The notes under the pieces: model-generated | Told to the model about the DNA's origin: nothing | Database searches by the model: none | The model's input: only the letters and a program-made list of their open reading frames with translations | DNA from: an uncultured marine group III euryarchaeote | GTDB lineage: Archaea > Thermoplasmatota > Poseidoniia > MGIII > CG-Epi1 | Length of the DNA: 64,000 bases | Direction of reading: 5' to 3' | Assembly (NCBI GenBank): GCA_902627615.1 | Contig: CACOJW010000006.1 | Location: forward strand, 31,204 to 95,203 | Translations under genes and position numbers: made by a program | In this document: piece after piece, positions 1 to 64,000 of the stretch | Layout: each line of letters starts with the position of its first letter | Numbering within the stretch: the stretch's first letter is position 1

Positions 1-3000
1 ATGAGGATGACATTAATTTGGGTAGTTCTTCTGTATACTCTATAGGTAATACATTCTCAACAGTTGTTGTATCAAGTGATTCCGTTTTGACTGTTAAATC
101 TTACATTGATATTGATGTTAATGATGCTTCAGGAGACAATATGAGCGGTATTGATATCAAAGTAATGGAGGATGATGTTCAAAAGTATGCAACCAGTTAC
201 TTTGGAGGCAATGATCCTAAAACAGATTCTTCAGGAACTATTGCAACTTTCTTAATTGATTCAAAGAAGTATGATGGCAGTTCCACTTCAGAATTAATAC
301 CCACCTATGTTTCAGCAAGGTATTATGATTGGGTTGAGACAAATTCTTTTGATTCAAGTAACACAATAACTGTTGAAGTTCCCGACTTACGAGTTCAAAA
401 TACTAGGACTGGAACGTTGACATACCATATACAAACGGCAATCGATAATGCAATAGAAGGAGATACGATAAGGGCATGGAATGGAACTTATTTTGAGAAT
501 ATTGAAGTTACAGAAGAATTGACAATTCTAGGTAACGGAACTTCTACAATAATCAATGGAGATAATGATACGGCAATTGAAATAGCAGAAGATAGTGTAA
601 CTATCAAAAATGTAATGATTGTATCTTCTGAAAAAGGAATATACCTTAATTCAATTGAAGATACGATTGTTGATAATGTTAAATTTACAACTAGTGAATA
701 TGGACTTTATTCAGAAGAAACACAGAATTTAGTTGTGAATAATAGCATATTTGATGTCGTAGATTATGGTATTTATCTAGCTTCAAGTTCAACAGTTAAA
801 ATCGAAGATAATGAGTTCCGCAATGGAACTCAAAATGGAGATTATTGTATTTATCAATCAGAATCTTCAGATAATGGAGGTGCTAGCATTGAAGATAATA
901 AATTCAATGATTGTAATGTAGCTTGGAGATCAGGAAGTGGAAGTAATACTTTTAGAGATAATAATTTGAAAGATAATGAGTATGGTGTGTTACTTTCAGG
1001 TACTGAAGCAAATAATAATTTATTACATGATAATAATTTTGATGATTCAGGGGTTGCAGTTTACATTTACAATACAGCTTATGATAACAACTTGTACAAC
1101 AACTACATAGATGATTCTGATGATTACGATATCAAATTGAGTGATTCATACGATACAGTTTCTTACAACAATACATTTTCATCTATTTCAGTAGCCTCAG
1201 ATGCAAACATGTGGATTAAAGTCTACATTGATGTAGATGTTACAGACAATTCAAGTAACGCTTTATCTAATGTTGATTTACAAATTAAGCAAGATGCTTT
1301 AGTTGTATATTCAACAGCATATTATGGTGGCAGTGATTCCAGAACTGACGTAACAGGCCAAATTGCAGAATTCTTAGTGGCGACATCTCTATATAATGGA
1401 AGTTCAACACCAACCTCAGTTACTACTGTAGTAAATGCACGTTACTCTGATTGGCTTTCCTCTGAAGCTTATAACATCAATAATGATGTTGACATTAAGG
1501 TCGATGATTTTAGAGTTAAAAATGATGATACAGATCAAATGTTTTATTCAATTAACGGTGCAATAAATGCAGCTTCTAATGGAGATACCTTACTCATTTG
1601 GGCCGGAACTTATTATGAAAATGTCTTACTTAACAAGGAATTAACATTAACGGGTAATGGCACATCATCTACAATCATTAACGGAAGTTATTCTGGTGAT
1701 GTTATTGCAGTAACAGCCGATGAAGTCTTAATTGAAAAATTAACAATTATTGGAAGCGGTTCTGGTAACTCAGGAATATTAGTAAGTGAAGGAGATAGTG
1801 TATTCACAGATTTGAGATTTGCAGATAATGATTATTCATACTACTCAGAAGGTGATTTCAACGAATTGTCTTTAAGCAGTATCTTAGATAGTAATTATGG
1901 GGCATTTGTAACGGGAGATAATAACATAATAAGTCAAAATACATTCTCTGAAAATGGCGTGTCTATTACGTTTTCATCAACCTCAGAGGATAGTAGGGCA
2001 AATAATAATGAAATTACAGATGGAACAGATACGGCCATACATTTGGCAGGTTCTGAAGAAACAACTATTAGGGATAACTATATTCATAATAATTCTGCAT
2101 ATGGAGTGAAATTAACAAACGATTCAGCAGATAATATCATTTATGATAACGACTTAGAATATAACTCAGAATTTTCATTACTAGTTGTAGCTTCGGGCAA
2201 TAATTCGATTCATAACAATACCTTCAAATCAAATGACGACGGTTCAGCTAAATTTGATTCATCATACTATAATGTATTCAGAGATAATGTGTTGAATGCA
2301 AATGATGATTACTTGTTACTTGAAGGCGGGGGTCAAAATAGTATTTCACACAATACCTTTACGGAGGATGGAATTTTAATTCAGAATTCTAATAATCAAA
2401 TAATTACAGGTAACACAATAACTGATGCACCAGATAATGGCATTAGAATCTTCAAGTCTAGCTCGAACAATTATCTGTCTGATAATTTAATTTCAGGTTC
2501 AGATGATGAAGACATATATGTTGGAGGAAGTGGTTCTCAGGTTAATAATAGAGGATTTAACAACTCATTTAATACGATTAAAGTTCAAGGTAACGGCGAG
2601 TTTGTAGTATTAGACTTCATAGGACTTAGAACCATTAATTCCGAGGGAAATATGTCCGGTAACGATGTTAAAGCTACATTTGGTTCATCTACTCTCTATG
2701 CTTCTAATTATTTCGGAGGTAACGATCCTGTTACAGACTCAAGTGGTTTGATTCCTGACTTTATTGCACCTATTGAAATTTATGACGGAAGTTCAACACC
2801 TACTAAGGTCATAACTCCAATGACAGTTAGGTTCTCGGATTGGACAGATACATTCAATTTAGATCCTTACAGTGGTTCCTCAATTACCGTATTTGTGCCT
2901 GAGTTGCGCGTTAAGAACCAAAATACTGGAGAATGGTCCTATTTGGTTCAAACGGCTATAGATGACGCAGGTGTTAATGACGTAATAATTCTATCAAATA

Positions 3001-6000
3001 GCACATATCGTGAGAACATAGTTGTAAATAAAGCAGGTGTAACTCTGCAGGGTCCATATTCAGATAGGCACAATCCCGGCGTCATTATCGATGCACAAAA
3101 TGATGGTTGTGCTATAACCGTAACAAAATCAGGAATTTATATCCTTGGACTTAATGTTACCAATTCTTTTGAGTCAGATTCTCCTTTCAATTCCTCAGCT
3201 ATACGCATAGTTTCGGACAATAATGAGATACGTTATAACAGAGTTACAAATTCGTATGTCGGAATATTGGCAGATAGTACCGATAATAATGAGATTATTG
3301 ACAATTCAATCGATGAGGTAGAAATAGGAATATTATTAACTAAATCTAACAGTAATCTTATTCATTCAAACTTTATAGATTCAGTTGATGAATATGATAT
3401 ACTACTTAGTAACGTAGGATATTCTACAGGTTCAAGTTATAATACAATAGAAGGAAACATAGATATTGATTCGATGCGGATTCATAATTCAGATAGTAAC
3501 TTCATAGTTAATTCTGAAACAATAACTGTTACTCTGTCTGATTCAGAAAGTATTTCTTCTGTAAACTCTACATTTGATTATGTGGTTTGTGATTCAGATT
3601 CTTCTCTTTATTTGAAAAATTATATGAATATAGAAGTTTCAAAACTAGGTTCTTCTTTAAAGAATGTAGATGTTAGAGTAAAGGATGGTAATAATACGTT
3701 CTATTCCACGCAGTATTTCGGCGGTAGTGATCCAAAGACTACTTCCTCCGGGTCCCTTCCGAACGACATTCTTGTAATCTATAGAGTCTATGATGGAAGT
3801 AGCTCTGGAACCGATAATGAAACTTCTGTAAAGGTACGCGTTGGCGATTGGTTTAAGTTATCAGACGATATAATTGAGGGGTATACAGTATTTGATTTCA
3901 ATGTTCCACATTTCAGAGTAGAGAATACGAATACAAACACAAAATATGCATACGTCCAAACTGCAATAGATAATGCTACAGCAGGCCATACTATCATATT
4001 GGAAGCAGGAATCTACCGTGAGAATATTCTCATTGATAAAGAATTGACACTTACAGGTGAAACAGTAACAGATGGAATTATGTGGGATGGAGTTCAAACC
4101 AGCGCAGGGTCAGTCCTTACGGTTGACAATTTAGGTGGTTTAGGTGCACCACCATTAGCAAATTCATCTAGAGCAGGAATTGCCATAGCTGCAAGCGATG
4201 TATCCATAACTAATTTAATTATTGCAAATTTCACACACGGTATTTCCATTGATGATTCCAGCGATACTGACATTAGTGATGTAATAATAATTAGAACTCA
4301 AGATACAGGAATTTCCATTACATCCTCAAATGGAGTTATTGTGTCTGAGTCTAAAATTATAGGTAAAGATACAACGGGAACTGGTATTTTAATAGAAGAA
4401 TCAGCTTCCTCAGTTAATTTAGTAAATCTAGAAGTTAGCTATTGCAGTATAGGAATTATTGTAGATGGAGAATATATCAGTGTAGATGCAGTTCAAATAC
4501 ACAGTAATAGTAATGATGGAATAAGAATTACGGCTACGTCTTCAGATATTGTAACTGCTAATAATGTTATACACAATAATGGAGGTAATGCGTTAGAAGT
4601 TTCAGGACTTACTTCAGGAAGTTTCTATGGCAATTTAATTTATAGCAATGGTAACACCGAATTCCGTATCATATCAAGTCACAAATTAGAAATATATGAT
4701 AATATTATTTCAGATCCAGAGTTCGGTTATGGAATTCATTTAACAGGCGGTAGTGATAATGAAATACATGACAACATACTACACGTTAGTACATGGTTAG
4801 ACGGATCAGATGGAACCTTGGTTTACGATAATGAATTTGTTAATATTACAGGCGGTTCAACAACTTATGACAATTCAGCACTCATAATTGCTTCTAGTAA
4901 TAATACAATGTCAGATAACACAATCGATAATGTAGGCGTTGCTTTTGCCTTCTTACCAATTAATGATCCAAACTATAATTTAGTTGAAAACAACACAATT
5001 AACATAGATTCGCTTCAAAAATCTATGGAATATTATACCTCTGGAATGAATAACACGTTCATTAACACAGAAATGTCGTATGTAGATATATCAGAAGACA
5101 GTTACTTTGAGATTCTCCAATACATTGATATTGAAATGAACACTGTATTAGGCTCAGCAAAAAATGTTGAGCTAGAAATTACAGAAGGTGATTCAGTCAT
5201 TTATGCAACAAACAGATATAATGGTTCAGATTCAAAGACCGATTCTTCAGGCCAAATTGAAAGGCTTTTCTTAGTTAGTGAAATTTATGATGGAGATTAT
5301 GTGGCAGACTACGTAGTTACGACTATGAAATATTATTATGATGGCGTTGAATATAATTCTGAAATTGACACAGATTCAAGCCATGAAGAAGTGATATGGG
5401 TAAATCTCAGACCTACAGCAGCTATTGATTCTGTAATTGGAATTGGAGATCTTTCAGCAAGTTCAAGTGAGGAAGCTGTCAAGGGAGCTGATTTGTTGAT
5501 TGTAGATGATAATACGATTGCTTATTGGCCATTTGATGAGGGTACTGGAGAGTTGATATTAGATAAAACTGGAGTTAATACGGGAACAATAAATTTCGGT
5601 GGTTGGCAGAGTGAAGGAAGGCCAAATGCAAGTGATTTAAATTCAGTTTATTTTGATGGTACTTATACAAACATAGATACAAGCCTTCTATTGATTGATC
5701 AGGATGAATTCACTCTTGAAGCCTGGTTCAATACAGATTCTACACAAACAATGACTATTGTTTCAGATAAAGATAATGAATTTCAATGGGGTCATAATCT
5801 TTACATTGAAGGTTTCCTCAAATTTGATTTTACAGTTGATGAAGGAACAGTAGTTAGTGTTAATTCAATATCTTCAGTTTCAGATGGAGAGTGGCACTTT
5901 GTTTCTGTCGTTCGAGGCCAAGATTATGTTGAACTATGGTTAGATGGAGAATTGGTAGATTCTCAATCTTGGTCAGGAGAGATAGACTATACTTCAAGCA

Positions 6001-9000
6001 CAATCCGTATAGGTCAAACAGCAGCTGGAGATCCATTGCCTTTCAAAGGACTAATTGATGATTTAAGATTCTCAAGCATCGCACGTCACCATGAAGACTT
6101 CATGACTGGTAGTGGTATTGTAGCATTCATTTCAGACTCCTTTGACGATGATGGCCAAATTATAGATTATATCTGGACTTCATCAAAAGATGGGGAGTTA
6201 GGACGTGGTTCGGTTCTGTATTATCCGGTTAACGATTTAAACGATGGTTCACACTCAATTGAGCTGTTAGTAATAGATAACAACGGTACAGTTTCAGATA
6301 GTGTTACTTCGACGTTATTGGTAATGCAAAGACCAGATTCAGAAATAGTGTATGTACGTGTTAATGATGAACCTGCAGCATGGGGTTGGGGAATTAATGT
6401 AAATAGTGGAGATGAAATTTCTTTCAAAGGTCAATCCGTCGGACAATTTATTATTCAATACTCTTGGGTTTCGGATTTAGAAGGTTCAATATTTGATGAG
6501 GGAGAATGTTCCAGTGACGATTCTTCAGTATGTGTCTCAGAATTTAAAACAGATGCCTTAGCAAATGGTACCCATTTCATCACTTTCAAGGTGCAGGCTG
6601 CTAATAGTTTATGGAGCCCTGAGCAAGTAATTGAAATTAGCGTTAATGGGCGGCCTGAAATTGGCGAAAATATCGAATCCACAGATGAATTCTTAGATAG
6701 ATTAAAATCAGCAATGTTTAGAGTTCCTATTGAAGATGATTCAACAGTAGGTAACGAATTAAGTTATGTTGTCGAATATAGAATCAAAGACAGTGATGAT
6801 GAATGGTCTAGTGATTACATAACTTCTAAAATATTTAACGGAGAAACAGGAAATCTTGAATTTGAGTTCAGTCCTGACGCTGAGGCAGAAGTCGGGGAAT
6901 ATGAATTCTTTATCGAAGTAACAGATGACACCGGAGGCGTCTCTGATTACTACATAATGAATCAAGGTATTACTGTTCAAAATAACATTCCAGAGATAAC
7001 AAATACTAATGTAGACGTTGATGGCGACGGAGAGCCAGATTCAGAACCAGTTTTCCAGGAAGGAGAACAAATTGAATTATCAATTGATACGGCAGATGAG
7101 GATGGCGATGTTTCTAACGTTACATGGTATATTGATTTAGATAAAGATGGTGAGATAGATAATGATGAAATAATTGGATATGGTTCTAGCCCAGCTAAAG
7201 AAGACATTGATTATTCGGTAATGACTGTGGGTGAAAACGAAGTTACAGTGGTGATTACAGATGATGATGGAGATACATCCCAAGACACATTCATCATTGA
7301 AATTACTGCAGCTCCAGTTGAGGAGAGCGCGGTTGAAGTTGTCCTAGAAAATTTCAGTAATAATTTACCTTTGATTGGAGGTTTAGCAGTAGGTATTGTA
7401 ATGATTCTAGGAACTCTTGCTTTAAGAAGAAATAGAGGCGATTCAGTAGGAGACATAGAAGTAATTCCAGATCCAACGGATGCAGCATCTGATAGGCCTG
7501 AGCAAGTTGTTGAAGACTGGGAAATTCCTACAGACGCTCAAGGTAATGCTTTGATTATTGGTGAGTACATGGCAAAACGCAGAGAAGCATACCTTACACA
7601 TCCAAATAATGAAGAGGTTCTTGATTATTTACATAATAACAGAGAGCGTTTTACGATATCATCATACTTTGATGTTCCAGCAGATCCAACAGTTGTCATT
7701 ACAGATTGGGCTTTGCCAGAAAATCTACGCGGTAATGTCCACCTTGATTCCTTCCGTCAACAGTTAGTTGAAAGAATAACAAACAGTACTCCAGACAAAA
7801 ATTTCGTTATTATCGGAGAACCGGGAGTCGGTAAGACAGTTATGCTCTTTGAAGTATTTGATAGGTTAATGTATAAATCTCCAGTAGGAATTCTATCTAC
7901 AGATACAATTGCTAAGGCTCACGAGATGTTTGGAGTTCGTGTTTTCTATGATGATATACCCGAGAATCAGAAATTAGTGGAAGCATTAACAGATAACGAA
8001 ATTTCAGGAGTGATCGTTACTTCAAGAGAAGCAGACTGGAAGGCTTTACCTACTGAAATGCAAGCTAAGTTTGATCGATTGACAGTTCCATTGTTCAGTG
8101 AGTTGGACATGAAGAAAATGATTGAGAAAATGATGACTTTCCAGAGTATTGGTTTCAATGATGAATCAGTAGATGTTCTGGCAGAATATGCAGAAGGCAG
8201 TCCTATCTACGTTTGGTCTATGGTAAGAGAAATGATGCATAGAAGCGTTAAGAGTTTATCAGCAGAATATATCAAAGAAAATTCTGTTAAAGGAATGATT
8301 AACTATGTTGCACAATTATTACAGAGGCTGCTCAAAGATGGTGAGGAATACCGTGATGGTGGTCTACATGCACTAGCATCTTTGATTTTCCTTTCAGACC
8401 ATATGGAAGAGCGTTATTGTAATGATTATTTCTTTGATGCATATGTTGAGGAGTTATCAAAACATACAGAAGAAAAATTAGGAGATAAGATGAATCCTAA
8501 GACCTTGAATTTAGTCTTGGCATATTTACCAATTAATGACAGTGTTATCAGATTCCCACACGATACTTGGCCAGATGTTTTACAAGGTTGGGGAGACATG
8601 AATCCATTCAGTACTGAATTAAGGATGATAAATCGTGCATTCGCAGATTCAGGACTTTTCCAAGATTTAAAGAAAGAAGTAGTAGCTGACGTTTGGAATT
8701 CAACTTACGAGAGATATAAGAGAACGCCATCTAGGCAGAAAAACTCTTTCTTGGCTTTAGCAGACACGTTATTCCAGAATTTCACAATTGATGAATTAAA
8801 GAAATTAGGAGTAGATATTGACATAGTCAGGCAAGTTGCTTCTACTTACTCACATATACCTCAGGCAGCTAAATTAATATCCAAGATTCAGGCAGTTTTA
8901 CCACAGACAGTTACAAGAATTATCAATATGCAAGACATTGACTCAGAGAAAGGTCATGTTCCTTACAAGATTCAAGAGATGTATCTCATTTACAATGATG

Positions 9001-10163
9001 GACGTATGATTTCCAGTCTAATGGATGAGGAAGCTAAAGTTGATTCAGATATCATGAGTAGTATGTTAACAGCAATCAATGATTTCGTTAAAGATTCTTT
9101 CCAAACTTCAGGTAATTTAGGTTCAATTGATTATGGAGAAAACCAGATTATATTAGAGAGAGGAAAGCATACAATTCTCGCATCAGTTGTATATGGTGAA
9201 GCAAATCGTGATTTGAGGTCTAGAATGGGTCGTGCTTTAACAAAGATTGAAGGTGATTACGGATCTAAGCTAAGAAGCTGGAATGGTGACGTAGATAGTC
9301 TAAGTGATTGTGTACAGTACTTGCAACCAGTTATGGACATGAGTAAGTCTGTGACTAAGGATATGATTGATGAATTGCAAGCCTTGAAAGATGTAAGTTT
9401 AAGATCAAGTTGGAGCCAAGTAGCAGGCTTTGTTCAAGTTAACTTGATGATTAACAATTATTCCAAAAAACAGCTCAAAGGCGCTAAATTAACTTTAGAA
9501 TATGGTGCAGATTTCCTTAAGCTGGTTAAGACAGAACCAGAGCTAAAAAATACAGTTACTGAAGTTGATATTAAGAAAGTTGGAGCTAATGATGAGATGG
9601 CTGTAACATTGTATTTCGAACCATTAAAATCTACACAGGCCTCTTTGAATGTTCACTTAGATTATGAATCCAAAGGTGGTCAATCATCTGGAGTTTCTAC
9701 TGCAGTCTTTGAGCGTGTTAATTTGTACAAAGAAGGTGCTTCTCTCAACTTGTCTGATCTTGATAATGCGTCCAAGGCCGAAATTATTTCAGAGTCAGTT
9801 CCAGCCGAAGTTGTTGAAGCAAGTGTGGAAGACGTTGAAGTTGCAGCCGAAGTTGTAGATGTAGTGGAAGATGTTTCTTCTGATGTCGAAGTTTTAGATA
9901 CAGTTGTTGAGGAAGCTGAAGCATTTGAAACAGAGGAAGAGCCTGAGGAAGAACCTAAGAAGAAATCTAAGAAAAAGGAGAAAGTCGAGGAAGCTCAGCA
10001 TGATGTTCCTGACCCTGGTGAATCAGGTGTTGATGATATAATGAGTAAATTAGGTGAATTGGATGATCCTGAAAATAAGCCTAAAAAGAAAGAAAAGAAA
10101 TCAAATGACGCTGAAGATCCAGAAGGTATGGACGATATCTTAGGCAAATTAGACGAATTATAG
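1..10163 (+). CDS. Giant single-pass membrane protein, 5'-partial (>3,385 aa). Ectodomain of repeated beta-sandwich + parallel beta-helix modules, a LamG-like block and PKD/Ig-like blocks; one TM helix; cytoplasmic STAND/NB-ARC-like P-loop NTPase, Roadblock/longin-like domain, beta-sandwich and charged tail.
   Basis: The frame is open from base 3 to the TAG at 10161-10163, and the window starts inside a repeat unit, so the N-terminus lies upstream. There are five diverged ~90-aa units (YIDIDVND..YFGGNDPKTDSSG..YDGSST). Four of them are followed by IQTAID-x-A-x-GDTI..GTY-x-ENI and Asn/Asp-rich ~22-aa pseudo-repeats. LamG-like block IAYWPFDEG..LIDDLRFS at ~5500-6090. TM LPLIGGLAVGIVMILGTLAL + RRNRG at 7365-7439. 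Walker A GEPGVGKT at 7815-7838, VRVFYDD at 7935-7955, VIVTSRE at 8010-8030. Confidence 0.85.
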   Translation, partial: EDDINLGSSSVYSIGNTFSTVVVSSDSVLTVKSYIDIDVNDASGDNMSGIDIKVMEDDVQKYATSYFGGNDPKTDSSGTIATFLIDSKKYDGSSTSELIPTYVSARYYDWVETNSFDSSNTITVEVPDLRVQNTRTGTLTYHIQTAIDNAIEGDTIRAWNGTYFENIEVTEELTILGNGTSTIINGDNDTAIEIAEDSVTIKNVMIVSSEKGIYLNSIEDTIVDNVKFTTSEYGLYSEETQNLVVNNSIFDVVDYGIYLASSSTVKIEDNEFRNGTQNGDYCIYQSESSDNGGASIEDNKFNDCNVAWRSGSGSNTFRDNNLKDNEYGVLLSGTEANNNLLHDNNFDDSGVAVYIYNTAYDNNLYNNYIDDSDDYDIKLSDSYDTVSYNNTFSSISVASDANMWIKVYIDVDVTDNSSNALSNVDLQIKQDALVVYSTAYYGGSDSRTDVTGQIAEFLVATSLYNGSSTPTSVTTVVNARYSDWLSSEAYNINNDVDIKVDDFRVKNDDTDQMFYSINGAINAASNGDTLLIWAGTYYENVLLNKELTLTGNGTSSTIINGSYSGDVIAVTADEVLIEKLTIIGSGSGNSGILVSEGDSVFTDLRFADNDYSYYSEGDFNELSLSSILDSNYGAFVTGDNNIISQNTFSENGVSITFSSTSEDSRANNNEITDGTDTAIHLAGSEETTIRDNYIHNNSAYGVKLTNDSADNIIYDNDLEYNSEFSLLVVASGNNSIHNNTFKSNDDGSAKFDSSYYNVFRDNVLNANDDYLLLEGGGQNSISHNTFTEDGILIQNSNNQIITGNTITDAPDNGIRIFKSSSNNYLSDNLISGSDDEDIYVGGSGSQVNNRGFNNSFNTIKVQGNGEFVVLDFIGLRTINSEGNMSGNDVKATFGSSTLYASNYFGGNDPVTDSSGLIPDFIAPIEIYDGSSTPTKVITPMTVRFSDWTDTFNLDPYSGSSITVFVPELRVKNQNTGEWSYLVQTAIDDAGVNDVIILSNSTYRENIVVNKAGVTLQGPYSDRHNPGVIIDAQNDGCAITVTKSGIYILGLNVTNSFESDSPFNSSAIRIVSDNNEIRYNRVTNSYVGILADSTDNNEIIDNSIDEVEIGILLTKSNSNLIHSNFIDSVDEYDILLSNVGYSTGSSYNTIEGNIDIDSMRIHNSDSNFIVNSETITVTLSDSESISSVNSTFDYVVCDSDSSLYLKNYMNIEVSKLGSSLKNVDVRVKDGNNTFYSTQYFGGSDPKTTSSGSLPNDILVIYRVYDGSSSGTDNETSVKVRVGDWFKLSDDIIEGYTVFDFNVPHFRVENTNTNTKYAYVQTAIDNATAGHTIILEAGIYRENILIDKELTLTGETVTDGIMWDGVQTSAGSVLTVDNLGGLGAPPLANSSRAGIAIAASDVSITNLIIANFTHGISIDDSSDTDISDVIIIRTQDTGISITSSNGVIVSESKIIGKDTTGTGILIEESASSVNLVNLEVSYCSIGIIVDGEYISVDAVQIHSNSNDGIRITATSSDIVTANNVIHNNGGNALEVSGLTSGSFYGNLIYSNGNTEFRIISSHKLEIYDNIISDPEFGYGIHLTGGSDNEIHDNILHVSTWLDGSDGTLVYDNEFVNITGGSTTYDNSALIIASSNNTMSDNTIDNVGVAFAFLPINDPNYNLVENNTINIDSLQKSMEYYTSGMNNTFINTEMSYVDISEDSYFEILQYIDIEMNTVLGSAKNVELEITEGDSVIYATNRYNGSDSKTDSSGQIERLFLVSEIYDGDYVADYVVTTMKYYYDGVEYNSEIDTDSSHEEVIWVNLRPTAAIDSVIGIGDLSASSSEEAVKGADLLIVDDNTIAYWPFDEGTGELILDKTGVNTGTINFGGWQSEGRPNASDLNSVYFDGTYTNIDTSLLLIDQDEFTLEAWFNTDSTQTMTIVSDKDNEFQWGHNLYIEGFLKFDFTVDEGTVVSVNSISSVSDGEWHFVSVVRGQDYVELWLDGELVDSQSWSGEIDYTSSTIRIGQTAAGDPLPFKGLIDDLRFSSIARHHEDFMTGSGIVAFISDSFDDDGQIIDYIWTSSKDGELGRGSVLYYPVNDLNDGSHSIELLVIDNNGTVSDSVTSTLLVMQRPDSEIVYVRVNDEPAAWGWGINVNSGDEISFKGQSVGQFIIQYSWVSDLEGSIFDEGECSSDDSSVCVSEFKTDALANGTHFITFKVQAANSLWSPEQVIEISVNGRPEIGENIESTDEFLDRLKSAMFRVPIEDDSTVGNELSYVVEYRIKDSDDEWSSDYITSKIFNGETGNLEFEFSPDAEAEVGEYEFFIEVTDDTGGVSDYYIMNQGITVQNNIPEITNTNVDVDGDGEPDSEPVFQEGEQIELSIDTADEDGDVSNVTWYIDLDKDGEIDNDEIIGYGSSPAKEDIDYSVMTVGENEVTVVITDDDGDTSQDTFIIEITAAPVEESAVEVVLENFSNNLPLIGGLAVGIVMILGTLALRRNRGDSVGDIEVIPDPTDAASDRPEQVVEDWEIPTDAQGNALIIGEYMAKRREAYLTHPNNEEVLDYLHNNRERFTISSYFDVPADPTVVITDWALPENLRGNVHLDSFRQQLVERITNSTPDKNFVIIGEPGVGKTVMLFEVFDRLMYKSPVGILSTDTIAKAHEMFGVRVFYDDIPENQKLVEALTDNEISGVIVTSREADWKALPTEMQAKFDRLTVPLFSELDMKKMIEKMMTFQSIGFNDESVDVLAEYAEGSPIYVWSMVREMMHRSVKSLSAEYIKENSVKGMINYVAQLLQRLLKDGEEYRDGGLHALASLIFLSDHMEERYCNDYFFDAYVEELSKHTEEKLGDKMNPKTLNLVLAYLPINDSVIRFPHDTWPDVLQGWGDMNPFSTELRMINRAFADSGLFQDLKKEVVADVWNSTYERYKRTPSRQKNSFLALADTLFQNFTIDELKKLGVDIDIVRQVASTYSHIPQAAKLISKIQAVLPQTVTRIINMQDIDSEKGHVPYKIQEMYLIYNDGRMISSLMDEEAKVDSDIMSSMLTAINDFVKDSFQTSGNLGSIDYGENQIILERGKHTILASVVYGEANRDLRSRMGRALTKIEGDYGSKLRSWNGDVDSLSDCVQYLQPVMDMSKSVTKDMIDELQALKDVSLRSSWSQVAGFVQVNLMINNYSKKQLKGAKLTLEYGADFLKLVKTEPELKNTVTEVDIKKVGANDEMAVTLYFEPLKSTQASLNVHLDYESKGGQSSGVSTAVFERVNLYKEGASLNLSDLDNASKAEIISESVPAEVVEASVEDVEVAAEVVDVVEDVSSDVEVLDTVVEEAEAFETEEEPEEEPKKKSKKKEKVEEAQHDVPDPGESGVDDIMSKLGELDDPENKPKKKEKKSNDAEDPEGMDDILGKLDEL
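96..5410 (+). repeat. Five-fold modular protein-level repeat inside the giant gene (beta-sandwich unit followed by a beta-helix stretch)
   Basis: Unit starts near 96, 1212, 2602, 3607 and 5107. Each has the motif series hYhDh-V....h.V.h....YaT.YFGG.D..TDSSG.h..fh....YDGSS. The copies are diverged at DNA level; no long identical repeats were seen. Confidence 0.7.
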
Positions 10164-10166
10164 AAA

Positions 10167-10242
10167 TGGTGCGGGTGCCGGGATTTGAACCCGGGTTCCA
10201 AACTTGGCAAGCTTGAGTGATACCAGGCTACACCACACCCGC
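10167..10242 (-). tRNA. tRNA-Gly (anticodon GCC), CCA encoded
   Basis: The reverse complement folds as a cloverleaf. Acceptor GCGGGTG/CACCCGC, anticodon stem CAAGC/GTTTG, loop TTGCCAA, T-arm CCGGG-TTCAAAT-CCCGG, discriminator A, then CCA. Confidence 0.92.
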
Positions 10243-10265
10243 GTGTTTTGGTCCAGAATAATGGG

Positions 10266-10274
10266 TTAATAAAG
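10266..10274 (-). promoter_or_regulatory. TATA-box candidate for tRNA-Gly
   Basis: The minus strand reads CTTTATTAA, centred ~28 nt upstream of the tRNA 5' end at 10242. Confidence 0.45.
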
Positions 10275-10296
10275 CCTTGATTGTGTCAATTGTAGA

Positions 10297-10503
10297 ATGG
10301 TGAGTGGCAATACAAATGGGAAAAGGCAGCAAGTTTCACCAATATACGGTGTAATTAGTGTAGTATTTGGAATTTTTATGATACGCATTGCTTTAGCTTA
10401 TACCATTACAACAGTGAGTTACGTTTTGATATTTTTTGGATTATTTACGATAATAATTGGAATAGGTATATTGGTAAGTTATAACAAAAAGGAGGGACAG
10501 TAG
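10297..10503 (+). CDS. Small hypothetical membrane protein (two predicted TM helices)
   Basis: 68-aa ORF with two hydrophobic stretches (IYGVISVVFGIFMIRIALAY, YVLIFFGLFTIIIGIGILV). No recognisable family. Confidence 0.4.
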   Translation: MVSGNTNGKRQQVSPIYGVISVVFGIFMIRIALAYTITTVSYVLIFFGLFTIIIGIGILVSYNKKEGQ

Positions 10504-10581
10504 CTTTCATTAGGAGATATCCCAGACTGGAAGTAACAAAGATTAAAAAACTGGATTTTTCGTCTTTGAACTGAGCGTAAA

Positions 10582-11502
10582 ATGTCGGATAATCAAACAG
10601 AAGAAAGCCTTTCTGAAGCATGGAACGAAAATAGATTTCCAATCTTAGCATTAGCTCTTTGTTTTGTCATTGCTCATATTACTGCAATGTACATGGTTCC
10701 TGCTTATGAGGAAGCTGAAGTCCAGGCTTTTGAGGATCCAGATGACCCCACAAATTCGGCATACTACATTGGAATAATTCTCGTTTTTACAGCTTTTATT
10801 TTGTGGATTGCAAAGCAAAATCTTGACTGGGTATTGCAGGGAATTTTCTTGACAGCAATTGGAACCACTTTCATTTATGTGTTTTATCCGTTTTTTAATA
10901 GCTACGGAATAGAAGGTTTTGCAGGATATGTCGGTGCAACGGCATTTGCAGTACAATTAACATTTCTTTTGGTTTCATATCCTGAATGGTATGTTATAGA
11001 TCTCTCAGGAGTTATTCTTGCAGCAGGTGTATCTGCTATTTTTGGAATATCTTTTGGACTTTTACCTGCTTTACTTCTTCTTACAGGTTTGGCGATTTAT
11101 GATGCTTGGGCAGTTTATCGTACAGGGCACATGGTGGATTTAGCAGATTCAGTTATGGATCTTAAATTGCCAATTTTACTAGTAATGCCCAAATCGTGGG
11201 ATTACTCATTCTTAAAACAGGGAAGTCTGAATGAGCAGATTGAATCAGGTGAAAAGAGAGGGGCTCTTTTCATGGGATTAGGTGATTTAGTGATACCTGG
11301 AGCTCTAGTTGTATCATCCAAATCGGCTTTGGGATGGTCAGTTGGTTTAGCTACCATGGTTGGTAGTTTGGCAGGTTTCTTTATTTTGATGATATACGTG
11401 CTTAGTGGAAGACCACAGGCCGGTTTACCCTTATTGAATGGTGGAGCAATTTTGGGATATTTCGTCGGAGCATTTCTCTTCGCTGGCGAATTAGGATTAT
11501 GA
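10582..11502 (+). CDS. Presenilin / signal-peptide-peptidase-like intramembrane aspartyl protease (family A22)
   Basis: Polytopic membrane protein with the YD motif (LAIYDAW), the GxGD motif (FMGLGDLVIPG) and a PAL-like motif (GLPLLNGG), in the canonical order. Confidence 0.75.
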   Translation: MSDNQTEESLSEAWNENRFPILALALCFVIAHITAMYMVPAYEEAEVQAFEDPDDPTNSAYYIGIILVFTAFILWIAKQNLDWVLQGIFLTAIGTTFIYVFYPFFNSYGIEGFAGYVGATAFAVQLTFLLVSYPEWYVIDLSGVILAAGVSAIFGISFGLLPALLLLTGLAIYDAWAVYRTGHMVDLADSVMDLKLPILLVMPKSWDYSFLKQGSLNEQIESGEKRGALFMGLGDLVIPGALVVSSKSALGWSVGLATMVGSLAGFFILMIYVLSGRPQAGLPLLNGGAILGYFVGAFLFAGELGL

Positions 11503-12242
11503 AAATAGTTCCAGTTCATGGCTATGCAGCCTTGCACTTTGTTGATGAATCTGCATTATTGCTATCAGATTTGCATTACGGCGTAGAAGCTGAGATGCTA
11601 AAGAGCGGAGTTTGGGTTCCGAATAGATCGACATCTCGAACAGAAAAAGTTCTTAAATTAATTAAAGAAACTAAATCAAAGAAACTAATCCTTTTGGGAG
11701 ATGTTAAGCATCAAGTTCCTCATAATAGTAAGCAACAAAGAACAGATTTAGACCAATTTTTCATGGCCACTACTAGAATAGCTCAGGTAGAAATTATTCC
11801 AGGTAATCATGATGGTGGTTTGAAAGATATTGCACCTGAGAATGTAATATTTCATGAATCTAAGGGATGTCGACTAGGTAATGTGGGCTTGATTCACGGT
11901 CACGCCTGGCCATCTCAAGAAGTAATGAATTCAAAATTGTTAATTGCAGGTCATCAACATCCGGCATTGTCGTTTAGAGACAGATTAGACAAGCTGCACA
12001 GTGAACCTTGTTGGCTCAGGGCTCCTATGTTGCAGCATGAAAAATATGATAAAATCCCAGAGCAGCTGATTGTTATGCCCGCCTTTGGAGAGCTAGCAGG
12101 TAGGACAATGAATAGAGAGCCCTTGAAGGGCCTAGGTCCTCTTTTCAGAAACGGTTTAGTTGATTTAGCTAAAGCTAGAGTTGAAACATTAGAAGGATTA
12201 GATTTTGGTGAGCTAGGAAGTTTATCTGATTTAAGATTATGA
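11499..12242 (+). CDS. Binuclear metallophosphoesterase (Lhr-associated MPE type)
   Basis: Motifs LSDLHYG, LLGDVKH, GNHD, GHAW and GHQHP. ATGA start/stop overlaps with both neighbouring genes. Confidence 0.8.
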   Translation: MKIVPVHGYAALHFVDESALLLSDLHYGVEAEMLKSGVWVPNRSTSRTEKVLKLIKETKSKKLILLGDVKHQVPHNSKQQRTDLDQFFMATTRIAQVEIIPGNHDGGLKDIAPENVIFHESKGCRLGNVGLIHGHAWPSQEVMNSKLLIAGHQHPALSFRDRLDKLHSEPCWLRAPMLQHEKYDKIPEQLIVMPAFGELAGRTMNREPLKGLGPLFRNGLVDLAKARVETLEGLDFGELGSLSDLRL

Positions 12243-14923
12243 AAATAAATTCAGAATTGCTTCAAGCTCTCGAAAGTAGAGGACTTTCTGAACCTACTCT
12301 GGCACAGTCTTCCACATGGCCAGTAATAGATTCAAGGAAAAATGTTCTCTTGATTGCTCCAACAGGTGTTGGCAAGACAGAGGCAGCAATGGTTCCCTTG
12401 TTTCATAGATTATTAGAGGAAGAATCGAAGCCGATATCGATACTTTACATCACGCCTCTGAGATCTCTTAATCGCGATATGCTTCGCAGATTGAATGATA
12501 TAGGAGAAGAATTAGGAATCTCTGTAGCAGTTAGACATGGAGACACAACTACGGCAGAAAGAAGCAGACAGTCTAAAAATCCTCCACAGATTTTGATTAC
12601 AACTCCAGAAACGTTACAAATAATGCTTTCAGGTAAGCGCCTTCGAGAGAATCTTTCAGGTGTACAAGCAGTTGTTATTGATGAAGTTCATGAGCTAGCA
12701 TCAAGCGAGCGGGGAGCTCAGTTGAGTATAGCACTGGAGCGCTTGGTGTTGCTTTCAGGAGAATTCCAACGCGTGGGCTTGAGTGCAACAGTTGGAACTC
12801 CAAAGGAGGTTTCATCTTTCTTAGCAGGTGATAGGGACGTCGAGATAGTTACGCCCAAACTTGAACGTAAAATGGATTTACTTGTTCATGCACCAGAGCC
12901 AGTTTCAGATGATGATGAATTAGTTAACGAATTATATTGGGAGCCCGAAAGAGTTGCAGCACTTCGATATTCAGCAGAGGCCTCAGCAATGGGCCCTACT
13001 CTTTTGTTTGTTAATACGCGAGATACAGCAGAGGCAATGGGAGTTCGCTGGAATATGTGGGATCCTGAGGCCAGTATTCAAGTTCATCATGGTTCATTGA
13101 GCAAAGAGGTTCGTATCGAAGCAGAAGAAGAATACCGTCTAGGTGACGTCAATACTTTGATATGTACGTCATCATTGGAATTAGGTATTGACGTAGGTAA
13201 TACAGCTCTTGTAATACAATACAACTCGCCCAGAGATGCTTCAAGAATGAGTCAACGTCTTGGTCGTTCAGGTCATAGAATCAAGGAAACAGCAATTGGC
13301 CGTATTGTATCAACCGAGGCTACACAAATCCTTGAATCAGCAGTTATTGCACGACGGACTTTAGAAGGAGAATTAGAGCCCTCAAGAATAAGAGAAATGC
13401 CGATGGCAGTTCTCGCCAATCAAATTATTTCTTGGACAGTCTGCGACAAAAATGTAGATAAGTTAACTTTTCTAAATACAATAAAGAAAGCCTATCCTTT
13501 TAGAAAATTCAATGAAATTGAACTTGACGAAATGCTGAGCTTGTTAGACCAAGTTCATCAAAATCGTACAATAGGTAAATCTGTTAGACAAGGACCTAGA
13601 GCCATGAAATATTTCCACGGTAATTTATCATTGATTCCTGATCAGAGAACCTATGGAGTTAGAGATATTACAACTCGTAAAATGATTGGAAGGCTGGATG
13701 AACGTTTTATCCTTGATCTAGCTCCAGGAGACAGGATTGTCTTTAGGGGAGCTGTGTGGGCAGTCGTTGAGATAGATGAAGAAGTTACAGTTTCTCCATC
13801 AGCCTCTATTGGAGAGTTGCCAAGATGGATTGGTGAAGACATTCCAGTTCCATTTTCTGTAGCTCAAGAAGCATCGCAAAGGCTTTGTGATGGTAACTGG
13901 GAAGGTTTACCTATAACAGAAGAAGCAAAGGCTGTTTTAGTTGAATACCAGCAAGAAATTTTGGATGCAGGAGTAATGCCCTCTCCTAATTGTATATCTA
14001 TAGAGCAGCATGAGCGTTTATTTATCTTGAATTATCCCGGAGGTAGTCGGCTTAATCGAACTATCGGTATGATTATTGGTGCAATGTTGTCTGCTAAAAG
14101 TGGGTACAAAGTTGGATACCAGTTTGATCCCTACAGAATTATCCTAGATGTTCCTACTAGGACAACTGTCAAAGATATGTTAGCAATAACAAAGGGCTTT
14201 CAATCAGAAATAGGTAGTTTACTTAGGTTTGCAATCAAAGACAGTCCTGCGTTGAAGTCTCAATTACTTCACTCAGCAAGGAAGATGGGGGCTATCGCCC
14301 CAGATGCAGATGTAGGTAAGTTTGGTATGAGAAAATTGATAGAAGCTTATTCTGATACTCCCTTGTATACCGAAGCAGTAGAAAGATTTCTCTTTCACCA
14401 GTTAGACGAGGAAGGAATGGAAGAATTTATCAGGAATATCAATTCAGGAAAGATAAAAGTACTTCTTTCTCCTAAAACGCCTCACGGTTATGCAGGCTTA
14501 GATCCATATAGAGATTATCTTAAACCACCGAAATCAGACGGTGCAGTAGTTACGGCAGTAAAGAGGAGGTTGTTGCGTACTAATCTTTCCCTGAGGTGTC
14601 TCTCCTGTGACAACATACGAAAGAGGAAAGTGAATGCTATTACGAAGCATGAACTTGTTTGTCCACAGTGTAATAGTCGAATGGTCGCTCTTTTGCACCC
14701 TATGGAAGCAGATAAGGAATTAAGTGCTAAGAAATTGACTAAATCGGCTTCTTTAGCTAAATCTCATGGTGAAAGAGCTGCTTTAGCTATTGCTGGAAGA
14801 GGGATAGGTCCAGATACAGCTGGAAGAATATTGAGAAAGCAATTGGGCGACGACACAGAATTGGTAAAAGCAATTATCGAGGCTGAAATAACTTATGCCA
14901 GAACTCGAAGATTCTGGGATTAA
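12239..14923 (+). CDS. lhr: Lhr-family superfamily-2 DEAD/DEAH-box helicase with a C-terminal zinc ribbon
   Basis: Motif I APTGVGKTEAA, motif II DEVHEL, SAT, motif VI QRLGRSGHR. Long C-terminal extension containing CLSC..CPQC. Confidence 0.85.
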   Translation: MKINSELLQALESRGLSEPTLAQSSTWPVIDSRKNVLLIAPTGVGKTEAAMVPLFHRLLEEESKPISILYITPLRSLNRDMLRRLNDIGEELGISVAVRHGDTTTAERSRQSKNPPQILITTPETLQIMLSGKRLRENLSGVQAVVIDEVHELASSERGAQLSIALERLVLLSGEFQRVGLSATVGTPKEVSSFLAGDRDVEIVTPKLERKMDLLVHAPEPVSDDDELVNELYWEPERVAALRYSAEASAMGPTLLFVNTRDTAEAMGVRWNMWDPEASIQVHHGSLSKEVRIEAEEEYRLGDVNTLICTSSLELGIDVGNTALVIQYNSPRDASRMSQRLGRSGHRIKETAIGRIVSTEATQILESAVIARRTLEGELEPSRIREMPMAVLANQIISWTVCDKNVDKLTFLNTIKKAYPFRKFNEIELDEMLSLLDQVHQNRTIGKSVRQGPRAMKYFHGNLSLIPDQRTYGVRDITTRKMIGRLDERFILDLAPGDRIVFRGAVWAVVEIDEEVTVSPSASIGELPRWIGEDIPVPFSVAQEASQRLCDGNWEGLPITEEAKAVLVEYQQEILDAGVMPSPNCISIEQHERLFILNYPGGSRLNRTIGMIIGAMLSAKSGYKVGYQFDPYRIILDVPTRTTVKDMLAITKGFQSEIGSLLRFAIKDSPALKSQLLHSARKMGAIAPDADVGKFGMRKLIEAYSDTPLYTEAVERFLFHQLDEEGMEEFIRNINSGKIKVLLSPKTPHGYAGLDPYRDYLKPPKSDGAVVTAVKRRLLRTNLSLRCLSCDNIRKRKVNAITKHELVCPQCNSRMVALLHPMEADKELSAKKLTKSASLAKSHGERAALAIAGRGIGPDTAGRILRKQLGDDTELVKAIIEAEITYARTRRFWD

Positions 14924-15006
14924 GTGCAAAAAAAGCTAGGCTAAACTATAGACGTTTTGTGGTGAAAAGAGTTTTTCAAAACTGTAGACAATGCTTCCAT
15001 GTATAA

Positions 15007-15014
15007 TTTAAATA
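15007..15014 (+). promoter_or_regulatory. TATA-box candidate (TTTAAATA) for the 15037 gene, leaderless geometry
   Basis: TTTAAATA ends 23 nt before the ATG at 15037. No Shine-Dalgarno-like sequence lies between them. Confidence 0.45.
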
Positions 15015-15036
15015 TCTGATTCCACAGGGTGTAGTA

Positions 15037-16371
15037 ATGAGCAATCGTGAAATCAATGCAGCTATACCTGTAACAGTCTTTTTGCTACTTTCAGTAACAC
15101 TTTATGGATTATATGACAATTTATCGGGGGATGATGAAGGTTTGGCTTTAGATTTAGTTGATCCTGTTTGGGATTATGAACACGATGCGGAGACAGGTTA
15201 TGGCTCAGTTACAGGAGGCTATGTTTACAGAGGAGAAAACGCACCTTCACTTTATGGAAAATATATTTATGCAGATTATATCATGGGTAAGATTTGGGCT
15301 TTGGAAATAGGTGGAGATTCTAAAACTAATGAAGTAGTCTATGACAGTAAAGCTAATACTTCGTTGACAGGCAACTCACGAATTTCAGTATCATCTTTTG
15401 GAGAATCTGAAGATGGTGAATTATACTTTTCAGATAGAGATACAGGAAAAGTCTTTGGATTTACTGAAAATAATAATGGCGATATTATTCTTGAAGATTA
15501 TAATTCTAATATTTCAATAACTCAATTGATTGGAGTGTACAACGCAGGAGATTCTTCTAATCGGTTGTTTGGTGTTGAGCAAGCAGGTAGAGTTCATATA
15601 ATTGAAAAGGATAAAAATGAAACTGAAATTTTGCTAGATATAACTGACAAAGTAGAAAATGCTGATTGGGAACAAGGACTGCTTGGCCTTGCTTTCCATC
15701 CAAATTTTGAAGATAATGGACAGTTTTTTGTTACTTACACCGTTAAAGGTCTTGGCGACGAAGCAGCTACACTAAGATTATCAAAATTTGTGGGAGGTAA
15801 TGAGACAGTAGTGCTAGATGTAGATCAGCCTTATGTAAATCATAATGGCGGACACATTATGTTCGGTCCTGATGGTTATCTGTATTATGGTCTAGGTGAT
15901 GGTGGGAAGTATAATGATGCTTATGATCATGCTCAGAACTTGAAAACATTGAAGGGTTCAGTACTAAGGCTAAATGTGGATGGAGATGAATATACTATTC
16001 CTAGTGATAATCCGTTTGTTGGAAATGATAATGGTTACAGAGAGGAAATATTTGCATATGGTTTTAGAAATCCTTGGATGTTTGGTTTTGATAGTGAAAC
16101 AGGAGATCTATGGCTTGGAGATGTTGGGCAAGATAAGTGGGAAGAAGTTAATGTAGTAATTTCAGGAGGAAATTATGGTTGGGCTTTTAGGGAAGGAACA
16201 AACTGTTTTGATTCTCCTTTCGCGCATTATGATGGTCATAGTTGTGGAGAGATAGACAGTTGGACCTATGGTGCATTTATGTACGAAAGAGTTTTACTGA
16301 ATATACCCTTGATGGTATTTCTGTTAGCTTCAATAGCAATATCTAGCAGATACAAAGTAAAAATAGGATAA
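15037..16371 (+). CDS. PQQ-dependent (soluble) sugar dehydrogenase-like beta-propeller, circularly permuted, with N- and C-terminal hydrophobic anchors
   Basis: Family motifs GLLGLAFHPNF, NHNGGHIMFGPDGYLYYGLGDGG, LKGSVLRLNVDG..IPSDNPF, YGFRNPW and GGNYGW. The normally C-terminal blades (GGYVYRG..GKYIYADY..GKIWAL, FGESEDGELYFSD) are at the N-terminus. Confidence 0.75.
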   Translation: MSNREINAAIPVTVFLLLSVTLYGLYDNLSGDDEGLALDLVDPVWDYEHDAETGYGSVTGGYVYRGENAPSLYGKYIYADYIMGKIWALEIGGDSKTNEVVYDSKANTSLTGNSRISVSSFGESEDGELYFSDRDTGKVFGFTENNNGDIILEDYNSNISITQLIGVYNAGDSSNRLFGVEQAGRVHIIEKDKNETEILLDITDKVENADWEQGLLGLAFHPNFEDNGQFFVTYTVKGLGDEAATLRLSKFVGGNETVVLDVDQPYVNHNGGHIMFGPDGYLYYGLGDGGKYNDAYDHAQNLKTLKGSVLRLNVDGDEYTIPSDNPFVGNDNGYREEIFAYGFRNPWMFGFDSETGDLWLGDVGQDKWEEVNVVISGGNYGWAFREGTNCFDSPFAHYDGHSCGEIDSWTYGAFMYERVLLNIPLMVFLLASIAISSRYKVKIG

Positions 16372-16391
16372 TTTCTTATTTACAGGACTAA

Positions 16392-17447
16392 TTGCTTATT
16401 GTGAACGACAAAGAAAGGAAAATTTATTCACGCCAAATTACTCTGCCAGAAGTGGGATTGAAGGGCCAGGAAGAATTGGAAGAGCATGGAATTCTCATTG
16501 TTGGAATGGGCGGTTTAGGTTGTCCTGTTGCGCAATATTTGATTAGTTCTGGTGTAGGTTATTTGACTATAATGGATCCTGATAAAGTAGAGTTATCTAA
16601 TTTGTCAAGACAACCTCTGTATTCTGAAAAAGATGTTGGAGAGTACAAAGTAAATGTAGCCAAAAACGTTTTATCCAAAATTAATCCAAATGCAGTAATT
16701 AATGAAGTTTCAGAGGCATTAACCAGAGATAATGATCTTACAATTATTAGTTCACATGATTTTGTTATAGATTGTACAGATAATGTAGATACACGTTATG
16801 TTCTTTCAGATATGTGTCAATCGATAGGCACTCCGTTAATACATGGTGGAATCAGAGCTAATGAGGGAAATACAGGAGTTTTCTTGCCAGGTAGCGGATA
16901 TTACAGAGCATTGTATCCTAAACCACCATCTCCAGAGTCAGTAGTTGATTGTTCGACAACAGGAGTACTAAGTTCATTTGTGGGGTGGGTAGGCATGCAT
17001 CAAGCAATGTTAGCTATTCAATTAGCTCTCGGATTGATTAAAGAATCTTGTTTCTTTTTCTTAGACGGACGTAAAGGCACAATTCGACAAGTTGAAGTTC
17101 CAGACCAAATTGTTGAAATTAAAAATGAATTACCTAAAGAACTACCTGATCATATGTCTGCATCTGAATTGAAACAAAGATTGGAATCAGATAATCCTCC
17201 AGTCTTGATTGATGTAAGGGGTCTTGCTGAGAGAGAAGAGGTCAAAATAGAGGCTAAGGATATTCACATTCCTATGGACATTTTTGTTCAGACAGTTGAT
17301 TCAATTCCTAAAGATGGAAACATTGTCCTTTACTGTCATTTAGGTATAAGATCAAATGCAGCTAGAGCTTGGCTTGAATCTCAAGAAATACCTGCCAGTC
17401 ATTTGAAAGGTGGAATAGAAAGTTGGTTGTTTGAATTTGGAATGTGA
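16392..17447 (+). CDS. MoeB/ThiF/UbaA-type E1 adenylyltransferase fused to a C-terminal rhodanese domain
   Basis: YSRQI, the Rossmann motif IVGMGGLGCPVAQYL, DCSTTGVL, and a rhodanese active-site loop YCHLGIRS. TTG start; GTG at 16401 is an alternative. Confidence 0.8.
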   Translation: MLIVNDKERKIYSRQITLPEVGLKGQEELEEHGILIVGMGGLGCPVAQYLISSGVGYLTIMDPDKVELSNLSRQPLYSEKDVGEYKVNVAKNVLSKINPNAVINEVSEALTRDNDLTIISSHDFVIDCTDNVDTRYVLSDMCQSIGTPLIHGGIRANEGNTGVFLPGSGYYRALYPKPPSPESVVDCSTTGVLSSFVGWVGMHQAMLAIQLALGLIKESCFFFLDGRKGTIRQVEVPDQIVEIKNELPKELPDHMSASELKQRLESDNPPVLIDVRGLAEREEVKIEAKDIHIPMDIFVQTVDSIPKDGNIVLYCHLGIRSNAARAWLESQEIPASHLKGGIESWLFEFGM

Positions 17448-18218
17448 TTATTTTAGACCCATTTCTTTTCTATCAATAATAGTGTATCCTCTGGACTTTA
17501 GATTATCTAGATAACCATACCAATAGACAAGAATTCCTTGACCATATAATTCAACATATTTGGAGACCTGCCCACTGTGATTTTTGCGATGTATATACTC
17601 ATCACCAAAACTTGCTTTTGATTCAATCCAATTATATTCATCACCGTGCCAATTAATTGGCTTTTTGAGTAGGAAATCAGGAGTTTTTCCTTCAACAGTT
17701 CCAGCTCTGAGATCTTCTTCTGTAAAATAAGCAATATCTCTTTCATCTAGCCATTCACCAATCAGATCTTCTCTTCTATTTCCTTCGGCCGACTGTTTGT
17801 TGTGTGATGTTGGCGTATATAGTTCATCTCGTTCTAGAATTTCATCAAGTTCTTTTTTAAGTCTTAAATTTTTTTTAACCAAATTTGTATTTTTCATTAT
17901 TTCTTTTGTTCTTTTCTTGGAAAATCTCATCTTTAGCATTAAGAAATTTGCTAATAGAACTGGTGGAAAATCAACCTGTAAAGCAAGCTCGCTCAAAGAT
18001 TTTCCTTCTTTCCATTCTCCGTAGAGTAATCCAGCTTTATCTTTCACTTTGTAATGATTTTTAATTGATTTTCTTTGAAGATATTGGGACCTTATTGCTC
18101 GTGTAGCATCATAGGGTTGACCAAGCTTTTCAGATACTACATCAACTCCTGAATGTACTCCATAACCTCTAAATTTTTCAAGTTCCTCAATAAGTTTGTA
18201 ATATGTATCTAAATCCAC
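17448..18218 (-). CDS. PD-(D/E)xK nuclease-fold protein of the TPD-motif (CDIN1/C15orf41-like) family
   Basis: C-terminal GKTPDFLL..NWIESKASFGD..GILVYWYGY gives a D...E-x-K arrangement. The N-terminal region is helical. GTG start. Confidence 0.55.
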   Translation of the reverse strand: MDLDTYYKLIEELEKFRGYGVHSGVDVVSEKLGQPYDATRAIRSQYLQRKSIKNHYKVKDKAGLLYGEWKEGKSLSELALQVDFPPVLLANFLMLKMRFSKKRTKEIMKNTNLVKKNLRLKKELDEILERDELYTPTSHNKQSAEGNRREDLIGEWLDERDIAYFTEEDLRAGTVEGKTPDFLLKKPINWHGDEYNWIESKASFGDEYIHRKNHSGQVSKYVELYGQGILVYWYGYLDNLKSRGYTIIDRKEMGLK

Positions 18219-18266
18219 GACTGGCTAATGGGGTCAGCTAATAAGAGAGAGGGTCTATAGGCGATT

Positions 18267-19349
18267 ATGAAGAATATTGGGAAGCTAAGAAAATTGATGT
18301 CAGAAAAATCACTTTCAGCTTTAGTAGTCGTGCCAGGACCAAATATGTCTTATCTTACTGGCTCAAAATTCCATTTAAGTGAAAGGCCAGTTGTTCTTAT
18401 TTTAGAGCAAGAAAGGGCAACTTTTATTCTTCCAGAACTAGAGAGTTCTAAGGTGTCTAATCTAAAGACTGAGCTCATAACCTACAATGATGAAACAGGT
18501 CCAGATTCTGCTTTTATTGAATTTTCAAACAAGAGTCGTTTTACAGAAGTCGGTATAGAATCAAGAACTATACGTCATCTTGAGTTAGATTTATTACAAA
18601 AAACAGAGATTAGCAAAGGTTTTGTTGATGCAATAGATATCTTTGCAACATTGAGAATGTCTAAATCAAATCAAGAAAAGAAAATGATGATGAATGCAGT
18701 AGATATTGCTCAAAAGTCATTAGAATCAATAACGGATAAAATTAGGCCTGGAGTTACAGAGAAAGAATTTGCATCTGAATTAGTTATTCAATTATTGAAA
18801 AACGGTTCAGAGTCGGAATTACCTTTTTCACCAATAGTAGCTTCAGGAGTAAATGCAGCAAACCCTCATCATTTTCCTGTTGATAAAGAGTTCGAAAAGG
18901 GAGATTTGATAATCATTGATTGGGGAGCTAATCATGAAGGTTATTTTTCGGATATAACCAGAACTTTTGCTATTGGAAATGACATCGATGCAAGATTGCT
19001 TAAGGCCTATAAAGCCGTAAAAGATGCTAATTCTTCAGCACGCAAATTAGCTAAATCAGGTGTTGAAGCTGGTGCGTTAGACAAGGCAGCTCGAGAGGTC
19101 ATTGACAAAGCTGGATTTGGAGAGTACTTTACACATAGAACAGGGCATGGTTTAGGTCTTGAGATACACGAAGAACCTTATATCAAGCCAAATAATGAAT
19201 TTGTACTGGAAAATGGCATGACTTTTACGATTGAGCCGGGGATATACATACCAGACTTAGGTGGAATTCGAATTGAAGATGACATTTACTTGGATGACGA
19301 AGAAGCGATTAGTTTGACATCTTTGCCACGTGAATTAATTTTTCTCTGA
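18267..19349 (+). CDS. M24 family Xaa-Pro peptidase (PepQ/PepP-like)
   Basis: Pita-bread motifs DWGANHEGYFSDITRT, HRTGHGLGLEIHEEP, FTIEPGIY and GIRIEDD. Confidence 0.85.
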   Translation: MKNIGKLRKLMSEKSLSALVVVPGPNMSYLTGSKFHLSERPVVLILEQERATFILPELESSKVSNLKTELITYNDETGPDSAFIEFSNKSRFTEVGIESRTIRHLELDLLQKTEISKGFVDAIDIFATLRMSKSNQEKKMMMNAVDIAQKSLESITDKIRPGVTEKEFASELVIQLLKNGSESELPFSPIVASGVNAANPHHFPVDKEFEKGDLIIIDWGANHEGYFSDITRTFAIGNDIDARLLKAYKAVKDANSSARKLAKSGVEAGALDKAAREVIDKAGFGEYFTHRTGHGLGLEIHEEPYIKPNNEFVLENGMTFTIEPGIYIPDLGGIRIEDDIYLDDEEAISLTSLPRELIFL

Positions 19350-19392
19350 TACTCAATGAACCCTTTATAGCCCAGTTATTGAATGACCTATT

Positions 19393-22317
19393 ATGGCAGA
19401 CCCTGTAGATAGCGGAGGCCGGCGTTATGTCGTTCTAGCAGTAGTCATTATGCTATTGGCAGCTTTGCCTTTTTCTCCACTAGTTTCATTCAAGTCATCT
19501 CAGCATATTGATTCTCAATCAGCAACTACAGATTCGAATCTTCCCACTAAGGACAGTGATAACGATGGAATGCCAGATTGGTGGGAAATGGATTTTGGTT
19601 TAGATCCATATGATGCTTCAGATGCAGCACTAGATTCGGACAGTGATGGGCACGATAAGAATAGAAATGGCATTTTAGAAGTGGAAGAATATTTTACTAA
19701 TTTAATGGAATATGAAATGGACTTGGTAATAGGTAATAGTACGAATCCAATTGAAAGAGACACAGATAAGGATGGAATGCCGGACGGCTGGGAAGTTTAC
19801 TACAATTTAAATCCACAATATTTCCCAGACGGTGATGAGGATAATGACGAAGATGGATATGATGTTAATCGTGATTTGTATCTTAGCGCAGATGAAAAAC
19901 ATACTAATTTAGAGGAATATCTTGCAGGAACAAGTCCCTGGGAATACGATACAGATAGTGACACTATGCCCGATGGGTGGGAATTATTCTATGGATTAGA
20001 TCCGTTAATGTCTGCAGATGCCTGGTATGATACAGATGCTGATGGTTGGGATGCGAATTTTAATTCAGAGTTAGAATACGAAGAGAGATATTTCAATTAC
20101 ATGGAATATTACAATGATACTAATCCACTCATAGCAGATACAGACGGTGATACTATGCATGATGGTTGGGAAGTCTATTTTGGTTTAGAACCCCTTAGAG
20201 CTTCAGACAATTTTGAAGATAAAGAAGCAGATGGCTTGCCTAATGTTTATGAATATAATAACAGTCTAGTGAACACGGGATGGGTAGATAATGACGGTAT
20301 ATTCACCACTCGTCCAGACTACAATGATACAGATGAAGATACAATTTCAGATAACGATGAATTATTCATTTATTTGACGGATCCCACATCGAATGATACA
20401 GATGGAGATGGGATGCCCGACGGTTGGGAAATAGAGTACGGTCTGAATCCAATTTCAGCATTAGATGCAGCATATGACTCAGACAATGATGGTTGGGATT
20501 TTAACAGAAATTTCAATATAAGTGGTGATGAGTTATTTACTAATCTGGAAGAGTATCTTAACGGAACTGACCCTTCGAATAATGATACTGACGGAGATGG
20601 TATGCCTGATGGTTGGGAAGGATATTATGGGCTTCAACCGACAGATCCTTCTGATGCAAATCAAGATTTCGATGGAGATGGCTATGATATCAACCGAGAC
20701 GGCTTCATTTCATCTTCAGAGAGATTTAGTAATTATGAAGAATTCAAAAATGAAACAGCTCCAAATAATAATGACACAGATAATGATGGCATGTGGGATG
20801 GATGGGAAGTTTATTACGGTTTAAATCCTCTAGATGCTTTCGACGCAACAGTTGATAATGATGAAGACGGTTTCGATGCTAACTATAATGGAACTTTAGA
20901 GGAAGATGAAGAGCACAACAATATTCTTGAATTCCAGGCAGATACACATCCCTACATTGAGGATACAGATGCAGATGGAATGCTAGATGGATGGGAATGG
21001 CTTTATGGTTTAAATCCATTAAATCCTTTAGATGCAAATGCAGATAGTGATAATGACGGGGTAATTAATCGTCTAGAATATAACAACAGTGCAGCAGGAC
21101 CTTACATTGAAGTTGACAACATAACTTCATCGATGCCCAACAATAATGATACTGACGGCGACGGGCTTTTGGATGGCCAAGAATTATTCGTACATCTTAC
21201 AGATCCAACACATCCAGATACAGATGGAGATGGGATGCCAGATGGTTGGGAAGTCAAATATGGATTAAATCCATTAGATTCTGAAGACGCTTTGCTTGAT
21301 ACAGATAACGATAGTTTTGATTCAGATTGGAATGATAATCTAACTGAATCTGAGATATATGCAAACTTATACGAATATTTGAACGGTACAGACCCTACTA
21401 ACGGAGATACGGATAACGATGGAATGTCTGATGGATGGGAAGTCTTTTGGGGCTTTCAGCCATTGAATTCTAGTGATGCTACCGATGATCCTGACAATGA
21501 TTCACTTATCAATCTCTATGAATTTGATAATTCAAGAGTTGAAGGGTTTGATGATAACGTTTACAGCATTGATAATATTACAGGTTCCAATCCTCTTTTG
21601 AGAGACACGGACGCAGACCTGATTAGTGATGGCGAAGAATGTGTTTTTGGCGAAGATGGTTATGTTACGGATCCGTCAAATCCAGACTCAGATGGAGATG
21701 GAATGCCAGATGGCTGGGAAATGTTACATGGGTTGGATCCTTTCGATCCAAGTGATGGCGAATTAGATTCAGATAACGATGGTTGGGACTTTGATAGAAA
21801 CGGAACTGTAGAGCAATGGGAAAAATTTACTAATTACGAAGAATATCTGAATGGTACTGATCCAAACAATAACGATACAGACGGCGACGGTATGGTTGAT
21901 GGTTGGGAAGGTTATTACGGATTAAATCCTAGGTCTGTAGAAGACAGAGATTGGGATTCAGATGGAGATGGTTATGATTCCAACGGTGATGGTGAACTTT
22001 CACCCGATGAGAAATTCACTAATTTTGAGGAATATTTGATGAATACAAATCCTGTTAAAGCTGATACTGATGGAGATAACTGTACCGATGGATGGGAAAT
22101 ATATTGGAACGATAATAAGCCTGCAGATGAGAACAGGACCTTAGATCCATTAGATGGAATAGATGGCTTCTTAGATTATGATGAAGATGGCTGGGAAGAT
22201 TGGGAAGGCGTACAGTATAACTTCCCTAATTGGCGCGAGGAACAAGCCAACACTAATCCTTGGGATCCCGATACAGATGATGATGGAATGACAGATGGTT
22301 TCGAGGCGGATAACTAA
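19393..22317 (+). CDS. Secreted or anchored acidic protein built from ~14 thrombospondin-type-3-like Ca-binding repeats (DTDxDGMPDGWE-x2-YGLNP)
   Basis: N-terminal hydrophobic helix (YVVLAVVIMLLAALPF) followed by ~55-65-aa units, each with a DxDxDGxxDxxE loop, YGLNPLD and TNLEEY. It ends inside a unit (DTDDDGMTDGFEADN*). Confidence 0.8.
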   Translation: MADPVDSGGRRYVVLAVVIMLLAALPFSPLVSFKSSQHIDSQSATTDSNLPTKDSDNDGMPDWWEMDFGLDPYDASDAALDSDSDGHDKNRNGILEVEEYFTNLMEYEMDLVIGNSTNPIERDTDKDGMPDGWEVYYNLNPQYFPDGDEDNDEDGYDVNRDLYLSADEKHTNLEEYLAGTSPWEYDTDSDTMPDGWELFYGLDPLMSADAWYDTDADGWDANFNSELEYEERYFNYMEYYNDTNPLIADTDGDTMHDGWEVYFGLEPLRASDNFEDKEADGLPNVYEYNNSLVNTGWVDNDGIFTTRPDYNDTDEDTISDNDELFIYLTDPTSNDTDGDGMPDGWEIEYGLNPISALDAAYDSDNDGWDFNRNFNISGDELFTNLEEYLNGTDPSNNDTDGDGMPDGWEGYYGLQPTDPSDANQDFDGDGYDINRDGFISSSERFSNYEEFKNETAPNNNDTDNDGMWDGWEVYYGLNPLDAFDATVDNDEDGFDANYNGTLEEDEEHNNILEFQADTHPYIEDTDADGMLDGWEWLYGLNPLNPLDANADSDNDGVINRLEYNNSAAGPYIEVDNITSSMPNNNDTDGDGLLDGQELFVHLTDPTHPDTDGDGMPDGWEVKYGLNPLDSEDALLDTDNDSFDSDWNDNLTESEIYANLYEYLNGTDPTNGDTDNDGMSDGWEVFWGFQPLNSSDATDDPDNDSLINLYEFDNSRVEGFDDNVYSIDNITGSNPLLRDTDADLISDGEECVFGEDGYVTDPSNPDSDGDGMPDGWEMLHGLDPFDPSDGELDSDNDGWDFDRNGTVEQWEKFTNYEEYLNGTDPNNNDTDGDGMVDGWEGYYGLNPRSVEDRDWDSDGDGYDSNGDGELSPDEKFTNFEEYLMNTNPVKADTDGDNCTDGWEIYWNDNKPADENRTLDPLDGIDGFLDYDEDGWEDWEGVQYNFPNWREEQANTNPWDPDTDDDGMTDGFEADN

Positions 22318-22900
22318 TGCATAACTTGATGCAATACCTTTATTTACGAGTAAAAGGATTTCTACGCGTAGGTGAAGCATGTTAGTGAAGCAAGTTATTG
22401 CATTGTTTTTAGTCGTTTTAATGCTAATTTCACCTCTGACCACCTTGTCAGTTACGGCAGATATGGATCCAGATGAAGATAACGATTTAGATGGTTATGA
22501 TGCCAACAGAGATGGAATTCTATCTGACGATGAAAAATACACTAATTTAGAGGAATATTACAACAATACTAATCCTAATGATGAAGATACCGATGATGGA
22601 GGAGCGTGGGATGGTTGGGAAGTTTATTATGGATTTAATCCACGTATCTCTTCGGATGATTCTCTTGATTCAGATAGTGATTCTCTTATTAACAGCCTAG
22701 AGTTTTTTTGGGATGCAGATCCATTTAGTTCAGACACAGACCAGGATGGGATGCCTGACGGTTGGGAAGATACATACTCAGATAGACTGCCAGAAGGTTG
22801 TGGTCTTAATCCAACAATTTCAAGTGATAAATTTGGTGATCCAGATGGAGATGGATCCGATAATTTGAGGGAGTATCAAGAGGGAACCAATCCTTGTGAT
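19540..22900 (+). repeat. Coding tandem repeats (DGWE / TSP3-like units) spanning the 974-aa gene and the first ~170 codons of the next gene
   Basis: Recurrent DNA blocks such as gatacagatggagatgggatgccagatggttgggaa near 20398, 20587, 21229, 21689 and 21886. The copies are imperfect. Confidence 0.8.
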
Positions 22901-25900
22901 GAAGACAGTGATGATGATGGAGATCCAGATGGAGAAGATCCACCTCCTGTTGATCCCGGTGATGATGACGAAGGCAATCCCGACACAGGTGCTACAGACG
23001 GTAATGTGACAATCTACGAAATATTTGATCCAGTCCTTGGTACAGCTAAAAGATGGAATGCCTTAGATGGTCTACTTTATGACGATCAGGCTTCGAATCC
23101 GAATGATATGTATACCATGTATAACTTTGATTCAGATAAGTATGAAATTTTCCCCACAAATTTTGAAGGTTACTCAAATGTCTTTGAAGGTTGGATATGG
23201 ATGGGAATCCAAGTTACTACCAACGATTATACTCGAATTCCTTCAGTTTCCCCAGACGCAGATATCATAGATTACGATCCCAATGCTACCGGGGTAACTA
23301 TTAGTTTTTTCAAAGATGGAGCAGATAATTACTACGTTCAAGGTAGTGAAAATATTGTAATTGATTTGAAATATCGAATGGGCACTAATGGTTCATATTT
23401 CAACAGACCTATTTCAGAAGATTTAACACTAGATGACCTTCCTAATGAAGCAATAAGGCAAATCAATGGGGCAAACCAAGTTAAAGAAAATGTAAAAGAT
23501 TTCTTGCAATACAAGCATGATAATGGGACAATTGCTAACGAACCACTCTATTGGCTTTGGCCTGAAAATGGTACTCCTGAAACTAATTTAGCATTAATAA
23601 TCAACAATTTAACATGGTATTTTTCAGCTTTCATAGAAGGTGATGGTGATGTTCCAGATGCAGAGGAACCGTGGGATGTCTATCAATCGATTTGTATCAA
23701 CGGTATTGGGGCTTGTAGGCATCGTTCTTTTGGTTTCTTCGTAACGGCTTTGGCACTGGGAGCTCCAACTAGATATGTTTCAAATGAAGCACATGCTTTT
23801 GTCGAAGTTTATGTTCCTGAAGATAATGAAACTTTTTCAGCAAGTCATTGGAAAAGAATTGACTTAGGAGGGACTGGAAGCAGTACAACTCTTGACAGGC
23901 CTGATGACGAGGAGGACGATGGTGATACTTTTGATTTTGATGATATGGATCCCGATGATATTGAGAATATGACTGGGGAACTAGTTACAATTGTAATGAC
24001 TCAAATTTCACCTGACAACCGAGTTGATAAGGGTGAAGAGATAACCATTAGTGGATATGCAGAAGATCAAAATGGAACTAGGATTCCTAATTTTAATGTT
24101 GGATTTGGAATGTGGGATAAGGAACATTCAGAGCCAGCTTTTGAAATAGGTCAAACAGTTACTAATTCCTCAGGTAATTTTGAATTTAATACGACTGAAT
24201 TTTTATCGGCCCTGCCCGGCGAAAATGAGATTTATGCAGCAGCATATGAACAAGGTTTTTTGGGACTTGATGGTCCAGAAGATATAGAAATATACTCAGA
24301 TTCAAACTTGGTGTTAGACAATCCCGAGTCTGTAGGTAAGGGTCAAGATTTGATAGCTTCTGGTACTCTACTTGATGCAGGCGGCGTTCCAGTTGAAGGA
24401 GCTACTCTAACAGTTTATTTGTGGGAAGATCCATACTGGGGAACTCCTAATTGTAATAACAGTTGGCCAGCCATATTATGTAATATTGGTGAAATTGAAG
24501 GAGAGCCAGTTACTGATGAGTTTGGTAATTTTGTATTTAGTTGGACAGTTCCTGAAGATGAAGATGACCAACCTACTGCAGACACAGATTACCATATCTA
24601 CATCGCCTATGATGCTCCCGATGCTGATGATAATGATTTGCCAGATGATTATGTTTATTCCACAAGTCAGTCAACAGATCTAATTATTTTGGATTCAAGT
24701 GTAGATTTAGAAGCCTCACTTGAACCAAGCAAGGAATATGTAGGAAATAAATTCTGGGTAAATGGAACTATATCTGATTCAGCTGTTGACAATGGTAAGA
24801 TTAATGTTGAACTTTCAGGATTTGAGCTTTCCGTAATAGATGTTGTGCAAGCAGATTGGTCAATGGAAGTAATAGTTCCACAAGATTTATCAGCAGGAAA
24901 TTACACAGTTATAGTTTCATTTGAAAGTAGCGAAGCAACTTTACCAGATGAGAGAGTTGATTTGAATTTTACAGTATTAGGAACAAGTCGCATAGTATTA
25001 GATACAGACACTTTGAAATTTACAAGGGGGCAAAATGCTACTTTCGAAGGAGAGCTTCTTGACCATCTAGATCAGCCGATTGCAGATCAGAGTATTGATT
25101 TAGTATGGGATGGAATTTCCATAGCCACAGTGACTACTGAAATTGATGGAGATTTCACATTCACATACAGCATACCAGAAGACCATGCATTGGGTAATAT
25201 TACATGGTTAGCGAAGTTTGAGGGTAATGACCTCTACCTAGGTTCTAATGAATCACAAATTTCCGAGGTTTTCCAGCAGTCAGTTCTATCGCTTCAATCA
25301 GATGACAGGCACTTTTATTCTGGAGAAAGCATGATTTTGAGTGGAAGTCTTACATATGACAACGAAACTTTGTTGCCAGGAGCACTTTCAATTTATTTTG
25401 ATGGTAATTTCTTGCAATCCTTCATTACTAACGGGACTTTTAGTTTTGAATATACTCCCGATGCGTCTTATTTGGATGTAGGCGAGCATACAATAGAAAT
25501 TAAATACAGTGAAAACGGGTATAATCTTGCAGGTAATGCAGACGTAGACGTTTACCTTCATCGTAAAGTTTTCTTATCTATGGAAGAAGACCAAGTTCTT
25601 AGAGATACTGAAGTTACAATGACTGGTTTTGCAAGAGATGAGTCTTCATTTGGAATATCAGGAATTGATTTGTCTTTTGTTTGGGGTGAAAATTCACTAG
25701 ATGATGTAGCCACTACTACATTTGGAGGTTCATACACTAAGACCTATTTGGTTCCAAATTCTCAAATTTTGGGTAAAGTTGAAGTTCAAGCTATTTTTGA
25801 TAATACGACTTCACCGTATTATGATAATTCTACACAAATTTTTGAATTTACTATAGTTTCAGAGACAGTCATTAATTTACCAGACTTGGAGATAATAAGA

Positions 25901-28333
25901 GGAGAAGAAATATGGTTTAACGGCACTATCTTTGATGACAGGGGCCAAGCAGTAAAAGAAATTGAAGTTAATGTATTTTGGGATGATGAGTATCTAAGAA
26001 GAGTAAGTGGAGATACGAATGGCAGTTTCACCTTTATATGTTCAAATGAATGGTCTTGTTCAGATTCAGATTATCCGGCAGGGATTGTTCCTGTGAAATT
26101 ATCATTTGGAGGTTTCGGCTATTATTTACCTTCAACATATGTGGCAAATTATACAATATGGGGAAATACAAATATTACAATTCTTGAATTTAGTGAAGTA
26201 GTAGTTGCTAGTCAAAATGTGACGTTTAGCGGATTTATAGAGAATGACTTAGAAGTTCCATTAGATAGGGAGGTAACACTCCTTTGGGATGGCATAACTA
26301 GAACAACAGTAAATTCGATTAATGGGGAATTTACAGGTACCTTTGTTATTCCATCTAACACAATTGCAGGAAATCACACATTAACTGCTCAAATTAACGA
26401 TCAAAATTTCTTGAGAGGCACCTCAGACGATGTTGAAGTTTTGGTTATGCGCGAGACAGAATTAACAGTTCAGTGGTTGGGTGGATTTAGAAATTCGACA
26501 TCAGTTGTTTCTGGCTATTTACGAGATGTTGTTGGCGTCGGTCTTCCAGGTTATCACCTCGATATTTATTTTGATGATGAATATGTAGGAAATGCTACTA
26601 CAGGAGAGTCAGGTCTTTTTGTTTATGACTTACTTGTTGATAAAGAGACTGAATTAGGTACTCATAGCATAGCAATTGTGTTTGAAGGATCTTATTTCTA
26701 CTTATCTTCGGATATAGAAGTAGAGTCTGAAATTTTAGCTAACACTTATTTTGTAACAGATTCCTTAGAAGTCTTGAGATTGCAAGAATTTTATCTTAAA
26801 TCGTATTTGTTTGATGATTTAGGTAATCCAATGGTTAATCAATCAGTAAATGTTACTTTTGAAGGTCAAACTTATCAACTGTTTACAGATTCCGAGGGCT
26901 ATGTTGAGAAAAATTTGACTCTGTCGTCAACTCATTCTCTTGGAATTTATACAGCTACCTGGAGCTTTGTTGGGTATCAATATTATCTTCCTTCTGATAA
27001 CGTTCAAACTATAGTTGTTGTAGCTTCTACGAGCATTAGCATAGAGTCAGATTCAGAAGTAATCGTTGGGGAATCATTTGAGTTTAGCGGAAGAATTATT
27101 GATGACATGGGTAATCCTCTAAGTACAAATCTAAATTTCCTTTTCCAAGGGCAATATGTGGAAGGCTTAGTTACAGATAGTGACGGTCGTTTTTCGCATG
27201 AGTATTTAGTTCCGCATTACACTGATGCAGGATCAAATACGATTACAGTAACTTATGTTGCAGAAGATTATTACCTTCCATCTTCATCAATATGGCAACT
27301 TCAAGTATTTCATAATACACGCATAGAGATGAATGAGTTTGAAGCTCTTTTGAATTCCACAGTGCCTATAACCGGTTTCGTTTACGATAAGGCGGATAGG
27401 CCAATCGAGGGTTTGAGTGTAAGATTAGTTATGGATTCCAATTTCCCAATTGATGGCATAACTGATAGCAACGGTGAATTTAGTATACCTTTGAATGTTC
27501 CCTTCGGAACGGAATTAGGATATCACAATTTGACAGTTACATTTGCAGGTAACGACGAATATATCGATAACTTTACAGAATCAAGAATTTTTGTCATGGG
27601 CGAGACCAAATTGATTCTTGAAGTTCCAAGTACTTTAGAATACCAACAATCCTACACTGGAAAAGTTACCTTAACTATGCTTGATGGAAGTCCGGTATCG
27701 GGAGCTCCGTTATTGGTTGCTTTCCAACCAAATGGAGTAACTTCTATGGTTATTACAGATTCAAATGGTACTGCATCTTTTGATTCAGTATTCTCAGGTA
27801 ATGATACAGTACCTATGATAGTCAAGGTTACTTACACCGGCGATGAATATTACATTGGTAATGAAGTCGAATCAACAATTATATTCAGGCCACCTACTCA
27901 AGAGGCAAATTATTCGTTTTGGATAATTTTAGCAGCTACATTAGTCGGCGGTTCGGGAGTAATGCTAGGTTGGAAATGGTATAGAGACAGACACTTAAGA
28001 GAAATAAGAAGAATCCTAGAATCGACTGCTTTAGCTCTTGAAGCCAATATGGATTACAGGGATTCAGTCGTCCATTCCTATAAGGAAATGTGTAAAATAT
28101 TGCATGGTTATGGATATTTGAGGCAGCATTTTGAGACCGTCCGGGAATTCCAAATAGCTTTAGAGGAAGCTCTACCTTTAGATCATAGTTCTGTTGCTAA
28201 TCTTACTTTACTTTATGAGGAAGCTGATTATACTTCTAAAAGTTTAGATGATGATCATAGGCTTAATGCAGTTTCATCTCTCAGAACTATCATCGAAAGC
28301 TTAGATACGAGTAATGAAAAGCTAGAGGATTGA
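22379..28333 (+). CDS. Giant transglutaminase-like envelope protein: signal peptide, TSP3-like repeats, transglutaminase core, ~12-13 Ig-like domains, TM helix, cytoplasmic DUF4129-like domain
   Basis: Signal-like N-terminus. Cys-His-Asp core GACRHRSFGF..EAHAFVEVYV..WKRIDLGG at ~23700-23880. Repeated ~95-aa beta units (e.g. ATFEGELLDHLDQPIADQSIDLVWDG..DGDFTFTYSIP). TM FWIILAATLVGGSGVMLGW. Tail with the TVREFQ..LLYEEADY pattern. Confidence 0.8.
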   Translation: MLVKQVIALFLVVLMLISPLTTLSVTADMDPDEDNDLDGYDANRDGILSDDEKYTNLEEYYNNTNPNDEDTDDGGAWDGWEVYYGFNPRISSDDSLDSDSDSLINSLEFFWDADPFSSDTDQDGMPDGWEDTYSDRLPEGCGLNPTISSDKFGDPDGDGSDNLREYQEGTNPCDEDSDDDGDPDGEDPPPVDPGDDDEGNPDTGATDGNVTIYEIFDPVLGTAKRWNALDGLLYDDQASNPNDMYTMYNFDSDKYEIFPTNFEGYSNVFEGWIWMGIQVTTNDYTRIPSVSPDADIIDYDPNATGVTISFFKDGADNYYVQGSENIVIDLKYRMGTNGSYFNRPISEDLTLDDLPNEAIRQINGANQVKENVKDFLQYKHDNGTIANEPLYWLWPENGTPETNLALIINNLTWYFSAFIEGDGDVPDAEEPWDVYQSICINGIGACRHRSFGFFVTALALGAPTRYVSNEAHAFVEVYVPEDNETFSASHWKRIDLGGTGSSTTLDRPDDEEDDGDTFDFDDMDPDDIENMTGELVTIVMTQISPDNRVDKGEEITISGYAEDQNGTRIPNFNVGFGMWDKEHSEPAFEIGQTVTNSSGNFEFNTTEFLSALPGENEIYAAAYEQGFLGLDGPEDIEIYSDSNLVLDNPESVGKGQDLIASGTLLDAGGVPVEGATLTVYLWEDPYWGTPNCNNSWPAILCNIGEIEGEPVTDEFGNFVFSWTVPEDEDDQPTADTDYHIYIAYDAPDADDNDLPDDYVYSTSQSTDLIILDSSVDLEASLEPSKEYVGNKFWVNGTISDSAVDNGKINVELSGFELSVIDVVQADWSMEVIVPQDLSAGNYTVIVSFESSEATLPDERVDLNFTVLGTSRIVLDTDTLKFTRGQNATFEGELLDHLDQPIADQSIDLVWDGISIATVTTEIDGDFTFTYSIPEDHALGNITWLAKFEGNDLYLGSNESQISEVFQQSVLSLQSDDRHFYSGESMILSGSLTYDNETLLPGALSIYFDGNFLQSFITNGTFSFEYTPDASYLDVGEHTIEIKYSENGYNLAGNADVDVYLHRKVFLSMEEDQVLRDTEVTMTGFARDESSFGISGIDLSFVWGENSLDDVATTTFGGSYTKTYLVPNSQILGKVEVQAIFDNTTSPYYDNSTQIFEFTIVSETVINLPDLEIIRGEEIWFNGTIFDDRGQAVKEIEVNVFWDDEYLRRVSGDTNGSFTFICSNEWSCSDSDYPAGIVPVKLSFGGFGYYLPSTYVANYTIWGNTNITILEFSEVVVASQNVTFSGFIENDLEVPLDREVTLLWDGITRTTVNSINGEFTGTFVIPSNTIAGNHTLTAQINDQNFLRGTSDDVEVLVMRETELTVQWLGGFRNSTSVVSGYLRDVVGVGLPGYHLDIYFDDEYVGNATTGESGLFVYDLLVDKETELGTHSIAIVFEGSYFYLSSDIEVESEILANTYFVTDSLEVLRLQEFYLKSYLFDDLGNPMVNQSVNVTFEGQTYQLFTDSEGYVEKNLTLSSTHSLGIYTATWSFVGYQYYLPSDNVQTIVVVASTSISIESDSEVIVGESFEFSGRIIDDMGNPLSTNLNFLFQGQYVEGLVTDSDGRFSHEYLVPHYTDAGSNTITVTYVAEDYYLPSSSIWQLQVFHNTRIEMNEFEALLNSTVPITGFVYDKADRPIEGLSVRLVMDSNFPIDGITDSNGEFSIPLNVPFGTELGYHNLTVTFAGNDEYIDNFTESRIFVMGETKLILEVPSTLEYQQSYTGKVTLTMLDGSPVSGAPLLVAFQPNGVTSMVITDSNGTASFDSVFSGNDTVPMIVKVTYTGDEYYIGNEVESTIIFRPPTQEANYSFWIILAATLVGGSGVMLGWKWYRDRHLREIRRILESTALALEANMDYRDSVVHSYKEMCKILHGYGYLRQHFETVREFQIALEEALPLDHSSVANLTLLYEEADYTSKSLDDDHRLNAVSSLRTIIESLDTSNEKLED

Positions 28334-28334
28334 C

Positions 28335-29636
28335 ATGGCAGTTTCTAGCCGTTCCGGTATAATTATCTTATTTGCTACCATTACAGCGTGTACTTTGATT
28401 TTATTTCCAATTCTACAAATTGTTGTGGAAAGAGATCCTCAATTATCCGCTTATGATGATGATTGGAATGATATTTCCAAATTTAGGGAAGCACTCGAGA
28501 ATGAACCTGACACCTCGTATAATGTAAGCGCTATATTATCAAATCCTGCAGTTCTTGATGAGGTTAGTAATCCTTCTTCAACTTTACTTGTAATAGCAGG
28601 AACAGAATCACCATACACAACTCTTGAATTGGAAATACTTGTAAGTTTTATGGAAAAAGGGGGCAGCATTTTAGTTTTTGGAGATTTTGATTATTCAAAT
28701 ACTATAGCCGATTTGTTCGCAATTGAATATGTTAAACACAAACTTTGGGATAGAAATTATAGAGGTAATGTTTCTTTGATTGAAACAACAGCTTTTATCG
28801 ATGGTCAATCTTACAATGTTCTTTTGAATGAACCTGTTGCAATAAAAGCTCTCGATAGTCAAGAATTGAATCTTTGGAGTTCAGGTTTTGAATGGTCAAG
28901 AAATGTTTTCATGACTACATCCAGTAATTCCTGGATTGATTCAGATGATGATGGCGCTATAACTCCAGAAGATGAAGTTGCACCACTCTCCGGATTCACT
29001 TTAGGTATGAGTTGCGGTATGAAATCTAAAGGAGAACCTCTTGGTTCAGCTGTTTTCATCTCAGATTCTAGTTTACCAATAAACAACATGTGGTCTGAAG
29101 GTCAAAATTCAGAATTTCTTTTAGCTTTAGTCGATTCAATGATTGGAGATAGCGGAGTTATTTTGTTCGATGAATCAAGACATACTCAAGAATCATTTGG
29201 AGCAAGTCTTTTTCAGGCAGCTTTAGGTTTTTATTTTCTTTTATCAGGTGATACTCTAATTCTTCAAATTATAAGGCTAAATGTGCTTGTGGCAGTCATT
29301 ATTCTTACGATGGCATTGTCTATGCGACAGCCAGAACCAAAACGTTGGTTTCATATTTTTGATGTACGTAAACCGAGACCATTTAGATCATACGGACATA
29401 ATTTAGACAATTCAATATTGGCATTACAAGAAACGTTGTTAGAGCGTATGAGATTAAAGTATCAAATTTATGAATTCGATGAAAAGTCTAGGAAAGATAG
29501 ATTAGAATATTTACCTAATGTAGTTAAGAGTTATAATATACCCTTAGATGATGATTTTAAGATGCTTCTGGGTGCGCCTACTAAGGTAGGGCCCAATGAC
29601 CTGCGAAACATCGCTAAAAAATTGAGTACGTGGTGA
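28335..29636 (+). CDS. DUF4350-like membrane protein (N-terminal TM, extracytoplasmic domain, TM, cytoplasmic tail)
   Basis: Segment LLVIAGTESPYTTLELEILVSFMEKGGSILVFGD is typical of this family. Starts 1 nt after the upstream stop and overlaps the MoxR gene by 7 nt. Confidence 0.55.
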   Translation: MAVSSRSGIIILFATITACTLILFPILQIVVERDPQLSAYDDDWNDISKFREALENEPDTSYNVSAILSNPAVLDEVSNPSSTLLVIAGTESPYTTLELEILVSFMEKGGSILVFGDFDYSNTIADLFAIEYVKHKLWDRNYRGNVSLIETTAFIDGQSYNVLLNEPVAIKALDSQELNLWSSGFEWSRNVFMTTSSNSWIDSDDDGAITPEDEVAPLSGFTLGMSCGMKSKGEPLGSAVFISDSSLPINNMWSEGQNSEFLLALVDSMIGDSGVILFDESRHTQESFGASLFQAALGFYFLLSGDTLILQIIRLNVLVAVIILTMALSMRQPEPKRWFHIFDVRKPRPFRSYGHNLDNSILALQETLLERMRLKYQIYEFDEKSRKDRLEYLPNVVKSYNIPLDDDFKMLLGAPTKVGPNDLRNIAKKLSTW

Positions 29637-30628
29637 AATTGAGCGAAGGAAAAAAAGGAACCGGAAAAGCGATTTCCATAGAGGAAACAAATAAGGCCGC
29701 GAAATCTATTGCTGATGAAGTATCAAGCGTAGTTTTAGGTAAGGAACAAACAATAGAGATGGTTATGGCAGGAGTTTTAGCAAACGGCAATATTTTGTTC
29801 GAAGATTTTCCTGGATTGGCAAAAACTCTAATGTCCAATACATTAGCAGATGCTTTAGGTTGTGAATTTAAGAGAATTCAATTTACTCCAGATTTACTTC
29901 CGGCAGATATCACAGGCTCATATTTTTATGATCCAGAAAAGAATAAATTCACTTTCAGGGAAGGGCCTATTTTTTGTAATATACTATTAGCAGATGAAAT
30001 TAACAGAGCACCTCCAAAAACCCAAGCAGCATTATTAGAGGCAATGCAAGAAAAACAAATTACAATTGAAGGTACTACTCATAAATTGTCTCAACCATTT
30101 ATTGTTCTAGCCACTCAGAATCCTATTGAATATGAAGGAACTTATCCTTTACCAGAAGCTCAAATGGATCGGTTTTTGATCAAGCTTAGCGTAGGATACC
30201 CAGATGAAGATGTAGAAACTGGTATTTTGCAAGGTCGTTCAGAACGTAAAAAAGATTCATTCGCAGTTAAGGCAAGAGCCTCACCTGAGGAAGTGGTTGC
30301 AATGCATGAATCGATAGAGGAAGTTTATGTTAAGAAAGAAGTAATGCGCTATATTGTGAATTTGGTTCAAGCAACTCGTCGTGACCCTCGAGTGGCAGTT
30401 GGCTCTAGTCCTCGTGGAAGTTTGGGTTTGTTTAAGTTATCAAGAGCTCTAGCAGTATTGTCCGGCAGAGATTACGTAGTTCCAGATGACATTAAGAGAG
30501 CAGCACTTCCAGTTCTCGGCCACAGAGTAATTTTGAAACCTGAGGCGCGCATCCGTGGCGTTAAGGTAGAAGAAATTATATCTGAATTATTAATGACAGT
30601 TGAAGTTCCTGCTGTTACAGTGGAATAG
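29630..30628 (+). CDS. moxR: MoxR-family AAA+ ATPase
   Basis: Walker A variant DFPGLAKT, Walker B LLADEINRAPPKTQAALLEAMQE, and ATQNPIEYEGTYPLPEAQMDRF. GTG start. Confidence 0.88.
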   Translation: MVKLSEGKKGTGKAISIEETNKAAKSIADEVSSVVLGKEQTIEMVMAGVLANGNILFEDFPGLAKTLMSNTLADALGCEFKRIQFTPDLLPADITGSYFYDPEKNKFTFREGPIFCNILLADEINRAPPKTQAALLEAMQEKQITIEGTTHKLSQPFIVLATQNPIEYEGTYPLPEAQMDRFLIKLSVGYPDEDVETGILQGRSERKKDSFAVKARASPEEVVAMHESIEEVYVKKEVMRYIVNLVQATRRDPRVAVGSSPRGSLGLFKLSRALAVLSGRDYVVPDDIKRAALPVLGHRVILKPEARIRGVKVEEIISELLMTVEVPAVTVE

Positions 30629-30636
30629 TATAGCAA

Positions 30637-31884
30637 ATGTGGACTCGTAAGGCCGTGGTATATGCTGGCCTTGGAACAATCCTAGTTCTATTTTCTCCAT
30701 TTATTAATAATCTTCAATTGTTTTTATTGGGTACAACTATATTGGGTTTCGTAGCTATTCACAGCTTAGTTAATACCAGTCCAATTGATGTTAAAGTTAC
30801 AAGAACTTTTGATTCAGATCAAGTGTTTGAAAACAGTAATGTAAGTGTTGATTTAATTATACAAAACAAGGGACGTTCTGTTGGTTTTTTAGAAATATAC
30901 GATAATTTACCTTCTGAACTCGAAGTAAACAACGGCTTAAATCATACAATCATAAAATTAAGAAAAGAGGAATTAGTAATTAATAAATACAATTTAGACT
31001 GTCGACTTCGAGGTCAATACAGATTAGGAAATCCTAGTTTGAGAATTTATAATCCTTCATTCTTATTTTATTATGAAGCAGATATTGAATCTAAGTCTAG
31101 TTTGGTTGTTTTACCACAGATCGAGCAGATTGAAGGTGTAGATTTATCTACAGATTTCCCTAAAATGTATCAGGGAGCTATGCCTATCAGAAGGATAGGA
31201 ACAAGTGGAGAGTTTTACGGGATTCGTGAATATATGCCAGGCGATGATTTTAAGAATATTAACTGGAGAGTTTTCGGAAGAACGAGAAAACTAATGGTTA
31301 ATCAATTCGAAAGAGAAGATATTTCAGATATTATGCTTGTGCTTGATGCAAGAGAAATTTCAGGAACAGGTACGGTATTGAGAAATCCATTAAATTATTC
31401 TTGTAGAGCTGCAGCCTCTTTGACTAGTTTCTTTCTAAGAGCTCGTAACAGAGTGGGTTTAACGATCTATGGTGAAACTGTTAACGTAATCCCTCCGGAC
31501 ACTGGAGAGAGACATCTTTATCGCATTTTAACAGCTTTAGCAGAAGTTAAGCCAAGCGGGGGGTTAGGTCTTCACACGGTATTGGGAGATTTGCGTAATT
31601 TCACTCCTAGATCTCCAGTAATGGTTCTTTCTACGTTAGAAAGCGATCCAACCAGTACGACAGCCCTCAGAGAAATTACTGCAAGAGGTTTCAAGCTAAC
31701 AGTTATTGCTCCAGACACATTGGATTATGATCGTGAGGCACGTATAATATCTCCAACAGTTTATTTCACAGCTTCAGCTTCATTAGACAACAAAATCACT
31801 GAGGCACGTTCACTCGGTGCCAGAGCTATGCGTTGGGATCCTGAAAGCGTACTATCAACATCTCTAGCGGAGGTTGTAGTTTGA
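30637..31884 (+). CDS. DUF58 protein (vWA-like partner of MoxR) with N-terminal TM helices
   Basis: Signature FYGIREYMPGDDFKNINWRVFGRTRKLMVNQFERE followed by an LVLDA vWA-like strand. Confidence 0.8.
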   Translation: MWTRKAVVYAGLGTILVLFSPFINNLQLFLLGTTILGFVAIHSLVNTSPIDVKVTRTFDSDQVFENSNVSVDLIIQNKGRSVGFLEIYDNLPSELEVNNGLNHTIIKLRKEELVINKYNLDCRLRGQYRLGNPSLRIYNPSFLFYYEADIESKSSLVVLPQIEQIEGVDLSTDFPKMYQGAMPIRRIGTSGEFYGIREYMPGDDFKNINWRVFGRTRKLMVNQFEREDISDIMLVLDAREISGTGTVLRNPLNYSCRAAASLTSFFLRARNRVGLTIYGETVNVIPPDTGERHLYRILTALAEVKPSGGLGLHTVLGDLRNFTPRSPVMVLSTLESDPTSTTALREITARGFKLTVIAPDTLDYDREARIISPTVYFTASASLDNKITEARSLGARAMRWDPESVLSTSLAEVVV

Positions 31885-32726
31885 ATACAACAAATAGTTT
31901 ATCTCTGATGCAGGGAATTGCAACTTTCTCGCTGATGTTTAGTCTGGGTCTTGCATATGTGATAAACCCCATAGATGATTCTCTTTTTTTCAAAGCATTA
32001 GATGGGATAATTTCAGGAATTTATGGAAAAGAGGTATTAGATGAATTAAATAATTCTGCAGTTGCAGGAATGCTAGTTGGGCTTTTTGCAGGTACTTTGT
32101 TTGTCTTTTTGAGCATGAATAAAAAAGTTTATAATTATTCTATTTTATTTTTGTTTACATTTTCATCTTTAGTCTTTCTAGCAGACATAATGAATTATGA
32201 TTCTTTCCCATATCAAGTAACTCAGCAATTATTCCTTTGGTTTTGGATAGGCCTTCCAATATTTGTTGGAATAATTGGGATATGGCAAGATTATATAGGT
32301 AATCAAATTGTTGCAGCTTTTTTAGTTTTGGTTATGCCTTTAGGTTTGTCAGGAAATACTAATGAGCAAATTTATCCAATTCTTGGATTTGTATTTTCTT
32401 TTATGCTATATATTGAGTTAAGCTATGGGCATACCAGGTATAGCCGACTTGCAAGAGTAATGCATTATTCTAGAGAATATGAAACAGTTTTACAATGGTT
32501 TTTAGTTACTTTAGTAATAACTCTAGCTTTGACCACAGGATTAACATCAATAGCTTTCTTATTTCACGATTTTCTTAGTGGTTTACTTCCCTACAGCTTC
32601 AGGAATTCTATAGAATTTAATACGATATACGGGCAAGCATTATCGGTTATGGTCTTTTTTATGATATGGGCTGTTGTTCAAACTTTATTTTCACGCGGTT
32701 ATCTTGCTCGACAAGTAGAAGATTAA
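31881..32726 (+). CDS. Polytopic membrane protein, last gene of the MoxR/DUF58 cluster
   Basis: About seven hydrophobic helices. Overlaps the DUF58 gene by 4 nt. TTG start; ATG at 31908 is an alternative. Confidence 0.5.
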   Translation: MNTTNSLSLMQGIATFSLMFSLGLAYVINPIDDSLFFKALDGIISGIYGKEVLDELNNSAVAGMLVGLFAGTLFVFLSMNKKVYNYSILFLFTFSSLVFLADIMNYDSFPYQVTQQLFLWFWIGLPIFVGIIGIWQDYIGNQIVAAFLVLVMPLGLSGNTNEQIYPILGFVFSFMLYIELSYGHTRYSRLARVMHYSREYETVLQWFLVTLVITLALTTGLTSIAFLFHDFLSGLLPYSFRNSIEFNTIYGQALSVMVFFMIWAVVQTLFSRGYLARQVED

Positions 32727-32767
32727 AACAGAAACTTCAAAAACACACACATCTGTAATTGTATTAC

Positions 32768-35083
32768 ATGGATAGTCCCTCGAAGCTAGAAAAGGATTAC
32801 AAGTATTGGGAAATTACTAAGGATTTAATCGATCAATGTATAGATATTACTCTTAATTTAAGTCAAAGTGGGCATCCAGGAGGTTCACGTTCAAAAGTCC
32901 ACGGAATGTTAATCACACTTCTGTCTGGAGCCATGCGATGGGATATACGTGATCCAACAAAGCGTTTTGCAGACAGATTTGTTTTAGTTGCAGGACACGA
33001 TAATCCAATGGTGTACGCTACATTAGCAATATTAAATGAAGCATTAAGATTGAAATACTCCCAAACTAAAGATTCCAAATATCTCGTAAGAAATGGGGAG
33101 GAATTTCAATTAGTGTGGGAAGATTTGCTTACACTTCGTAAGAATAAAGGCCTCCCAGGGCATGCAGAGATGGAGGGTAAGACACTTTTTTTCAAATTTA
33201 ATACAGGTCCGAGTGGACACGGTTCTCCTGCAGCAGCAGGAGAGGCCTTAGCTCATAAACTGGCAGGTACTGATCAGGTTAAAGTTTTTGCATTTGAAGG
33301 AGAAGGTGGATTGAGTACGGGAGCAACTCATGAAACGTTAAATTCTTCATGGGGTTTGGGTCTTGGAAATATAGTATATTACATTGATTGGAACGATTTT
33401 GGAATAGATAGCCGTCCTTTTAGTTCAATTGTCAAATCAACGCCTCAAGAGTTGTTTGAAACTAGTGGTTGGCATGTCGAAGGGACCGACGATAATGAAG
33501 ATTGGGAGTCTTTCACTAAGGCATATTATGATCTTTTAGTGGGAAAGGCTAAGAAAAATATTCCAAAGATGGTTTATGCTAAATCAAGAAAAGGTAGAGG
33601 TTATCACGTTTTTGATGAAAAGTCACATGGCGTTCCCCATAAACGAAACTCTGATTTATTTTGGAAGACTAAAGAAGATTTTATGAAGAAGTATGATGTT
33701 TCTTTCTCTAATTTTGGGGAGAAAGCTGCAGACTCTCGAAAGGATCAAGTAGAACAAGCAAGAGCATACTTCCACCAAGTCATATCTGTAATGCATGATA
33801 ATCAATCTTTAGTTGATTATTTAGCAGATAGGTTGGTAGAAATAGGAGATTCCGTTCCTGACTCAATTGATAGCTGTATAGTTTCAGAATCAAACCCCCT
33901 TGATGATAAATCACTTTTTGATTATTCAAACTATCCTAAAGATTTGTTTGTAGAACCAGGTACTAAGATTCCAAATCGTGTAGGTTTTTCTAAGGTGGCA
34001 TCCTGGTTAAATTCCCATAGTCGTAAAAATCATGGTAGACCTTTGTTCGTTGCAATGTCTGCAGATTTAGCAGATTCAACGAATATCTCAGGTTTTGCAA
34101 AGGGTTGGGATAATATGGATGATCTGGGGATGTATGATAAAGTCTCAAATACCGAATCTCCATTAATGCCTCAGGGCATAACTGAATTTACTAATTCAGG
34201 AATGATGGCAGGATTATCTACAGTAAATTTCAATAAAGATACACTTGAGGAATACAATGGATTTATTGGCTCGTTTAGTACATATGGTTCTTTTAGTTAT
34301 TTGAAATACGGCCCTATTCGGTTATTTAGTCAAGTAGCTCAAGATTCTCAAATTAAGGTAGGAAAATTATTGTGGGTGGCAGGTCATTCAGGTCCTGAAA
34401 CGGCAGAAGATAGTCGAACACATTTTGGTATTTTTGCTCCTGGTGTTACACAATTGTTCCCTGATGGACACATAATAAATTTACATCCTTGGGAGCACAA
34501 TGATGTTGCCCCGGCTCTAGCTGCAGCCTTTGCCACAGACGTACCAATTGTAGCTTTACATCTAACAAGGCCTGCGATAGAAGTTCCAGACAGAGAAAAA
34601 TTAGGTATTTCCAGTCACTTAAATGCATCAAAAGGAGCATACTTAATCCGAGATTACGACTCTAGACCTAAAGAGGGTGTTGTGATTGTAAGAGGAACAA
34701 GTTCAACAAATACTATTGTTTCTATTCTTGAAGAATTAGGTGCTAAGCATAACGTAAAAATTGTGTCAGCAATTTCATGGGAATTATTTAACAGACAAAG
34801 TAAGTCTTACAAAGATTCTATTATTTCAGATAAAGAATGGTCAGATTCAATGGTTGTTACTAATACGGGACTTAGAATTATGCATAAATGGATCTCAAAC
34901 CGTATAGTTTCAGAGTATTCAGTTTCTCCAGATTGGGATAATAACTGGAGAACTGGCGGAAGTGTCGATGAAATTATTGATGAAGCCCACCTGAGTCCTC
35001 GTTGGGTTTTAGAAGCTATAAAAAAATTTGCTTCCGAGCGTAATATTAGATTAGAAAGACTTAACAACCAACTTCCAAACTAA
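32768..35083 (+). CDS. Transketolase-family thiamine-diphosphate enzyme (divergent, ~770 aa)
   Basis: SGHPGGS, DRFVLVAGH, GHAE and TGPSGHG, plus the TPP motif as EGEGG..(x)..NIVYYIDWND (GEG instead of GDG). I prefer ATG at 32768 over the track start at 32759. Confidence 0.7.
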   Translation: MDSPSKLEKDYKYWEITKDLIDQCIDITLNLSQSGHPGGSRSKVHGMLITLLSGAMRWDIRDPTKRFADRFVLVAGHDNPMVYATLAILNEALRLKYSQTKDSKYLVRNGEEFQLVWEDLLTLRKNKGLPGHAEMEGKTLFFKFNTGPSGHGSPAAAGEALAHKLAGTDQVKVFAFEGEGGLSTGATHETLNSSWGLGLGNIVYYIDWNDFGIDSRPFSSIVKSTPQELFETSGWHVEGTDDNEDWESFTKAYYDLLVGKAKKNIPKMVYAKSRKGRGYHVFDEKSHGVPHKRNSDLFWKTKEDFMKKYDVSFSNFGEKAADSRKDQVEQARAYFHQVISVMHDNQSLVDYLADRLVEIGDSVPDSIDSCIVSESNPLDDKSLFDYSNYPKDLFVEPGTKIPNRVGFSKVASWLNSHSRKNHGRPLFVAMSADLADSTNISGFAKGWDNMDDLGMYDKVSNTESPLMPQGITEFTNSGMMAGLSTVNFNKDTLEEYNGFIGSFSTYGSFSYLKYGPIRLFSQVAQDSQIKVGKLLWVAGHSGPETAEDSRTHFGIFAPGVTQLFPDGHIINLHPWEHNDVAPALAAAFATDVPIVALHLTRPAIEVPDREKLGISSHLNASKGAYLIRDYDSRPKEGVVIVRGTSSTNTIVSILEELGAKHNVKIVSAISWELFNRQSKSYKDSIISDKEWSDSMVVTNTGLRIMHKWISNRIVSEYSVSPDWDNNWRTGGSVDEIIDEAHLSPRWVLEAIKKFASERNIRLERLNNQLPN

Positions 35084-35088
35084 GATTA

Positions 35089-35679
35089 ATGTCTTACGAA
35101 AATTTTCCTGTTGCAGTTGTTGATAATGGAGGTCAATGGACTCACAGAGAATATAGAGTTCTAAATTATTTGGGTTGTAGGGCTGAGATAGTCTCCAACG
35201 TGACACCAGTTGAGGAGTTAGAGAGATTTAAGGCCTTAGTTCTTTCAGGAGGTGCACCTCGAATTGAAACAGAATCAGAGGCTCTTGGTTTGACATCTGA
35301 ATATATCGATTCAGAAAAATGGCCCATACTTGGTATATGTGTAGGTCATCAATATATGGCTACTCATTTTGGAGGAAAGGCAGGTCCTGCAGAAATTCCA
35401 GAATTTGGTTCTTCATTATTGACACTAATAGATGAGGGTTGGATATTAGCTGGCTTTCCTAAAGAGTTCAATGTTTGGGAGTCACATAATGATGAAGTTC
35501 ATGAAATGCCAACAGGTTTTAGGTTGTTAGCTTCTTCAGATGCTTGTCAGGTGCAGGTAATACAGCATGAGCATTTACCTTACGCTGGTGTTCAATATCA
35601 TCCAGAAGTTGAGCACAGTGAGTATGGGTCTGAACTTTTCCAAAATTTTCTTAAAAAAGCGATTGATTGGAATGGGTAA
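35089..35679 (+). CDS. guaAA: Class-I glutamine amidotransferase, GMP synthase subunit A type
   Basis: VVDNGGQWTHREYRVL, nucleophile elbow GICVGHQ, and QYHPEVEHSE. The ~190-aa size is typical of the split archaeal GuaA. Confidence 0.7.
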   Translation: MSYENFPVAVVDNGGQWTHREYRVLNYLGCRAEIVSNVTPVEELERFKALVLSGGAPRIETESEALGLTSEYIDSEKWPILGICVGHQYMATHFGGKAGPAEIPEFGSSLLTLIDEGWILAGFPKEFNVWESHNDEVHEMPTGFRLLASSDACQVQVIQHEHLPYAGVQYHPEVEHSEYGSELFQNFLKKAIDWNG

Positions 35680-35747
35680 TAGTCTGATTGTTTTTTTTTA
35701 TGAAACAATAGGTATTCTGTATTTAAACTGGGCGTTCCTGGTCAATT

Positions 35748-37622
35748 ATGGCCGATTTAATTACTAGATTGTTTAGCCTGGGTTCAAAATTAACAAATCT
35801 TCCAGAGGATAAAGAAAAAGCCATTAGTGGTTACGGCTATTATGATTGGGCCAAATCTGCGTTTGAATGTAGTGTCACTCTAGCAATTATTCCAGTTTGG
35901 TATACAGCTTTGTTCCTTAAGGCTAATGGCCTTACTGTTTCACTTTTTTCGCAGTCTATGACTGCTGACGCAATATTTACTCTAATAGTGGCAATTTCAA
36001 CTCTTTCTGTAGCGATAATTAGTCCACCACTTGGAGTTATTGCAGATCGTAGACTTGTTAAGATGCGCTGGTTAAAGATTTTAACCATATTAGGTGCGGG
36101 TGGGACATTTTTAATTGCAATGGCTCCTTTCTTTGGAAATGCAGCCTGGATTTGGATTTTAGTAATGTATCTCTTTGCAAATATAGGTCTTAATGGGGCA
36201 GGAGTTTTTTACAATGCACTACTTCCTCACTTGGGTAAACCTGATGAATTGGACGACATATCAAATCGGGCGTTTGCTTATGGGTATTTGGGTGCAGGTG
36301 TTCTTCTTGTTCTTCATCTTGTCATTTTATTAGCAACGGATTTTGCTGAGTGGGCAATTCAATTTTCATTGGCTTCATCAGGAATTTGGTGGTATGGTTT
36401 CGCGCTGATTACATTTGCATGGGTTCCTGAACCTCCTGTTGAAAACGAAATGGAAAAATTAAAGTTTAGGGATGCTGCGAGGTTTGCAGTTGGAGAAGTT
36501 AAGCAAACTTTGAAAGATTACAAAGATTTTCCACATTTATTTTTGTACATGCTGGCTTATTTCCTTTTCATAGATGGAATAAACACAGTAACAGCTCTGG
36601 CAGGAGTTTATGGAACTACAGTTTTAGGCATTGGATTTACGGGATTAATTCTTGCACTTCTCGTTGTTCAATTTGTTGCAGCGCCGTCAGCTATATTTTT
36701 TACTAAATTGGCAGAGAAAAAAGGTACAAAAAATGCTCTGATGATTTCGATAACTGGTTGGGTCGTTTTGTGCTTTGCAGGTCTATGTTTCGCTCCTTTA
36801 GAGTTGGAAACACACGAAGATTATGATGTTTTATATGAATGGAACGAGGGAGATAATGCATATTCAGTTTACATTTCATGGTCGGCAAATGATTTAGCTC
36901 AAAAATTAGATTACGAAGATGAAGAATTTGATGAGCAAGCCTGGGCTAAAGAGTGGTCATATCTTCTTCCTACTAAAGTTAATGAAGATGATAAAAATAT
37001 TTTGGAATGGTCATGGGGTGATTCTGAAGAGGAGCCAAATATGATTAAACTTACAGGAGTATCAAACGAAAATATAACTTCCTTTGTATCTTCAATTGAT
37101 AAAACTAGGTTTAGTGTAAGTATATTTGGAGGAGAATTAGATGGGGAAGCAAACGTAGGTGAAGATCACCCAACTAATTTAGGAGATGGAGTTTTGGATA
37201 GTATTCCAATCTGGGCTAGGGACAATGTTTGGAAGCCCTTAGGTATGGATGTTTTTACTCAGTTTATAGTTCTTGGTTGTTTTATGGGGACTTTGTTGGG
37301 AGGTTCACAAGGTCTTGCACGCAGTTTGTTTGGTCAAATAGTTCCTGAAACTAGGAGTACGGAATTTTATAGTTTTCTTGGATTTTTTAACAAAGTTGCT
37401 GCCTTCTTAGGTCCTGCACTTTACACAATAATGGCAGTAATGTATGATAGTCGTGCAGGTATTTTCAGTATTGCTTTCCTTCTTTTATTAGGTGCTATTT
37501 TACTATATAGAGTTGATATTGAAGCTGGAATAAGAGACGCAGAAGCTGAGGACATTAGAGTAAGGAAATTATTAGAGGAACCTTCAGAACCGGATTTTGA
37601 TTCTATGCACAACCAAGAATAA
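35748..37622 (+). CDS. MFS transporter, UMF1/Atg22-like family, with a ~140-aa acidic loop insertion
   Basis: YDWAKSAF N-terminal motif and 12 hydrophobic helices. The insertion is ETHEDYDVLYEW...WARDNVW, at ~36790-37240. Confidence 0.7.
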   Translation: MADLITRLFSLGSKLTNLPEDKEKAISGYGYYDWAKSAFECSVTLAIIPVWYTALFLKANGLTVSLFSQSMTADAIFTLIVAISTLSVAIISPPLGVIADRRLVKMRWLKILTILGAGGTFLIAMAPFFGNAAWIWILVMYLFANIGLNGAGVFYNALLPHLGKPDELDDISNRAFAYGYLGAGVLLVLHLVILLATDFAEWAIQFSLASSGIWWYGFALITFAWVPEPPVENEMEKLKFRDAARFAVGEVKQTLKDYKDFPHLFLYMLAYFLFIDGINTVTALAGVYGTTVLGIGFTGLILALLVVQFVAAPSAIFFTKLAEKKGTKNALMISITGWVVLCFAGLCFAPLELETHEDYDVLYEWNEGDNAYSVYISWSANDLAQKLDYEDEEFDEQAWAKEWSYLLPTKVNEDDKNILEWSWGDSEEEPNMIKLTGVSNENITSFVSSIDKTRFSVSIFGGELDGEANVGEDHPTNLGDGVLDSIPIWARDNVWKPLGMDVFTQFIVLGCFMGTLLGGSQGLARSLFGQIVPETRSTEFYSFLGFFNKVAAFLGPALYTIMAVMYDSRAGIFSIAFLLLLGAILLYRVDIEAGIRDAEAEDIRVRKLLEEPSEPDFDSMHNQE

Positions 37623-37624
37623 AT

Positions 37625-39181
37625 ATGAGCCGTTCAAAGAAAATATTAGATGCGCCAAAGAAAATTAGAGAAAAATTAAAAGATTTTAATGAAGAAAGAA
37701 AAAAACCAAAGGAGCCTATTACTACAAAAGCTTCAATGTTTAGCATTTTTTCTTGGGCATTTTACGATCTCGGGAATACAATCTTTTCGGTATTAATCGT
37801 TTCATTTTATTTTAGTTTATGGGTTGTCAGTGATGAAGTAGGGGGTTCGGATGCAGACTATGGTTATGCTAATGCAGCATCCATGGCACTTGTTTTCCTC
37901 ACTGCGCCTTTGATTGGAGCATTGTCAGATCAAGCAAGACGTCGTATGCCCTTTCTTTTCGTTACAACTCTAGCTTGCGTTGCTTTTACAGCACTTTTAG
38001 GATATGAGAGAGATGGATGGAGTAAGAGTACAATTCTTACGGCTTCATTGGTTTTCTTTGTAGTCGCCAATTATTTTTACCAAGCAGGTCTTATTTTTTA
38101 CGACTCTACTTTAGCTACAATTTCTACTCCAGGTAATAAGGGCCGCATAGGCGGTATTGGTATTGGTGTAGGTTACGTCGGAGCACTTATTGGAATATTG
38201 TCTGCGCTTTACATTACTTCAGTTTTAGGCTTCCCATATACTGCAGTATTTCAGGCCACAGCTATGCTTTTCCTAATATTTGCGATTCCTTGTTTTATTT
38301 TTGTTAAAGAGACTCCTGAAGATAATTTCTGGCCTAGTTTGATGATTCTAATGGCAATTTTGCTAGGACTTAATGCTTGGCTGGTTAGCGGAACAATGCA
38401 GTATGCTACAATTTTTTTCTCAATAATCTGTGTTATTTCATCTATGAATACAAAAACATCGCCTTTGTTTCGCGACGGATCAATTTTAGGTGCAGTTTCT
38501 GGTACTTTTACACAATTAAAAGGCACCTTGTCCATGCTCGACGATTTTCCAGGTTTATCCCGCTTTTTAGTTGGCCGTATATTTTACACAGATGCAGCTA
38601 ATACTTCGATTACTTTTGCAGCAATTTATGTTAGAGAAGAATTTGGCATGGAGGATTCTGAAATTGCTGTTTACACATTAATTGGGGTTTTTTCTTCAAT
38701 TATTAGCGGATTTATCTGGGGATATTTAGTTGATATAATTGGTCCAAAATCTACACTGAATGCAGTTCTTTGGTTTTGGTTTGCTTCCTTTACACTTTTA
38801 ATTTCCACAGTTTGGCTAGGATTGCCAGTGTGGATGATATGGCTTGCACCATTCTTAGCAGGTGTAGCCTTAGGAGGAACTTGGTGTGCTGATAGGCCAT
38901 ACATGCTTGTTTTGACTCCTCCTCGTTACATTGGTCAATTTTACGGTTTGTACAGTATGGTAGGGCGTTTTGCTACGATTATAGGTCCTTTATCTTGGGC
39001 AATAATTGTTGACGAACTCGGTTTCGGAAGGCCTGCTGCAATAGCTTTCTTGTTTATCATTATGATAATTGGTTACATAATACTCCAAGGTGTAGATGAT
39101 AAGCCTAGGGAGTGGCCTCCAGAGTTACAGGCAGATTATGAGCCTGAACCACCACGTGGAGCCATAGGAAGGTCACGCTAA
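37625..39181 (+). CDS. MFS transporter, UMF1/Atg22-like family (tandem paralogue)
   Basis: FYDLGNTIF motif and a polytopic profile. Starts 2 nt after the upstream stop. Confidence 0.7.
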   Translation: MSRSKKILDAPKKIREKLKDFNEERKKPKEPITTKASMFSIFSWAFYDLGNTIFSVLIVSFYFSLWVVSDEVGGSDADYGYANAASMALVFLTAPLIGALSDQARRRMPFLFVTTLACVAFTALLGYERDGWSKSTILTASLVFFVVANYFYQAGLIFYDSTLATISTPGNKGRIGGIGIGVGYVGALIGILSALYITSVLGFPYTAVFQATAMLFLIFAIPCFIFVKETPEDNFWPSLMILMAILLGLNAWLVSGTMQYATIFFSIICVISSMNTKTSPLFRDGSILGAVSGTFTQLKGTLSMLDDFPGLSRFLVGRIFYTDAANTSITFAAIYVREEFGMEDSEIAVYTLIGVFSSIISGFIWGYLVDIIGPKSTLNAVLWFWFASFTLLISTVWLGLPVWMIWLAPFLAGVALGGTWCADRPYMLVLTPPRYIGQFYGLYSMVGRFATIIGPLSWAIIVDELGFGRPAAIAFLFIIMIIGYIILQGVDDKPREWPPELQADYEPEPPRGAIGRSR

Positions 39182-39250
39182 CCACTTTATTAGTCAAGTT
39201 AGGCCACTTTGAGGCATAAAAGCATTTAATTCGAGTTTAATTGGATTCTT

Positions 39251-39334
39251 ATGGTTGCAGATCAAATAAACCATTATAGAAGGGAAAAAAAGCTGCAAAG
39301 AAAAATCAATAAAATTGTGGATGATGATGATTAG
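39251..39334 (+). CDS. Candidate 27-aa ORF in a 216-nt spacer (weak)
   Basis: MVADQINHYRREKKLQRKINKIVDDDD. ATTTAATT lies ~23 nt upstream of the ATG. There is no other support. Confidence 0.15.
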   Translation: MVADQINHYRREKKLQRKINKIVDDDD

Positions 39335-39397
39335 AGTAAACGAAAGGCCATATAGTGAAGACAAAACCACTTTAACAGATATCTTTGTGACAATTTC

Positions 39398-40582
39398 ATG
39401 GAACGTCGCTTAGACCACTATTTGGAAAGATTAGTATCACCAGATTCAATGACATTCTACAAAGCACTATGTGACTTTGCTGATGAAAGAATAGAACCTA
39501 ATTATCTCGGTTGGGAAAGAAATCATGAGTTACTTCCTCAAGATATTATTGATGAAATGGGGCAAATGGGGCTTTTTGGAGTTACAGTTTCCGAAAAGTA
39601 TGGTGGACAGGGTGGTAATCAGTTAGATTTGATTTTAATGGGTTTAGCTCTTGGTTATCATTCACAATCCTTAGCGATAACTCCCGGTGCCGCCATGTCA
39701 TTAGGAGCTAAACCACTGCAGCTATTTGGTACAGAGGAACAAAAGAAATCACATTTACCAGATTTAGCAGCTGGAAAGCGAATGTTTGTTTTTGGATTAT
39801 CAGAACCAGGCAGAGGTTCAGATGCTACTAATCCTCAAGTTACAGCTAAGAAAGATGGTAATGAATGGGTTATCAAAGGTGAAAAATGTTGGTCTACAAA
39901 TGCAAAATGGTCTAGTCATGTTGTAGTTCATGCTATGACAGATCCAAATTCTAAGCCAGGGTACAGGACTACGTGTTTCATTGTTCCAATGGATAATCCC
40001 AATGTTTCATATCAGGAAATGGCTGGCAAAGATTTGTGGAGTCAATCTTCAACTGGTTCAATTACCTTTGATGATGTTCGAGTTTCCGATGATGCTATTC
40101 TTGGAAAAGAAAATGAAGGTTTCAAGGTCATGGCTCAGACTTTGAATGGCGGCCGTTTATTCATTGCAGGTATGTCTTTGGCCTCATTGGCATTTGCGTT
40201 AGACAAATGTAGAACATATTCTCAAGAAAGAGAGCAATTTGGTGTACCTATTGGTAGTTTCCAGAGAGTTCAGGATGTAGTAATTGATATGGATATTACA
40301 TTAGAACAAGGTTTGACTTGGTTGATTGATTTGACAAATAGGTATGATGAAGATACCTTAGATAGAGAATCTGCCGCAAAAGTCAAGATTGAGTGTTCTC
40401 GTAAAGCTTCGGATCATTTAACAATGGCAATGGAAATTTGTGGTGGAGTGTCTTCCTTGGATGAGTTTGGATTGATCAGGCACCACAGAGACTTATTTGT
40501 TTGTAGAGTTGGAGAAGGTAGTAACTTTGCACTGAAAGGTTTTGCAGCAAGACCTTTGATGCCAGATATTACTTTGCAGTAA
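39398..40582 (+). CDS. Acyl-CoA dehydrogenase
   Basis: GLSEPGRGSDA, KCWSTNA, the QFG.PIGSFQ region, and a ~390-aa length with the typical three-domain layout. Confidence 0.85.
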   Translation: MERRLDHYLERLVSPDSMTFYKALCDFADERIEPNYLGWERNHELLPQDIIDEMGQMGLFGVTVSEKYGGQGGNQLDLILMGLALGYHSQSLAITPGAAMSLGAKPLQLFGTEEQKKSHLPDLAAGKRMFVFGLSEPGRGSDATNPQVTAKKDGNEWVIKGEKCWSTNAKWSSHVVVHAMTDPNSKPGYRTTCFIVPMDNPNVSYQEMAGKDLWSQSSTGSITFDDVRVSDDAILGKENEGFKVMAQTLNGGRLFIAGMSLASLAFALDKCRTYSQEREQFGVPIGSFQRVQDVVIDMDITLEQGLTWLIDLTNRYDEDTLDRESAAKVKIECSRKASDHLTMAMEICGGVSSLDEFGLIRHHRDLFVCRVGEGSNFALKGFAARPLMPDITLQ

Positions 40583-40613
40583 CATAATTAAAGGGGCTTA
40601 TCTTCATCGAAAT

Positions 40614-40835
40614 GTGGATTTTAACGAGATAGTTTGCTACAGCCAAACAATCATTTTAATTTTGTTGTTAATAGGTTCTCTTTTAAATTTTAGAAAGGAT
40701 TTGAGTTCAACTAAAGAGAAAGTAGTGTCAACATGCCCTTCATGTGGTTACGAGATTGACGGATCTGACGTTCAGTATTGTGCTAAATGTGGAAACATGC
40801 TATCTCAATCAGAGGGCTTAAAATTAGAAAAATAA
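40614..40835 (+). CDS. Small membrane-anchored zinc-ribbon protein
   Basis: One TM helix (IILILLLIGSLL) then CPSCGYEI..YCAKCGN. GTG start. Confidence 0.45.
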   Translation: MDFNEIVCYSQTIILILLLIGSLLNFRKDLSSTKEKVVSTCPSCGYEIDGSDVQYCAKCGNMLSQSEGLKLEK

Positions 40836-40874
40836 TCCTAATATCTTTAAGTATAACAATTCTTATTGGTAAAA

Positions 40875-41099
40875 ATGAAGCGCAGAGAAATCTCTTTTTC
40901 TAGTGATGACAAGGAAATATGTGGCGTTAGTGGTTGTAGTAAAGTCCCTAAACGCTCGATACCTCGCAAAAGGGTTGAAAAAGTCGGTGCTCTAAATCTC
41001 CGAGGCTCAAATCGTAAGGTTCCACTTTGCTCAGATTGTTATCGAATTTTTAAGAAGGAAACAAAGAAAGACAGAGCCATGGAGTCCTTAGGTAGATGA
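40875..41099 (+). CDS. Small basic Cys-motif (putative zinc-binding) protein
   Basis: CGVSGCSK...CSDCY. ATG at 40875; the track gives TTG at 40866. Its stop overlaps the next gene's start (ATGA). Confidence 0.4.
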   Translation: MKRREISFSSDDKEICGVSGCSKVPKRSIPRKRVEKVGALNLRGSNRKVPLCSDCYRIFKKETKKDRAMESLGR

Positions 41100-42598
41100 G
41101 TGCCACTTATGCTATTTTTGAAGCTGAATTTCGTACAGCTTTCCGCAAGAATGTTCAAGGGTTAAAGAAAAGAATTGCCGGGACATTTTTCATTTTTTTC
41201 ATAGGTTTGATATTTTCATTTGCCTGTATACGCCTTATAAAATTTGTAATAGATAATCCCGAATTGTTTCCAGAGGGTTCCAATGAGGGATATGGTACAA
41301 TATTGTTGATATTTTTTGCATTATTTACTTTAAGAACTGCAGGTTTGACATACAGAAGAATTATTAAGTCAAAACGTATGGATTTGCATTTAGTACAGCC
41401 AATCACTCCTAGACAAATAATGTTAGGAATGTGTTTTTCTATTTTAATTCCTAATTTTCTATTAGCACTTTCGTTATTAGGTTTGTTTTATCTTGGTAAC
41501 ATCGTAACAAACACAGGCATCGTTCTTACTAATGATTTTTTAATATTATATTTTCTTCTTAGTATTTTATCCTCTCTCAGTGGATATATTTTCTCAATTG
41601 CAGGTGCTTTACATCCGTTTTCCCGTAAGATTGCCTTTCTCATCATTTTGTCACCTATTTTGGTTGTAGTAATGTTAGTGTCAAATGAATCTCATCTTTA
41701 CCCAACAGAAGCCATAATTGTCTGTCTTGTTTGCTTATTGTTTTTATCAGTATTTTTTTATTTTATGGATGGTATATTTGTTGAAGCTTTAGAATCATAT
41801 AAAATAAATTCTTCCTCACATAAAAATCCAACTAGAATTTTGCAATTCAATTGGCTAAATTCTATAATTGGAATTAGAGCCTCTTCAATATGTTCTAAAG
41901 AGGTAATATCTTCAATAAGAGAGAGAGATGTTCTCAGTTCAGCTTTCTCCACCTTTTCTCTCGCATTCATTCTTGTTTTTTGGTGGTTTAAAGTAGGCAT
42001 TCCAAGTGAACCTTTAGGCGATTTGCCTACTACACTATATTACCCAGGCATGCTTGCAATGAGCTTGTACATAGGAGCTTTACTTCAATGTACGATGTTA
42101 GGTTCAACAATATTAGGTGTTGAAGGTAAGCGTATGTGGATTATGAAATCTAATCCGGTTGAATCTATGTTGATAATGAAGGGTAAAGCAACAGCCTTAG
42201 TCATGATGGCTCTTCCAGGCTTAATAGCTATTTGGATTCCTATTTGTCTTTTAGCTCAATTTCCATTAAAAGTTACTCTATTTTTTGGTCAATGTCTTTT
42301 GATACTTCTTTTTTGTAATACAGGCCTTGGTATTTGGGCAGGTAGTACATTTGCAAATTTTGATGAGAGTGATAGAGGTAATCCAGATATTTTAGTTCAA
42401 TTCATGCTGATGGGTACTTCAGCACTTTTTTCTGGAATAATTCTAATTCTTCCAGCAACTATTATGCTCTGGGATTATAATGCAGGGTTGTTGGCAGGTT
42501 TGATATTTTCATTTGTATCACTTGGAGTGTTACTTGCAGGAATCCGTTCAGCAGCTTCAGCGTATAGGTCAATTTTTGTTGATAGTTATGGAGTTTAG
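41096..42598 (+). CDS. Polytopic membrane protein (about 12 helices), ABC-2-permease-like appearance
   Basis: 500-aa hydrophobic ORF, translationally coupled to the small Cys-motif protein. No catalytic motif recognised. Confidence 0.55.
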   Translation: MSATYAIFEAEFRTAFRKNVQGLKKRIAGTFFIFFIGLIFSFACIRLIKFVIDNPELFPEGSNEGYGTILLIFFALFTLRTAGLTYRRIIKSKRMDLHLVQPITPRQIMLGMCFSILIPNFLLALSLLGLFYLGNIVTNTGIVLTNDFLILYFLLSILSSLSGYIFSIAGALHPFSRKIAFLIILSPILVVVMLVSNESHLYPTEAIIVCLVCLLFLSVFFYFMDGIFVEALESYKINSSSHKNPTRILQFNWLNSIIGIRASSICSKEVISSIRERDVLSSAFSTFSLAFILVFWWFKVGIPSEPLGDLPTTLYYPGMLAMSLYIGALLQCTMLGSTILGVEGKRMWIMKSNPVESMLIMKGKATALVMMALPGLIAIWIPICLLAQFPLKVTLFFGQCLLILLFCNTGLGIWAGSTFANFDESDRGNPDILVQFMLMGTSALFSGIILILPATIMLWDYNAGLLAGLIFSFVSLGVLLAGIRSAASAYRSIFVDSYGV

Positions 42599-42663
42599 TA
42601 CTGCCGGATAGAATAATAATAGGCACTCTATAGTGTAATGTGGTACTTGTAGCATCCGATAAA

Positions 42664-45600
42664 ATGGAGTCCTATTTTCGGAATTTAGAAAAAAAGGCAG
42701 ATGAATGCTATGATTTAGTTTCTAAAGCACGCAAAGCAGGTTTCGATCCTTCTTTGGAACCAGAGATTCCTCGTGCGAAGGATTTGGCGGAAAGAGTTGA
42801 GGCACAGGTTGGTCCTGAGGGTATAGCACCAAGAATACGTAAAGCTGCAGAAACTAATGACAGAGAGTCTACTGCGTTGATAATAGCAAAGGAGCTGGCA
42901 AAAGAATTAAAAGAAAAAGAAGGAGTTGCTTTCGCACTCGAACAAGCAGTTCGAACATCACTTTCAATACTTACAGAGGGTGTACTTGTAGCACCTACTG
43001 AAGGTGTTGTTAAAGTGAGTACTTTAGAGAACAATAACGGAACTACTTGCGCTTCAATTTACTACGCAGGACCTATTAGGGCAGCAGGTGGTACTGCACA
43101 GGCTTTGTCTGTTTTGATAGCTGATGTGGTAAGGCGAGAGCTAGGTCTAGATTCATACATCCCTACTCCCGCAGAAGTTGAAAGATACAAGGAGGAAATT
43201 CCATTATACAAGAGAGCTGTGAATCTTCAGTATGTACCCAGCTCCGAGGAGATTGAAACTATAGTGACTTCATGCCCAATATGTGTTACCGGGGAAAGGA
43301 CAGACAGATTAGAGGTTGCAGGGAATAGGGATTTGCCACGTGTTGAAACTAATTCTTTGAGAGGTGGTGCTTGTTTAGTTTTAGCAGAGGGCCTTTGTCT
43401 CAAGGCTGCGAAAATAATGAAACACGTAGACCGTTTATCCATAAGTGGCTGGGACTTCCTTAGAAAATATACAGAGAAAAAAAAGAGTACCGCTTCTTTG
43501 GATACTAAAGAACATAAATACCTGAAAGACGTCATCGCAGGTAGGCCCATTTTTGCATTTCCTGATGAGCCTGGAGCTTTTCGTTTGAGATATGGTCGTT
43601 CGCGGTCATCAGGCTTGGCATCGATGTCTTTACATCCTTCAAGCATGCTAGTCGTTGATTCATTTGCAGCCATAGGCACTCAAATCAAGCTTCAACTTCC
43701 AGGTAAGGCAACAGCAGCTAATCCTTGTGACTCAATAGAAGGTCCTTCAGTTATTTTGAAAGATGGTAGATATATGAGACTTGACAACTATGAGGATGCT
43801 GAAAAATTTATTAACCAAATAGACCAGATAGTCGATCTTGGAGAAATATTAATTCCTGTTGGAGAGTTTATTGAAAATAATCATAATCTAGAGCCCTCTG
43901 GTTGGTGCGATGAGTGGTGGAATGCCATCATTGAGAGTCACGAAATTCCAAGATATGAAGGAAATTATGATTTTGATTCATTGCTAGAGTATAGTAGAAG
44001 TAATGACATACCGCTTCATCCGAAGTATACTTATTTTTGGGCAGACATAAGCGTTGACGAAGTAAGCGACCTTAGAAATCAATTAGTTAGAGATTCAGCT
44101 GACGTTGTTAATAATAACTTTAAGTTAATTTACAAAGAGATTTTTTTGAAATTAGGTTTGTTTTACCAGATAAAGGATCAAAAGTTAATACTAAATGATG
44201 GTTTCAAACCCTTGGTAACGCAACTAGGATTGATAGTAAAAGATTCTAAATTAGTATTAGATTCAGACGCAAATGAAACGGATAATGTAATTGAATTGAT
44301 TTCTTCTTTATCAAAAGTAGAAATTAAAAATCGTGCACCTACAAGAGTCGGCGCTAGTATGGGCCGTCCAGAAAAGGCAAATGAGCGTAGAATGAAACCT
44401 CCTCCTCATGTATTATTTCCTCTTGGTAATTCTGGAGGCAATCAAAGACTAGTAAATAGTGCATTAACGTCCAATGCACCAAATAGGGGTTTTTCTCAAG
44501 GGCGCGCAGGGCGTATTGAGATGGAAGTTCAATTACGATATTGTAAGAAATGTAATAATGAAACAATTTCGATAAATTGCTGTAATTCACAGACTATGGT
44601 AAAAGAATCTCCTAAGCGACGTTTAGTAGATATTTCAGAATTAGTGACTAAGGCAATGAACAATGTCAAGACAGGAATTCTTCCTAAAGTAAAAGGAACG
44701 GATACTCTTAAATCAAAAAACAAAATTCCTGAATGTTTAGAAAAGGGAATATTAAGGGCTAAAAGAGATTTGAGAGTTTACAAAGATGGAACTTTGAGGT
44801 ATGATATGATTGATCTGCCTATAACTCATTTTTATCCAAAAGAAATTGGGTTAACTTTAGAAAAAGCTAAGGAACTAGGATATACAGAAGATATTGATGG
44901 TAAAGAATTGCTATCTTCAGAACAGTTGGTCGAGATTAAAGTACAAGATTTAATTGTTTCGGAAAGGGCCGGAAATTGGCTAGTAAAGGTATCTAATTTT
45001 GTTGATGATGAACTTTCAAAGTTGTACGGTTTAGATCCGTTTTACAATTTAAGTCCAAATTCTAAACCGGAAGATCTAATTGGAAATCTCCTAATTTGTC
45101 TTAGTCCTCATACATCAGCAGGAGTTTTAACACGTTTAATTGGTTTCACGTCTGCAAAGGCACAGTATGGCCATCCGTTCCTACATGCAGCTAAGAGGAG
45201 AAATTGTGATGGTGATGAAGATTCTATAATGCTTCTTTTAGATGGATTATTAAATTATTCAGATAGTTTTGTACCTACCACAAGAGGAGGTACGATGGAT
45301 ATTCCAAGAGTTTTATCTACCAGAATAGATCCTATTGAGATTGATAGCGAAGCTCATAATGTTGAATTGAATAAGCATTACCCTCTGGAACTTTATGAAA
45401 AAGCAGAAAAGAAAGTTCCTTCAAGTTCAATAACCAATCTTTTAGATATGGTTTCTAATCGACTTGAGAGCCCAGAACAATATGAGAATTATAACTTTAC
45501 TCATAGCTCTTCAAGCATAAACTTGGGCCCGGTTGAATCGCGCTATGTAACGTTAGATTCAATGGCAGATAAGGCATTGGCTTCTTTGGAATTAGCTTCA

Positions 45601-45954
45601 AAGACAAGAGCATCAAATGCTACATATGTTGCAGATCAAACTATTGAGAAGCACTTGATTAGAGATTTAATTGGAAACTTGCGTGCGTTTTCTACTCAAT
45701 CAGTTAGATGTAAGAAATGTAATACTAAATTCCGACGTCCTCCTTTGACAGATAACTGCTCTTGCGGAGGAAAATTACAACTTAATATTTCTCCAGCTTC
45801 TGTTGCTAAATATAGAAAAATAGCTACAGAGATTTCAGAACGTTATGGTTCAAGGCCATTCATTAGGCAAAGGTTAGAGTTAGCATTTAATGCAATAGAG
45901 GAAACACTTGAGAATGAGCAAATAAAGCAGATGGATCTTGGAGCATTTCTTTGA
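42664..45954 (+). CDS. polC: DNA polymerase II (PolD) large subunit DP2
   Basis: N-terminus MESYF..KARKAGFDPSLEPEIPRAKDLAERVE, catalytic KRRNCDGDEDSIMLLLD, and a C-terminal zinc module CKKCNTKFRRPP..CSCGG. I prefer ATG at 42664 over GTG at 42640. No intein-sized insertion. Confidence 0.92.
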   Translation: MESYFRNLEKKADECYDLVSKARKAGFDPSLEPEIPRAKDLAERVEAQVGPEGIAPRIRKAAETNDRESTALIIAKELAKELKEKEGVAFALEQAVRTSLSILTEGVLVAPTEGVVKVSTLENNNGTTCASIYYAGPIRAAGGTAQALSVLIADVVRRELGLDSYIPTPAEVERYKEEIPLYKRAVNLQYVPSSEEIETIVTSCPICVTGERTDRLEVAGNRDLPRVETNSLRGGACLVLAEGLCLKAAKIMKHVDRLSISGWDFLRKYTEKKKSTASLDTKEHKYLKDVIAGRPIFAFPDEPGAFRLRYGRSRSSGLASMSLHPSSMLVVDSFAAIGTQIKLQLPGKATAANPCDSIEGPSVILKDGRYMRLDNYEDAEKFINQIDQIVDLGEILIPVGEFIENNHNLEPSGWCDEWWNAIIESHEIPRYEGNYDFDSLLEYSRSNDIPLHPKYTYFWADISVDEVSDLRNQLVRDSADVVNNNFKLIYKEIFLKLGLFYQIKDQKLILNDGFKPLVTQLGLIVKDSKLVLDSDANETDNVIELISSLSKVEIKNRAPTRVGASMGRPEKANERRMKPPPHVLFPLGNSGGNQRLVNSALTSNAPNRGFSQGRAGRIEMEVQLRYCKKCNNETISINCCNSQTMVKESPKRRLVDISELVTKAMNNVKTGILPKVKGTDTLKSKNKIPECLEKGILRAKRDLRVYKDGTLRYDMIDLPITHFYPKEIGLTLEKAKELGYTEDIDGKELLSSEQLVEIKVQDLIVSERAGNWLVKVSNFVDDELSKLYGLDPFYNLSPNSKPEDLIGNLLICLSPHTSAGVLTRLIGFTSAKAQYGHPFLHAAKRRNCDGDEDSIMLLLDGLLNYSDSFVPTTRGGTMDIPRVLSTRIDPIEIDSEAHNVELNKHYPLELYEKAEKKVPSSSITNLLDMVSNRLESPEQYENYNFTHSSSSINLGPVESRYVTLDSMADKALASLELASKTRASNATYVADQTIEKHLIRDLIGNLRAFSTQSVRCKKCNTKFRRPPLTDNCSCGGKLQLNISPASVAKYRKIATEISERYGSRPFIRQRLELAFNAIEETLENEQIKQMDLGAFL

Positions 45955-46589
45955 TACACATTGTTGATAAAATTAGTTCCACAAATGATTGGCTATCCAA
46001 ATATTATCTTGATATTGACGATACAGTTATTGCACTTGAGCAAACTAGCGGAAAAGGGCGTAGAGGCAATGTTTGGGATTCTAAAAGAGGAGGTTTTTAT
46101 ATGTCAACAGTGTCTTCCAATCATAAATTACTACCGGCAGTAGCTGCTGTGAGTTTAGTTAGAGTTCTTAGTGAAAATATTGCAGATTTATCACTTAAAT
46201 GGCCAAATGATTTGATAATATCTGGCAAGAAAGTGGGTGGTATATTATGTGAAAAGTTTGGCAATTACAGCATTGTTGGTATTGGAATTAATTTAGTTAA
46301 TGAACCAGCAATCAGTAATTCAACAAGTTTTGCATCTCATGGTTATGAGATTGATAAGTCTATTCTTTTGGCTTCATTTTTGTATAACTTTGATCAAGTG
46401 TCTGCCCTTGATTCGGAAAAAATCGTAGAAGAATTTACTAATTCGGATTGTTTAATAGGTAAGAAAATTTACTGGGCAGACAATTCGGGGGTTGCTAAAT
46501 CTATTGATTTAGATGGTTCATTGATTGTTGAATGCAATGGTCAAGACTTAAATTTGTATTCAGATGAGGTTCATATTGAAAAACATTGA
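45951..46589 (+). CDS. birA: Biotin-protein ligase (catalytic + C-terminal domain, no HTH)
   Basis: GKGRRGNVWDS and KWPNDL motifs. TTG start overlapping the polC stop. Confidence 0.8.
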   Translation: MIHIVDKISSTNDWLSKYYLDIDDTVIALEQTSGKGRRGNVWDSKRGGFYMSTVSSNHKLLPAVAAVSLVRVLSENIADLSLKWPNDLIISGKKVGGILCEKFGNYSIVGIGINLVNEPAISNSTSFASHGYEIDKSILLASFLYNFDQVSALDSEKIVEEFTNSDCLIGKKIYWADNSGVAKSIDLDGSLIVECNGQDLNLYSDEVHIEKH

Positions 46590-47175
46590 TTTAGAATTAG
46601 CTTGGAAAAATAATAATTTCCATTCAGTCGTTGATCTTCCAAAGAATTACAGAGTTTTAGATTTGACTAAAAATTCTTGGCCTAGTATTGATGACGAATA
46701 TTGTATTGGTAAGTATGATGAAGTAAGGCCAAATATGTACAAAACTTCAATTTTTGGAGGTATTCGTAATGTTCATGTTGGAATAGATATAGGTGGGCCT
46801 GTTGGAACACCCTGCAGGGCTTTTGAAAAAGGGATAATATCAAATTTCGGTTATAATCCAGAGCCAGGAGATTATGGTTTTGTCGTTATTACTGAGCATA
46901 AGATATCAGGAGTAAGCGTCTGGGCTTTGTATGGGCATTTAAATTCTAAATCAGTTAATGGCAAAGAGGTAGGTCAAGTTATTGAAAAAGGAGATATAAT
47001 TGCGTGGTTTGGAAATGAAAGTGAAAATGGAGGTTGGGCACCTCATCTTCACTTTCAATTGTCTTTGATTGAACCTGAGACGCATGATTTGCCAGGCGTA
47101 GTCAGTGCTAAGGACAGGGAAAAAGCATTAACAACTTATCCTGATCCAAGATTAGTTCTAGGACCGCTTTATTGA
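46564..47175 (+). CDS. M23 (LytM-type) metallopeptidase-fold protein, no signal peptide
   Basis: HVGIDIGGPVGTP (HxxxD) and PHLHFQL (HxH). Overlaps birA by 26 nt. Confidence 0.65.
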   Translation: MRFILKNIDLELAWKNNNFHSVVDLPKNYRVLDLTKNSWPSIDDEYCIGKYDEVRPNMYKTSIFGGIRNVHVGIDIGGPVGTPCRAFEKGIISNFGYNPEPGDYGFVVITEHKISGVSVWALYGHLNSKSVNGKEVGQVIEKGDIIAWFGNESENGGWAPHLHFQLSLIEPETHDLPGVVSAKDREKALTTYPDPRLVLGPLY

Positions 47176-47220
47176 TAATTTTGTTGGTAACTTTTTAATT
47201 AAGCTATTTTAATTACAGAT

Positions 47221-47955
47221 ATGCAGAAATTATTGGTCATTACAGTTATGATGGCTTTTGCTACGCCAGGATGTCTTGATGGTTTCAAGGAAAGTTTCGT
47301 ATCTTGTGATAACATCACAGGTGAATGCAAATATGAGATTTTGAGAGGGAATGAATACTCAAGATTGCACATTGAAGTTAATTATGTTACAGGAAATGCT
47401 CCTGATTCCGACGCGTTGAACTTGCTTAAACAAAGAATCAAAGAAGTTACAGACAAATCGACAGTTACGGTTAGTCAAAGTAGCTTTGGAAGCACAGATA
47501 ATAGTTATACTTTAGAAGAAATTGTAGATTTAGAGGCTAGTGAAAGAACTGAATTCAAAGGCGGAAATACTTTTGTTGTGCACATATTATATCTTAATGG
47601 AGAGTTTAGTGACAACAGCCAAGCGCTTGGCATAGCTTATTCAGGTACTTCTTTTGTAATGTTCAAGGAAAAGATAGAGGATGCATCTTTTTTACTTATT
47701 TCATCTAAAGACATTGAAAAAGCAGTGATTGTCCATGAATTTGGTCATTTGCTAGGTCTTGTAAATAAGGGATATCAATCACCTCATGATCATGAGGATC
47801 CAGATCATCCTCATCATTCGAATAATGAAGAGTCTGTTATGTATTGGGCGATAGAAAGTCAGGATATAGGCAATCAGTTAGATGGCCAACCACCTAATAA
47901 TTTTGATGAATATGATCTTGATGATCTAAGTTTACTCAAGCAAGGTAAATTGTAG
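47221..47955 (+). CDS. Secreted or lipoprotein-like zinc metalloprotease (HExxH)
   Basis: N-terminal signal with lipobox-like ATPGC. VHEFGHLLGL, then a His/Asp-rich segment. Confidence 0.6.
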   Translation: MQKLLVITVMMAFATPGCLDGFKESFVSCDNITGECKYEILRGNEYSRLHIEVNYVTGNAPDSDALNLLKQRIKEVTDKSTVTVSQSSFGSTDNSYTLEEIVDLEASERTEFKGGNTFVVHILYLNGEFSDNSQALGIAYSGTSFVMFKEKIEDASFLLISSKDIEKAVIVHEFGHLLGLVNKGYQSPHDHEDPDHPHHSNNEESVMYWAIESQDIGNQLDGQPPNNFDEYDLDDLSLLKQGKL

Positions 47956-48084
47956 TTAAAGTTTCATTTTGCGTATTCTTTTCTTGATTACTCTTTTTTT
48001 GTGAGGTCTAGGACTTTGATCGAATTTTATCCATCCTGTCCCTTTTTGCGTGCACTTTGGTTCTTCAGAATAGTCTGCGGCCAT
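47956..48084 (-). CDS. Candidate 42-aa protein with a strongly basic C-terminus (not in the ORF track)
   Basis: MAADYSEEPKCTQKGTGWIKFDQSPRPHKKRVIKKRIRKMKL. The minus strand reads CTATATAAA at 48118-48110, about 26-30 nt upstream of the ATG, the same geometry as other genes here. Confidence 0.4.
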   Translation of the reverse strand: MAADYSEEPKCTQKGTGWIKFDQSPRPHKKRVIKKRIRKMKL

Positions 48085-48138
48085 TATGTGCGCCGCGGAG
48101 CGAGACTGATTTATATAGGTATCTTCGGTAAAATTGTT

Positions 48139-48434
48139 GTCAGGTGATGGGAGTAAGCCCCTTTCTGTTAACCATAAATGGTTGGCGACATTTAGCTACG
48201 CTTCCTACCTACCGCTCCCGAGCAGGTCGCTGCGGTTACTTGGAATTGCTCCAGCAGGGATGTTCGTTTCACCAAATACTCCATCGACGTCACGTCCTAG
48301 ACGATCATTCCATAAGATGGGTCTGTGTCGTTTCTGTTTCAGTGCCGACCCTCTCGGGCCCCTTGCGGCTGCTTTGCTCATGGAGAGGGGACTTTCCTCA
48401 GCCTAAGACCGTCGGTCGCCCTCCATCTCCTGAC
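48139..48434 (-). ncRNA. rnpB: RNase P RNA (archaeal type A)
   Basis: The reverse complement contains CR-I GAGGAAAGUCC, ACAGAAA twice, and AGAAAGGGGCUUAC. P4 pairing is AAGUCC/GGGCUU, P1 is GUCAGGAGAUGGAG/CUCCCAUCACCUGAC, and P2 is GGCGAC/GUCGCC. There is a local GC jump relative to the flanks. Confidence 0.9.
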
Positions 48435-48456
48435 TAGATCCTATTTTTCTGACTAG

Positions 48457-48465
48457 AATATATAG
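48457..48465 (-). promoter_or_regulatory. TATA-box candidate for the RNase P RNA
   Basis: The minus strand reads CTATATATT, centred ~27 nt upstream of the proposed RNA 5' end at 48434. Confidence 0.5.
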
Positions 48466-48512
48466 TTCACGGTTTGTGGTAAATCCTTATTTACAGGTTA
48501 TATTCGCAGCTA

Positions 48513-50228
48513 ATGTCTAATAAGGACAATGAAAACCATGATTTAGAGGAATCTAGTTTTCATAATAGTGTAGAGTATCAAAAAGCTTATGAAAAGTGGA
48601 AAGCAGAAATTTTAGGGCCTTCCTTAGAGAAAAATCCTGAAAGATTGAAAGAATTCATGACCACTTCGAGTCAGAAAGTTGGCCGGTTGTACACTCCTTT
48701 AGATACTGCACACATAGATTTTGATAGAGATATATCTTATCCTGGAGAATTTCCCTACACGAGAGGAATTCATTCAACGATGTATAGAGGTCGGTTGTGG
48801 ACAATGCGTATGTTTGCAGGTTTTGGTTCGGCGGAGGAGACTAATGCGCGTTTCAAGTATCTTTTGGAGCAAGGTCAAACAGGTCTTAGTACTGCTTTTG
48901 ATCTTCCAACACTTTATGGCTATGATAGTGATTCACCATTAGCAGCAGGAGAATTCGGCGAATGTGGTGTTGGAGTTAGTAGTTTAGAGGATATGTCAAT
49001 TTTGTTTAAAGATATACCTTTGGATAAAGTGACTACCTCAATGACAATAAATTCTCCAGCAGCTATGACTTGGGCTATGTACATCGCTAATGCAGAAAAT
49101 AGAGGGATTTCTAAGGCTAATTTAGGAGGAACTATACAAAATGATATTTTGAAAGAATATATTGCTCAAAAAGAATACATTTTCCCTCCTCTTCCATCAA
49201 TGAGGCTGGTTACAGATACAGTAGAATACGGAACTAAATATATGCCAAAGTGGAATACCATATCAATATCAGGATATCATATACGTGAGGCAGGTTCAAC
49301 AGCAGTTCAAGAATTAGCATTTACTTTAGCAGATGGATATGCATACGCAGATTGGGCTATTGAGCGTGGCTTGAAAATCGATGAATTTGCACCTCGTTTT
49401 AGCTTTTTCTTTAATTCTCATAACGATTTTTTCGAGGAGATTGCAAAGTATCGTGCAGCTAGAAGAATTTGGGCCAGAGATATGAAAGATAAATATGGCG
49501 CAAAAGATCCAAGAAGTTGGACTTTGAGATTTCATACGCAGACTGCAGGTTGTAGCCTTACAGCACAGCAACCAGAGATTAACATAGTTAGAGTTGCAAT
49601 CCAAGCAATGGCGGGAGTATTAGGAGGCACACAATCGCTTCATACAGATTCAATGGATGAAGCCTTGGCCTTACCCTCTGAAAAGGCGGTTCAGATTGCT
49701 CTCAGAACGCAGCAAGTCATAGCTCACGAATCCGGCGTTGCTAATGTTATTGATCCGTTGGGTGGAAGTTATTACCTAGAGTGGCTCACAGAAGACATGG
49801 AAAGACAAGCAAGAGATTATTTTGATAGGATTGATTCACTGGGTGGAGTAGTTCCAGCGATTGAGAAAGGTTTCTTTCAAAAAGAGATTGCGGCAGCAGC
49901 CTACAAGTATCAGCAGGAAATTGATAATAATGAGAGAGTGGTTGTAGGAGTTAACAAGTATACTTCAGACGAGGAAGTAGAGATACCCATATTAGAGATG
50001 GATCCAGAAGGTTTCGAACGCCAGTGTAAGCGATTGAATAATTTACGTAGATCCAGAGATAAGAGTAAGCATGCCTACGCATTGAGTGCGATAGAAAAGG
50101 CAGCTGAGGGAGAAGAAAATTTAATGCCTCATTTCATTGAAGCTGCTAAAGCTAAGGCTACTCTTGGAGAAATGTGTGATGTTCTCAGAGGAGTTTTTGG
50201 GGAGTATAGGGAAGGGTCAGATTTTTGA
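48513..50228 (+). CDS. Methylmalonyl-CoA mutase, large (catalytic, N-terminal) subunit
   Basis: [52 protein letters not shown]. No B12-binding domain, so this is the split archaeal form. Confidence 0.9.
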
Positions 50229-50235
50229 GGTTATT

Positions 50236-50796
50236 TTGTCATATCACATAATAGGCTTAACAGGCAGAAATGCGGCAGGTAAAGGGACGGTAGCTTCTTT
50301 TCTAAAAAAATCGTCATTCGTTTATCATTCTCTTTCTGATACTTTACGTAAAGAGCTAAAAAGAAGAAATCTTGAAGAAAGTCGTGAAAATTTAATACAA
50401 ACTGGTAATGACCTCAGAGAGCAAGGAGGTCCGGGAGTTTTAGCAGATTTAATGATTGATAGTCTTTTGTCTTCAGAAAATCATATTGTTGATTCAATAC
50501 GTAATCCTTTTGAGGTAAAATCACTTAGAAGAGTTTACCCAAATCACAAATTTGTGTTAATTTCTGTGGATGCTAGCCCTGAAATTAGATATGAACGATT
50601 AAGATTAAGAAATAGATTAGGCGATAGTTCTTCTTGGGAAATTTTTTTAGAGCAAGAAAAATTAGAAGAATCTAGTAAAGATCCAAATAAACAGCAATTA
50701 TTGGCCACAATTGGCGAGGCTGACTTTAATGTAGATAATAGTGGAAGTATTGAAGAATTGGAAAATCAAATTATGCTTATTCTCAAAAAATTATAG
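50236..50796 (+). CDS. P-loop nucleotide kinase of the archaeal UPF0200 / dephospho-CoA-kinase-like type
   Basis: IIGLTGRNAAGKGT P-loop, DSIRNPFEVKSLRR, and ISVDASPEIRYERLRLRNR. I prefer TTG at 50236 to the track ATG at 50137, which overlaps the mutase by 92 nt. Confidence 0.6.
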   Translation: MSYHIIGLTGRNAAGKGTVASFLKKSSFVYHSLSDTLRKELKRRNLEESRENLIQTGNDLREQGGPGVLADLMIDSLLSSENHIVDSIRNPFEVKSLRRVYPNHKFVLISVDASPEIRYERLRLRNRLGDSSSWEIFLEQEKLEESSKDPNKQQLLATIGEADFNVDNSGSIEELENQIMLILKKL

Positions 50797-51510
50797 AGAT
50801 TCGTAGGTAACAGTTAAAAAGAACATAAATACAATAGGTAACAAGTGGAAAGCCATTCCGAATGCAACATTTATTGCCATCCATCGCCCAGCAAAATTAT
50901 TCGGCATTTCCATTACTTTATCTACTACAGTATTCGTAGTATCCCTTAATTTACCTGCAAAGAAACCAACAAATCTTGCAACTTTTTCATGTGGTAGAGC
51001 TTCTTTTCCGCGTTGTTCACTTCCTTTCAACCAGTCACCCATTTGTAGCATACGGTCTACCATTGGTCTGTACCTTCCAACGTCTACTTTTATCAATTTG
51101 ATAGCTAAATTTCGTGTGTCCCAGACTCTTCTCCAATCAAGATAGGTATGTCCTACAAAAAATATTACGATTGCAATTAGCTGCCAATCGGGCGTTTCTT
51201 CCCAGCCCGGAGGTCGCAGTGTTTTACCAAATACATTTACTACTCCATTCTCTGGTTCAAATATTACAAACCTCATTAAGGCAATAGTTGCAGGAACTAG
51301 TAATCCTACAGTAAATTTAGCAGCAATAGAATATCCTTTAGGTATTTCTTTCAGTCTTTCAAATAACCATCTTAAGTGGTGTCCATGAAGTTGTATTGCC
51401 TTTAAAGCAGGTTCTCCCAAGAATATCAATCTTTGTATAATTGGTATGAAAATAAGTATATGAAAATATAATTCCCATGGCGTATTCCACGTAAAATGGT
51501 CAGTTATCAT
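50791..51510 (-). CDS. Hypothetical membrane protein
   Basis: Several hydrophobic helices. ATG at 51510; the track gives TTG at 51549. No family recognised. Confidence 0.5.
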   Translation of the reverse strand: MITDHFTWNTPWELYFHILIFIPIIQRLIFLGEPALKAIQLHGHHLRWLFERLKEIPKGYSIAAKFTVGLLVPATIALMRFVIFEPENGVVNVFGKTLRPPGWEETPDWQLIAIVIFFVGHTYLDWRRVWDTRNLAIKLIKVDVGRYRPMVDRMLQMGDWLKGSEQRGKEALPHEKVARFVGFFAGKLRDTTNTVVDKVMEMPNNFAGRWMAINVAFGMAFHLLPIVFMFFLTVTYESL

Positions 51511-51562
51511 GGATTGTTGTTGACTAGAGGAGGGTGTTAAAAAAAGCAACTAATAGCGTATT

Positions 51563-51880
51563 GTGGCAAAAAGGCGAGGCCGTAGAACAAAAAATCAGGA
51601 AAGAATTGCAAAGGAGCGAATTGAATTATTGCTAGAACTAGCCCTAAAAAGTTCTAATGAAGACAACTCTGAACAATCGAGGAGATTTGTTGAGCTAGCT
51701 TTGTTGATAAGTAAAAGATACAATCAGCGGTTAACTAAATCTCAGAGGCTCAAAATCTGCAGAGACTGCAATAATTTCCTTACATCTAAAAATTCGAGGA
51801 ACAGGTTATCTCCAAAGGGATGGAAAATTATTACTTGTTTAGAATGCAGTTCAGTTTCAAGGCACGTCTTAGAAAATTAA
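51563..51880 (+). CDS. rnp4: RNase P protein component 4 (Rpp21/Rpr2 family)
   Basis: IAKERIELLLELA helix, basic N-terminus, and zinc ribbon CRDCNNFL...CLEC. GTG start. Confidence 0.8.
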   Translation: MAKRRGRRTKNQERIAKERIELLLELALKSSNEDNSEQSRRFVELALLISKRYNQRLTKSQRLKICRDCNNFLTSKNSRNRLSPKGWKIITCLECSSVSRHVLEN

Positions 51881-51881
51881 T

Positions 51882-52343
51882 TTAGTTAGAATCTAATGTT
51901 TTTTGTTCCAGTTCTTTTCTATAGTCTTCTAGAGCGCTTGAGATTCTTTTGTCAGAAACACCCAATATTCTAGCAACCAAGAGTGCTGCATTTTCTCCCC
52001 GACCTATTCCCACACCACCAACAGGAACGCCAGGTGGCATCTGCACTACAGATAAGAGTGAATCTAAGTTAGCAGGGGAACTACTTGACGCGCATGGGAC
52101 GCCTATTACAGGTTTTAGGGTGTGTGCGGCGACAACTCCTGGAAGTGCAGCAGATAAACCAGCTAAAGCAATGAAAGCATCGGCATTTGATTCTTTAATA
52201 ATTTCAACAACTCTATCAGGAGTTCTGTGTGCTGATGCCACATATGTTTCATATGTAATGTTAAATTTTTCTAAAATTTTTTCAGCTTTTTGGGCAGTTG
52301 GACGGTCTGTAGCAGACCCCATGACAATGATTACTTGAGCCAT
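51882..52343 (-). CDS. purE: N5-carboxyaminoimidazole ribonucleotide mutase / AIR carboxylase catalytic subunit
   Basis: VIIVMGSATD, SAHRTPDR, and AGLSAALPGVVAAHTLKPVIGVP. Confidence 0.9.
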   Translation of the reverse strand: MAQVIIVMGSATDRPTAQKAEKILEKFNITYETYVASAHRTPDRVVEIIKESNADAFIALAGLSAALPGVVAAHTLKPVIGVPCASSSSPANLDSLLSVVQMPPGVPVGGVGIGRGENAALLVARILGVSDKRISSALEDYRKELEQKTLDSN

Positions 52344-52390
52344 ATCTTGTAGAGGAGGCCCATATATGAAATTCTGGTGTCATGTCATCC

Positions 52391-52398
52391 TTTAAGAA
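52391..52398 (+). promoter_or_regulatory. TATA-box candidate (TTTAAGAA) for tRNA-Arg
   Basis: Centred ~25 nt upstream of the tRNA 5' end at 52420. Confidence 0.45.
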
Positions 52399-52419
52399 TG
52401 GGCGTTAGTGCGTATTCGC

Positions 52420-52495
52420 GCCCGGATGGTGTAGCTTGGAATCACAGAAGCCTGCGGAGCTTCAAACCCGGGTTCGAATCCCGGTCTGGGCGCCA
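52420..52495 (+). tRNA. tRNA-Arg (anticodon GCG), CCA encoded
   Basis: Acceptor GCCCGGA/TCTGGGC, anticodon stem GAAGC/GCTTC, loop CTGCGGA, T-arm CCGGG-TTCGAAT-CCCGG, discriminator G, then CCA. Confidence 0.92.
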
Positions 52496-52526
52496 TATTC
52501 TTTTAATCCTTAGTTAGTGAGACATT

Positions 52527-55500
52527 GTGCCTCGTATCCCGTACTATTTGATAGCCGCACTTTTTTTGTTAACAGCTTTTAGTCCATTTGTTCAAACATC
52601 AGAAGATTCAAACAGCATACCTTTAGAGAATATTCATTTAGTTGATAAGAGATTGCAATTAGCTTTCAAGAATCCTGAAAACTCTGAGAGTCTAGGGTTG
52701 GCCCCAGCTCCAGAAGGTAAAATTAGTTTGTTTGCACAGGTAGAATCTTTAGGGGATGAGCACCACACTTATGTAGAAGATTTAGGGGGCGAAGTTACTT
52801 CTAGTTTTTCTAGATTTGATACATTTGGTTTTCTTTTGTCTATAGAAAAGGTACCAGAAGTAACACATTTACCAGGATTGATTTGGCTGGAGGCAGATGT
52901 TCTTTTTTATCCAAGTTTAGACAATAGTGTGGAAACTATAGGTACCGAAGTAATTTGGAATCAATTTGGATTCAAAGGCGAGGATACTACTATTGCAATT
53001 TTAGACACTGGTGTTGATTTTAACCATGAATCACTTGATGATTTAGATGATGACCCAAATACAAATGATCCTAAGATTGCAGTTGATTCTAATGGTATGC
53101 TAGGTTTTTACAATGCAAATACTGATCAAGAATATCCAGATGAGCAACCACATGATTCAGGTAGTCATGGAACACATTGTGCAGGAATTGCAGCAGGTAC
53201 TGGAGGTGCTAGTGGTACATATGCAGGAGTAGCACCTCAAGCCAATTTAGTTGGAGTCATAGCACTAGATGGTGGTTCTGGTGATGAAGGCGATTTATTG
53301 AGAGCTGTAGATTGGACTATAGAAAACAAAGACAGATTTTCAATAGATGTAATGTCTTTGTCTCTAGGAGGTCCAGTAGTTATTCCTGGAGCTACTAATA
53401 CAGGTTCTTCATCAATATCTCAAGCTCTTGATGTAGCCGTTGAAGCAGGAATTGTTACAGTAGTTGCAATAGGTAATGGTAATTTAGGGATTGCAGCCCA
53501 CCCTGGTTCAGCATCTTATCCTGGTGACAGCGAGAAAGCAATAACTGTAGGTTCAGTAAATGATGATCATAATAGAGAAATTTACTCATCGAGAGGTCCT
53601 ACAGGTGATGGGAGATTGAAACCGGATGTTATGGCACCTGGAGGTGCTATAATGTCTGCAAGAGCAGGTTCAGGTGACGGCTACGTATCATACTCAGGAA
53701 CTTCTATGGCTACACCTCATGTGTCAGGAGTTGTAGCGTTGATGCTTCAAGCAAATCCTAATGTTGCACCTACAGAAACAACAGATTACGTTAAGCAGAT
53801 ATTGAGAGAAACTAGTGATCATAAAGTTCCTCTAGATGTAGACTGCGGTGAATTGTTTACTCCTAATAATTGCTATGGATGGGGAACAGTCGAATTAATT
53901 GGGGCGGTATCTAGGGCTCAGAATTTACGATCTTCTGAATTGGATGGTGTATCTGGAATTCAGACAGAAACTAATGAGACTTTTAGTGCGTCCATGAAGC
54001 ATGTGCAGACCCAATACACAAATAGGGGAAAAGATGGAGGCAATATTCAAAATTATATAACTAATCAAAACAATCTTCCAGATGAAATTCGAATAGTTGC
54101 TAAGTATTCTAGTTCTTGGCCACAACCTTCGAAGATCTCAGCCGAATCAAATGAGGGAGATAGTGTTCAAGCAAGTGTAATTTTAAACGAAATAGCAGAG
54201 GTAGATAATCAATGGGTAATTGAAGCAAATTTCAATTATAGTTCTCAATTAAATGCCGGTACGATTGCGACGAATTACCCTGAGCTTCAATTCGATATTG
54301 AAGCTCCAAATTTGGCAGATACAATAGATGTTACGGTTGAATTCTTTTTAAATGATATGAGAGCCGATTCTAGGCAAATGACGGTTTCTTCATTCACAGA
54401 CCTTCCAGATTTATTTATTGAAGAATTAGTCTTACCATCTTCAATTTCAGCAGGTCAGGATATATCTCTAACAGCAAGAGTAGTTAATGAGGGTCCAGGA
54501 CCTGCAAAAAAATTTTCAGTTAATTTTTATAGTGATGATATAATTTTCCAAACAATATCTTCGAATTCACGCCTGAATCCAGATGAAGCTGTAAATATTC
54601 AATCTACGTGGCTTGCGTTGGAAGGCCAGCACGTAATTAAAGCTGAAATTGTGGACATAAGTCCACAAGATGAAGATAATTCAGACCATATTTTTCAAAC
54701 GGATGTAATAGTAGATGGTTTTGTAGATACTCAAATTCCGATGGTTTTCATAACGGAACCATATCGAAATGAAGTAGTTTCAGATTTAGTTGTTATCAAA
54801 GGTACAGCAAGTGACAACAATAATGTTGAGAAAGTAGAAGTCCGCATAGCTCCCAATGATTGGGAGTTAGCAAATGGTTTTGAAAATTGGGTATGGGCTT
54901 GGAATACAACTTTAGACCTTAACGGGCGTTATGCTATAGAAGCAAGAGCATTTGATGGTTATAATTACTCTGTAGTATCAAGGACTGAGGTTGAAGTTAC
55001 GAATGAAGGTGCAAATCGCAGACCAACAGCTTCTTTGGCTTCTAACTTCGACGAGCTCTACGTTAATGAAAAAATAGTTTTCAGTGGAAATGCATCTTCA
55101 GACGATTCTCAGATTGTAAAATATCAATTTAATTTTGGAGATTCTAAAGAAACAGACTGGATCGCTGAATCTTGGATCGAATATTACTACGAAGAGCCAG
55201 GAGATTACACGATCTCTTTACAGGTAGAGGACGATGAGGGTGTGAGGTCTTCATCACCTGATACTATATTTGTAAAAGTTGTAGACGTGCCTAAAAATAA
55301 TAATCCGGTGGCAGTTATTAGTTCACCCCAAACAGGAAGCACTTTTGACAGCAGTCAATCTATTCAATTTTCATCACAAGGTTCCTCAGATTCAGACGGC
55401 GACGATTTATTTTTTATTTGGTCTAGTAATGTTGACGGCGAACTCTTTACTACTTCCACTTTCTTTGTGGAGGTTCTTTTAACAGATGGAATACACTTGG

Positions 55501-55679
55501 TAACTCTCAGGGTACAAGATTCAAATGGAGGATATGATGAAGTTTCTGTCGAAGTTACAGTCTTATTGATTGCTTCTGAATCAATAAATAATAATCCTAT
55601 TCCTTCGTTGAGCGTACTTTTTGTTCTGTCTATAATTGTTCTTGTTAGTCTAATGAAGCGTAAAATTAATTACATCTGA
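52527..55679 (+). CDS. Secreted subtilisin-like (S8) serine protease with CARDB/PKD-like C-terminal domains and a C-terminal hydrophobic anchor
   Basis: Signal-like N-terminus. Catalytic triad AILDTGVD, HGTHCAGIAAG and SGTSMATPHVSG. Tail PIPSLSVLFVLSIIVLVSLMKRK. GTG start. Confidence 0.88.
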   Translation: MPRIPYYLIAALFLLTAFSPFVQTSEDSNSIPLENIHLVDKRLQLAFKNPENSESLGLAPAPEGKISLFAQVESLGDEHHTYVEDLGGEVTSSFSRFDTFGFLLSIEKVPEVTHLPGLIWLEADVLFYPSLDNSVETIGTEVIWNQFGFKGEDTTIAILDTGVDFNHESLDDLDDDPNTNDPKIAVDSNGMLGFYNANTDQEYPDEQPHDSGSHGTHCAGIAAGTGGASGTYAGVAPQANLVGVIALDGGSGDEGDLLRAVDWTIENKDRFSIDVMSLSLGGPVVIPGATNTGSSSISQALDVAVEAGIVTVVAIGNGNLGIAAHPGSASYPGDSEKAITVGSVNDDHNREIYSSRGPTGDGRLKPDVMAPGGAIMSARAGSGDGYVSYSGTSMATPHVSGVVALMLQANPNVAPTETTDYVKQILRETSDHKVPLDVDCGELFTPNNCYGWGTVELIGAVSRAQNLRSSELDGVSGIQTETNETFSASMKHVQTQYTNRGKDGGNIQNYITNQNNLPDEIRIVAKYSSSWPQPSKISAESNEGDSVQASVILNEIAEVDNQWVIEANFNYSSQLNAGTIATNYPELQFDIEAPNLADTIDVTVEFFLNDMRADSRQMTVSSFTDLPDLFIEELVLPSSISAGQDISLTARVVNEGPGPAKKFSVNFYSDDIIFQTISSNSRLNPDEAVNIQSTWLALEGQHVIKAEIVDISPQDEDNSDHIFQTDVIVDGFVDTQIPMVFITEPYRNEVVSDLVVIKGTASDNNNVEKVEVRIAPNDWELANGFENWVWAWNTTLDLNGRYAIEARAFDGYNYSVVSRTEVEVTNEGANRRPTASLASNFDELYVNEKIVFSGNASSDDSQIVKYQFNFGDSKETDWIAESWIEYYYEEPGDYTISLQVEDDEGVRSSSPDTIFVKVVDVPKNNNPVAVISSPQTGSTFDSSQSIQFSSQGSSDSDGDDLFFIWSSNVDGELFTTSTFFVEVLLTDGIHLVTLRVQDSNGGYDEVSVEVTVLLIASESINNNPIPSLSVLFVLSIIVLVSLMKRKINYI

Positions 55680-56086
55680 TAATCAGTTCCAGACCCATCG
55701 TATTCGACTCTTGAGACTTCGTTTTCCCAAAGAACTAGCTTTACTAGTTTTGAATTGAATCCTTCACTTTTACTTCCATTCCAAGAATTTTGGAATTCTT
55801 CGTATAATTTTTCCCAAATCCATTTTATCAAAACTTCGCTTGTTGGATTTTCAAGTCCTTCAATATCATTCAAATAATTATGGTCAATTTGGTTGTAAAT
55901 TGGCTTAATACCAGCCTCTATGTGGCCAAAATCAATAACAAATCCAGTTTCAGGATCCATTTCTCCTTCAACATGTATCTCTAATTTGAATGCTAGCCCA
56001 TATACATTACCACAAGGGTGACCTTCAGGCACTTTGGGGAGTTTTCTTGCAGATTCAAACCTAACTATTTGTACTAATTTATGCAT
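55670..56086 (-). CDS. QueD / 6-pyruvoyl-tetrahydropterin-synthase-fold protein lacking the three zinc-ligand histidines
   Basis: Close match to the family pattern (PEGHPCG, DPETGFVIDF, DHNYLNDIEGLENPTSEVLIKWIW). However, FESAR replaces FxAAH, and VYGLAF replaces the HGH-containing segment (LHGHSF in my recollection of E. coli QueD). Codons were checked at 56047-56045, 56002-56000 and 55996-55994. Confidence 0.8.
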   Translation of the reverse strand: MHKLVQIVRFESARKLPKVPEGHPCGNVYGLAFKLEIHVEGEMDPETGFVIDFGHIEAGIKPIYNQIDHNYLNDIEGLENPTSEVLIKWIWEKLYEEFQNSWNGSKSEGFNSKLVKLVLWENEVSRVEYDGSGTDYQM

Positions 56087-56863
56087 CTAAAGTTCGATAA
56101 CGTCACGTGGCTCAGGTATAATCCATCTTCTTTGTTTATATTTTTTCATAATCTCTTTTTTGTCTTTACGAAGATTTCGATTTAGATGTATTAGAGCCAT
56201 CTTTTTCGGTCTTGCCATATCATCTAATCTTTCTAATTGTTGTATAGAACAATGCGTTTTTGTTCCTATGTTGATGGTTTCACCCCGTGGATTTTGCACA
56301 GTTCCATCCATTGTATAGGCCTCGTGAACTAACAAATCAGAATTTGTATATAGTTTTGATGCAGTAGGCGTAAACATGCCATCTCCTGAGTAGCAGAAGA
56401 CTTTAGTTGGAGACCCTGCTTCCAATCTTAGACCAAGATTTTGCACAGAGTGCCTTGTGTTTACAACTCTTAGATTCCAATCATCCCAACGATGCGAACG
56501 TTGTAATTCTCTAAATCTTAGTGTAAAAGGTAAACCCGCAACCATTCCAGGATAGGCAACTTCCATTAATCTTTCAACATTTCTTTGTGTTCCTACAGGT
56601 CCAAATAGATAGAATGGTCTCGTTCTTCCGTCTTCCTCCATTCTTTTCATTAGTGCAGGTAAGCCAAATACGTGATCTGCATGGAAATGGGAGATAAATA
56701 TACCGTCAAGATAGTCAGGTCTTTTTGATTGGTGCCATACTGATGGCGGTGCAGTAGCTCCACAATCTACAAGCATTCTTCTACCAGCAGCTTCCACTAG
56801 TATACAGGTATGAGTGTAGTTATCATCAAATGCCTCTCCAACGCCTAGGAATGTAACCTTCAT
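56087..56863 (-). CDS. Metallo-beta-lactamase-fold hydrolase (RNase Z/ElaC-like HxHxDH)
   Basis: FLGVGEAF, DCG, and ISHFHADHVFGLPAL. Its stop directly abuts the ATG of the QueD-like gene. Confidence 0.75.
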   Translation of the reverse strand: MKVTFLGVGEAFDDNYTHTCILVEAAGRRMLVDCGATAPPSVWHQSKRPDYLDGIFISHFHADHVFGLPALMKRMEEDGRTRPFYLFGPVGTQRNVERLMEVAYPGMVAGLPFTLRFRELQRSHRWDDWNLRVVNTRHSVQNLGLRLEAGSPTKVFCYSGDGMFTPTASKLYTNSDLLVHEAYTMDGTVQNPRGETINIGTKTHCSIQQLERLDDMARPKKMALIHLNRNLRKDKKEIMKKYKQRRWIIPEPRDVIEL

Positions 56864-56940
56864 TAGAAAGACCTCTCAGACAATTTAGATTGCATAGTGC
56901 TTACTTTTTCGACATAAATCAAATATTCATTCATTTTCAT
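56863..56940 (-). CDS. Candidate 25-aa leader ORF coupled to the MBL-fold gene (not in the ORF track)
   Basis: MKMNEYLIYVEKVSTMQSKLSERSF. AAGGTGA (56951-56945) lies 4 nt upstream of the ATG. The stop overlaps the MBL ATG (TAATG). Confidence 0.35.
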   Translation of the reverse strand: MKMNEYLIYVEKVSTMQSKLSERSF

Positions 56941-56951
56941 TATTTCACCTT

Positions 56952-56980
56952 ACAAAAATTGCAAATCAAAATAATTTGCA
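56952..56980 (-). terminator. Hairpin plus T-run: either the terminator of the KH/Rio/aIF-1A operon or a 5'-UTR structure of the MBL operon
   Basis: On the minus strand, TGCAAAT-7 nt-ATTTGCA (56980-56960) is followed by ATTTTTGT. It lies ~85 nt downstream of the KH stop. Confidence 0.3.
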
Positions 56981-57064
56981 TAAGTTGTATTTTTTGTAGC
57001 CACCCCAAATATATAAAATTAAGTGAGAAGCTTTATCAAATAGTTAGGTAAATTCTAAAAAAAT

Positions 57065-57586
57065 TTAGCGAATCCGTCTTCTGAAACTTTCTAGATATTT
57101 GTAAACAGCACCGTGCTCAGATCCTGCCAAAACCATAGATATTGCTACTTTGGCAGCTTCTAACCCCTCCAAGTCTGAAATTACTGAAACTGTATGGCCT
57201 TGAATAGCTAAATCAGCACCAGTCATATCTTCAATTATTTTGCGTGTCTTACCGCCTTTTCCAATGATTCTTCCTCTGATTATAGACAGTCTTTTCTTAG
57301 ATCTTCCAACATAATCTCTTATATCAACAATTTCTAAGTAAGCATCCATTTCCAAGAGTTGCATTGCCTTTTCAGGAGTAAAACCTCTTCCAATTGCTTT
57401 GGCCGTACTTATTAGTTGGAGGTTTTTCAGTGGATCTTCCTTGTTCTTTGATGTAATTTCCACAAGTCCCTCATCGGAGTCAATTTTTATTTCACAACCA
57501 CTTAATCGTTCAATTTTTTTCTTGGTTTCTCCCTTTGGACCAATTAATGCCCCGATCCTTGAAAGCGGTACCTTCACGTAATCCAT
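57065..57586 (-). CDS. Double-KH-domain RNA-binding protein (archaeal Dim2/Pno1-like)
   Basis: Two GxxG KH loops (IGPKGETKKKIE, IGKGGKTRKIIE). ATG at 57586 overlaps the Rio stop (TAATG); the track start at 57598 is GTG. Confidence 0.8.
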   Translation of the reverse strand: MDYVKVPLSRIGALIGPKGETKKKIERLSGCEIKIDSDEGLVEITSKNKEDPLKNLQLISTAKAIGRGFTPEKAMQLLEMDAYLEIVDIRDYVGRSKKRLSIIRGRIIGKGGKTRKIIEDMTGADLAIQGHTVSVISDLEGLEAAKVAISMVLAGSEHGAVYKYLESFRRRIR

Positions 57587-58323
57587 TAAATGAACCACCT
57601 ATCGTTTAAGTTTTTGATTTTTCGTTTCCAATATTTATACATGTTCTCCATGTCTCTTTTGTGTAGTTCGCCATAAAGGGGGTGCTCTTTAGGTACGGCC
57701 TGTCCTACATCAATTATGTAAGGTTTTTCTCTTACATTTAATATATTGTATTCACTTAAATCACCATGGCTTAGTTTCATCTTACGATAAGATTTAATTG
57801 AGTCTAGCAAAAGTTTGAGAAATTTCTTAGGCTCTTGTGGAGGCAATTCTCTGAGTGTGGGATAAGGTCTGTATCTCCAACCTAAATACTGCATTACCAC
57901 TATATTCTTGTAAACATGAAAGGGTTTTGGAGCCATTACTCCTCCTGCAATCATGGAATGCAAATTTTTATACTCTTTTTGAGCCCATGTAAATACTCTT
58001 TCCCTAGGATTATTTCCACTGTTTCTGAATCTTGAGTCTCCTTCAATATATTTTTCAAGCTTGCGAAAGGTAGCCGTGTTCAATCGGTAAATTTTCACAG
58101 CTCTATTTCTTCCATCAAAAGTTTTTGCGCGAAATACGTTTGCTTCTTTACCAGTCGCAATTATGTTTTCTATTGTAGATATAATTCTTCTACTGAAAAG
58201 TTGCTGGATATGTCTCAATGTAGCCTGATCAAATACTTCATCGACAGTTTTTCTTCCCTCATTATCTTTAGATTGATATATGTTTCCTACATTCCAATCT
58301 AAAGCTTCGATATCAGTTCTCAT
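57586..58323 (-). CDS. rio1: RIO-type serine/threonine protein kinase (Rio1-like, no N-terminal wHTH)
   Basis: GKEANVFRA, VKIYR, catalytic loop LSHGDLSEYNIL, and IDVGQAV. ATG at 58323; the track gives TTG at 58329. Confidence 0.85.
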   Translation of the reverse strand: MRTDIEALDWNVGNIYQSKDNEGRKTVDEVFDQATLRHIQQLFSRRIISTIENIIATGKEANVFRAKTFDGRNRAVKIYRLNTATFRKLEKYIEGDSRFRNSGNNPRERVFTWAQKEYKNLHSMIAGGVMAPKPFHVYKNIVVMQYLGWRYRPYPTLRELPPQEPKKFLKLLLDSIKSYRKMKLSHGDLSEYNILNVREKPYIIDVGQAVPKEHPLYGELHKRDMENMYKYWKRKIKNLNDRWFI

Positions 58324-58325
58324 TA

Positions 58326-58751
58326 TCAATATATGTCTAATATCTCAGGAATTTTGCCAAGACGTTTGAGATTGGAAGTTTGGGTGGGGGTATATCTAAA
58401 TTTTACATCTGCTTTACTGTCTTGAAAAGACCAAGGCACAACGATTAGAAGGTCATTTTCTCTAACCCACATTCTTCTTCTTAATTTACCGGGAATTCGG
58501 CCCATTCTTCTTTCCCCGTCCTCACATATTAATTGCAATCTTGATCCTCCTTGAAATGTTTCAGCAACGGCAAACATTTCACCTTTTGGTTTGTATGGAA
58601 GTGTAACTCTAAGATTTGCTTCAGTATTTTGTTGTTGATTCCCTTTTTTACCTTTTGATTTCTTATTCTTCTCTACTTTTTTCTCTTCGTCTTTAGATTG
58701 CTCTTCATCTTCCGATGTTTTTTCTTCGCTATTCTCTTCTGACGATGTCAT
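58326..58751 (-). CDS. eif1a: Translation initiation factor aIF-1A with a ~45-aa charged N-terminal extension
   Basis: S1/OB core GEMFAVAETFQGGSRLQLICEDGERRMGRIPGKLRRRMWVRENDLLIVVPW. ATG at 58751; GTG at 58757 is an alternative. Confidence 0.85.
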   Translation of the reverse strand: MTSSEENSEEKTSEDEEQSKDEEKKVEKNKKSKGKKGNQQQNTEANLRVTLPYKPKGEMFAVAETFQGGSRLQLICEDGERRMGRIPGKLRRRMWVRENDLLIVVPWSFQDSKADVKFRYTPTQTSNLKRLGKIPEILDIY

Positions 58752-58824
58752 GGTCACGTTCTAAACACTTCCCATATAAGATTGTCGCCCTAGCTCTTAT
58801 GGCACCCTTTCCACATTACTGTTA

Positions 58825-59859
58825 ATGAGTAACAAACGCACACCTCTTTTCAATCATCATCAAAAATGTGGCGCTAAGATTGTTGATTTTGCGGGCTGGG
58901 AAATGCCTATACAATACACAGGAATATTGGCTGAGCACAAATCCGTGAGAGAAAAGGTTGGTCTTTTTGATGTTTCTCACATGGGACAAATCTTTGTTAC
59001 AGGACCTGAAACAGTCGAGTTTTTATCGTACGTTACAACGTGGGATATGCAAAGACAAAAAATTGGAGATTGCCGCTATTGTCATGTATTAGATGACGAT
59101 GGACATATTATTGATGATACCATAGTTTATACATTATCTAAAGAAAAATATATGTTGATACCAAATGCTTCCAAGGTATCTGAAATATATGATTGGTTCA
59201 TCTTAAATTCAAAAAGGTTTGAAGTGAGTATTGATAATTTGTCTGACGATTATTTTTGCTTAGCATTACAGGGACCTCAGGCCCCTCGCCTTTTAGGTCA
59301 GCATCTTAATGTATCAGTAGGGTCTTTCCAATTAGTTACTATTGGCGATACAATAGTTAGCGGTACAGGCTATACCGGCGAGAAAGGCTGTGAAATCATA
59401 GGTCCATTAAAAGAAGTGGTAGACCACTGGGAAGCTTTAGTAGAAATGGGGGCTGAGCCTATAGGTTTGGGAGCAAGAGATACTCTCAGATTGGAAAAAG
59501 GTTACCTCCTATCTGGTCAAGATTTTAATGGAGGCCAGACTACTCTCGAAACAGGCTATTCTTGGGTAATAGATTGGAAACATGATTTCATAGGTAAAGA
59601 AGCTTTGTTAAAAATAAAAAGTACAGGTCATCAGAAATTATGCGGTATTCTAATCGAGGAAAGGGGTATTATCCGGCCAGGGAACGAATTATATTACGAT
59701 GGAAAACTCATATCTCAACTTACTAGCGGAACTTTATCTCCAACTCTCAGAAGGGGGATAGGTATGGCATATGCAGATTTAGACATTAATGATTTAGTAA
59801 CAGTAAAAGTGCGCGGTAATAACTTAAATGGCCGTGTGGTGAGAATGCCATTCCTATGA
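58825..59859 (+). CDS. gcvT: Glycine cleavage system T protein (aminomethyltransferase)
   Basis: TPLFNHHQKCGAKIVDFAGWEMPIQY, FDVSHMG, GYTGEKG, and ARDTLRLEKG. Confidence 0.88.
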   Translation: MSNKRTPLFNHHQKCGAKIVDFAGWEMPIQYTGILAEHKSVREKVGLFDVSHMGQIFVTGPETVEFLSYVTTWDMQRQKIGDCRYCHVLDDDGHIIDDTIVYTLSKEKYMLIPNASKVSEIYDWFILNSKRFEVSIDNLSDDYFCLALQGPQAPRLLGQHLNVSVGSFQLVTIGDTIVSGTGYTGEKGCEIIGPLKEVVDHWEALVEMGAEPIGLGARDTLRLEKGYLLSGQDFNGGQTTLETGYSWVIDWKHDFIGKEALLKIKSTGHQKLCGILIEERGIIRPGNELYYDGKLISQLTSGTLSPTLRRGIGMAYADLDINDLVTVKVRGNNLNGRVVRMPFL

Positions 59860-60233
59860 GCGAAATACCTGAAAATTTATCATACACTAAAGACCACGAA
59901 TGGGCTAGTCTCCAGGAGGATGGTAAAGTTAAAGTTGGGATTACAGACCATGCCCAAGATGCATTATCTGATGTTGTCTTCGTAGAACTTCCAGATATAG
60001 GTTCAGAATTTGTCAAAGGAGACGCTATGGCAGTCGCAGAGTCAGTTAAGGCTGCTAGCGACATCTATGCACCAGTTTCAGGTAAAATTGTATCGATTAA
60101 TAATAAGTTAGAAGAGTCTCCAGAATTGATTAATGAATCGCCATATGATTTCGGATGGATGGTTGTTATTGAGCCAGAGGGAGAGTTAGAAGGACTTTTG
60201 GATTCCAATGCATACAGAGAAGTAATTGATTAA
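59856..60233 (+). CDS. gcvH: Glycine cleavage system H protein
   Basis: YTKDHEW, GITDHAQ, and the lipoyl-lysine motif ESVKAASDIYAPVSG. ATGA overlap with gcvT. Confidence 0.9.
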   Translation: MSEIPENLSYTKDHEWASLQEDGKVKVGITDHAQDALSDVVFVELPDIGSEFVKGDAMAVAESVKAASDIYAPVSGKIVSINNKLEESPELINESPYDFGWMVVIEPEGELEGLLDSNAYREVID

Positions 60234-61221
60234 GCACCTTAAAGTTTTAGAGAGAAATGCACAAGATGCCAGACTCTTTCTTGAGAAATCTAATGCATTA
60301 AATGAGGATTTTTTACCGATAAAGAAAGAAGGATACATACTTTGGCCGTTAAATTTTGAAGTTAAAGGTGAGATAGTAGTGTGTGAGGGCGTTGAGTCTA
60401 AGAGAAATTCTAGGGATTACAGGCAGTTACTGCCATCTGAAATCAGAGGTTTAGCTCCTAGATCTTTTGATATTTTTGGAGATATCGGAATTATTAGGAT
60501 TTCAGATGAATGTTTAGAATATTCAAAAATTATTGCTAAAGCACTCTTAGAGAGTCATTTAAATTTAAAGAAAGTTGCTATTGACAAGGGGGTCAAAGGT
60601 GAGTATCGTATCAGGCAACTTCAAATGATTATGGGCGAACCTGGTTTCGTTTCAGTTCATAGAGAAAATGGATTTGAATTTAAATTGGATATTTCTAAAG
60701 TTTATTTTTCACCGAGACTTTCGATGGAAAGAAGTAGAATTTATGAAATGTCAGAGTCTCGTGAAGAAGTTTTGGATGCTTTTGCTGGCGTTTGTCCTTT
60801 TAGCGTAAGTTTAGCTTCTAAAGGCTGTAAGGTAACTGCCGTTGATTCAAATCCAGATTCAGAGTTTTGGGCACACGAAAATTTCAGACGTAACAAGATA
60901 TTAAAGTCTAGTTATGATTTCCTTTGTTCAAAAATCGAAGAGGTATTACCTGAATTAAAATTTTATGATCGCATCATAATGAATAGTCCAACAACTTCTC
61001 TTAATTACTTGCAGCTAATTTCGAGCAAATTGAATGTTGGAGGAGTCATTCACCTCTATACTATTATAGAAAATGACATTAATTTAAGGATTGGAGATTA
61101 TCTACCTTCCAACTTTAGTTGCGTATTCGAAAGAGTAGTTCATCCATATTCTCCGTCTAGTTCACTAGTGGTATTTGACATAGTTAAAGTAAAGAACAAT
61201 GTCCAAAAGACAAACCAGTAA
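60226..61221 (+). CDS. trm5: Trm5/TYW2-family tRNA methyltransferase (class I SAM-dependent)
   Basis: FSPRLSMER, the SAM motif DAFAGVCPFSVSLA, and IIMNSP (NxP catalytic-type motif). TTG start overlapping the gcvH stop. Confidence 0.65.
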   Translation: MIKHLKVLERNAQDARLFLEKSNALNEDFLPIKKEGYILWPLNFEVKGEIVVCEGVESKRNSRDYRQLLPSEIRGLAPRSFDIFGDIGIIRISDECLEYSKIIAKALLESHLNLKKVAIDKGVKGEYRIRQLQMIMGEPGFVSVHRENGFEFKLDISKVYFSPRLSMERSRIYEMSESREEVLDAFAGVCPFSVSLASKGCKVTAVDSNPDSEFWAHENFRRNKILKSSYDFLCSKIEEVLPELKFYDRIIMNSPTTSLNYLQLISSKLNVGGVIHLYTIIENDINLRIGDYLPSNFSCVFERVVHPYSPSSSLVVFDIVKVKNNVQKTNQ

Positions 61222-61341
61222 GTTTTTATATTAGTTTATAAAAAAGTGGGATTCCTTTTATTAAGACCTTGTCAATAGTGGTAGACTGTTTCTAAGATTC
61301 TTAGATGCAGTAATAGGACAAAACGCGAAGGTGTGCAAAAA

Positions 61342-64000
61342 ATGAACGCAAACGTATCAGAGTCAGCTTCTATATCAGGAAAGTTGACGGCAATATTCGT
61401 TGTAGCTCTGTTTGTATTTAGCAGTTTTTCACTGCTAGCTTCAGCAGGATCTAACGACGAGCAAGAAAGCGAAATCATCTCTGGAATTTCCATTGGTGAA
61501 GCAATAGTGTCTGAGTCAGAAGGACATGTTGAGACAATAAGTGAACTCAATACAATTCAACCAGGCCAAGAAGTACCATGGACTACAACAATGGCAGATG
61601 GTAAGTTCTCTCCTGAAAAGCAGGAAGCTGGAGCTGCCAAAGTATTAGTTGTTGATGATGATGGTGAAAATTGGATGTCAGGTCCATGGCTTGAAGCATC
61701 ACACATTGCAACAGCATTGAATGATGGTGGCTATTCATACGATGTTTTCCGAGCAGGAAGATGGGGTGGAGTAGCTAAAGAACTTCCAGCTGGCGATACA
61801 GGTTTATCAATAGTAGATGATTATGAAGTCATCATATGGTATAGTGGTTGGAATACACAAATTATGTCCAGCTCAGAGCAGGGCGTTCTTGAAGATTATT
61901 TACAAGGGGACTGTGGTACTGAAGATACTTTTTGTACAACTAACAGGAACATATTTGTATCCACACAAATGAGTGATTGGTTTGATGCTACTGCAGGTAG
62001 TTTCCAAAATAACTACATGCACTCAGATACTTACTATTCTTCATACATTGTTGTTGGAGGAACTTCAAACCCAATGAAGGGAGTTAGCGGTTCCATTATG
62101 GAAGGTAAAGAGTATGCAACAGATACAGCAGGTGTACATTATTTGGATAGGCCTTGTGGTAACAAGCCTTACGATAATACTGCAACAGGTGCATTCTGGA
62201 TGGATGCTCGTAAAGGAGCATCAGACGGGCATGAGTATCACGCCGTTCAATTTCCTGTTGATGGTTATGTAGGTCCTCAAACTCATAAAGCATTTATGTT
62301 TGCAGATGAGATTGGAGTATTCAACAAGAGATCAGATAGAGCAGATTTCATTGGTACAGTTCTTTCATGGATGGATGTAACTAAAGAACAGACTCAAAAT
62401 GTAGACATAGGTATAGGTGGAGTAGATATTCCTAATCACGTTCAATATTGGAGATCCGTTGAATCTATGGTTCCTGTAGACATCAGAATAACTGTAACTA
62501 ACTATGGTATGTTACCACAAAGTAGTACTGCAGTTCATTTGAAATTGAAAAATCAATTTGGTCAAGTTCTATTTGACAGCACATTTGATACTAGAGCTTT
62601 CCCAGAAGGACATCCTATGCACATCTCGGATTCCCTTCAGAGTGGAGACAGTGTAGTATTTACATTCAATAAAACAAATGATAGACATCAGCGTATATTT
62701 GATGGGCTGGATGAGAATAAAGCCAGACATGTTATGTTCACAAGTGCTGGAATGGATAGACTTTCAGCAGAAGTTAAGCACACCGGAGATCAAGGCAGTG
62801 CTAACAATTATGTACAAGCAGATATAGGTGTAGGAAAGTGGATTGAGAATGGTGAAGCACCTGAGGATGAAATAGGTCCTTCGATCACTTTTGGAGACAC
62901 AGATGACAATGGAGATAGCAGTTTAGATCACGTAAATTACCACCGTGCTTCTAGTTATGATTGGGACATGGATGGTTGTGGATGGGCTGAAGGAGTTGCA
63001 GAGGACTGCGCTGATAACGGCGGAACCTTAAACAAAACTCAATCTTCAGTTTATCATGAGGGAAAATCAGCTTTAGCCTCTTTCAATACAAACGGATGGT
63101 ATAAGACTGGAGCCGATAAAACTAGCTGTGATTGGTCTTCAAGTGGGGACAGCGACTGTCCTAAATTTACACCTGAGCCAAATCAAGATGACTACTTTGT
63201 TTCTCCACCACTCGATTTGAGTGCAATGGATGAAGTTGTAGTAGGAATGTTGTTCACAGGTTGTATGGAATCTGGAGATTATTTCCGTATGCAGATATCT
63301 AAAGACGGAGTATCTTGGACTAATTTAATTACTTACAGTGGTTTCTGTCCAGGTGAAGGTTCTTGGTATCTGTGGGGTGGAAGTAATGCAAAGTATCAAG
63401 GTTATGTATTATCGAGTGACTACTTTGGAACTGATGATGCAGATTCCGTTCAATGGAGAGTCCAGATGGATGCAGACAGTGATCAAAATACTGAAGGTAG
63501 CAGACCTTACGCTGGTTGGTTCATTGATGAGATTGTCTTCCGTGGAACTGAAAGAATAACTCGTGACGTTGCAGTCGGAGATATTGTAGTAGACACTGAC
63601 TATGCAGTAAAGGATGCAGGTTCAGAATCTCTTTGGAGAGAAGTTAATGCAACTGTTATTAATGCTGGAGAAGCTTCATGGACTGATTTACCAGTCAAAT
63701 TCTCTATCACTAACTTGCAAGGTGAAGATTTGACTTCTTTCTTGGATACAACACAGCCTTCAATTCCAAACCTTGCAGGCAATTCAAGATATGGAGACAT
63801 TACGCCTGGTGGAGGTAACGAAGATCAAAAAGAATTATTCTCTTTGTTCATGTGCCCAGGAGCTAACACCTATTATGCAACAGTAGAGGTTTTAGTACCA
63901 GCGGGTAAGGATTTCTTCCCATGGAATAATTCTTTAACAGTTACATTCCGTGTTTTTGACACTTTCTTCTATGACAATGTTGACACACCAGCAGATAGGT
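61342..64000 (+). CDS. Large secreted protein, 3'-partial (>886 aa), with a Cys-containing jelly-roll/MAM-like block and CARDB-like domains. Absent from the ORF track because no stop is reached.
   Basis: I translated the frame by hand from the ATG at 61342 (in-frame stop upstream at 61282) to base 63999 and found no stop. Signal/anchor KLTAIFVVALFVFSSFSLLASA. DYFVSPPLDL..FRMQISKDGVSW..VQWRVQMD..GWFIDEIVF. DVAVGDIVVD..WREVNATVINAG. Confidence 0.85.
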   Translation, partial: MNANVSESASISGKLTAIFVVALFVFSSFSLLASAGSNDEQESEIISGISIGEAIVSESEGHVETISELNTIQPGQEVPWTTTMADGKFSPEKQEAGAAKVLVVDDDGENWMSGPWLEASHIATALNDGGYSYDVFRAGRWGGVAKELPAGDTGLSIVDDYEVIIWYSGWNTQIMSSSEQGVLEDYLQGDCGTEDTFCTTNRNIFVSTQMSDWFDATAGSFQNNYMHSDTYYSSYIVVGGTSNPMKGVSGSIMEGKEYATDTAGVHYLDRPCGNKPYDNTATGAFWMDARKGASDGHEYHAVQFPVDGYVGPQTHKAFMFADEIGVFNKRSDRADFIGTVLSWMDVTKEQTQNVDIGIGGVDIPNHVQYWRSVESMVPVDIRITVTNYGMLPQSSTAVHLKLKNQFGQVLFDSTFDTRAFPEGHPMHISDSLQSGDSVVFTFNKTNDRHQRIFDGLDENKARHVMFTSAGMDRLSAEVKHTGDQGSANNYVQADIGVGKWIENGEAPEDEIGPSITFGDTDDNGDSSLDHVNYHRASSYDWDMDGCGWAEGVAEDCADNGGTLNKTQSSVYHEGKSALASFNTNGWYKTGADKTSCDWSSSGDSDCPKFTPEPNQDDYFVSPPLDLSAMDEVVVGMLFTGCMESGDYFRMQISKDGVSWTNLITYSGFCPGEGSWYLWGGSNAKYQGYVLSSDYFGTDDADSVQWRVQMDADSDQNTEGSRPYAGWFIDEIVFRGTERITRDVAVGDIVVDTDYAVKDAGSESLWREVNATVINAGEASWTDLPVKFSITNLQGEDLTSFLDTTQPSIPNLAGNSRYGDITPGGGNEDQKELFSLFMCPGANTYYATVEVLVPAGKDFFPWNNSLTVTFRVFDTFFYDNVDTPADR

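Follow-up and report, generated by a model that had tools for sequence, protein, structure and literature searches.

A giant archaeal surface protein predicted to carry a STAND-type NTPase module behind a single membrane helix

The DNA analysed here is a window of 64,000 nucleotides from an uncultured marine group III euryarchaeote (GCA_902627615.1, CACOJW010000006.1:31204-95203). The reading frame at its start is predicted to encode the C-terminal portion, ~80% in all, of a type I membrane protein that exceeds 4,200 aa and belongs to a Marine Group III (Thermoplasmatota/Poseidoniia) archaeon. The protein looks like a receptor, with a surface ectodomain, one transmembrane (TM) helix and a cytoplasmic NOD module of the STAND type. 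This domain anatomy, taken alone, can be held with high confidence. The whole explanation, anatomy and mechanism together, is the best one available and is offered tentatively, as plausible without yet being probable.

Gene and reading frame

Frame 3 is free of stops from window position 3 to 10163 on the forward strand, which gives 3,386 codons before the terminal stop; the window contains no start codon for it. A frame of this length does not arise by chance in DNA of about 35% G+C. A preliminary description of the window had reported one uninterrupted frame through 10163 with the N-terminus outside. The translation agrees, and every motif coordinate given there is exact.

The orthologous frames are longer, with at least 4,206 codons in locus L005 and at least 4,209 in L007, both still open at the 5' end. 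Orthologous loci lengthen the frame by ~820 aa on the N-terminal side. Since all of them are open 5', neither a signal peptide nor the N-terminus of the query protein was recovered from them. The N-terminal 333 aa of L005, used as a protein search query, had no match at E<=1e-30. A contig scan with the generic pattern IIGEPGVGK found at least 8 loci.

The order of ectodomain, membrane helix and tail is colinear across the helix in 11 independently assembled protein fragments. On a single-amplified-genome contig, one HSP of 3,332 nt runs across the TM segment, and the L005 and L007 frames are colinear with the query through the same junction. Judged by this colinearity, the fusion of ectodomain and NTPase is genuine. 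The orthologues with a matching TM and NTPase tail that the preliminary description had proposed to look for are thus present, and the chimeric join it had named as a risk does not appear.

Identity among orthologues is 27-70% in the ectodomain and 72-96% in the cytoplasmic part (NOD module 87-96%, C-terminal domains 72-90%), with the step exactly at the TM helix. The two sides are therefore under differing selective regimes, with strong purifying selection on the cytoplasmic part.

The alternative is an artefact: a chimeric assembly or a decaying pseudogene, in which ectodomain and NTPase are really separate proteins. One distant MAG (L002) does have its ectodomain ORF overlapping its TM-NTPase ORF in a different frame, and some database proteins, for example P0010, start at the module. 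Given the length of the stop-free frame, the colinear fragments, contig and orthologous frames, and the purifying selection on the tail, such an artefact is barely credible.

Table 1 Predicted features of the reading frame. Positions are window nucleotides unless marked aa.
Feature	Position	Strand	Basis or remark
5'-truncated ORF	3..10163	+	stop-free translation; orthologous ORFs in L005, L007 longer
Repetitive ectodomain core	69..5342	+	Pfam Beta_helix, NosD; internal phmmer repeats
Beta-sandwich modules, ~100 aa, n=5	aa 23-134, 396-510, 877-975, 1198-1311, 1697-1780	+	local phmmer
Right-handed beta-helix blocks, n=4	aa 139-392, 511-860, 980-1195, 1318-1690	+	local phmmer, Pfam
LamG / concanavalin-A-like lectin domain	5655..6095 (aa 1885-2031)	+	Pfam Laminin_G_3 1.4e-18, Laminin_G_2 1.2e-8
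About four candidate acidic Ig/PKD-like modules, membrane-proximal	6120..7322 (aa ~2040-2440)	+	Big_13, Big_7 on orthologous fragments; weak internal similarity
Single TM helix LPLIGGLAVGIVMILGTLAL	7365-7424 (aa 2455-2474)	+	sole strongly hydrophobic segment; N-out/C-in
Acidic, Pro-containing juxtamembrane linker, variable	7425..7511 (aa 2475-2503)	+	poor conservation among orthologues
Conserved pre-NBD region (module aa 1-95)	7512..7796	+	three helices and alpha-0 helix; AF2 pLDDT 80-95
P-loop nucleotide-binding domain (NBD)	7797..8096	+	five-strand ASCE core in AF2 model; Foldseek AAA+/STAND matches
Walker A GEPGVGKT	7815-7838	+	motif; G102-K108 invariant in A1
Walker B VRVFYDD	7935-7955	+	motif; D147, D148 invariant in A1
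Sensor-1 VIVTSRE	8010-8030	+	motif; R172 invariant in A1
Beta-5 DRLTVPLF	8073-8096	+	within NBD
Helical lid (HD1) with GxP motif	8100..8240; GSP 8196-8204, EGSPIYVW from 8193	+	G229, S230, P231 invariant in A1
Winged-helix-like alpha/beta domain (WHD)	8262..8582	+	AF2 alpha/beta region; ends FPHD (8553-8564) then TWxDVL
Helical domain HD2, module end	8610..8897; boundary about 8936-8957	+	AF2 helices 367-462
Longin/roadblock-like alpha/beta domain (beta-beta-alpha-beta-beta-beta-alpha)	8958..9275	+	AF2 model m51364ead645a
Helical connector	9291-9386	+	AF2
Eight-strand Ig-like beta-sandwich	9393-9722	+	AF2, Foldseek
Acidic tail	9783..10160 (126 aa)	+	composition, net charge -29
Amphipathic motif, copy 1 GVDDIMSKLGEL	10026-10061	+	repeat of conserved motif
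Amphipathic motif, C-terminal copy GMDDILGKLDEL	10125-10160	+	protein end

Ectodomain and membrane topology

The ectodomain is rich in Asn, Asp, Ser and Thr. Its five beta-sandwich modules alternate with four NosD-like beta-helices, followed by a LamG domain and then an Ig-like region. Pfam Beta_helix matches 10 stretches of the query (4e-60, 202 bits, cutoff 25.9) and NosD scores 3e-50 (171 bits, cutoff 23.6), so multiple parallel beta-helix repeats lie above threshold, which is the Pfam criterion for right-handed beta-helix surface proteins. The NCBIfam model NosD_copper_fam reaches 4e-64, under its own cutoff. The beta-sandwich, beta-helix and LamG parts of the earlier description are thereby confirmed. 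Its PKD/Ig-like label stands only in part: the Pfam scan of the query gave no Ig/PKD match over aa ~2040-2440, but precomputed Big_13 and Big_7 matches on the orthologous fragments P0009 and P0023, together with the sequence pattern, suggest modules of this kind.

The ectodomain is probably a binding or adhesion surface. It resembles the giant beta-helix/Ig adhesins of bacteria and archaea in its building blocks (beta-helix/NosD-like, LamG, Ig-like), its size and its fast divergence. Adhesins of this sort usually terminate in a simple anchor; the query instead bears about 910 aa of highly conserved cytoplasmic machinery.

Scanned in 19-mers, the entire product has one strongly hydrophobic segment, the TM helix (Kyte-Doolittle 2.24; next best 1.44, within a beta-helix). 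As had been described, a single hydrophobic helix is directly followed by RRNRG (7425-7439). An Arg or Lys immediately follows the helix in all 14 single-pass TM homologues examined, in the positive-inside manner, and P0024 is a complete paralogue with signal peptide, ectodomain, TM helix and module. Both observations favour the orientation proposed earlier, in which the tail should be cytoplasmic. The module contains no hydrophobic segment; the TM helix lies entirely upstream. The linker between them is probably flexible or disordered. In other TM members of the family it is 24-88 aa long and often rich in Pro and Ala.

The NTPase module

The module is ~480 aa long and sharply bounded: in 97 of 120 homologues (the complete carriers) its edges fall at query positions 1-5 and 474-482. 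By these boundaries it is a discrete evolutionary unit. The AF2 model (pLDDT 86.7) contains an NBD, a lid, a winged-helix-like domain and a helical domain. Model and Foldseek search together recover the NTPase fold that the preliminary description had claimed for the tail. The STAND series it had recognised (P-loop, hhhhDD, hhhT(T/S)R, GxP) is in place, and distant relatives pass Pfam nSTAND3 and have canonical architectures of NOD with WD40 or TPR.

In alignment A1, which covers the close family, the invariant residues of the pre-NBD region are W3, P6, Y27, N33, H41, N42, Y52, F53, W66, R73, D79 and R82 (module numbering), the last two on the alpha-0 helix. In Walker A these are G102, G105, G107 and K108, and in the winged-helix-like domain F348, P349, H350, D351, W353 and D355. 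P231 of the lid is invariant in A1, A2 and A4. Distant relatives, at 17-27% identity, keep D147, R172, P231, H350 and D355; D147, R172, H350 and D355 are invariant there too, R172 in 54 relatives. The FPHD of the query presumably corresponds to the MHD motif of NB-ARC proteins and the LHD of Apaf-1. In STAND NTPases, the WHD histidine of this MHD/LHD type contacts the nucleotide.

The query itself falls below the Pfam cutoffs (AAA_16 23.1 bits vs 32.6; nSTAND3 18.4 vs 27.2). In an alignment of 55 distant relatives, 53 members match nSTAND3 at E<=0.01, 13 match NACHT and 10 match NB-ARC (best 1.9e-4). When ten relatives were scanned singly, eight scored 28.0-32.0 bits with nSTAND3 and two scored 25.4 and 27.1 (cutoff 27.2). 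In some distant relatives, WD40, PQQ or TPR domains follow at the C-terminus. A C-terminal repeat sensor is typical of STANDs, though not universal. The query clade has no such sensor (TPR, WD40, LRR); in it the longin-like domain, the sandwich and the tail come after the module instead.

The nearest curated family is nSTAND3 (PF20720), the NTPase of Avs5, which has the P-loop, hhhhDD and TxR series in common with the query. Foldseek aligns the query model to EfAvs5 (9jap) at E 4.8e-6. Unlike Avs5, the query lacks a SIR2 or other N-terminal effector and a C-terminal TPR sensor, is tethered to the membrane behind a giant ectodomain, and has neither a defence-island context nor a PADLOC Avs5 match. 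The AP-ATPases or NB-ARC proteins (Apaf-1, plant NLRs) have their motifs in the same order as the query: P-loop, hhhhDD, hhhT(S/T)R, hxhxxL..E after beta-5, GxP and the winged-helix His-Asp. We take GSPL and LHDLQVDFL of Apaf-1 to be the counterparts of GSPI and PHDTWxDVL in the query. Apaf-1 and some distant relatives of the module also both end in WD40 propellers. The NB-ARC matches in the relatives are weak, however, and there is none on the query, which further differs in its distinctive conserved ~95-aa pre-NBD region, its membrane tether and its lack of a CARD, TIR or CC effector.

By sequence and by fold, the separation between STAND and RuvB-like AAA+ proteins is not absolute. In the Foldseek search with the module model, EfAvs5 is in sixth place and NLRP2 in fourteenth, with ClpC, RuvB, RFC and FtsH ranked among them; every one of these AAA+ and STAND matches falls at E about 1e-6 to 1e-5, with TM(query) near 0.3. 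Against PDB sequences, profiles A1, A2 and A4 (HD1-WHD only) matched no STAND chain; they matched the Clp/Hsp104 P-loop, RuvB (2e-9), DnaA and Cdc6. The wider family's NBD profile matches RuvB of T. maritima best among PDB sequences, at 2e-9, and also DnaA, Cdc6 and IstB. RuvB and the clamp loaders share with the query the three-domain layout of NBD, helical lid and winged helix (Foldseek TM(target) 0.41-0.51), and the lid of the query family aligns weakly to that of RuvB, with GTPR at the equivalent place.

An AAA+-type ring motor stays a rival because the query is under the Pfam cutoff of every STAND model and the wider family's NBD finds its best PDB sequence relative in RuvB. Such a RuvB/clamp-loader-like motor would sit at the membrane and act on the giant protein itself or on some partner, for instance during secretion, extraction or remodelling. 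The invariant R189 of the close family (A1), just before beta-5, would suit this, as its position is, we assume, comparable to the RuvB arginine finger. Yet distant relatives conserve R172, P231 and H350 but not R189. The query lid has no sensor-2 Arg after the Pro of GxP (GSPI, where RuvB has GTPR), the His and sensor-1 Arg signatures are STAND-like, and the gene has no DNA-related context. With the nSTAND3, NACHT and NB-ARC matches of the relatives and their occasional WD40/TPR sensor architectures added, a ring motor is highly unlikely.

Two other identities were considered. The ORC/Cdc6-like alternative of the preliminary description is rejected: TIGR02928 gives 16.4 bits against a cutoff of 181.3, over the P-loop only. 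The name 'Cdc6-like' given to P0032 by JGI is a generic COG label. KAP and YobI-Tmn proteins are, like the query, P-loop NTPases working at the membrane. Tmn is described in a passage of PMC13001434 as a characterised membrane-associated defence NTPase, and KAP NTPases, in a passage of PMC8195603 that cites Aravind et al. 2004, as having TM segments set inside the NTPase domain. Membership of the KAP group is rejected for the query, whose module is uninterrupted, with the only TM helix some 30 aa upstream of it, and whose ectodomain is very large.

C-terminal domains

Behind the module the AF2 model (mean pLDDT 79.8; 61-68 over residues 21-60 of the longin-like domain) has a longin-like domain and an Ig-like sandwich. 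For the longin-like domain the top Foldseek matches are AP-1/2/3 mu subunits and COPI delta, at E 1e-7 but with TM <=0.31. AP mu subunits and COPI delta have a longin domain at the N-terminus. The core of the domain, MLTAINDFVxDSF, is highly conserved. The sandwich matches the gamma-adaptin ear and the GGA appendage, with TM(target) 0.57-0.60 and an rmsd of 3.2-3.4 A over ~115 residues. Taken together, the two domains match AP mu subunits and adaptin ears at E 1e-7 to 1e-4; whole-chain TM is <=0.31 and only the sandwich superposes well. The Pfam scan had no match on this region. SDR-type matches (adh_short and similar) at tail aa ~750-835, in the beta-sandwich/acidic region, are weak, far under cutoffs, and were set aside as noise.

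The acidic tail that follows is probably disordered. Homologues down to ~40% identity keep a conserved motif, GMDDxLGKLDEL, at their extreme C-terminus, and some of them have two or three copies. As a lead only, we take xDDLLGKLDEL to match the L-x-x-(R/K)-L-x-x-L spacing of the ESCRT-III MIM1-type helix. The MIM1 consensus, (D/E)xxLxxRLxxL(K/R), lies at the C-terminus and binds MIT domains.

The longin and sandwich unit also occurs directly behind a TM helix, with no NTPase, in P0176, and possibly as stand-alone proteins in P0163 and P0165, which come from short contigs. Because it is present without the NTPase, it behaves as an independent interaction module.

Family and genomic neighbourhood

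Marine Thermoplasmatota (MGII/MGIII) carry the NOD module widely, behind N-termini that are membrane-bound or soluble. In P0024-26 and P0030 it is joined to a signal peptide, a WD40/PKD ectodomain and a TM helix, in P0027 to an 8-TM DUF805 domain, and in P0035 to a PLD-like domain. In most family members it is joined to a coiled coil and a CARDB domain. Since most members are soluble, the core function of the module needs no membrane or ectodomain. Being common in marine metagenomes, the family is uncharacterised and not rare. Within the window, phmmer with the full-length ORF as query retrieved no paralogue from the 37 further ORFs of >=100 aa listed.

The neighbours are a tRNA, a presenilin-type peptidase, an Lhr helicase, ThiF and PolD, which are housekeeping genes held in common only through general synteny. 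No conserved partner gene was found in the neighbourhoods examined, and Pfam on 30 other ORFs of the window gave housekeeping and secreted proteins, with no defence island. The peptidase gene, of the presenilin/SPP family, adjoins at 10582-11502 (PF06550, 7e-78). Regulated intramembrane proteolysis by this neighbour was considered and rejected. Only close relatives that are syntenic in general (L001, L005, L008) share this adjacency, which is absent beside the WD40-ectodomain paralogue P0024 (L003, L004); it is taken to reflect synteny, not a functional link.

PADLOC found nothing significant on the query (best Nhi, 2.8e-4, P-loop only). On relatives it gave only weak matches at the level of the P-loop (mad8, PDC-S73; Avs5 in 2 of 55). 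Membership of a known anti-phage system is accordingly rejected for both.

Function

The preliminary description had suggested an outside-in sensor or a nucleotide-controlled surface structure, and the fusion may be either. The most likely function would be that of a membrane-tethered NOD receptor working by clustering. As the linker is short, variable and probably disordered, signalling would depend on proximity rather than on a conformational change being passed on. A multivalent ligand, such as a particle, a polysaccharide, another cell or a virus, would bind several ectodomains and cluster the receptors. The raised local concentration of NOD modules would then favour nucleotide exchange and ATP-dependent oligomerisation. 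The assembled longin and sandwich domains, with the peptide motifs, could form a multivalent platform that recruits cytosolic partners. Ligand binding, direction of signalling, oligomerisation and partner recruitment are all proposals drawn from the sequence.

The same anatomy would serve a protein controlled from the inside out, in which nucleotide-dependent oligomerisation of the NTPase clusters, positions, anchors or turns over the surface protein and the ectodomain is the output. Examples might be adhesive patches, or coupling to a cytoplasmic scaffold through the longin and sandwich domains and the tail motif. A flexible linker fits clustering driven from within equally well, the longin and sandwich unit of P0176, a TM surface protein, suggests a general role as cytoplasmic anchor, and P0027 joins the module to multi-pass membrane domains. 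However, characterised STAND modules are ligand-triggered switches, soluble paralogues bear the module without any surface protein, and no cytoskeletal or scaffold gene is linked. On balance, control from within is somewhat unlikely. A surface guard of immunity has a different set of arguments: the hypervariable ectodomain would be a virus receptor or decoy, and the tethered STAND would sense engagement or damage and start an Avs-like defence. The nSTAND3 affinity and the EfAvs5 match point this way, as do the much faster divergence of the ectodomain than of the tail, and the PLD-like domain of the paralogue P0035, of a kind used as effector. The PADLOC results and the housekeeping neighbourhood speak against it. 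So do the lack of a recognisable death effector in the query protein, and a gene that is syntenic and conserved across MGIII genomes and not patchy. A guard function is quite doubtful for these reasons.

The clustering receptor can also be drawn further, as a prokaryotic 'transmembrane NLR'. Engagement of the ectodomain by a virus, grazer or particle would lead, by clustering, to an ATP-dependent NOD signalosome under the membrane. This would recruit effectors through the longin/appendage-like domains and MIM1-like helices, for example a MIT-domain or AAA+ membrane-remodelling machine. In this extended form the proposal is speculative and unlikely.

Precedent and significance

To our knowledge, in every domain of life STAND/NLR proteins are regarded as sensors that act in the cytosol. 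For prokaryotic STANDs, a recent systematic survey places recognition "inside cells", and the word "extracellular" is absent from its main text. The preliminary description knew of no characterised protein with the present layout, and no prokaryotic ectodomain-TM-STAND protein is described in the literature searched; the layout is uncharacterised in any prokaryote. In oysters, predicted proteins join a Cys-rich ectodomain and a TM helix to DED/TRADD-N and sometimes STAND NTPases (PMC8195603). These resemble the query in layout, as do receptor kinases and Toll-like receptors, single-pass receptors whose signals arise by induced proximity: an ectodomain is followed by one TM helix and then, in the cytoplasm, by a signalling domain that oligomerises. 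They are, however, eukaryotic, and their ectodomains and adaptor domains are not homologous to those of the query.

The ~480-aa module and the portable unit of longin, sandwich and tail are good structural and biochemical targets, because they can be expressed without the ectodomain.

What emerges is a family conserved in MGII and MGIII, among abundant uncultured marine archaea, in which a NOD-type module directly follows a membrane anchor, itself preceded by a giant, fast-evolving ectodomain. In its paralogues the place of that ectodomain is taken by a WD40/PKD ectodomain, by multi-pass membrane domains or by soluble domains. Were the module a clustering-driven switch, it would be a simple route, in one polypeptide, from surface recognition to an intracellular oligomeric platform, and a new class of architecture for STAND signalling. 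It would also open a way to study how planktonic archaea perceive particles, neighbours or viruses. Should the transmembrane NLR prove true, STAND immunity or signalling would reach the cell surface in one polypeptide, among the ocean's most abundant archaea.

Reading frame and genomic setting

Bases 3 to 10163 of the window, on the forward strand, translate as a single frame of 3,386 codons, without stops until the final TAA. The preliminary description had this frame run uninterrupted from base 1; uninterrupted it is, but it lies in frame 3. No start codon for it was found inside the window. The motif positions given at that time were all recovered on the translated product and are part of the table below. 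The TM helix is the sole strongly hydrophobic 19-residue stretch of the product (Kyte-Doolittle 2.24), in agreement with the single helix first described.

The window also encodes an archaeal RNase P RNA, the PolD large subunit, an Lhr helicase and ThiF, so this is ordinary archaeal chromosome. None of the 37 other window ORFs of at least 100 aa is a paralogue of the giant ORF. Among the matches listed, the nearest relatives come from MAG and SAG contigs labelled marine group III euryarchaeote, Candidatus Poseidoniia/Poseidoniales or Thermoplasmatota. A search for orthologues sharing the TM+NTPase tail had been suggested earlier, and they are indeed present in such marine archaeal contigs.

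Features of the window
Feature	Position	Strand	Remark
TM helix LPLIGGLAVGIVMILGTLAL	7365-7424	+	giant ORF; followed by RRNRG
Walker A GEPGVGKT	7815-7838	+	giant ORF motif
VRVFYDD	7935-7955	+	giant ORF motif
VIVTSRE	8010-8030	+	giant ORF motif
EGSPIYVW	from 8193	+	giant ORF motif
tRNA-Gly(GCC)	10167-10242	-	convergent to giant ORF, starts 3 nt past its stop codon
Presenilin/signal-peptide-peptidase family intramembrane aspartyl protease	10582-11502	+	PF06550, 7e-78; directly downstream of giant ORF
MoxR AAA+ ATPase	29630-30628	+	in surface/MoxR gene run
DUF58	30637-31884	+	in surface/MoxR gene run
Archaeal RNase P RNA	48142-48431	-	211 bits
tRNA-Arg(GCG)	52420-52495	+	
Subtilase (S8), 1,050 aa	52527-55679	+	with CARDB, Big_7, PKD domains

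Ectodomain, membrane helix and NTPase in one protein

The fusion of ectodomain, TM helix and NTPase that was first proposed from this one sequence recurs elsewhere. Eleven fragments of the protein, taken from independent assemblies at ENA, JGI and NCBI, stay colinear with the query across the TM helix, on its ectodomain side and its NTPase side alike. Contig AG-343-J07, from a single-amplified genome, aligns to window 5189-8503 in one HSP of 3,332 nt at 84% identity. Two orthologous loci, L005 and L007, hold unbroken ORFs of at least 4,206 and at least 4,209 codons that are still open upstream. These lengthen the protein by about 820 aa, and the mature protein is therefore longer than 4,200 aa; even with this extension the N-terminus was not recovered. 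A chimeric join of ectodomain and NTPase is effectively excluded.

At a distant MAG locus (L002, 117-7824) the two halves lie in separate frames, with the ectodomain ORF at 117-4364 overlapping the TM-NTPase ORF at 4225-7824; either the gene is truly split there or sequencing introduced a frameshift.

The nucleotide for P-loop NTPases is cytoplasmic. An Arg/Lys cluster directly follows the helix in the 14 single-pass TM family members examined, and in the complete paralogue P0024 a signal peptide at the N-terminus and a WD40/PKD ectodomain precede the TM helix, beyond which lies the NOD module. N-out/C-in is the only sensible topology predicted for the giant protein, which agrees with the cytoplasmic tail foreseen in the preliminary description.

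Pfam assigns aa 1885-2031 of the query (counted from the first codon in the window) to a LamG domain and recognises right-handed beta-helix/NosD repeats as well (4e-60 and 3e-50). Internal comparison of the query adds five beta-sandwich modules of about 100 aa, which alternate with four beta-helix blocks. These three kinds of module had all been described before. The Ig/PKD label for aa 2040-2440 has its basis in Big_13 and Big_7 matches on orthologous fragments, but Pfam did not recover such a domain there on the query itself.

Between orthologues, ectodomain identity is 27-70% (in 100-aa windows), against 72-96% from aa 2501 onward and 87-96% for the NOD module alone. The step coincides exactly with the TM helix, and thus selection is very different on the two sides of the membrane. 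Judging from these identities, the predicted cytoplasmic part is under strong constraint.

The NTPase module

In homologue searches the NOD module is sharply bounded at ORF aa 2504-2985, and it is complete in 97 of the best 120 matches. Its N-terminal partners vary. The majority of the best 120 have a coiled coil and a CARDB-like sandwich without TM; 18 have an ectodomain and one TM helix, among them the query clade and WD40/PKD forms. Other partners are an eight-TM DUF805 domain (P0027), a PLD-like domain (P0035) or almost nothing (P0062).

A 33-sequence alignment of the module contains a conserved pre-NBD region of about 95 aa. Invariant are G102xPGVGK108, D147 and D148, R172 and E173 of the TSRE motif, G229, S230 and P231, and F348, P349, H350 and D351 (module numbering). 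The AlphaFold2 model made from this alignment is confident (pLDDT 86.7): the five-strand P-loop core is followed by a lid of helices with the GSP motif, a winged-helix-like alpha/beta region up to FPHD, and another helical domain. In a Foldseek search of the PDB, AAA+ proteins (ClpC, RuvB, RFC, FtsH) and STANDs (EfAvs5 ranked sixth, NLRP2 fourteenth) both come up, with E about 1e-6 and a TM(query) of about 0.3, meaning core-only matches. The NTPase fold sought in the tail is there, in that the P-loop core is recovered by both programs.

In paralogues without the longin extension (P0026, P0041, P0046, P0062, P0081) the module ends in two or three short repeats, for example INIQDSVISRSNIG...DSIVNRS, of which the query retains INMQD alone. 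With their hexapeptide-like spacing, these repeats may form a short oligomerisation motif, either beta-helical or made of beta-strands.

Two module-bearing contigs, L010 and L011, are labelled bacterial MAGs (Neomarinimicrobiota, Rhodospirillaceae). Since they are short and close to archaeal sequences, binning contamination is likelier than transfer.

STAND or AAA+

Out of 1.84 billion representatives, a profile search picked 334 relatives, and 54 distant ones were aligned. At 17-27% identity, these retain exactly D147 (Walker B), R172 (sensor 1), P231 (GxP motif), and H350 and D355 (the His-Asp in the winged-helix region). When Pfam matches are tallied over the 55 alignment members (the 54 relatives and the query module), nSTAND3 is found in 53, AAA_16 in 43, nSTAND5 in 27, NACHT in 13, TPR in 12 and NB-ARC in 10. 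Scanned singly, eight of ten relatives score above the nSTAND3 gathering score of 27.2 (28.0-32.0 bits) and two just under it (25.4, 27.1); in three of the ten, a WD40 or PQQ propeller follows the NOD C-terminally. The NTPase of Avs5 is an nSTAND3. PMC13581612 covers roughly 90 STAND families.

The module is quite probably a STAND-class NOD, nearest to nSTAND3. There is a residual possibility that it is a RuvB-like AAA+ relative: the best match of the wider family's profile to PDB sequences is T. maritima RuvB (2e-9, NBD only), a profile of the lid and winged-helix region alone matched no solved STAND there, and the query itself stays under every threshold of the curated Pfam STAND profiles. 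However, GSPI in the family aligns with GTPR of the RuvB lid, so the AAA+ sensor-2 arginine is absent. R189, a possible arginine finger, is conserved in the close family only.

The motif series was initially compared to both NB-ARC/STAND and ORC/Cdc6-like ATPases. The STAND motifs hold up, but Orc1/Cdc6 membership is rejected (16.4 bits vs 181.3). KAP membership is also rejected, because the TM lies outside the NTPase domain and none is inside it.

The C-terminal extension

What follows the module is specific to the query clade. AlphaFold2 models residues 2986-3265 (pLDDT 79.8) as three elements: a longin/roadblock-type domain (beta-beta-alpha-beta-beta-beta-alpha), a helical connector and an eight-stranded Ig-like sandwich. 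The top Foldseek matches are AP-1/2/3 mu subunits and COPI delta (E 1e-7 to 1e-6), together with the appendage sandwiches of gamma/alpha-adaptin and GGA. Whole-chain TM-scores are at most 0.31, and a good superposition is limited to the sandwich (TM(target) about 0.6, rmsd about 3.3 A). On these models, the likeness to adaptor subunits is read as a fold-level resemblance only.

The longin-like and sandwich unit also sits right behind the TM helix of another surface protein without NTPase (P0176), and in short, possibly stand-alone proteins (P0163, P0165) whose contigs are short and which may be fragments. It is therefore a portable module. All three proteins end in a related acidic helix motif.

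The last 126 aa of the giant protein are acidic (net charge -29) and contain two copies of G(V/M)DDI(M/L)xKLxEL, at window 10026-10061 and 10125-10160, the second being the extreme C-terminus. Conservation of this motif at the C-terminus extends to homologues of about 40% identity, and some have three copies. The L-x-x-K-L-x-x-L spacing within it presumably resembles that of the ESCRT-III MIM1 helix.

Neighbouring genes

The convergent tRNA-Gly is kept in four orthologous loci (L001, L005, L007, L008). The presenilin-type peptidase stays adjacent in close relatives and is missing beside the WD40-type paralogue; this adjacency follows general synteny, and regulated intramembrane proteolysis by the peptidase was rejected.

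A gene run at 19393-31884 (+) encodes a TSP3-repeat protein (974 aa), an Ig/CarboxypepD_reg/DUF4129 protein (1,984 aa) and DUF4350 besides MoxR and DUF58. It is a Bat/MoxR-type cluster adjoining a second giant surface protein. The subtilase probably acts as a secreted protease, of the kind typical for marine Thermoplasmatota that degrade protein.

Possible function and precedents

The juxtamembrane linker measures 24-88 aa across TM members, is poorly conserved, and is acidic or Pro/Ala-rich. A linker of such composition is unlikely to carry a defined conformational change. Given this variable, Pro/acid-rich linker, the best-supported model is a tethered NOD that responds to proximity. From the observed anatomy we infer every functional step: multivalent engagement of the ectodomains would cluster the receptors, clustering would promote nucleotide exchange and oligomerisation of the NOD modules, and the longin/sandwich domains and tail motifs would then offer a multivalent docking surface.

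In the main rival reading the direction is turned round, and the NTPase would cluster or anchor an adhesin. A defence role, as a surface guard, is less likely than the proximity-responsive NOD; PADLOC matched neither the query nor its relatives significantly to any defence-system model. Less likely too is an AAA+ motor, a reading that would draw on the RuvB match and has the lid sequence against it.

Avs proteins with TM effector domains are known, as are membrane-associated conflict NTPases, which include KAP/Tmn (Tmn in PMC13001434) and iSTAND systems with TM segments. Some predicted oyster proteins combine an ectodomain, a TM, DED/TRADD-N domains and sometimes STAND NTPases (PMC8195603). 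The literature searched contained no description of a prokaryotic ectodomain-TM-STAND protein, as the preliminary description had supposed for this layout. It is thus a new architecture of a known protein class, and one that is widespread in abundant uncultured marine archaea.

Follow-up and report, generated by a model that had tools for sequence, protein, structure and literature searches.

Several systems related to the locus described here are already known. The combination of MoxR, vWA and YebA/TgpA-like TGL proteins has been predicted to act as a membrane-proximal degradation system (Zhang & Aravind 2012, PMC3495828), and archaeal clusters of DUF4350, MoxR, vWA and Ig-domain genes have been predicted to encode a secretion or remodelling complex (Makarova et al. 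2015, PMC5898192). The periplasmic domain of TgpA has transglutaminase activity in vitro and tgpA is apparently essential in P. aeruginosa (PMC3507681), while archaeal surface TGL proteins have been described as peptidases (PMC4858521). Within a MoxR–vWA cluster of Actinomycetota, loss of the transglutaminase EsrD releases the Ig-filament protein EsrA; the Esr filament is Sec-secreted, contains 14 Ig-like domains and occurs with MoxR, vWA and transglutaminase (10.64898/2026.09.08.750141, a 2026 preprint). A preliminary description of the present locus had stated that no mechanism or substrate was established for such neighbourhoods; they are, however, not entirely uncharacterised, as four of these sources address them (PMC3507681, PMC3495828, PMC5898192 and 10.64898/2026.09.08.750141).

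The window analysed here is a 64,000-nucleotide stretch of DNA from an uncultured Marine Group III (MGIII) euryarchaeote (Poseidoniia). Six ORFs (g1–g6), every one on the + strand, have housekeeping neighbours, with M24 peptidase and TK-like/GATase genes in the flanks:

19393..22317, + strand: g1, calcium-repeat secreted protein (predicted), 974 aa
22379..28333, + strand: g2, type-I membrane giant (predicted), 1,984 aa
28335..29636, + strand: g3, DUF4350/arCOG01314-type protein
29630..30628, + strand: g4, MoxR (MRP-type) AAA+ ATPase
30637..31884, + strand: g5, DUF58 protein
31881..32726, + strand: g6, polytopic membrane protein, 281 aa, ~7 TM

The tight same-strand packing first described was recovered at all ORFs and junctions: g2 and g3 are separated by 1 nt, g3 and g4 overlap by 7 nt, g4 and g5 are separated by 8 nt, and g5 and g6 overlap by 4 nt (TTGA). 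All six products also carry the domains claimed for them, with the caveats that Transglut_core scores below its Pfam cut-off and that DUF4129 passes only in a scan of the C-terminal 150 residues; Pfam scores were 42.5 bits for DUF4350 in g3 (cut-off 30.4 bits), 216 for AAA_3, 82.3 for DUF58 and 29.1 for DUF4129 (C-terminus alone). Judged from sequence, the cluster is a predicted MoxR(MRP)–DUF58–TgpA-like membrane module joined by an archaeal DUF4350 protein and a conserved polytopic protein. Modules of this type have been predicted before; here the MoxR module is paired with a stalked transglutaminase-like giant and a calcium-repeat protein.

Like g2, TgpA (PA2873, with PA2875/PA2874 in P. aeruginosa) has an extracytoplasmic two-domain transglutaminase head followed by a TM helix and a C-terminal DUF4129, which TgpA itself bears, and its gene is likewise clustered with MoxR and DUF58. 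However, g2 has a signal peptide in place of the N-terminal DUF3488 polytopic domain of TgpA, carries 13 Ig-like domains between head and membrane and has gained TSP3-like repeats; its gene lies ahead of MoxR/DUF58, whereas the TgpA-type gene lies behind, and the MGIII cluster has DUF4350, g1 and g6 as extra partners. The putative arCOG01314–MoxR–vWA complex (PMC5898192) likewise comes from an archaeal host and shares with the MGIII cluster the DUF4350 topology and the neighbouring MoxR and vWA/DUF58-type genes; its loci also encode small membrane proteins together with Ig-domain proteins of the surface or membrane. Its published description mentions neither the transglutaminase nor the DUF4129 found here. 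Conversely, the COG4743/PF07760-type S-layer-like components of that system were not found in the MGIII cluster with Pfam, the Ig protein is here one giant enzyme-bearing chain, and the TSP3 protein is an addition. The Esr clusters and the Bifidobacterium PFNA cluster (pkb2-fn3-aaa-duf58-tgm) likewise place MoxR, vWA/DUF58 and transglutaminase genes in one locus with that of a long Ig/FN3 surface protein, which the transglutaminase is proposed to hold on the cell; unlike the MGIII cluster, they include a Ser/Thr kinase, phosphatase and FHA protein as well as a beta-propeller or cytokine-binding head, and the transglutaminase stands apart as a polytopic protein in its own right.

The order g1–g6 is retained in each MGIII locus of sufficient length, so the arrangement is not due to chance and the joint conservation anticipated earlier is borne out (g1 in 28/28 loci, g2 in 41/41, MoxR (g4) in 40/40, DUF58 (g5) in 40/40 and g6 in 37/37). 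Co-occurrence of the TSP3-repeat gene with the cluster, proposed earlier as a check, was seen in 28/28 MGIII loci, where g1 adjoins g2 on its 5' side. The cluster stays intact even as g3 identity falls from 96% to 33-36%, and its surroundings vary over the same range: the TK-like gene is present in 21/30 MGIII loci, and in more distant loci the flanks are lost or inverted with g1–g6 still together. A paralogous MGIII locus has the same architecture, and its giant combines a transglutaminase core, 17 TSP3 repeats, Ig-like sequence, a TM helix and DUF4129 in a single chain, which ties g1-type repeats to g2-type proteins. In MGII and some other Thermoplasmatota, no MoxR was found within 10 kb of the DUF4350–DUF58–polytopic genes and the giant protein was also absent, so the core module would be able to work without either; giants with TSP3 and transglutaminase are confined to MGIII-type loci, and MGII versions are without them.

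The g2 product is predicted to be a type-I membrane protein whose head and TSP3-like repeats sit at the far end of the Ig stalk, with the following features in order:

22379..22978, + strand: signal peptide (aa 1-27) and TSP3-like acidic repeats (aa 28-200), by BLASTP against g1
22979..23968, + strand: TgpA-like head, beta-sandwich plus transglutaminase/papain-fold core, by alignment, AF2 model, Foldseek and PDB profile
23714-23716, + strand: Cys446 codon
23792-23794, + strand: His472 codon
23861-23863, + strand: Asp495 codon
24032..27907, + strand: stalk of 13 tandem Ig-like domains, each ~95 aa (aa 552-1843)
27914..27970, + strand: TM helix (aa 1846-1864), a hydrophobic segment
28079..28285, + strand: DUF4129, predicted cytoplasmic (aa 1901-1969)

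Transglut_core scored 17.6 bits on the excised g2 segment (cut-off 23 bits) and was not listed by the whole-protein Pfam scan. Despite this, the transglutaminase assignment is supported, because relatives of the head at ~30% identity carry PF01841, its Cys and His are nearly invariant, and the modelled fold matches TgpA and 3isr. Cys446 and His472 are invariant across all complete g2 orthologues. The AF2 model of the head (pLDDT 79.6) was matched best in Foldseek by TgpA (6g4h/6g49, E 2e-6), 6g49 also ranked first in a profile search against the PDB, and the third-best structural match was 3isr, annotated as a putative cysteine protease. Residue 495 is Asp here and either Asp or Asn among orthologues, with Asn in most; an Asn at this position is papain-like, which would make peptidase chemistry as likely as transamidation. 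By sequence, the closest kin of the head outside Poseidoniia is a stand-alone bacterial family of ~550-aa secreted transglutaminase-like proteins (P0007-P0098), with named matches mostly in Myxococcota/Deltaproteobacteria. These are ~30% identical over 92% of the head and share its beta-domain and CRHR...NEAHAFVEV...RIDLGG core, but have one Ig-like domain after the head rather than 13 and are without the TM helix, DUF4129 and TSP3 repeats that g2 possesses; in the two contexts examined, MoxR and DUF58 were absent beside them.

The Ig stalk is present as first described but not at the ~2,000 aa given to it, occupying ~1,300 residues (aa 552-1843) of the 1,984-residue protein. An iterated HMM built on g2 itself gave 13 stalk matches (E 1e-19 to 1e-34), and Pfam matches in this region were CarboxypepD_reg, Big_3_5, Big_1 and MG4. 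A Lys/Arg-rich stretch directly follows the TM helix, and the tail is therefore predicted to be cytoplasmic. Its DUF4129 scored 23.7 bits in the whole protein versus 29.1 bits in the C-terminal 150 residues alone (cut-off 24.8 bits), and a DUF4129 match was found in 22/22 orthologues and paralogues of g2.

At 974 aa, g1 agrees with the ~1,000-aa calcium-binding repeat protein reported to precede the giant: it has 15 TSP3-type motifs (DTDxDGxxDGWE-type) and a TSP3_bac match of 70.6 bits (Pfam). It is acidic and predicted to be secreted (27% D+E, 3% K+R), with an N-terminal hydrophobic signal or anchor (aa 13-31), 25 N-x-S/T sequons and, in a hydrophobic-segment scan, no C-terminal anchor. The repeats said to be common to g1 and the g2 N-terminus were recovered by BLASTP (42% identity, E 3e-25), and the canonical DTDQDGMPDGWE motif occurs in one copy in the g2 repeats. 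Lys (12) and Gln (11) are scarce across g1, leaving few possible Gln-Lys cross-link sites, which counts against its transamidation. CglD and MtsD, TSP3-repeat proteins of adhesion/cohesion in Myxococcus, are likewise secreted with bacterial-type TSP3 calcium-binding arrays; their models were matched through the repeats alone, at 171 and 167 bits against equivalog cut-offs of 400 and 800.

The topologies of g2, g3 and g5 are predicted from hydrophobic segments and basic flanks. The g3 protein, which also has weak Pfam matches to ABC_transp_aux and IFT52_GIFT, would have an N-terminal TM segment, an extracytoplasmic GldG/GIFT-like domain (aa 40-266), a second TM segment (~aa 300-326) and a basic, cytoplasmic C-terminal tail of ~100 aa. 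For g4, AAA_3 was accompanied by AAA_lid_2 (83.8 bits) and a PDB match to 2r44 (E 1e-81), and its sequence indicates a soluble MoxR ATPase with both Walker motifs:

29801-29833, + strand: Walker A of g4, reads PGLAKT
29978-30007, + strand: Walker B of g4, reads LLADE

The g5 protein has the DUF58 signature FYGIREYMPGDDFKNINW and comprises an N-terminal TM hairpin (aa 6-41) followed by a DUF58/vWA-like region, the bulk of which is predicted to be cytoplasmic. Its MIDAS position reads D-A-R-E-I-S and not DxSxS, making a classical metal-dependent vWA adaptor mechanism doubtful. Seven hydrophobic segments were identified in g6, which matched no Pfam family; in hhalign it paired with the MGII sixth gene (96.8%, E 3e-10) and the sixth gene of the MGIII paralogous locus (89%, E 2e-6), with controls at <2%. 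A homologous polytopic protein holds the sixth position in these three diverged systems, and g6 appears to belong to an unnamed polytopic family placed after DUF58 in MGIII, its paralogue and MGII.

Two promoter-like elements were located:

19362..19369, + strand: TATA-like CCTTTATA, 24-31 nt upstream of the g1 ATG
22318..22378, + strand: g1-g2 spacer, with the element ATACCTTTAT(T/G)TA ... TACGCG..GGTG ahead of the g2 ATG

The first is a possible archaeal promoter of g1, and the CCTTTATA motif shows no excess over chance within the window. The spacer element occupies the same position in most MGIII loci compared, is absent from L043 and L046, and likely represents a separate promoter and ribosome-binding site serving g2–g6. 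As g1 seems to own a promoter apart from g2–g6, co-regulation of g1 with the other genes would not be required.

The best explanation, to which we give a probability of about 0.42, is a membrane complex with MoxR/DUF58 inside and the g2 head acting on the g1/g2 repeats to form a Ca2+-stabilised coat. Co-translation of g2–g6 would yield one membrane complex, in which a MoxR hexamer with DUF58 as adaptor may spend ATP on the DUF4129 tail, the g3 tail and the g6 loops, so that the complex is assembled or switched. If its 13 domains were extended, the stalk would position the head tens of nanometres off the membrane, where it could tether or cross-link (transamidation), or trim, g1 and/or the g2 repeats, and a glycosylated outer coat or adhesive layer, stabilised by Ca2+, would result. 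EsrD/EsrA and the activity of TgpA (PMC3507681) count toward tethering or cross-linking, and surface-layer cross-linking or anchoring by the cluster is plausible.

The same components could instead serve membrane-proximal proteolysis or quality control, in which the head, as a papain-type peptidase, would trim, mature or shed surface proteins (g1 or g2 itself) and MoxR/DUF58 would deliver or unfold substrates or control the enzyme. Such a role was predicted for MoxR–vWA–TGL operons (PMC3495828) and is consistent with the papain-like Asn of most g2 orthologues, the protease annotation of 3isr and the peptidase label given to archaeal surface TGL proteins (PMC4858521). We consider it unlikely, given that ATP-driven unfolding by the cytoplasmic MoxR could not directly feed the active site of a head placed outside the cell and well away from the membrane, and that TgpA, the nearest solved relative, is a transamidase in vitro. 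Somewhat less likely is a surface sensor, signalling inside-out or outside-in, in which the g2 stalk would detect a ligand or contact and relay it to MoxR–DUF58 by way of the TM helix and DUF4129. This would resemble MoxR–vWA–beta-propeller ternary systems and the actinobacterial Esr pathway, whose 14-Ig-domain filament comes with MoxR, vWA and transglutaminase (10.64898/2026.09.08.750141), and would fit the faster evolution of the stalk; however, genes for a beta-propeller, kinase, phosphatase, FHA protein or effector are absent from the cluster and its flanks, the bpMoxR model scored 32 bits on g4 versus 216 for AAA_3, PADLOC gave zero matches and the neighbours are housekeeping genes.

Export or membrane insertion of g1 and g2 by DUF4350, MoxR, DUF58 and g6, following the secretion/membrane-remodelling model of Makarova et al. 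(2015), appears more doubtful still. Although such a role is predicted for arCOG01314–MoxR–vWA neighbourhoods with Ig-like surface proteins (PMC5898192), DUF4350 resembles GldG of the gliding/T9SS-associated transporter (the weak Pfam matches to g3), and g1 and g2 are very large, acidic and cargo-like, both have ordinary N-terminal signal peptides, a channel-forming or secretion ATPase component was not found in the cluster, the DUF58 bulk of g5 is predicted to be cytoplasmic rather than secreted, and MGII retains the core without adjacent giant cargo genes. Finally, the M24 peptidase and TK-like/GATase flanks are likewise syntenic in close relatives and g1 is probably under its own promoter, as would be expected if the genes were adjacent by chance or lineage synteny and formed no functional unit. 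This is highly improbable: g1–g6 persist together where distant loci lose or invert the flanks, the genes overlap or are nearly contiguous, the paralogous locus has the same architecture with g1 and g2 domain types fused, and sub-modules recur in the literature (PMC5898192, PMC3495828).

Among the g2 orthologues in L035, L043 and L046, identity was 49-71% in the head versus 31-44% in the stalk, and the stalk diverges faster than either the head or the ATPase.

The six genes g1 to g6 are a real, strictly conserved unit, and they are best read as encoding an envelope complex, with a TgpA-like enzyme on a stalk and a Ca-repeat protein that would build or alter an outer coat. An ORF listing of the window returned all six on the + strand, exactly where the preliminary description had placed them:

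19393-22317, + strand: ORF g1, the Ca-repeat protein
22379-28333, + strand: ORF g2, the giant transglutaminase protein
28335-29636, + strand: ORF g3, the DUF4350 protein
29630-30628, + strand: ORF g4, the MoxR ATPase
30637-31884, + strand: ORF g5, the DUF58 protein
31881-32726, + strand: ORF g6, the polytopic membrane protein

Direct reading also bore out the tight junctions that had been reported: TGAcATG at g2/g3, a 7-nt overlap of g3 and g4, a g5 start 8 nt past g4 and a TTGA overlap of g5 and g6. When the six products were scanned with Pfam, most of the domain claims stood, including those for DUF4350 and DUF58; DUF4129 was matched on the C-terminal 150 aa of g2, and Transglut_core fell below its cut-off.

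Conservation was assessed in 79 genome loci fetched with a g3 query, a 3-sequence DUF4350 alignment that biases the locus set towards Poseidoniia; ORFs were called and searched with the window's proteins, and 43 of the loci were MGIII-type. Scoring only loci with enough sequence, we found g2 in 41/41 MGIII loci (including two g2-bearing loci missed by the distance filter), g1 in 28/28, MoxR (g4) and DUF58 (g5) each in 40/40, always as a pair, and g6 in 37/37. Among the neighbours, the M24 peptidase was present in 21 of 23 loci and the TK-like gene, next on the same strand, in 21 of 30. The genes are kept together across MGIII: the six-gene order is retained wherever the locus is long enough, and the six are still together at 33–36% g3 identity (L043, L045 and L046), where the flanks differ. 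Chance adjacency of the six genes is effectively excluded. Conservation is highest in the ATPase, DUF58 and the g2 head and lowest in the stalk. The nearest genomes are Marine Group III euryarchaeotes (class Poseidoniia), the best being the single-cell genome AG-343-J07 (g3 96% identity). The MAG CG-Bathy1 carries two complete six-gene clusters (L015 and L043, with g3 77% and 48% identical to that of the window), reflecting either a real duplication or a bin that mixes two populations. On a 1.6-Mb long-read contig (L084:4044-9999), the g2 orthologue was called as three ORFs of 677, 1,115 and 123 aa, most likely through assembly indel errors and not a real split.

The cluster is flanked by housekeeping genes (M24 peptidase, ThiF, Lhr helicase, transketolase-like protein and GATase), with MFS/ATG22 transporters, DNA polymerase D and methylmalonyl-CoA mutase also in the flanks. 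The g1-g2 spacer (window 22318-22378) holds a conserved ATACCTTTAT(T/G)TA...TACGCG..GGTG element in most of the MGIII loci listed, with L043 and L046 lacking it, and this element resembles an archaeal BRE/TATA plus ribosome-binding site. Given its conservation, g2-g6 are probably a single transcription unit with its own promoter, and g1 is probably transcribed separately. The window holds no more CCTTTATW motifs than chance would give, and only the conserved position of this motif in orthologous spacers speaks for a promoter.

The giant protein g2 begins with a signal peptide (residues 1-27) and TSP3-like acidic repeats (28-200), followed by the enzyme head (201-530). Transglut_core (PF01841) was matched only on the excised segment, with 17.6 bits, under the 23-bit Pfam gathering score, and the assignment is carried by other evidence. 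Over 92% of its length, the head shares ~30% identity with ~550-aa bacterial PF01841 proteins, and their alignment shows near-invariant G-x-C-R-H-R, N-E-A-H-A-x-x-E-V and R-I-D-L-G-G columns. An AF2 model (pLDDT 79.6) has a beta-sandwich followed by an alpha/beta core; its best Foldseek match in PDB was the periplasmic domain of Pseudomonas aeruginosa TgpA (6g4h/6g49, E 2e-6, probability 1.0), followed by the putative cysteine protease 3isr and then TG2. A profile of the head family searched against PDB sequences also placed 6g49 on top (E 0.028), with the Cys, His and Asp motifs aligned. Alignment and structural comparison show a conserved Cys-His-Asp/Asn triad in a papain/transglutaminase fold. 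Cys446 and His472 are unchanged in all complete MGIII orthologues, and residue 495 (window 23861-23863) is Asp in the window and its closest relatives and Asn (RINLGG) in most other MGIII orthologues, a pattern (C446, H472, D/N495) that would fit either transglutaminase or papain-type chemistry. The nearest relatives of the head outside Poseidoniia form a coherent secreted ~550-aa family (L001, L002/L003; P0025, P0010) built of a beta-domain, a CRHR-type transglutaminase core, a linker and one Ig-like domain. Where the organism is named, it is mostly from the Myxococcota/Deltaproteobacteria, and in the two contexts examined these are stand-alone genes in surroundings unrelated to MoxR.

Behind the head, residues 552-1843 form a stalk of 13 tandem Ig-like domains of ~95 aa each, with Pfam matches to CarboxypepD_reg, Big_3_5, Big_1 and MG4. 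Next come a single TM helix (aa 1846-1864), WKWYRDRHLREIRR and DUF4129 (aa 1901-1969), an order from which a cytoplasmic location of the tail is predicted. DUF4129 (PF13559) scored 23.7 bits in full-length g2, ~1 bit short of the 24.8 cut-off, and 29.1 bits in a scan restricted to the C-terminal 150 aa; 22/22 relatives match (best E 3.5e-13).

The neighbouring g1 product contains TSP3_bac, 15 DTDxDGxxDGWE-type motifs and 27% Asp+Glu, and its repeat type is common to g2 residues 23-173 (42% identity, E 3e-25). CglD and MtsD were considered as orthologues and rejected because the NCBIfam scores lie far below the equivalog cut-offs (170.8 vs 400 for CglD, 167.4 vs 800 for MtsD). The strongest evidence in the analysis that g1 functionally belongs with g2 comes from a second, paralogous system in MGIII genomes (L051, L053, L066, L069 and L072), with the order giant protein, DUF4350, MoxR, DUF58 and 6/7-TM protein (for example, L072:978-9968). 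In the complete giant of L072 (2,996 aa), one chain carries a canonical Transglut_core (78 bits) together with 17 TSP3 repeats, Ig-like domains, a TM helix and DUF4129, so that domain types which the window has on separate proteins, g1 and g2, are fused there.

In g3, the DUF4350 domain (PF14258) scored 42.5 bits against a gathering score of 30.4. Its hydrophobic segments (aa 9-27 and ~295-326) and the basic tail that follows give the layout described for arCOG01314: N-terminal TM, outside GldG/GIFT-like domain, TM and basic tail. The g4 product matched AAA_3 with 216.2 bits (cut-off 27), AAA_lid_2 with 83.8 bits (cut-off 22.7) and the solved MoxR structure 2r44 with E 1.2e-81. Direct reading showed intact Walker A (EDFPGLAKT, a variant that we take to be typical of MoxR) and Walker B (NILLADE) motifs, and g4 is, on sequence grounds, a AAA+ ATPase of the MoxR-proper (MRP) subfamily. 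DUF58 (PF01882) in g5 scored 82.3 bits against 23.4, with the signature motif FYGIREYMPGDDFKNINW. At the MIDAS position, the sequence reads D-A-R-E-I-S in MGIII and D-T-R-D-V-A in MGII; the start of the vWA fold has no DxSxS motif, and a metal-dependent grip on substrate of the kind used by canonical vWA adaptors (CbbO/ViaA/NorD-like) is therefore doubtful. Sequence searches of PDB with DUF4350 and DUF58 returned nothing significant.

The sixth product, g6, has seven hydrophobic segments and no Pfam family, and a Pfam scan of 21 diverse sixth-gene proteins also returned none. By hhalign it is a homologue of the polytopic protein encoded after DUF58, both in MGII loci (96.8%, E 3e-10) and in the MGIII paralogous locus (89%, E 2e-6), with unrelated membrane proteins as controls scoring <2%. 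We also considered g6 as a split-off TgpA membrane domain, which is unsupported because DUF3488 gave no Pfam match at E<=1 in g6 and 20 relatives. AF2 reached a pLDDT of 43.6 for g6 on a low-diversity alignment, an exact look-up of g6 with a TTG start returned no record, and homologue searches for both g3 and g6 were saturated with near-identical marine sequences.

A reduced form of the locus occurs in MGII and in three other Thermoplasmatota loci, in which DUF4350, DUF58 and the polytopic protein are kept and MoxR is missing from its slot; the giant gene beside this core is absent in MGII loci and kept in L048. A CDC48-family double AAA+ gene (~741 aa) lies directly upstream (171-556 nt, same strand) of DUF4350 (~560 aa), DUF58 (417 aa) and the polytopic protein (~405 aa) in 27/27 MGII-type loci (L054-L083; for example, L056:7344-14061), and no MoxR gene was detectable within 10 kb in these loci. 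The linkage could be plain lineage synteny or could mean that CDC48 replaces MoxR. One contig labelled Salinimicrobium sp. (Bacteroidota; L078, CAXRAI010000014.1) matches MGII in gene order (CDC48-DUF4350-DUF58-polytopic) and proteins, and is probably mis-binned.

These features make the cluster a new architectural variant of a known, functionally unsolved module, and no new kind of system. With the TgpA family, g2 shares an extracytoplasmic beta-sandwich and transglutaminase head, a TM helix, DUF4129 and a MoxR-DUF58 operon, but it lacks the N-terminal DUF3488 polytopic domain and has a signal peptide only. The MoxR-vWA-TgpA/YebA-like operon is very common and was predicted to be a membrane-proximal degradation system (Zhang & Aravind 2012, PMC3495828). 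The TgpA periplasmic domain has transglutaminase activity, there is strong evidence that tgpA is essential in P. aeruginosa, and the gene is predicted to share an operon with PA2875 and PA2874 (Milani et al. 2012, PMC3507681). A role of the MGIII cluster in proteolytic maturation or shedding, which a triad open to papain-type chemistry would allow, seems to us unlikely. For MoxR-vWA clusters of actinobacteria, the Ig-filament protein EsrA is reported to be released when the transglutaminase EsrD is lost (2026 preprint, 10.64898/2026.09.08.750141). The MoxR-vWA-beta-propeller ternary conflict systems/Esr differ from the present cluster in their beta-propeller sensor, kinase/FHA and effector genes, which are absent here: Pfam on the six products and flanks found no kinase, FHA, effector or defence genes, and PADLOC gave zero matches. 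Their bpMoxR-type ATPase is likewise a poor match to g4 (32 bits vs 216 for AAA_3), and a sensor is quite an unlikely account of the cluster.

Also comparable is the archaeal arCOG01314-associated putative secretion system, in which DUF4350, MoxR, vWA and Ig-like surface proteins share one locus, as they do here, and for which a secretion or remodelling complex was proposed, with no mention of transglutaminase (Makarova et al. 2015, PMC5898192). The COG4743/PF07760-type membrane S-layer-like component of that system had no Pfam match in the six products. Makarova et al. also suggested that the vWA protein is secreted, whereas the N-terminal TM hairpin of g5 suggests that the bulk of DUF58 should face the cytoplasm, on the side of MoxR. 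That the cluster is a secretion machine appears improbable. In the envelope complex that we favour, MoxR and DUF58 would act as a pair on the cytoplasmic side and use the DUF4129 tail and the tail of g3 to assemble or switch the complex; we infer the enzyme's substrate and chemistry (transamidase or peptidase), the target of MoxR and the physiological role, while computation establishes component identities, topology and conservation.

A bolder version of the envelope complex, as a whole a long shot, would be an archaeal surface organelle of a kind not seen before. Its extracellular cysteine enzyme, tens of nanometres in length with its stalk, would be deployed or activated by the cell from within. 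Acting on the DUF4129 tail, the MoxR-DUF58 motor would work an inside-out switch similar to that of integrins, and a Ca2+-bridged TSP3 coat would be covalently assembled or remodelled by the head. The membrane platform would consist of the g6 family and DUF4350, and in MGII the role of MoxR would fall to a CDC48 ATPase.

Among prokaryotic operons without known function or substrate, MoxR-DUF58(vWA)-transglutaminase modules rank with the commonest, and tgpA is apparently essential in P. aeruginosa; the MGIII cluster is well suited to finding out what these modules do. Its version is unusually readable, with head, stalk, membrane anchor and predicted cytoplasmic DUF4129 tail in one chain, and a candidate partner or substrate next door (g1) whose domain type is fused into the same chain in the paralogue. 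The analysis also defines a conserved sixth membrane component (the g6 family) and suggests concrete pairings to test: the head and g1, DUF4129 and MoxR/DUF58, and g3 and g6. As MGIII and MGII are abundant and uncultured, a conserved multi-copy surface system is relevant to particle attachment or cell-surface building; our literature search found no paper linking MGIII to this cluster.

A further giant surface protein of the window, with no relation to the cluster, is encoded by a 3,381-aa ORF (window 18-10163, + strand, counted from position 18, where the first start codon lies) and contains nine Beta_helix/NosD stretches and one Laminin_G_3 domain. A 1,050-aa subtilase (Peptidase_S8; window 52527-55679, + strand) with CARDB, Big_7 and PKD domains is probably a secreted or surface protease. 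A Peptidase_M23 domain protein is encoded at window 46564-47175 (+ strand) in this archaeal host; the usual target of M23 enzymes is peptidoglycan cross-links.
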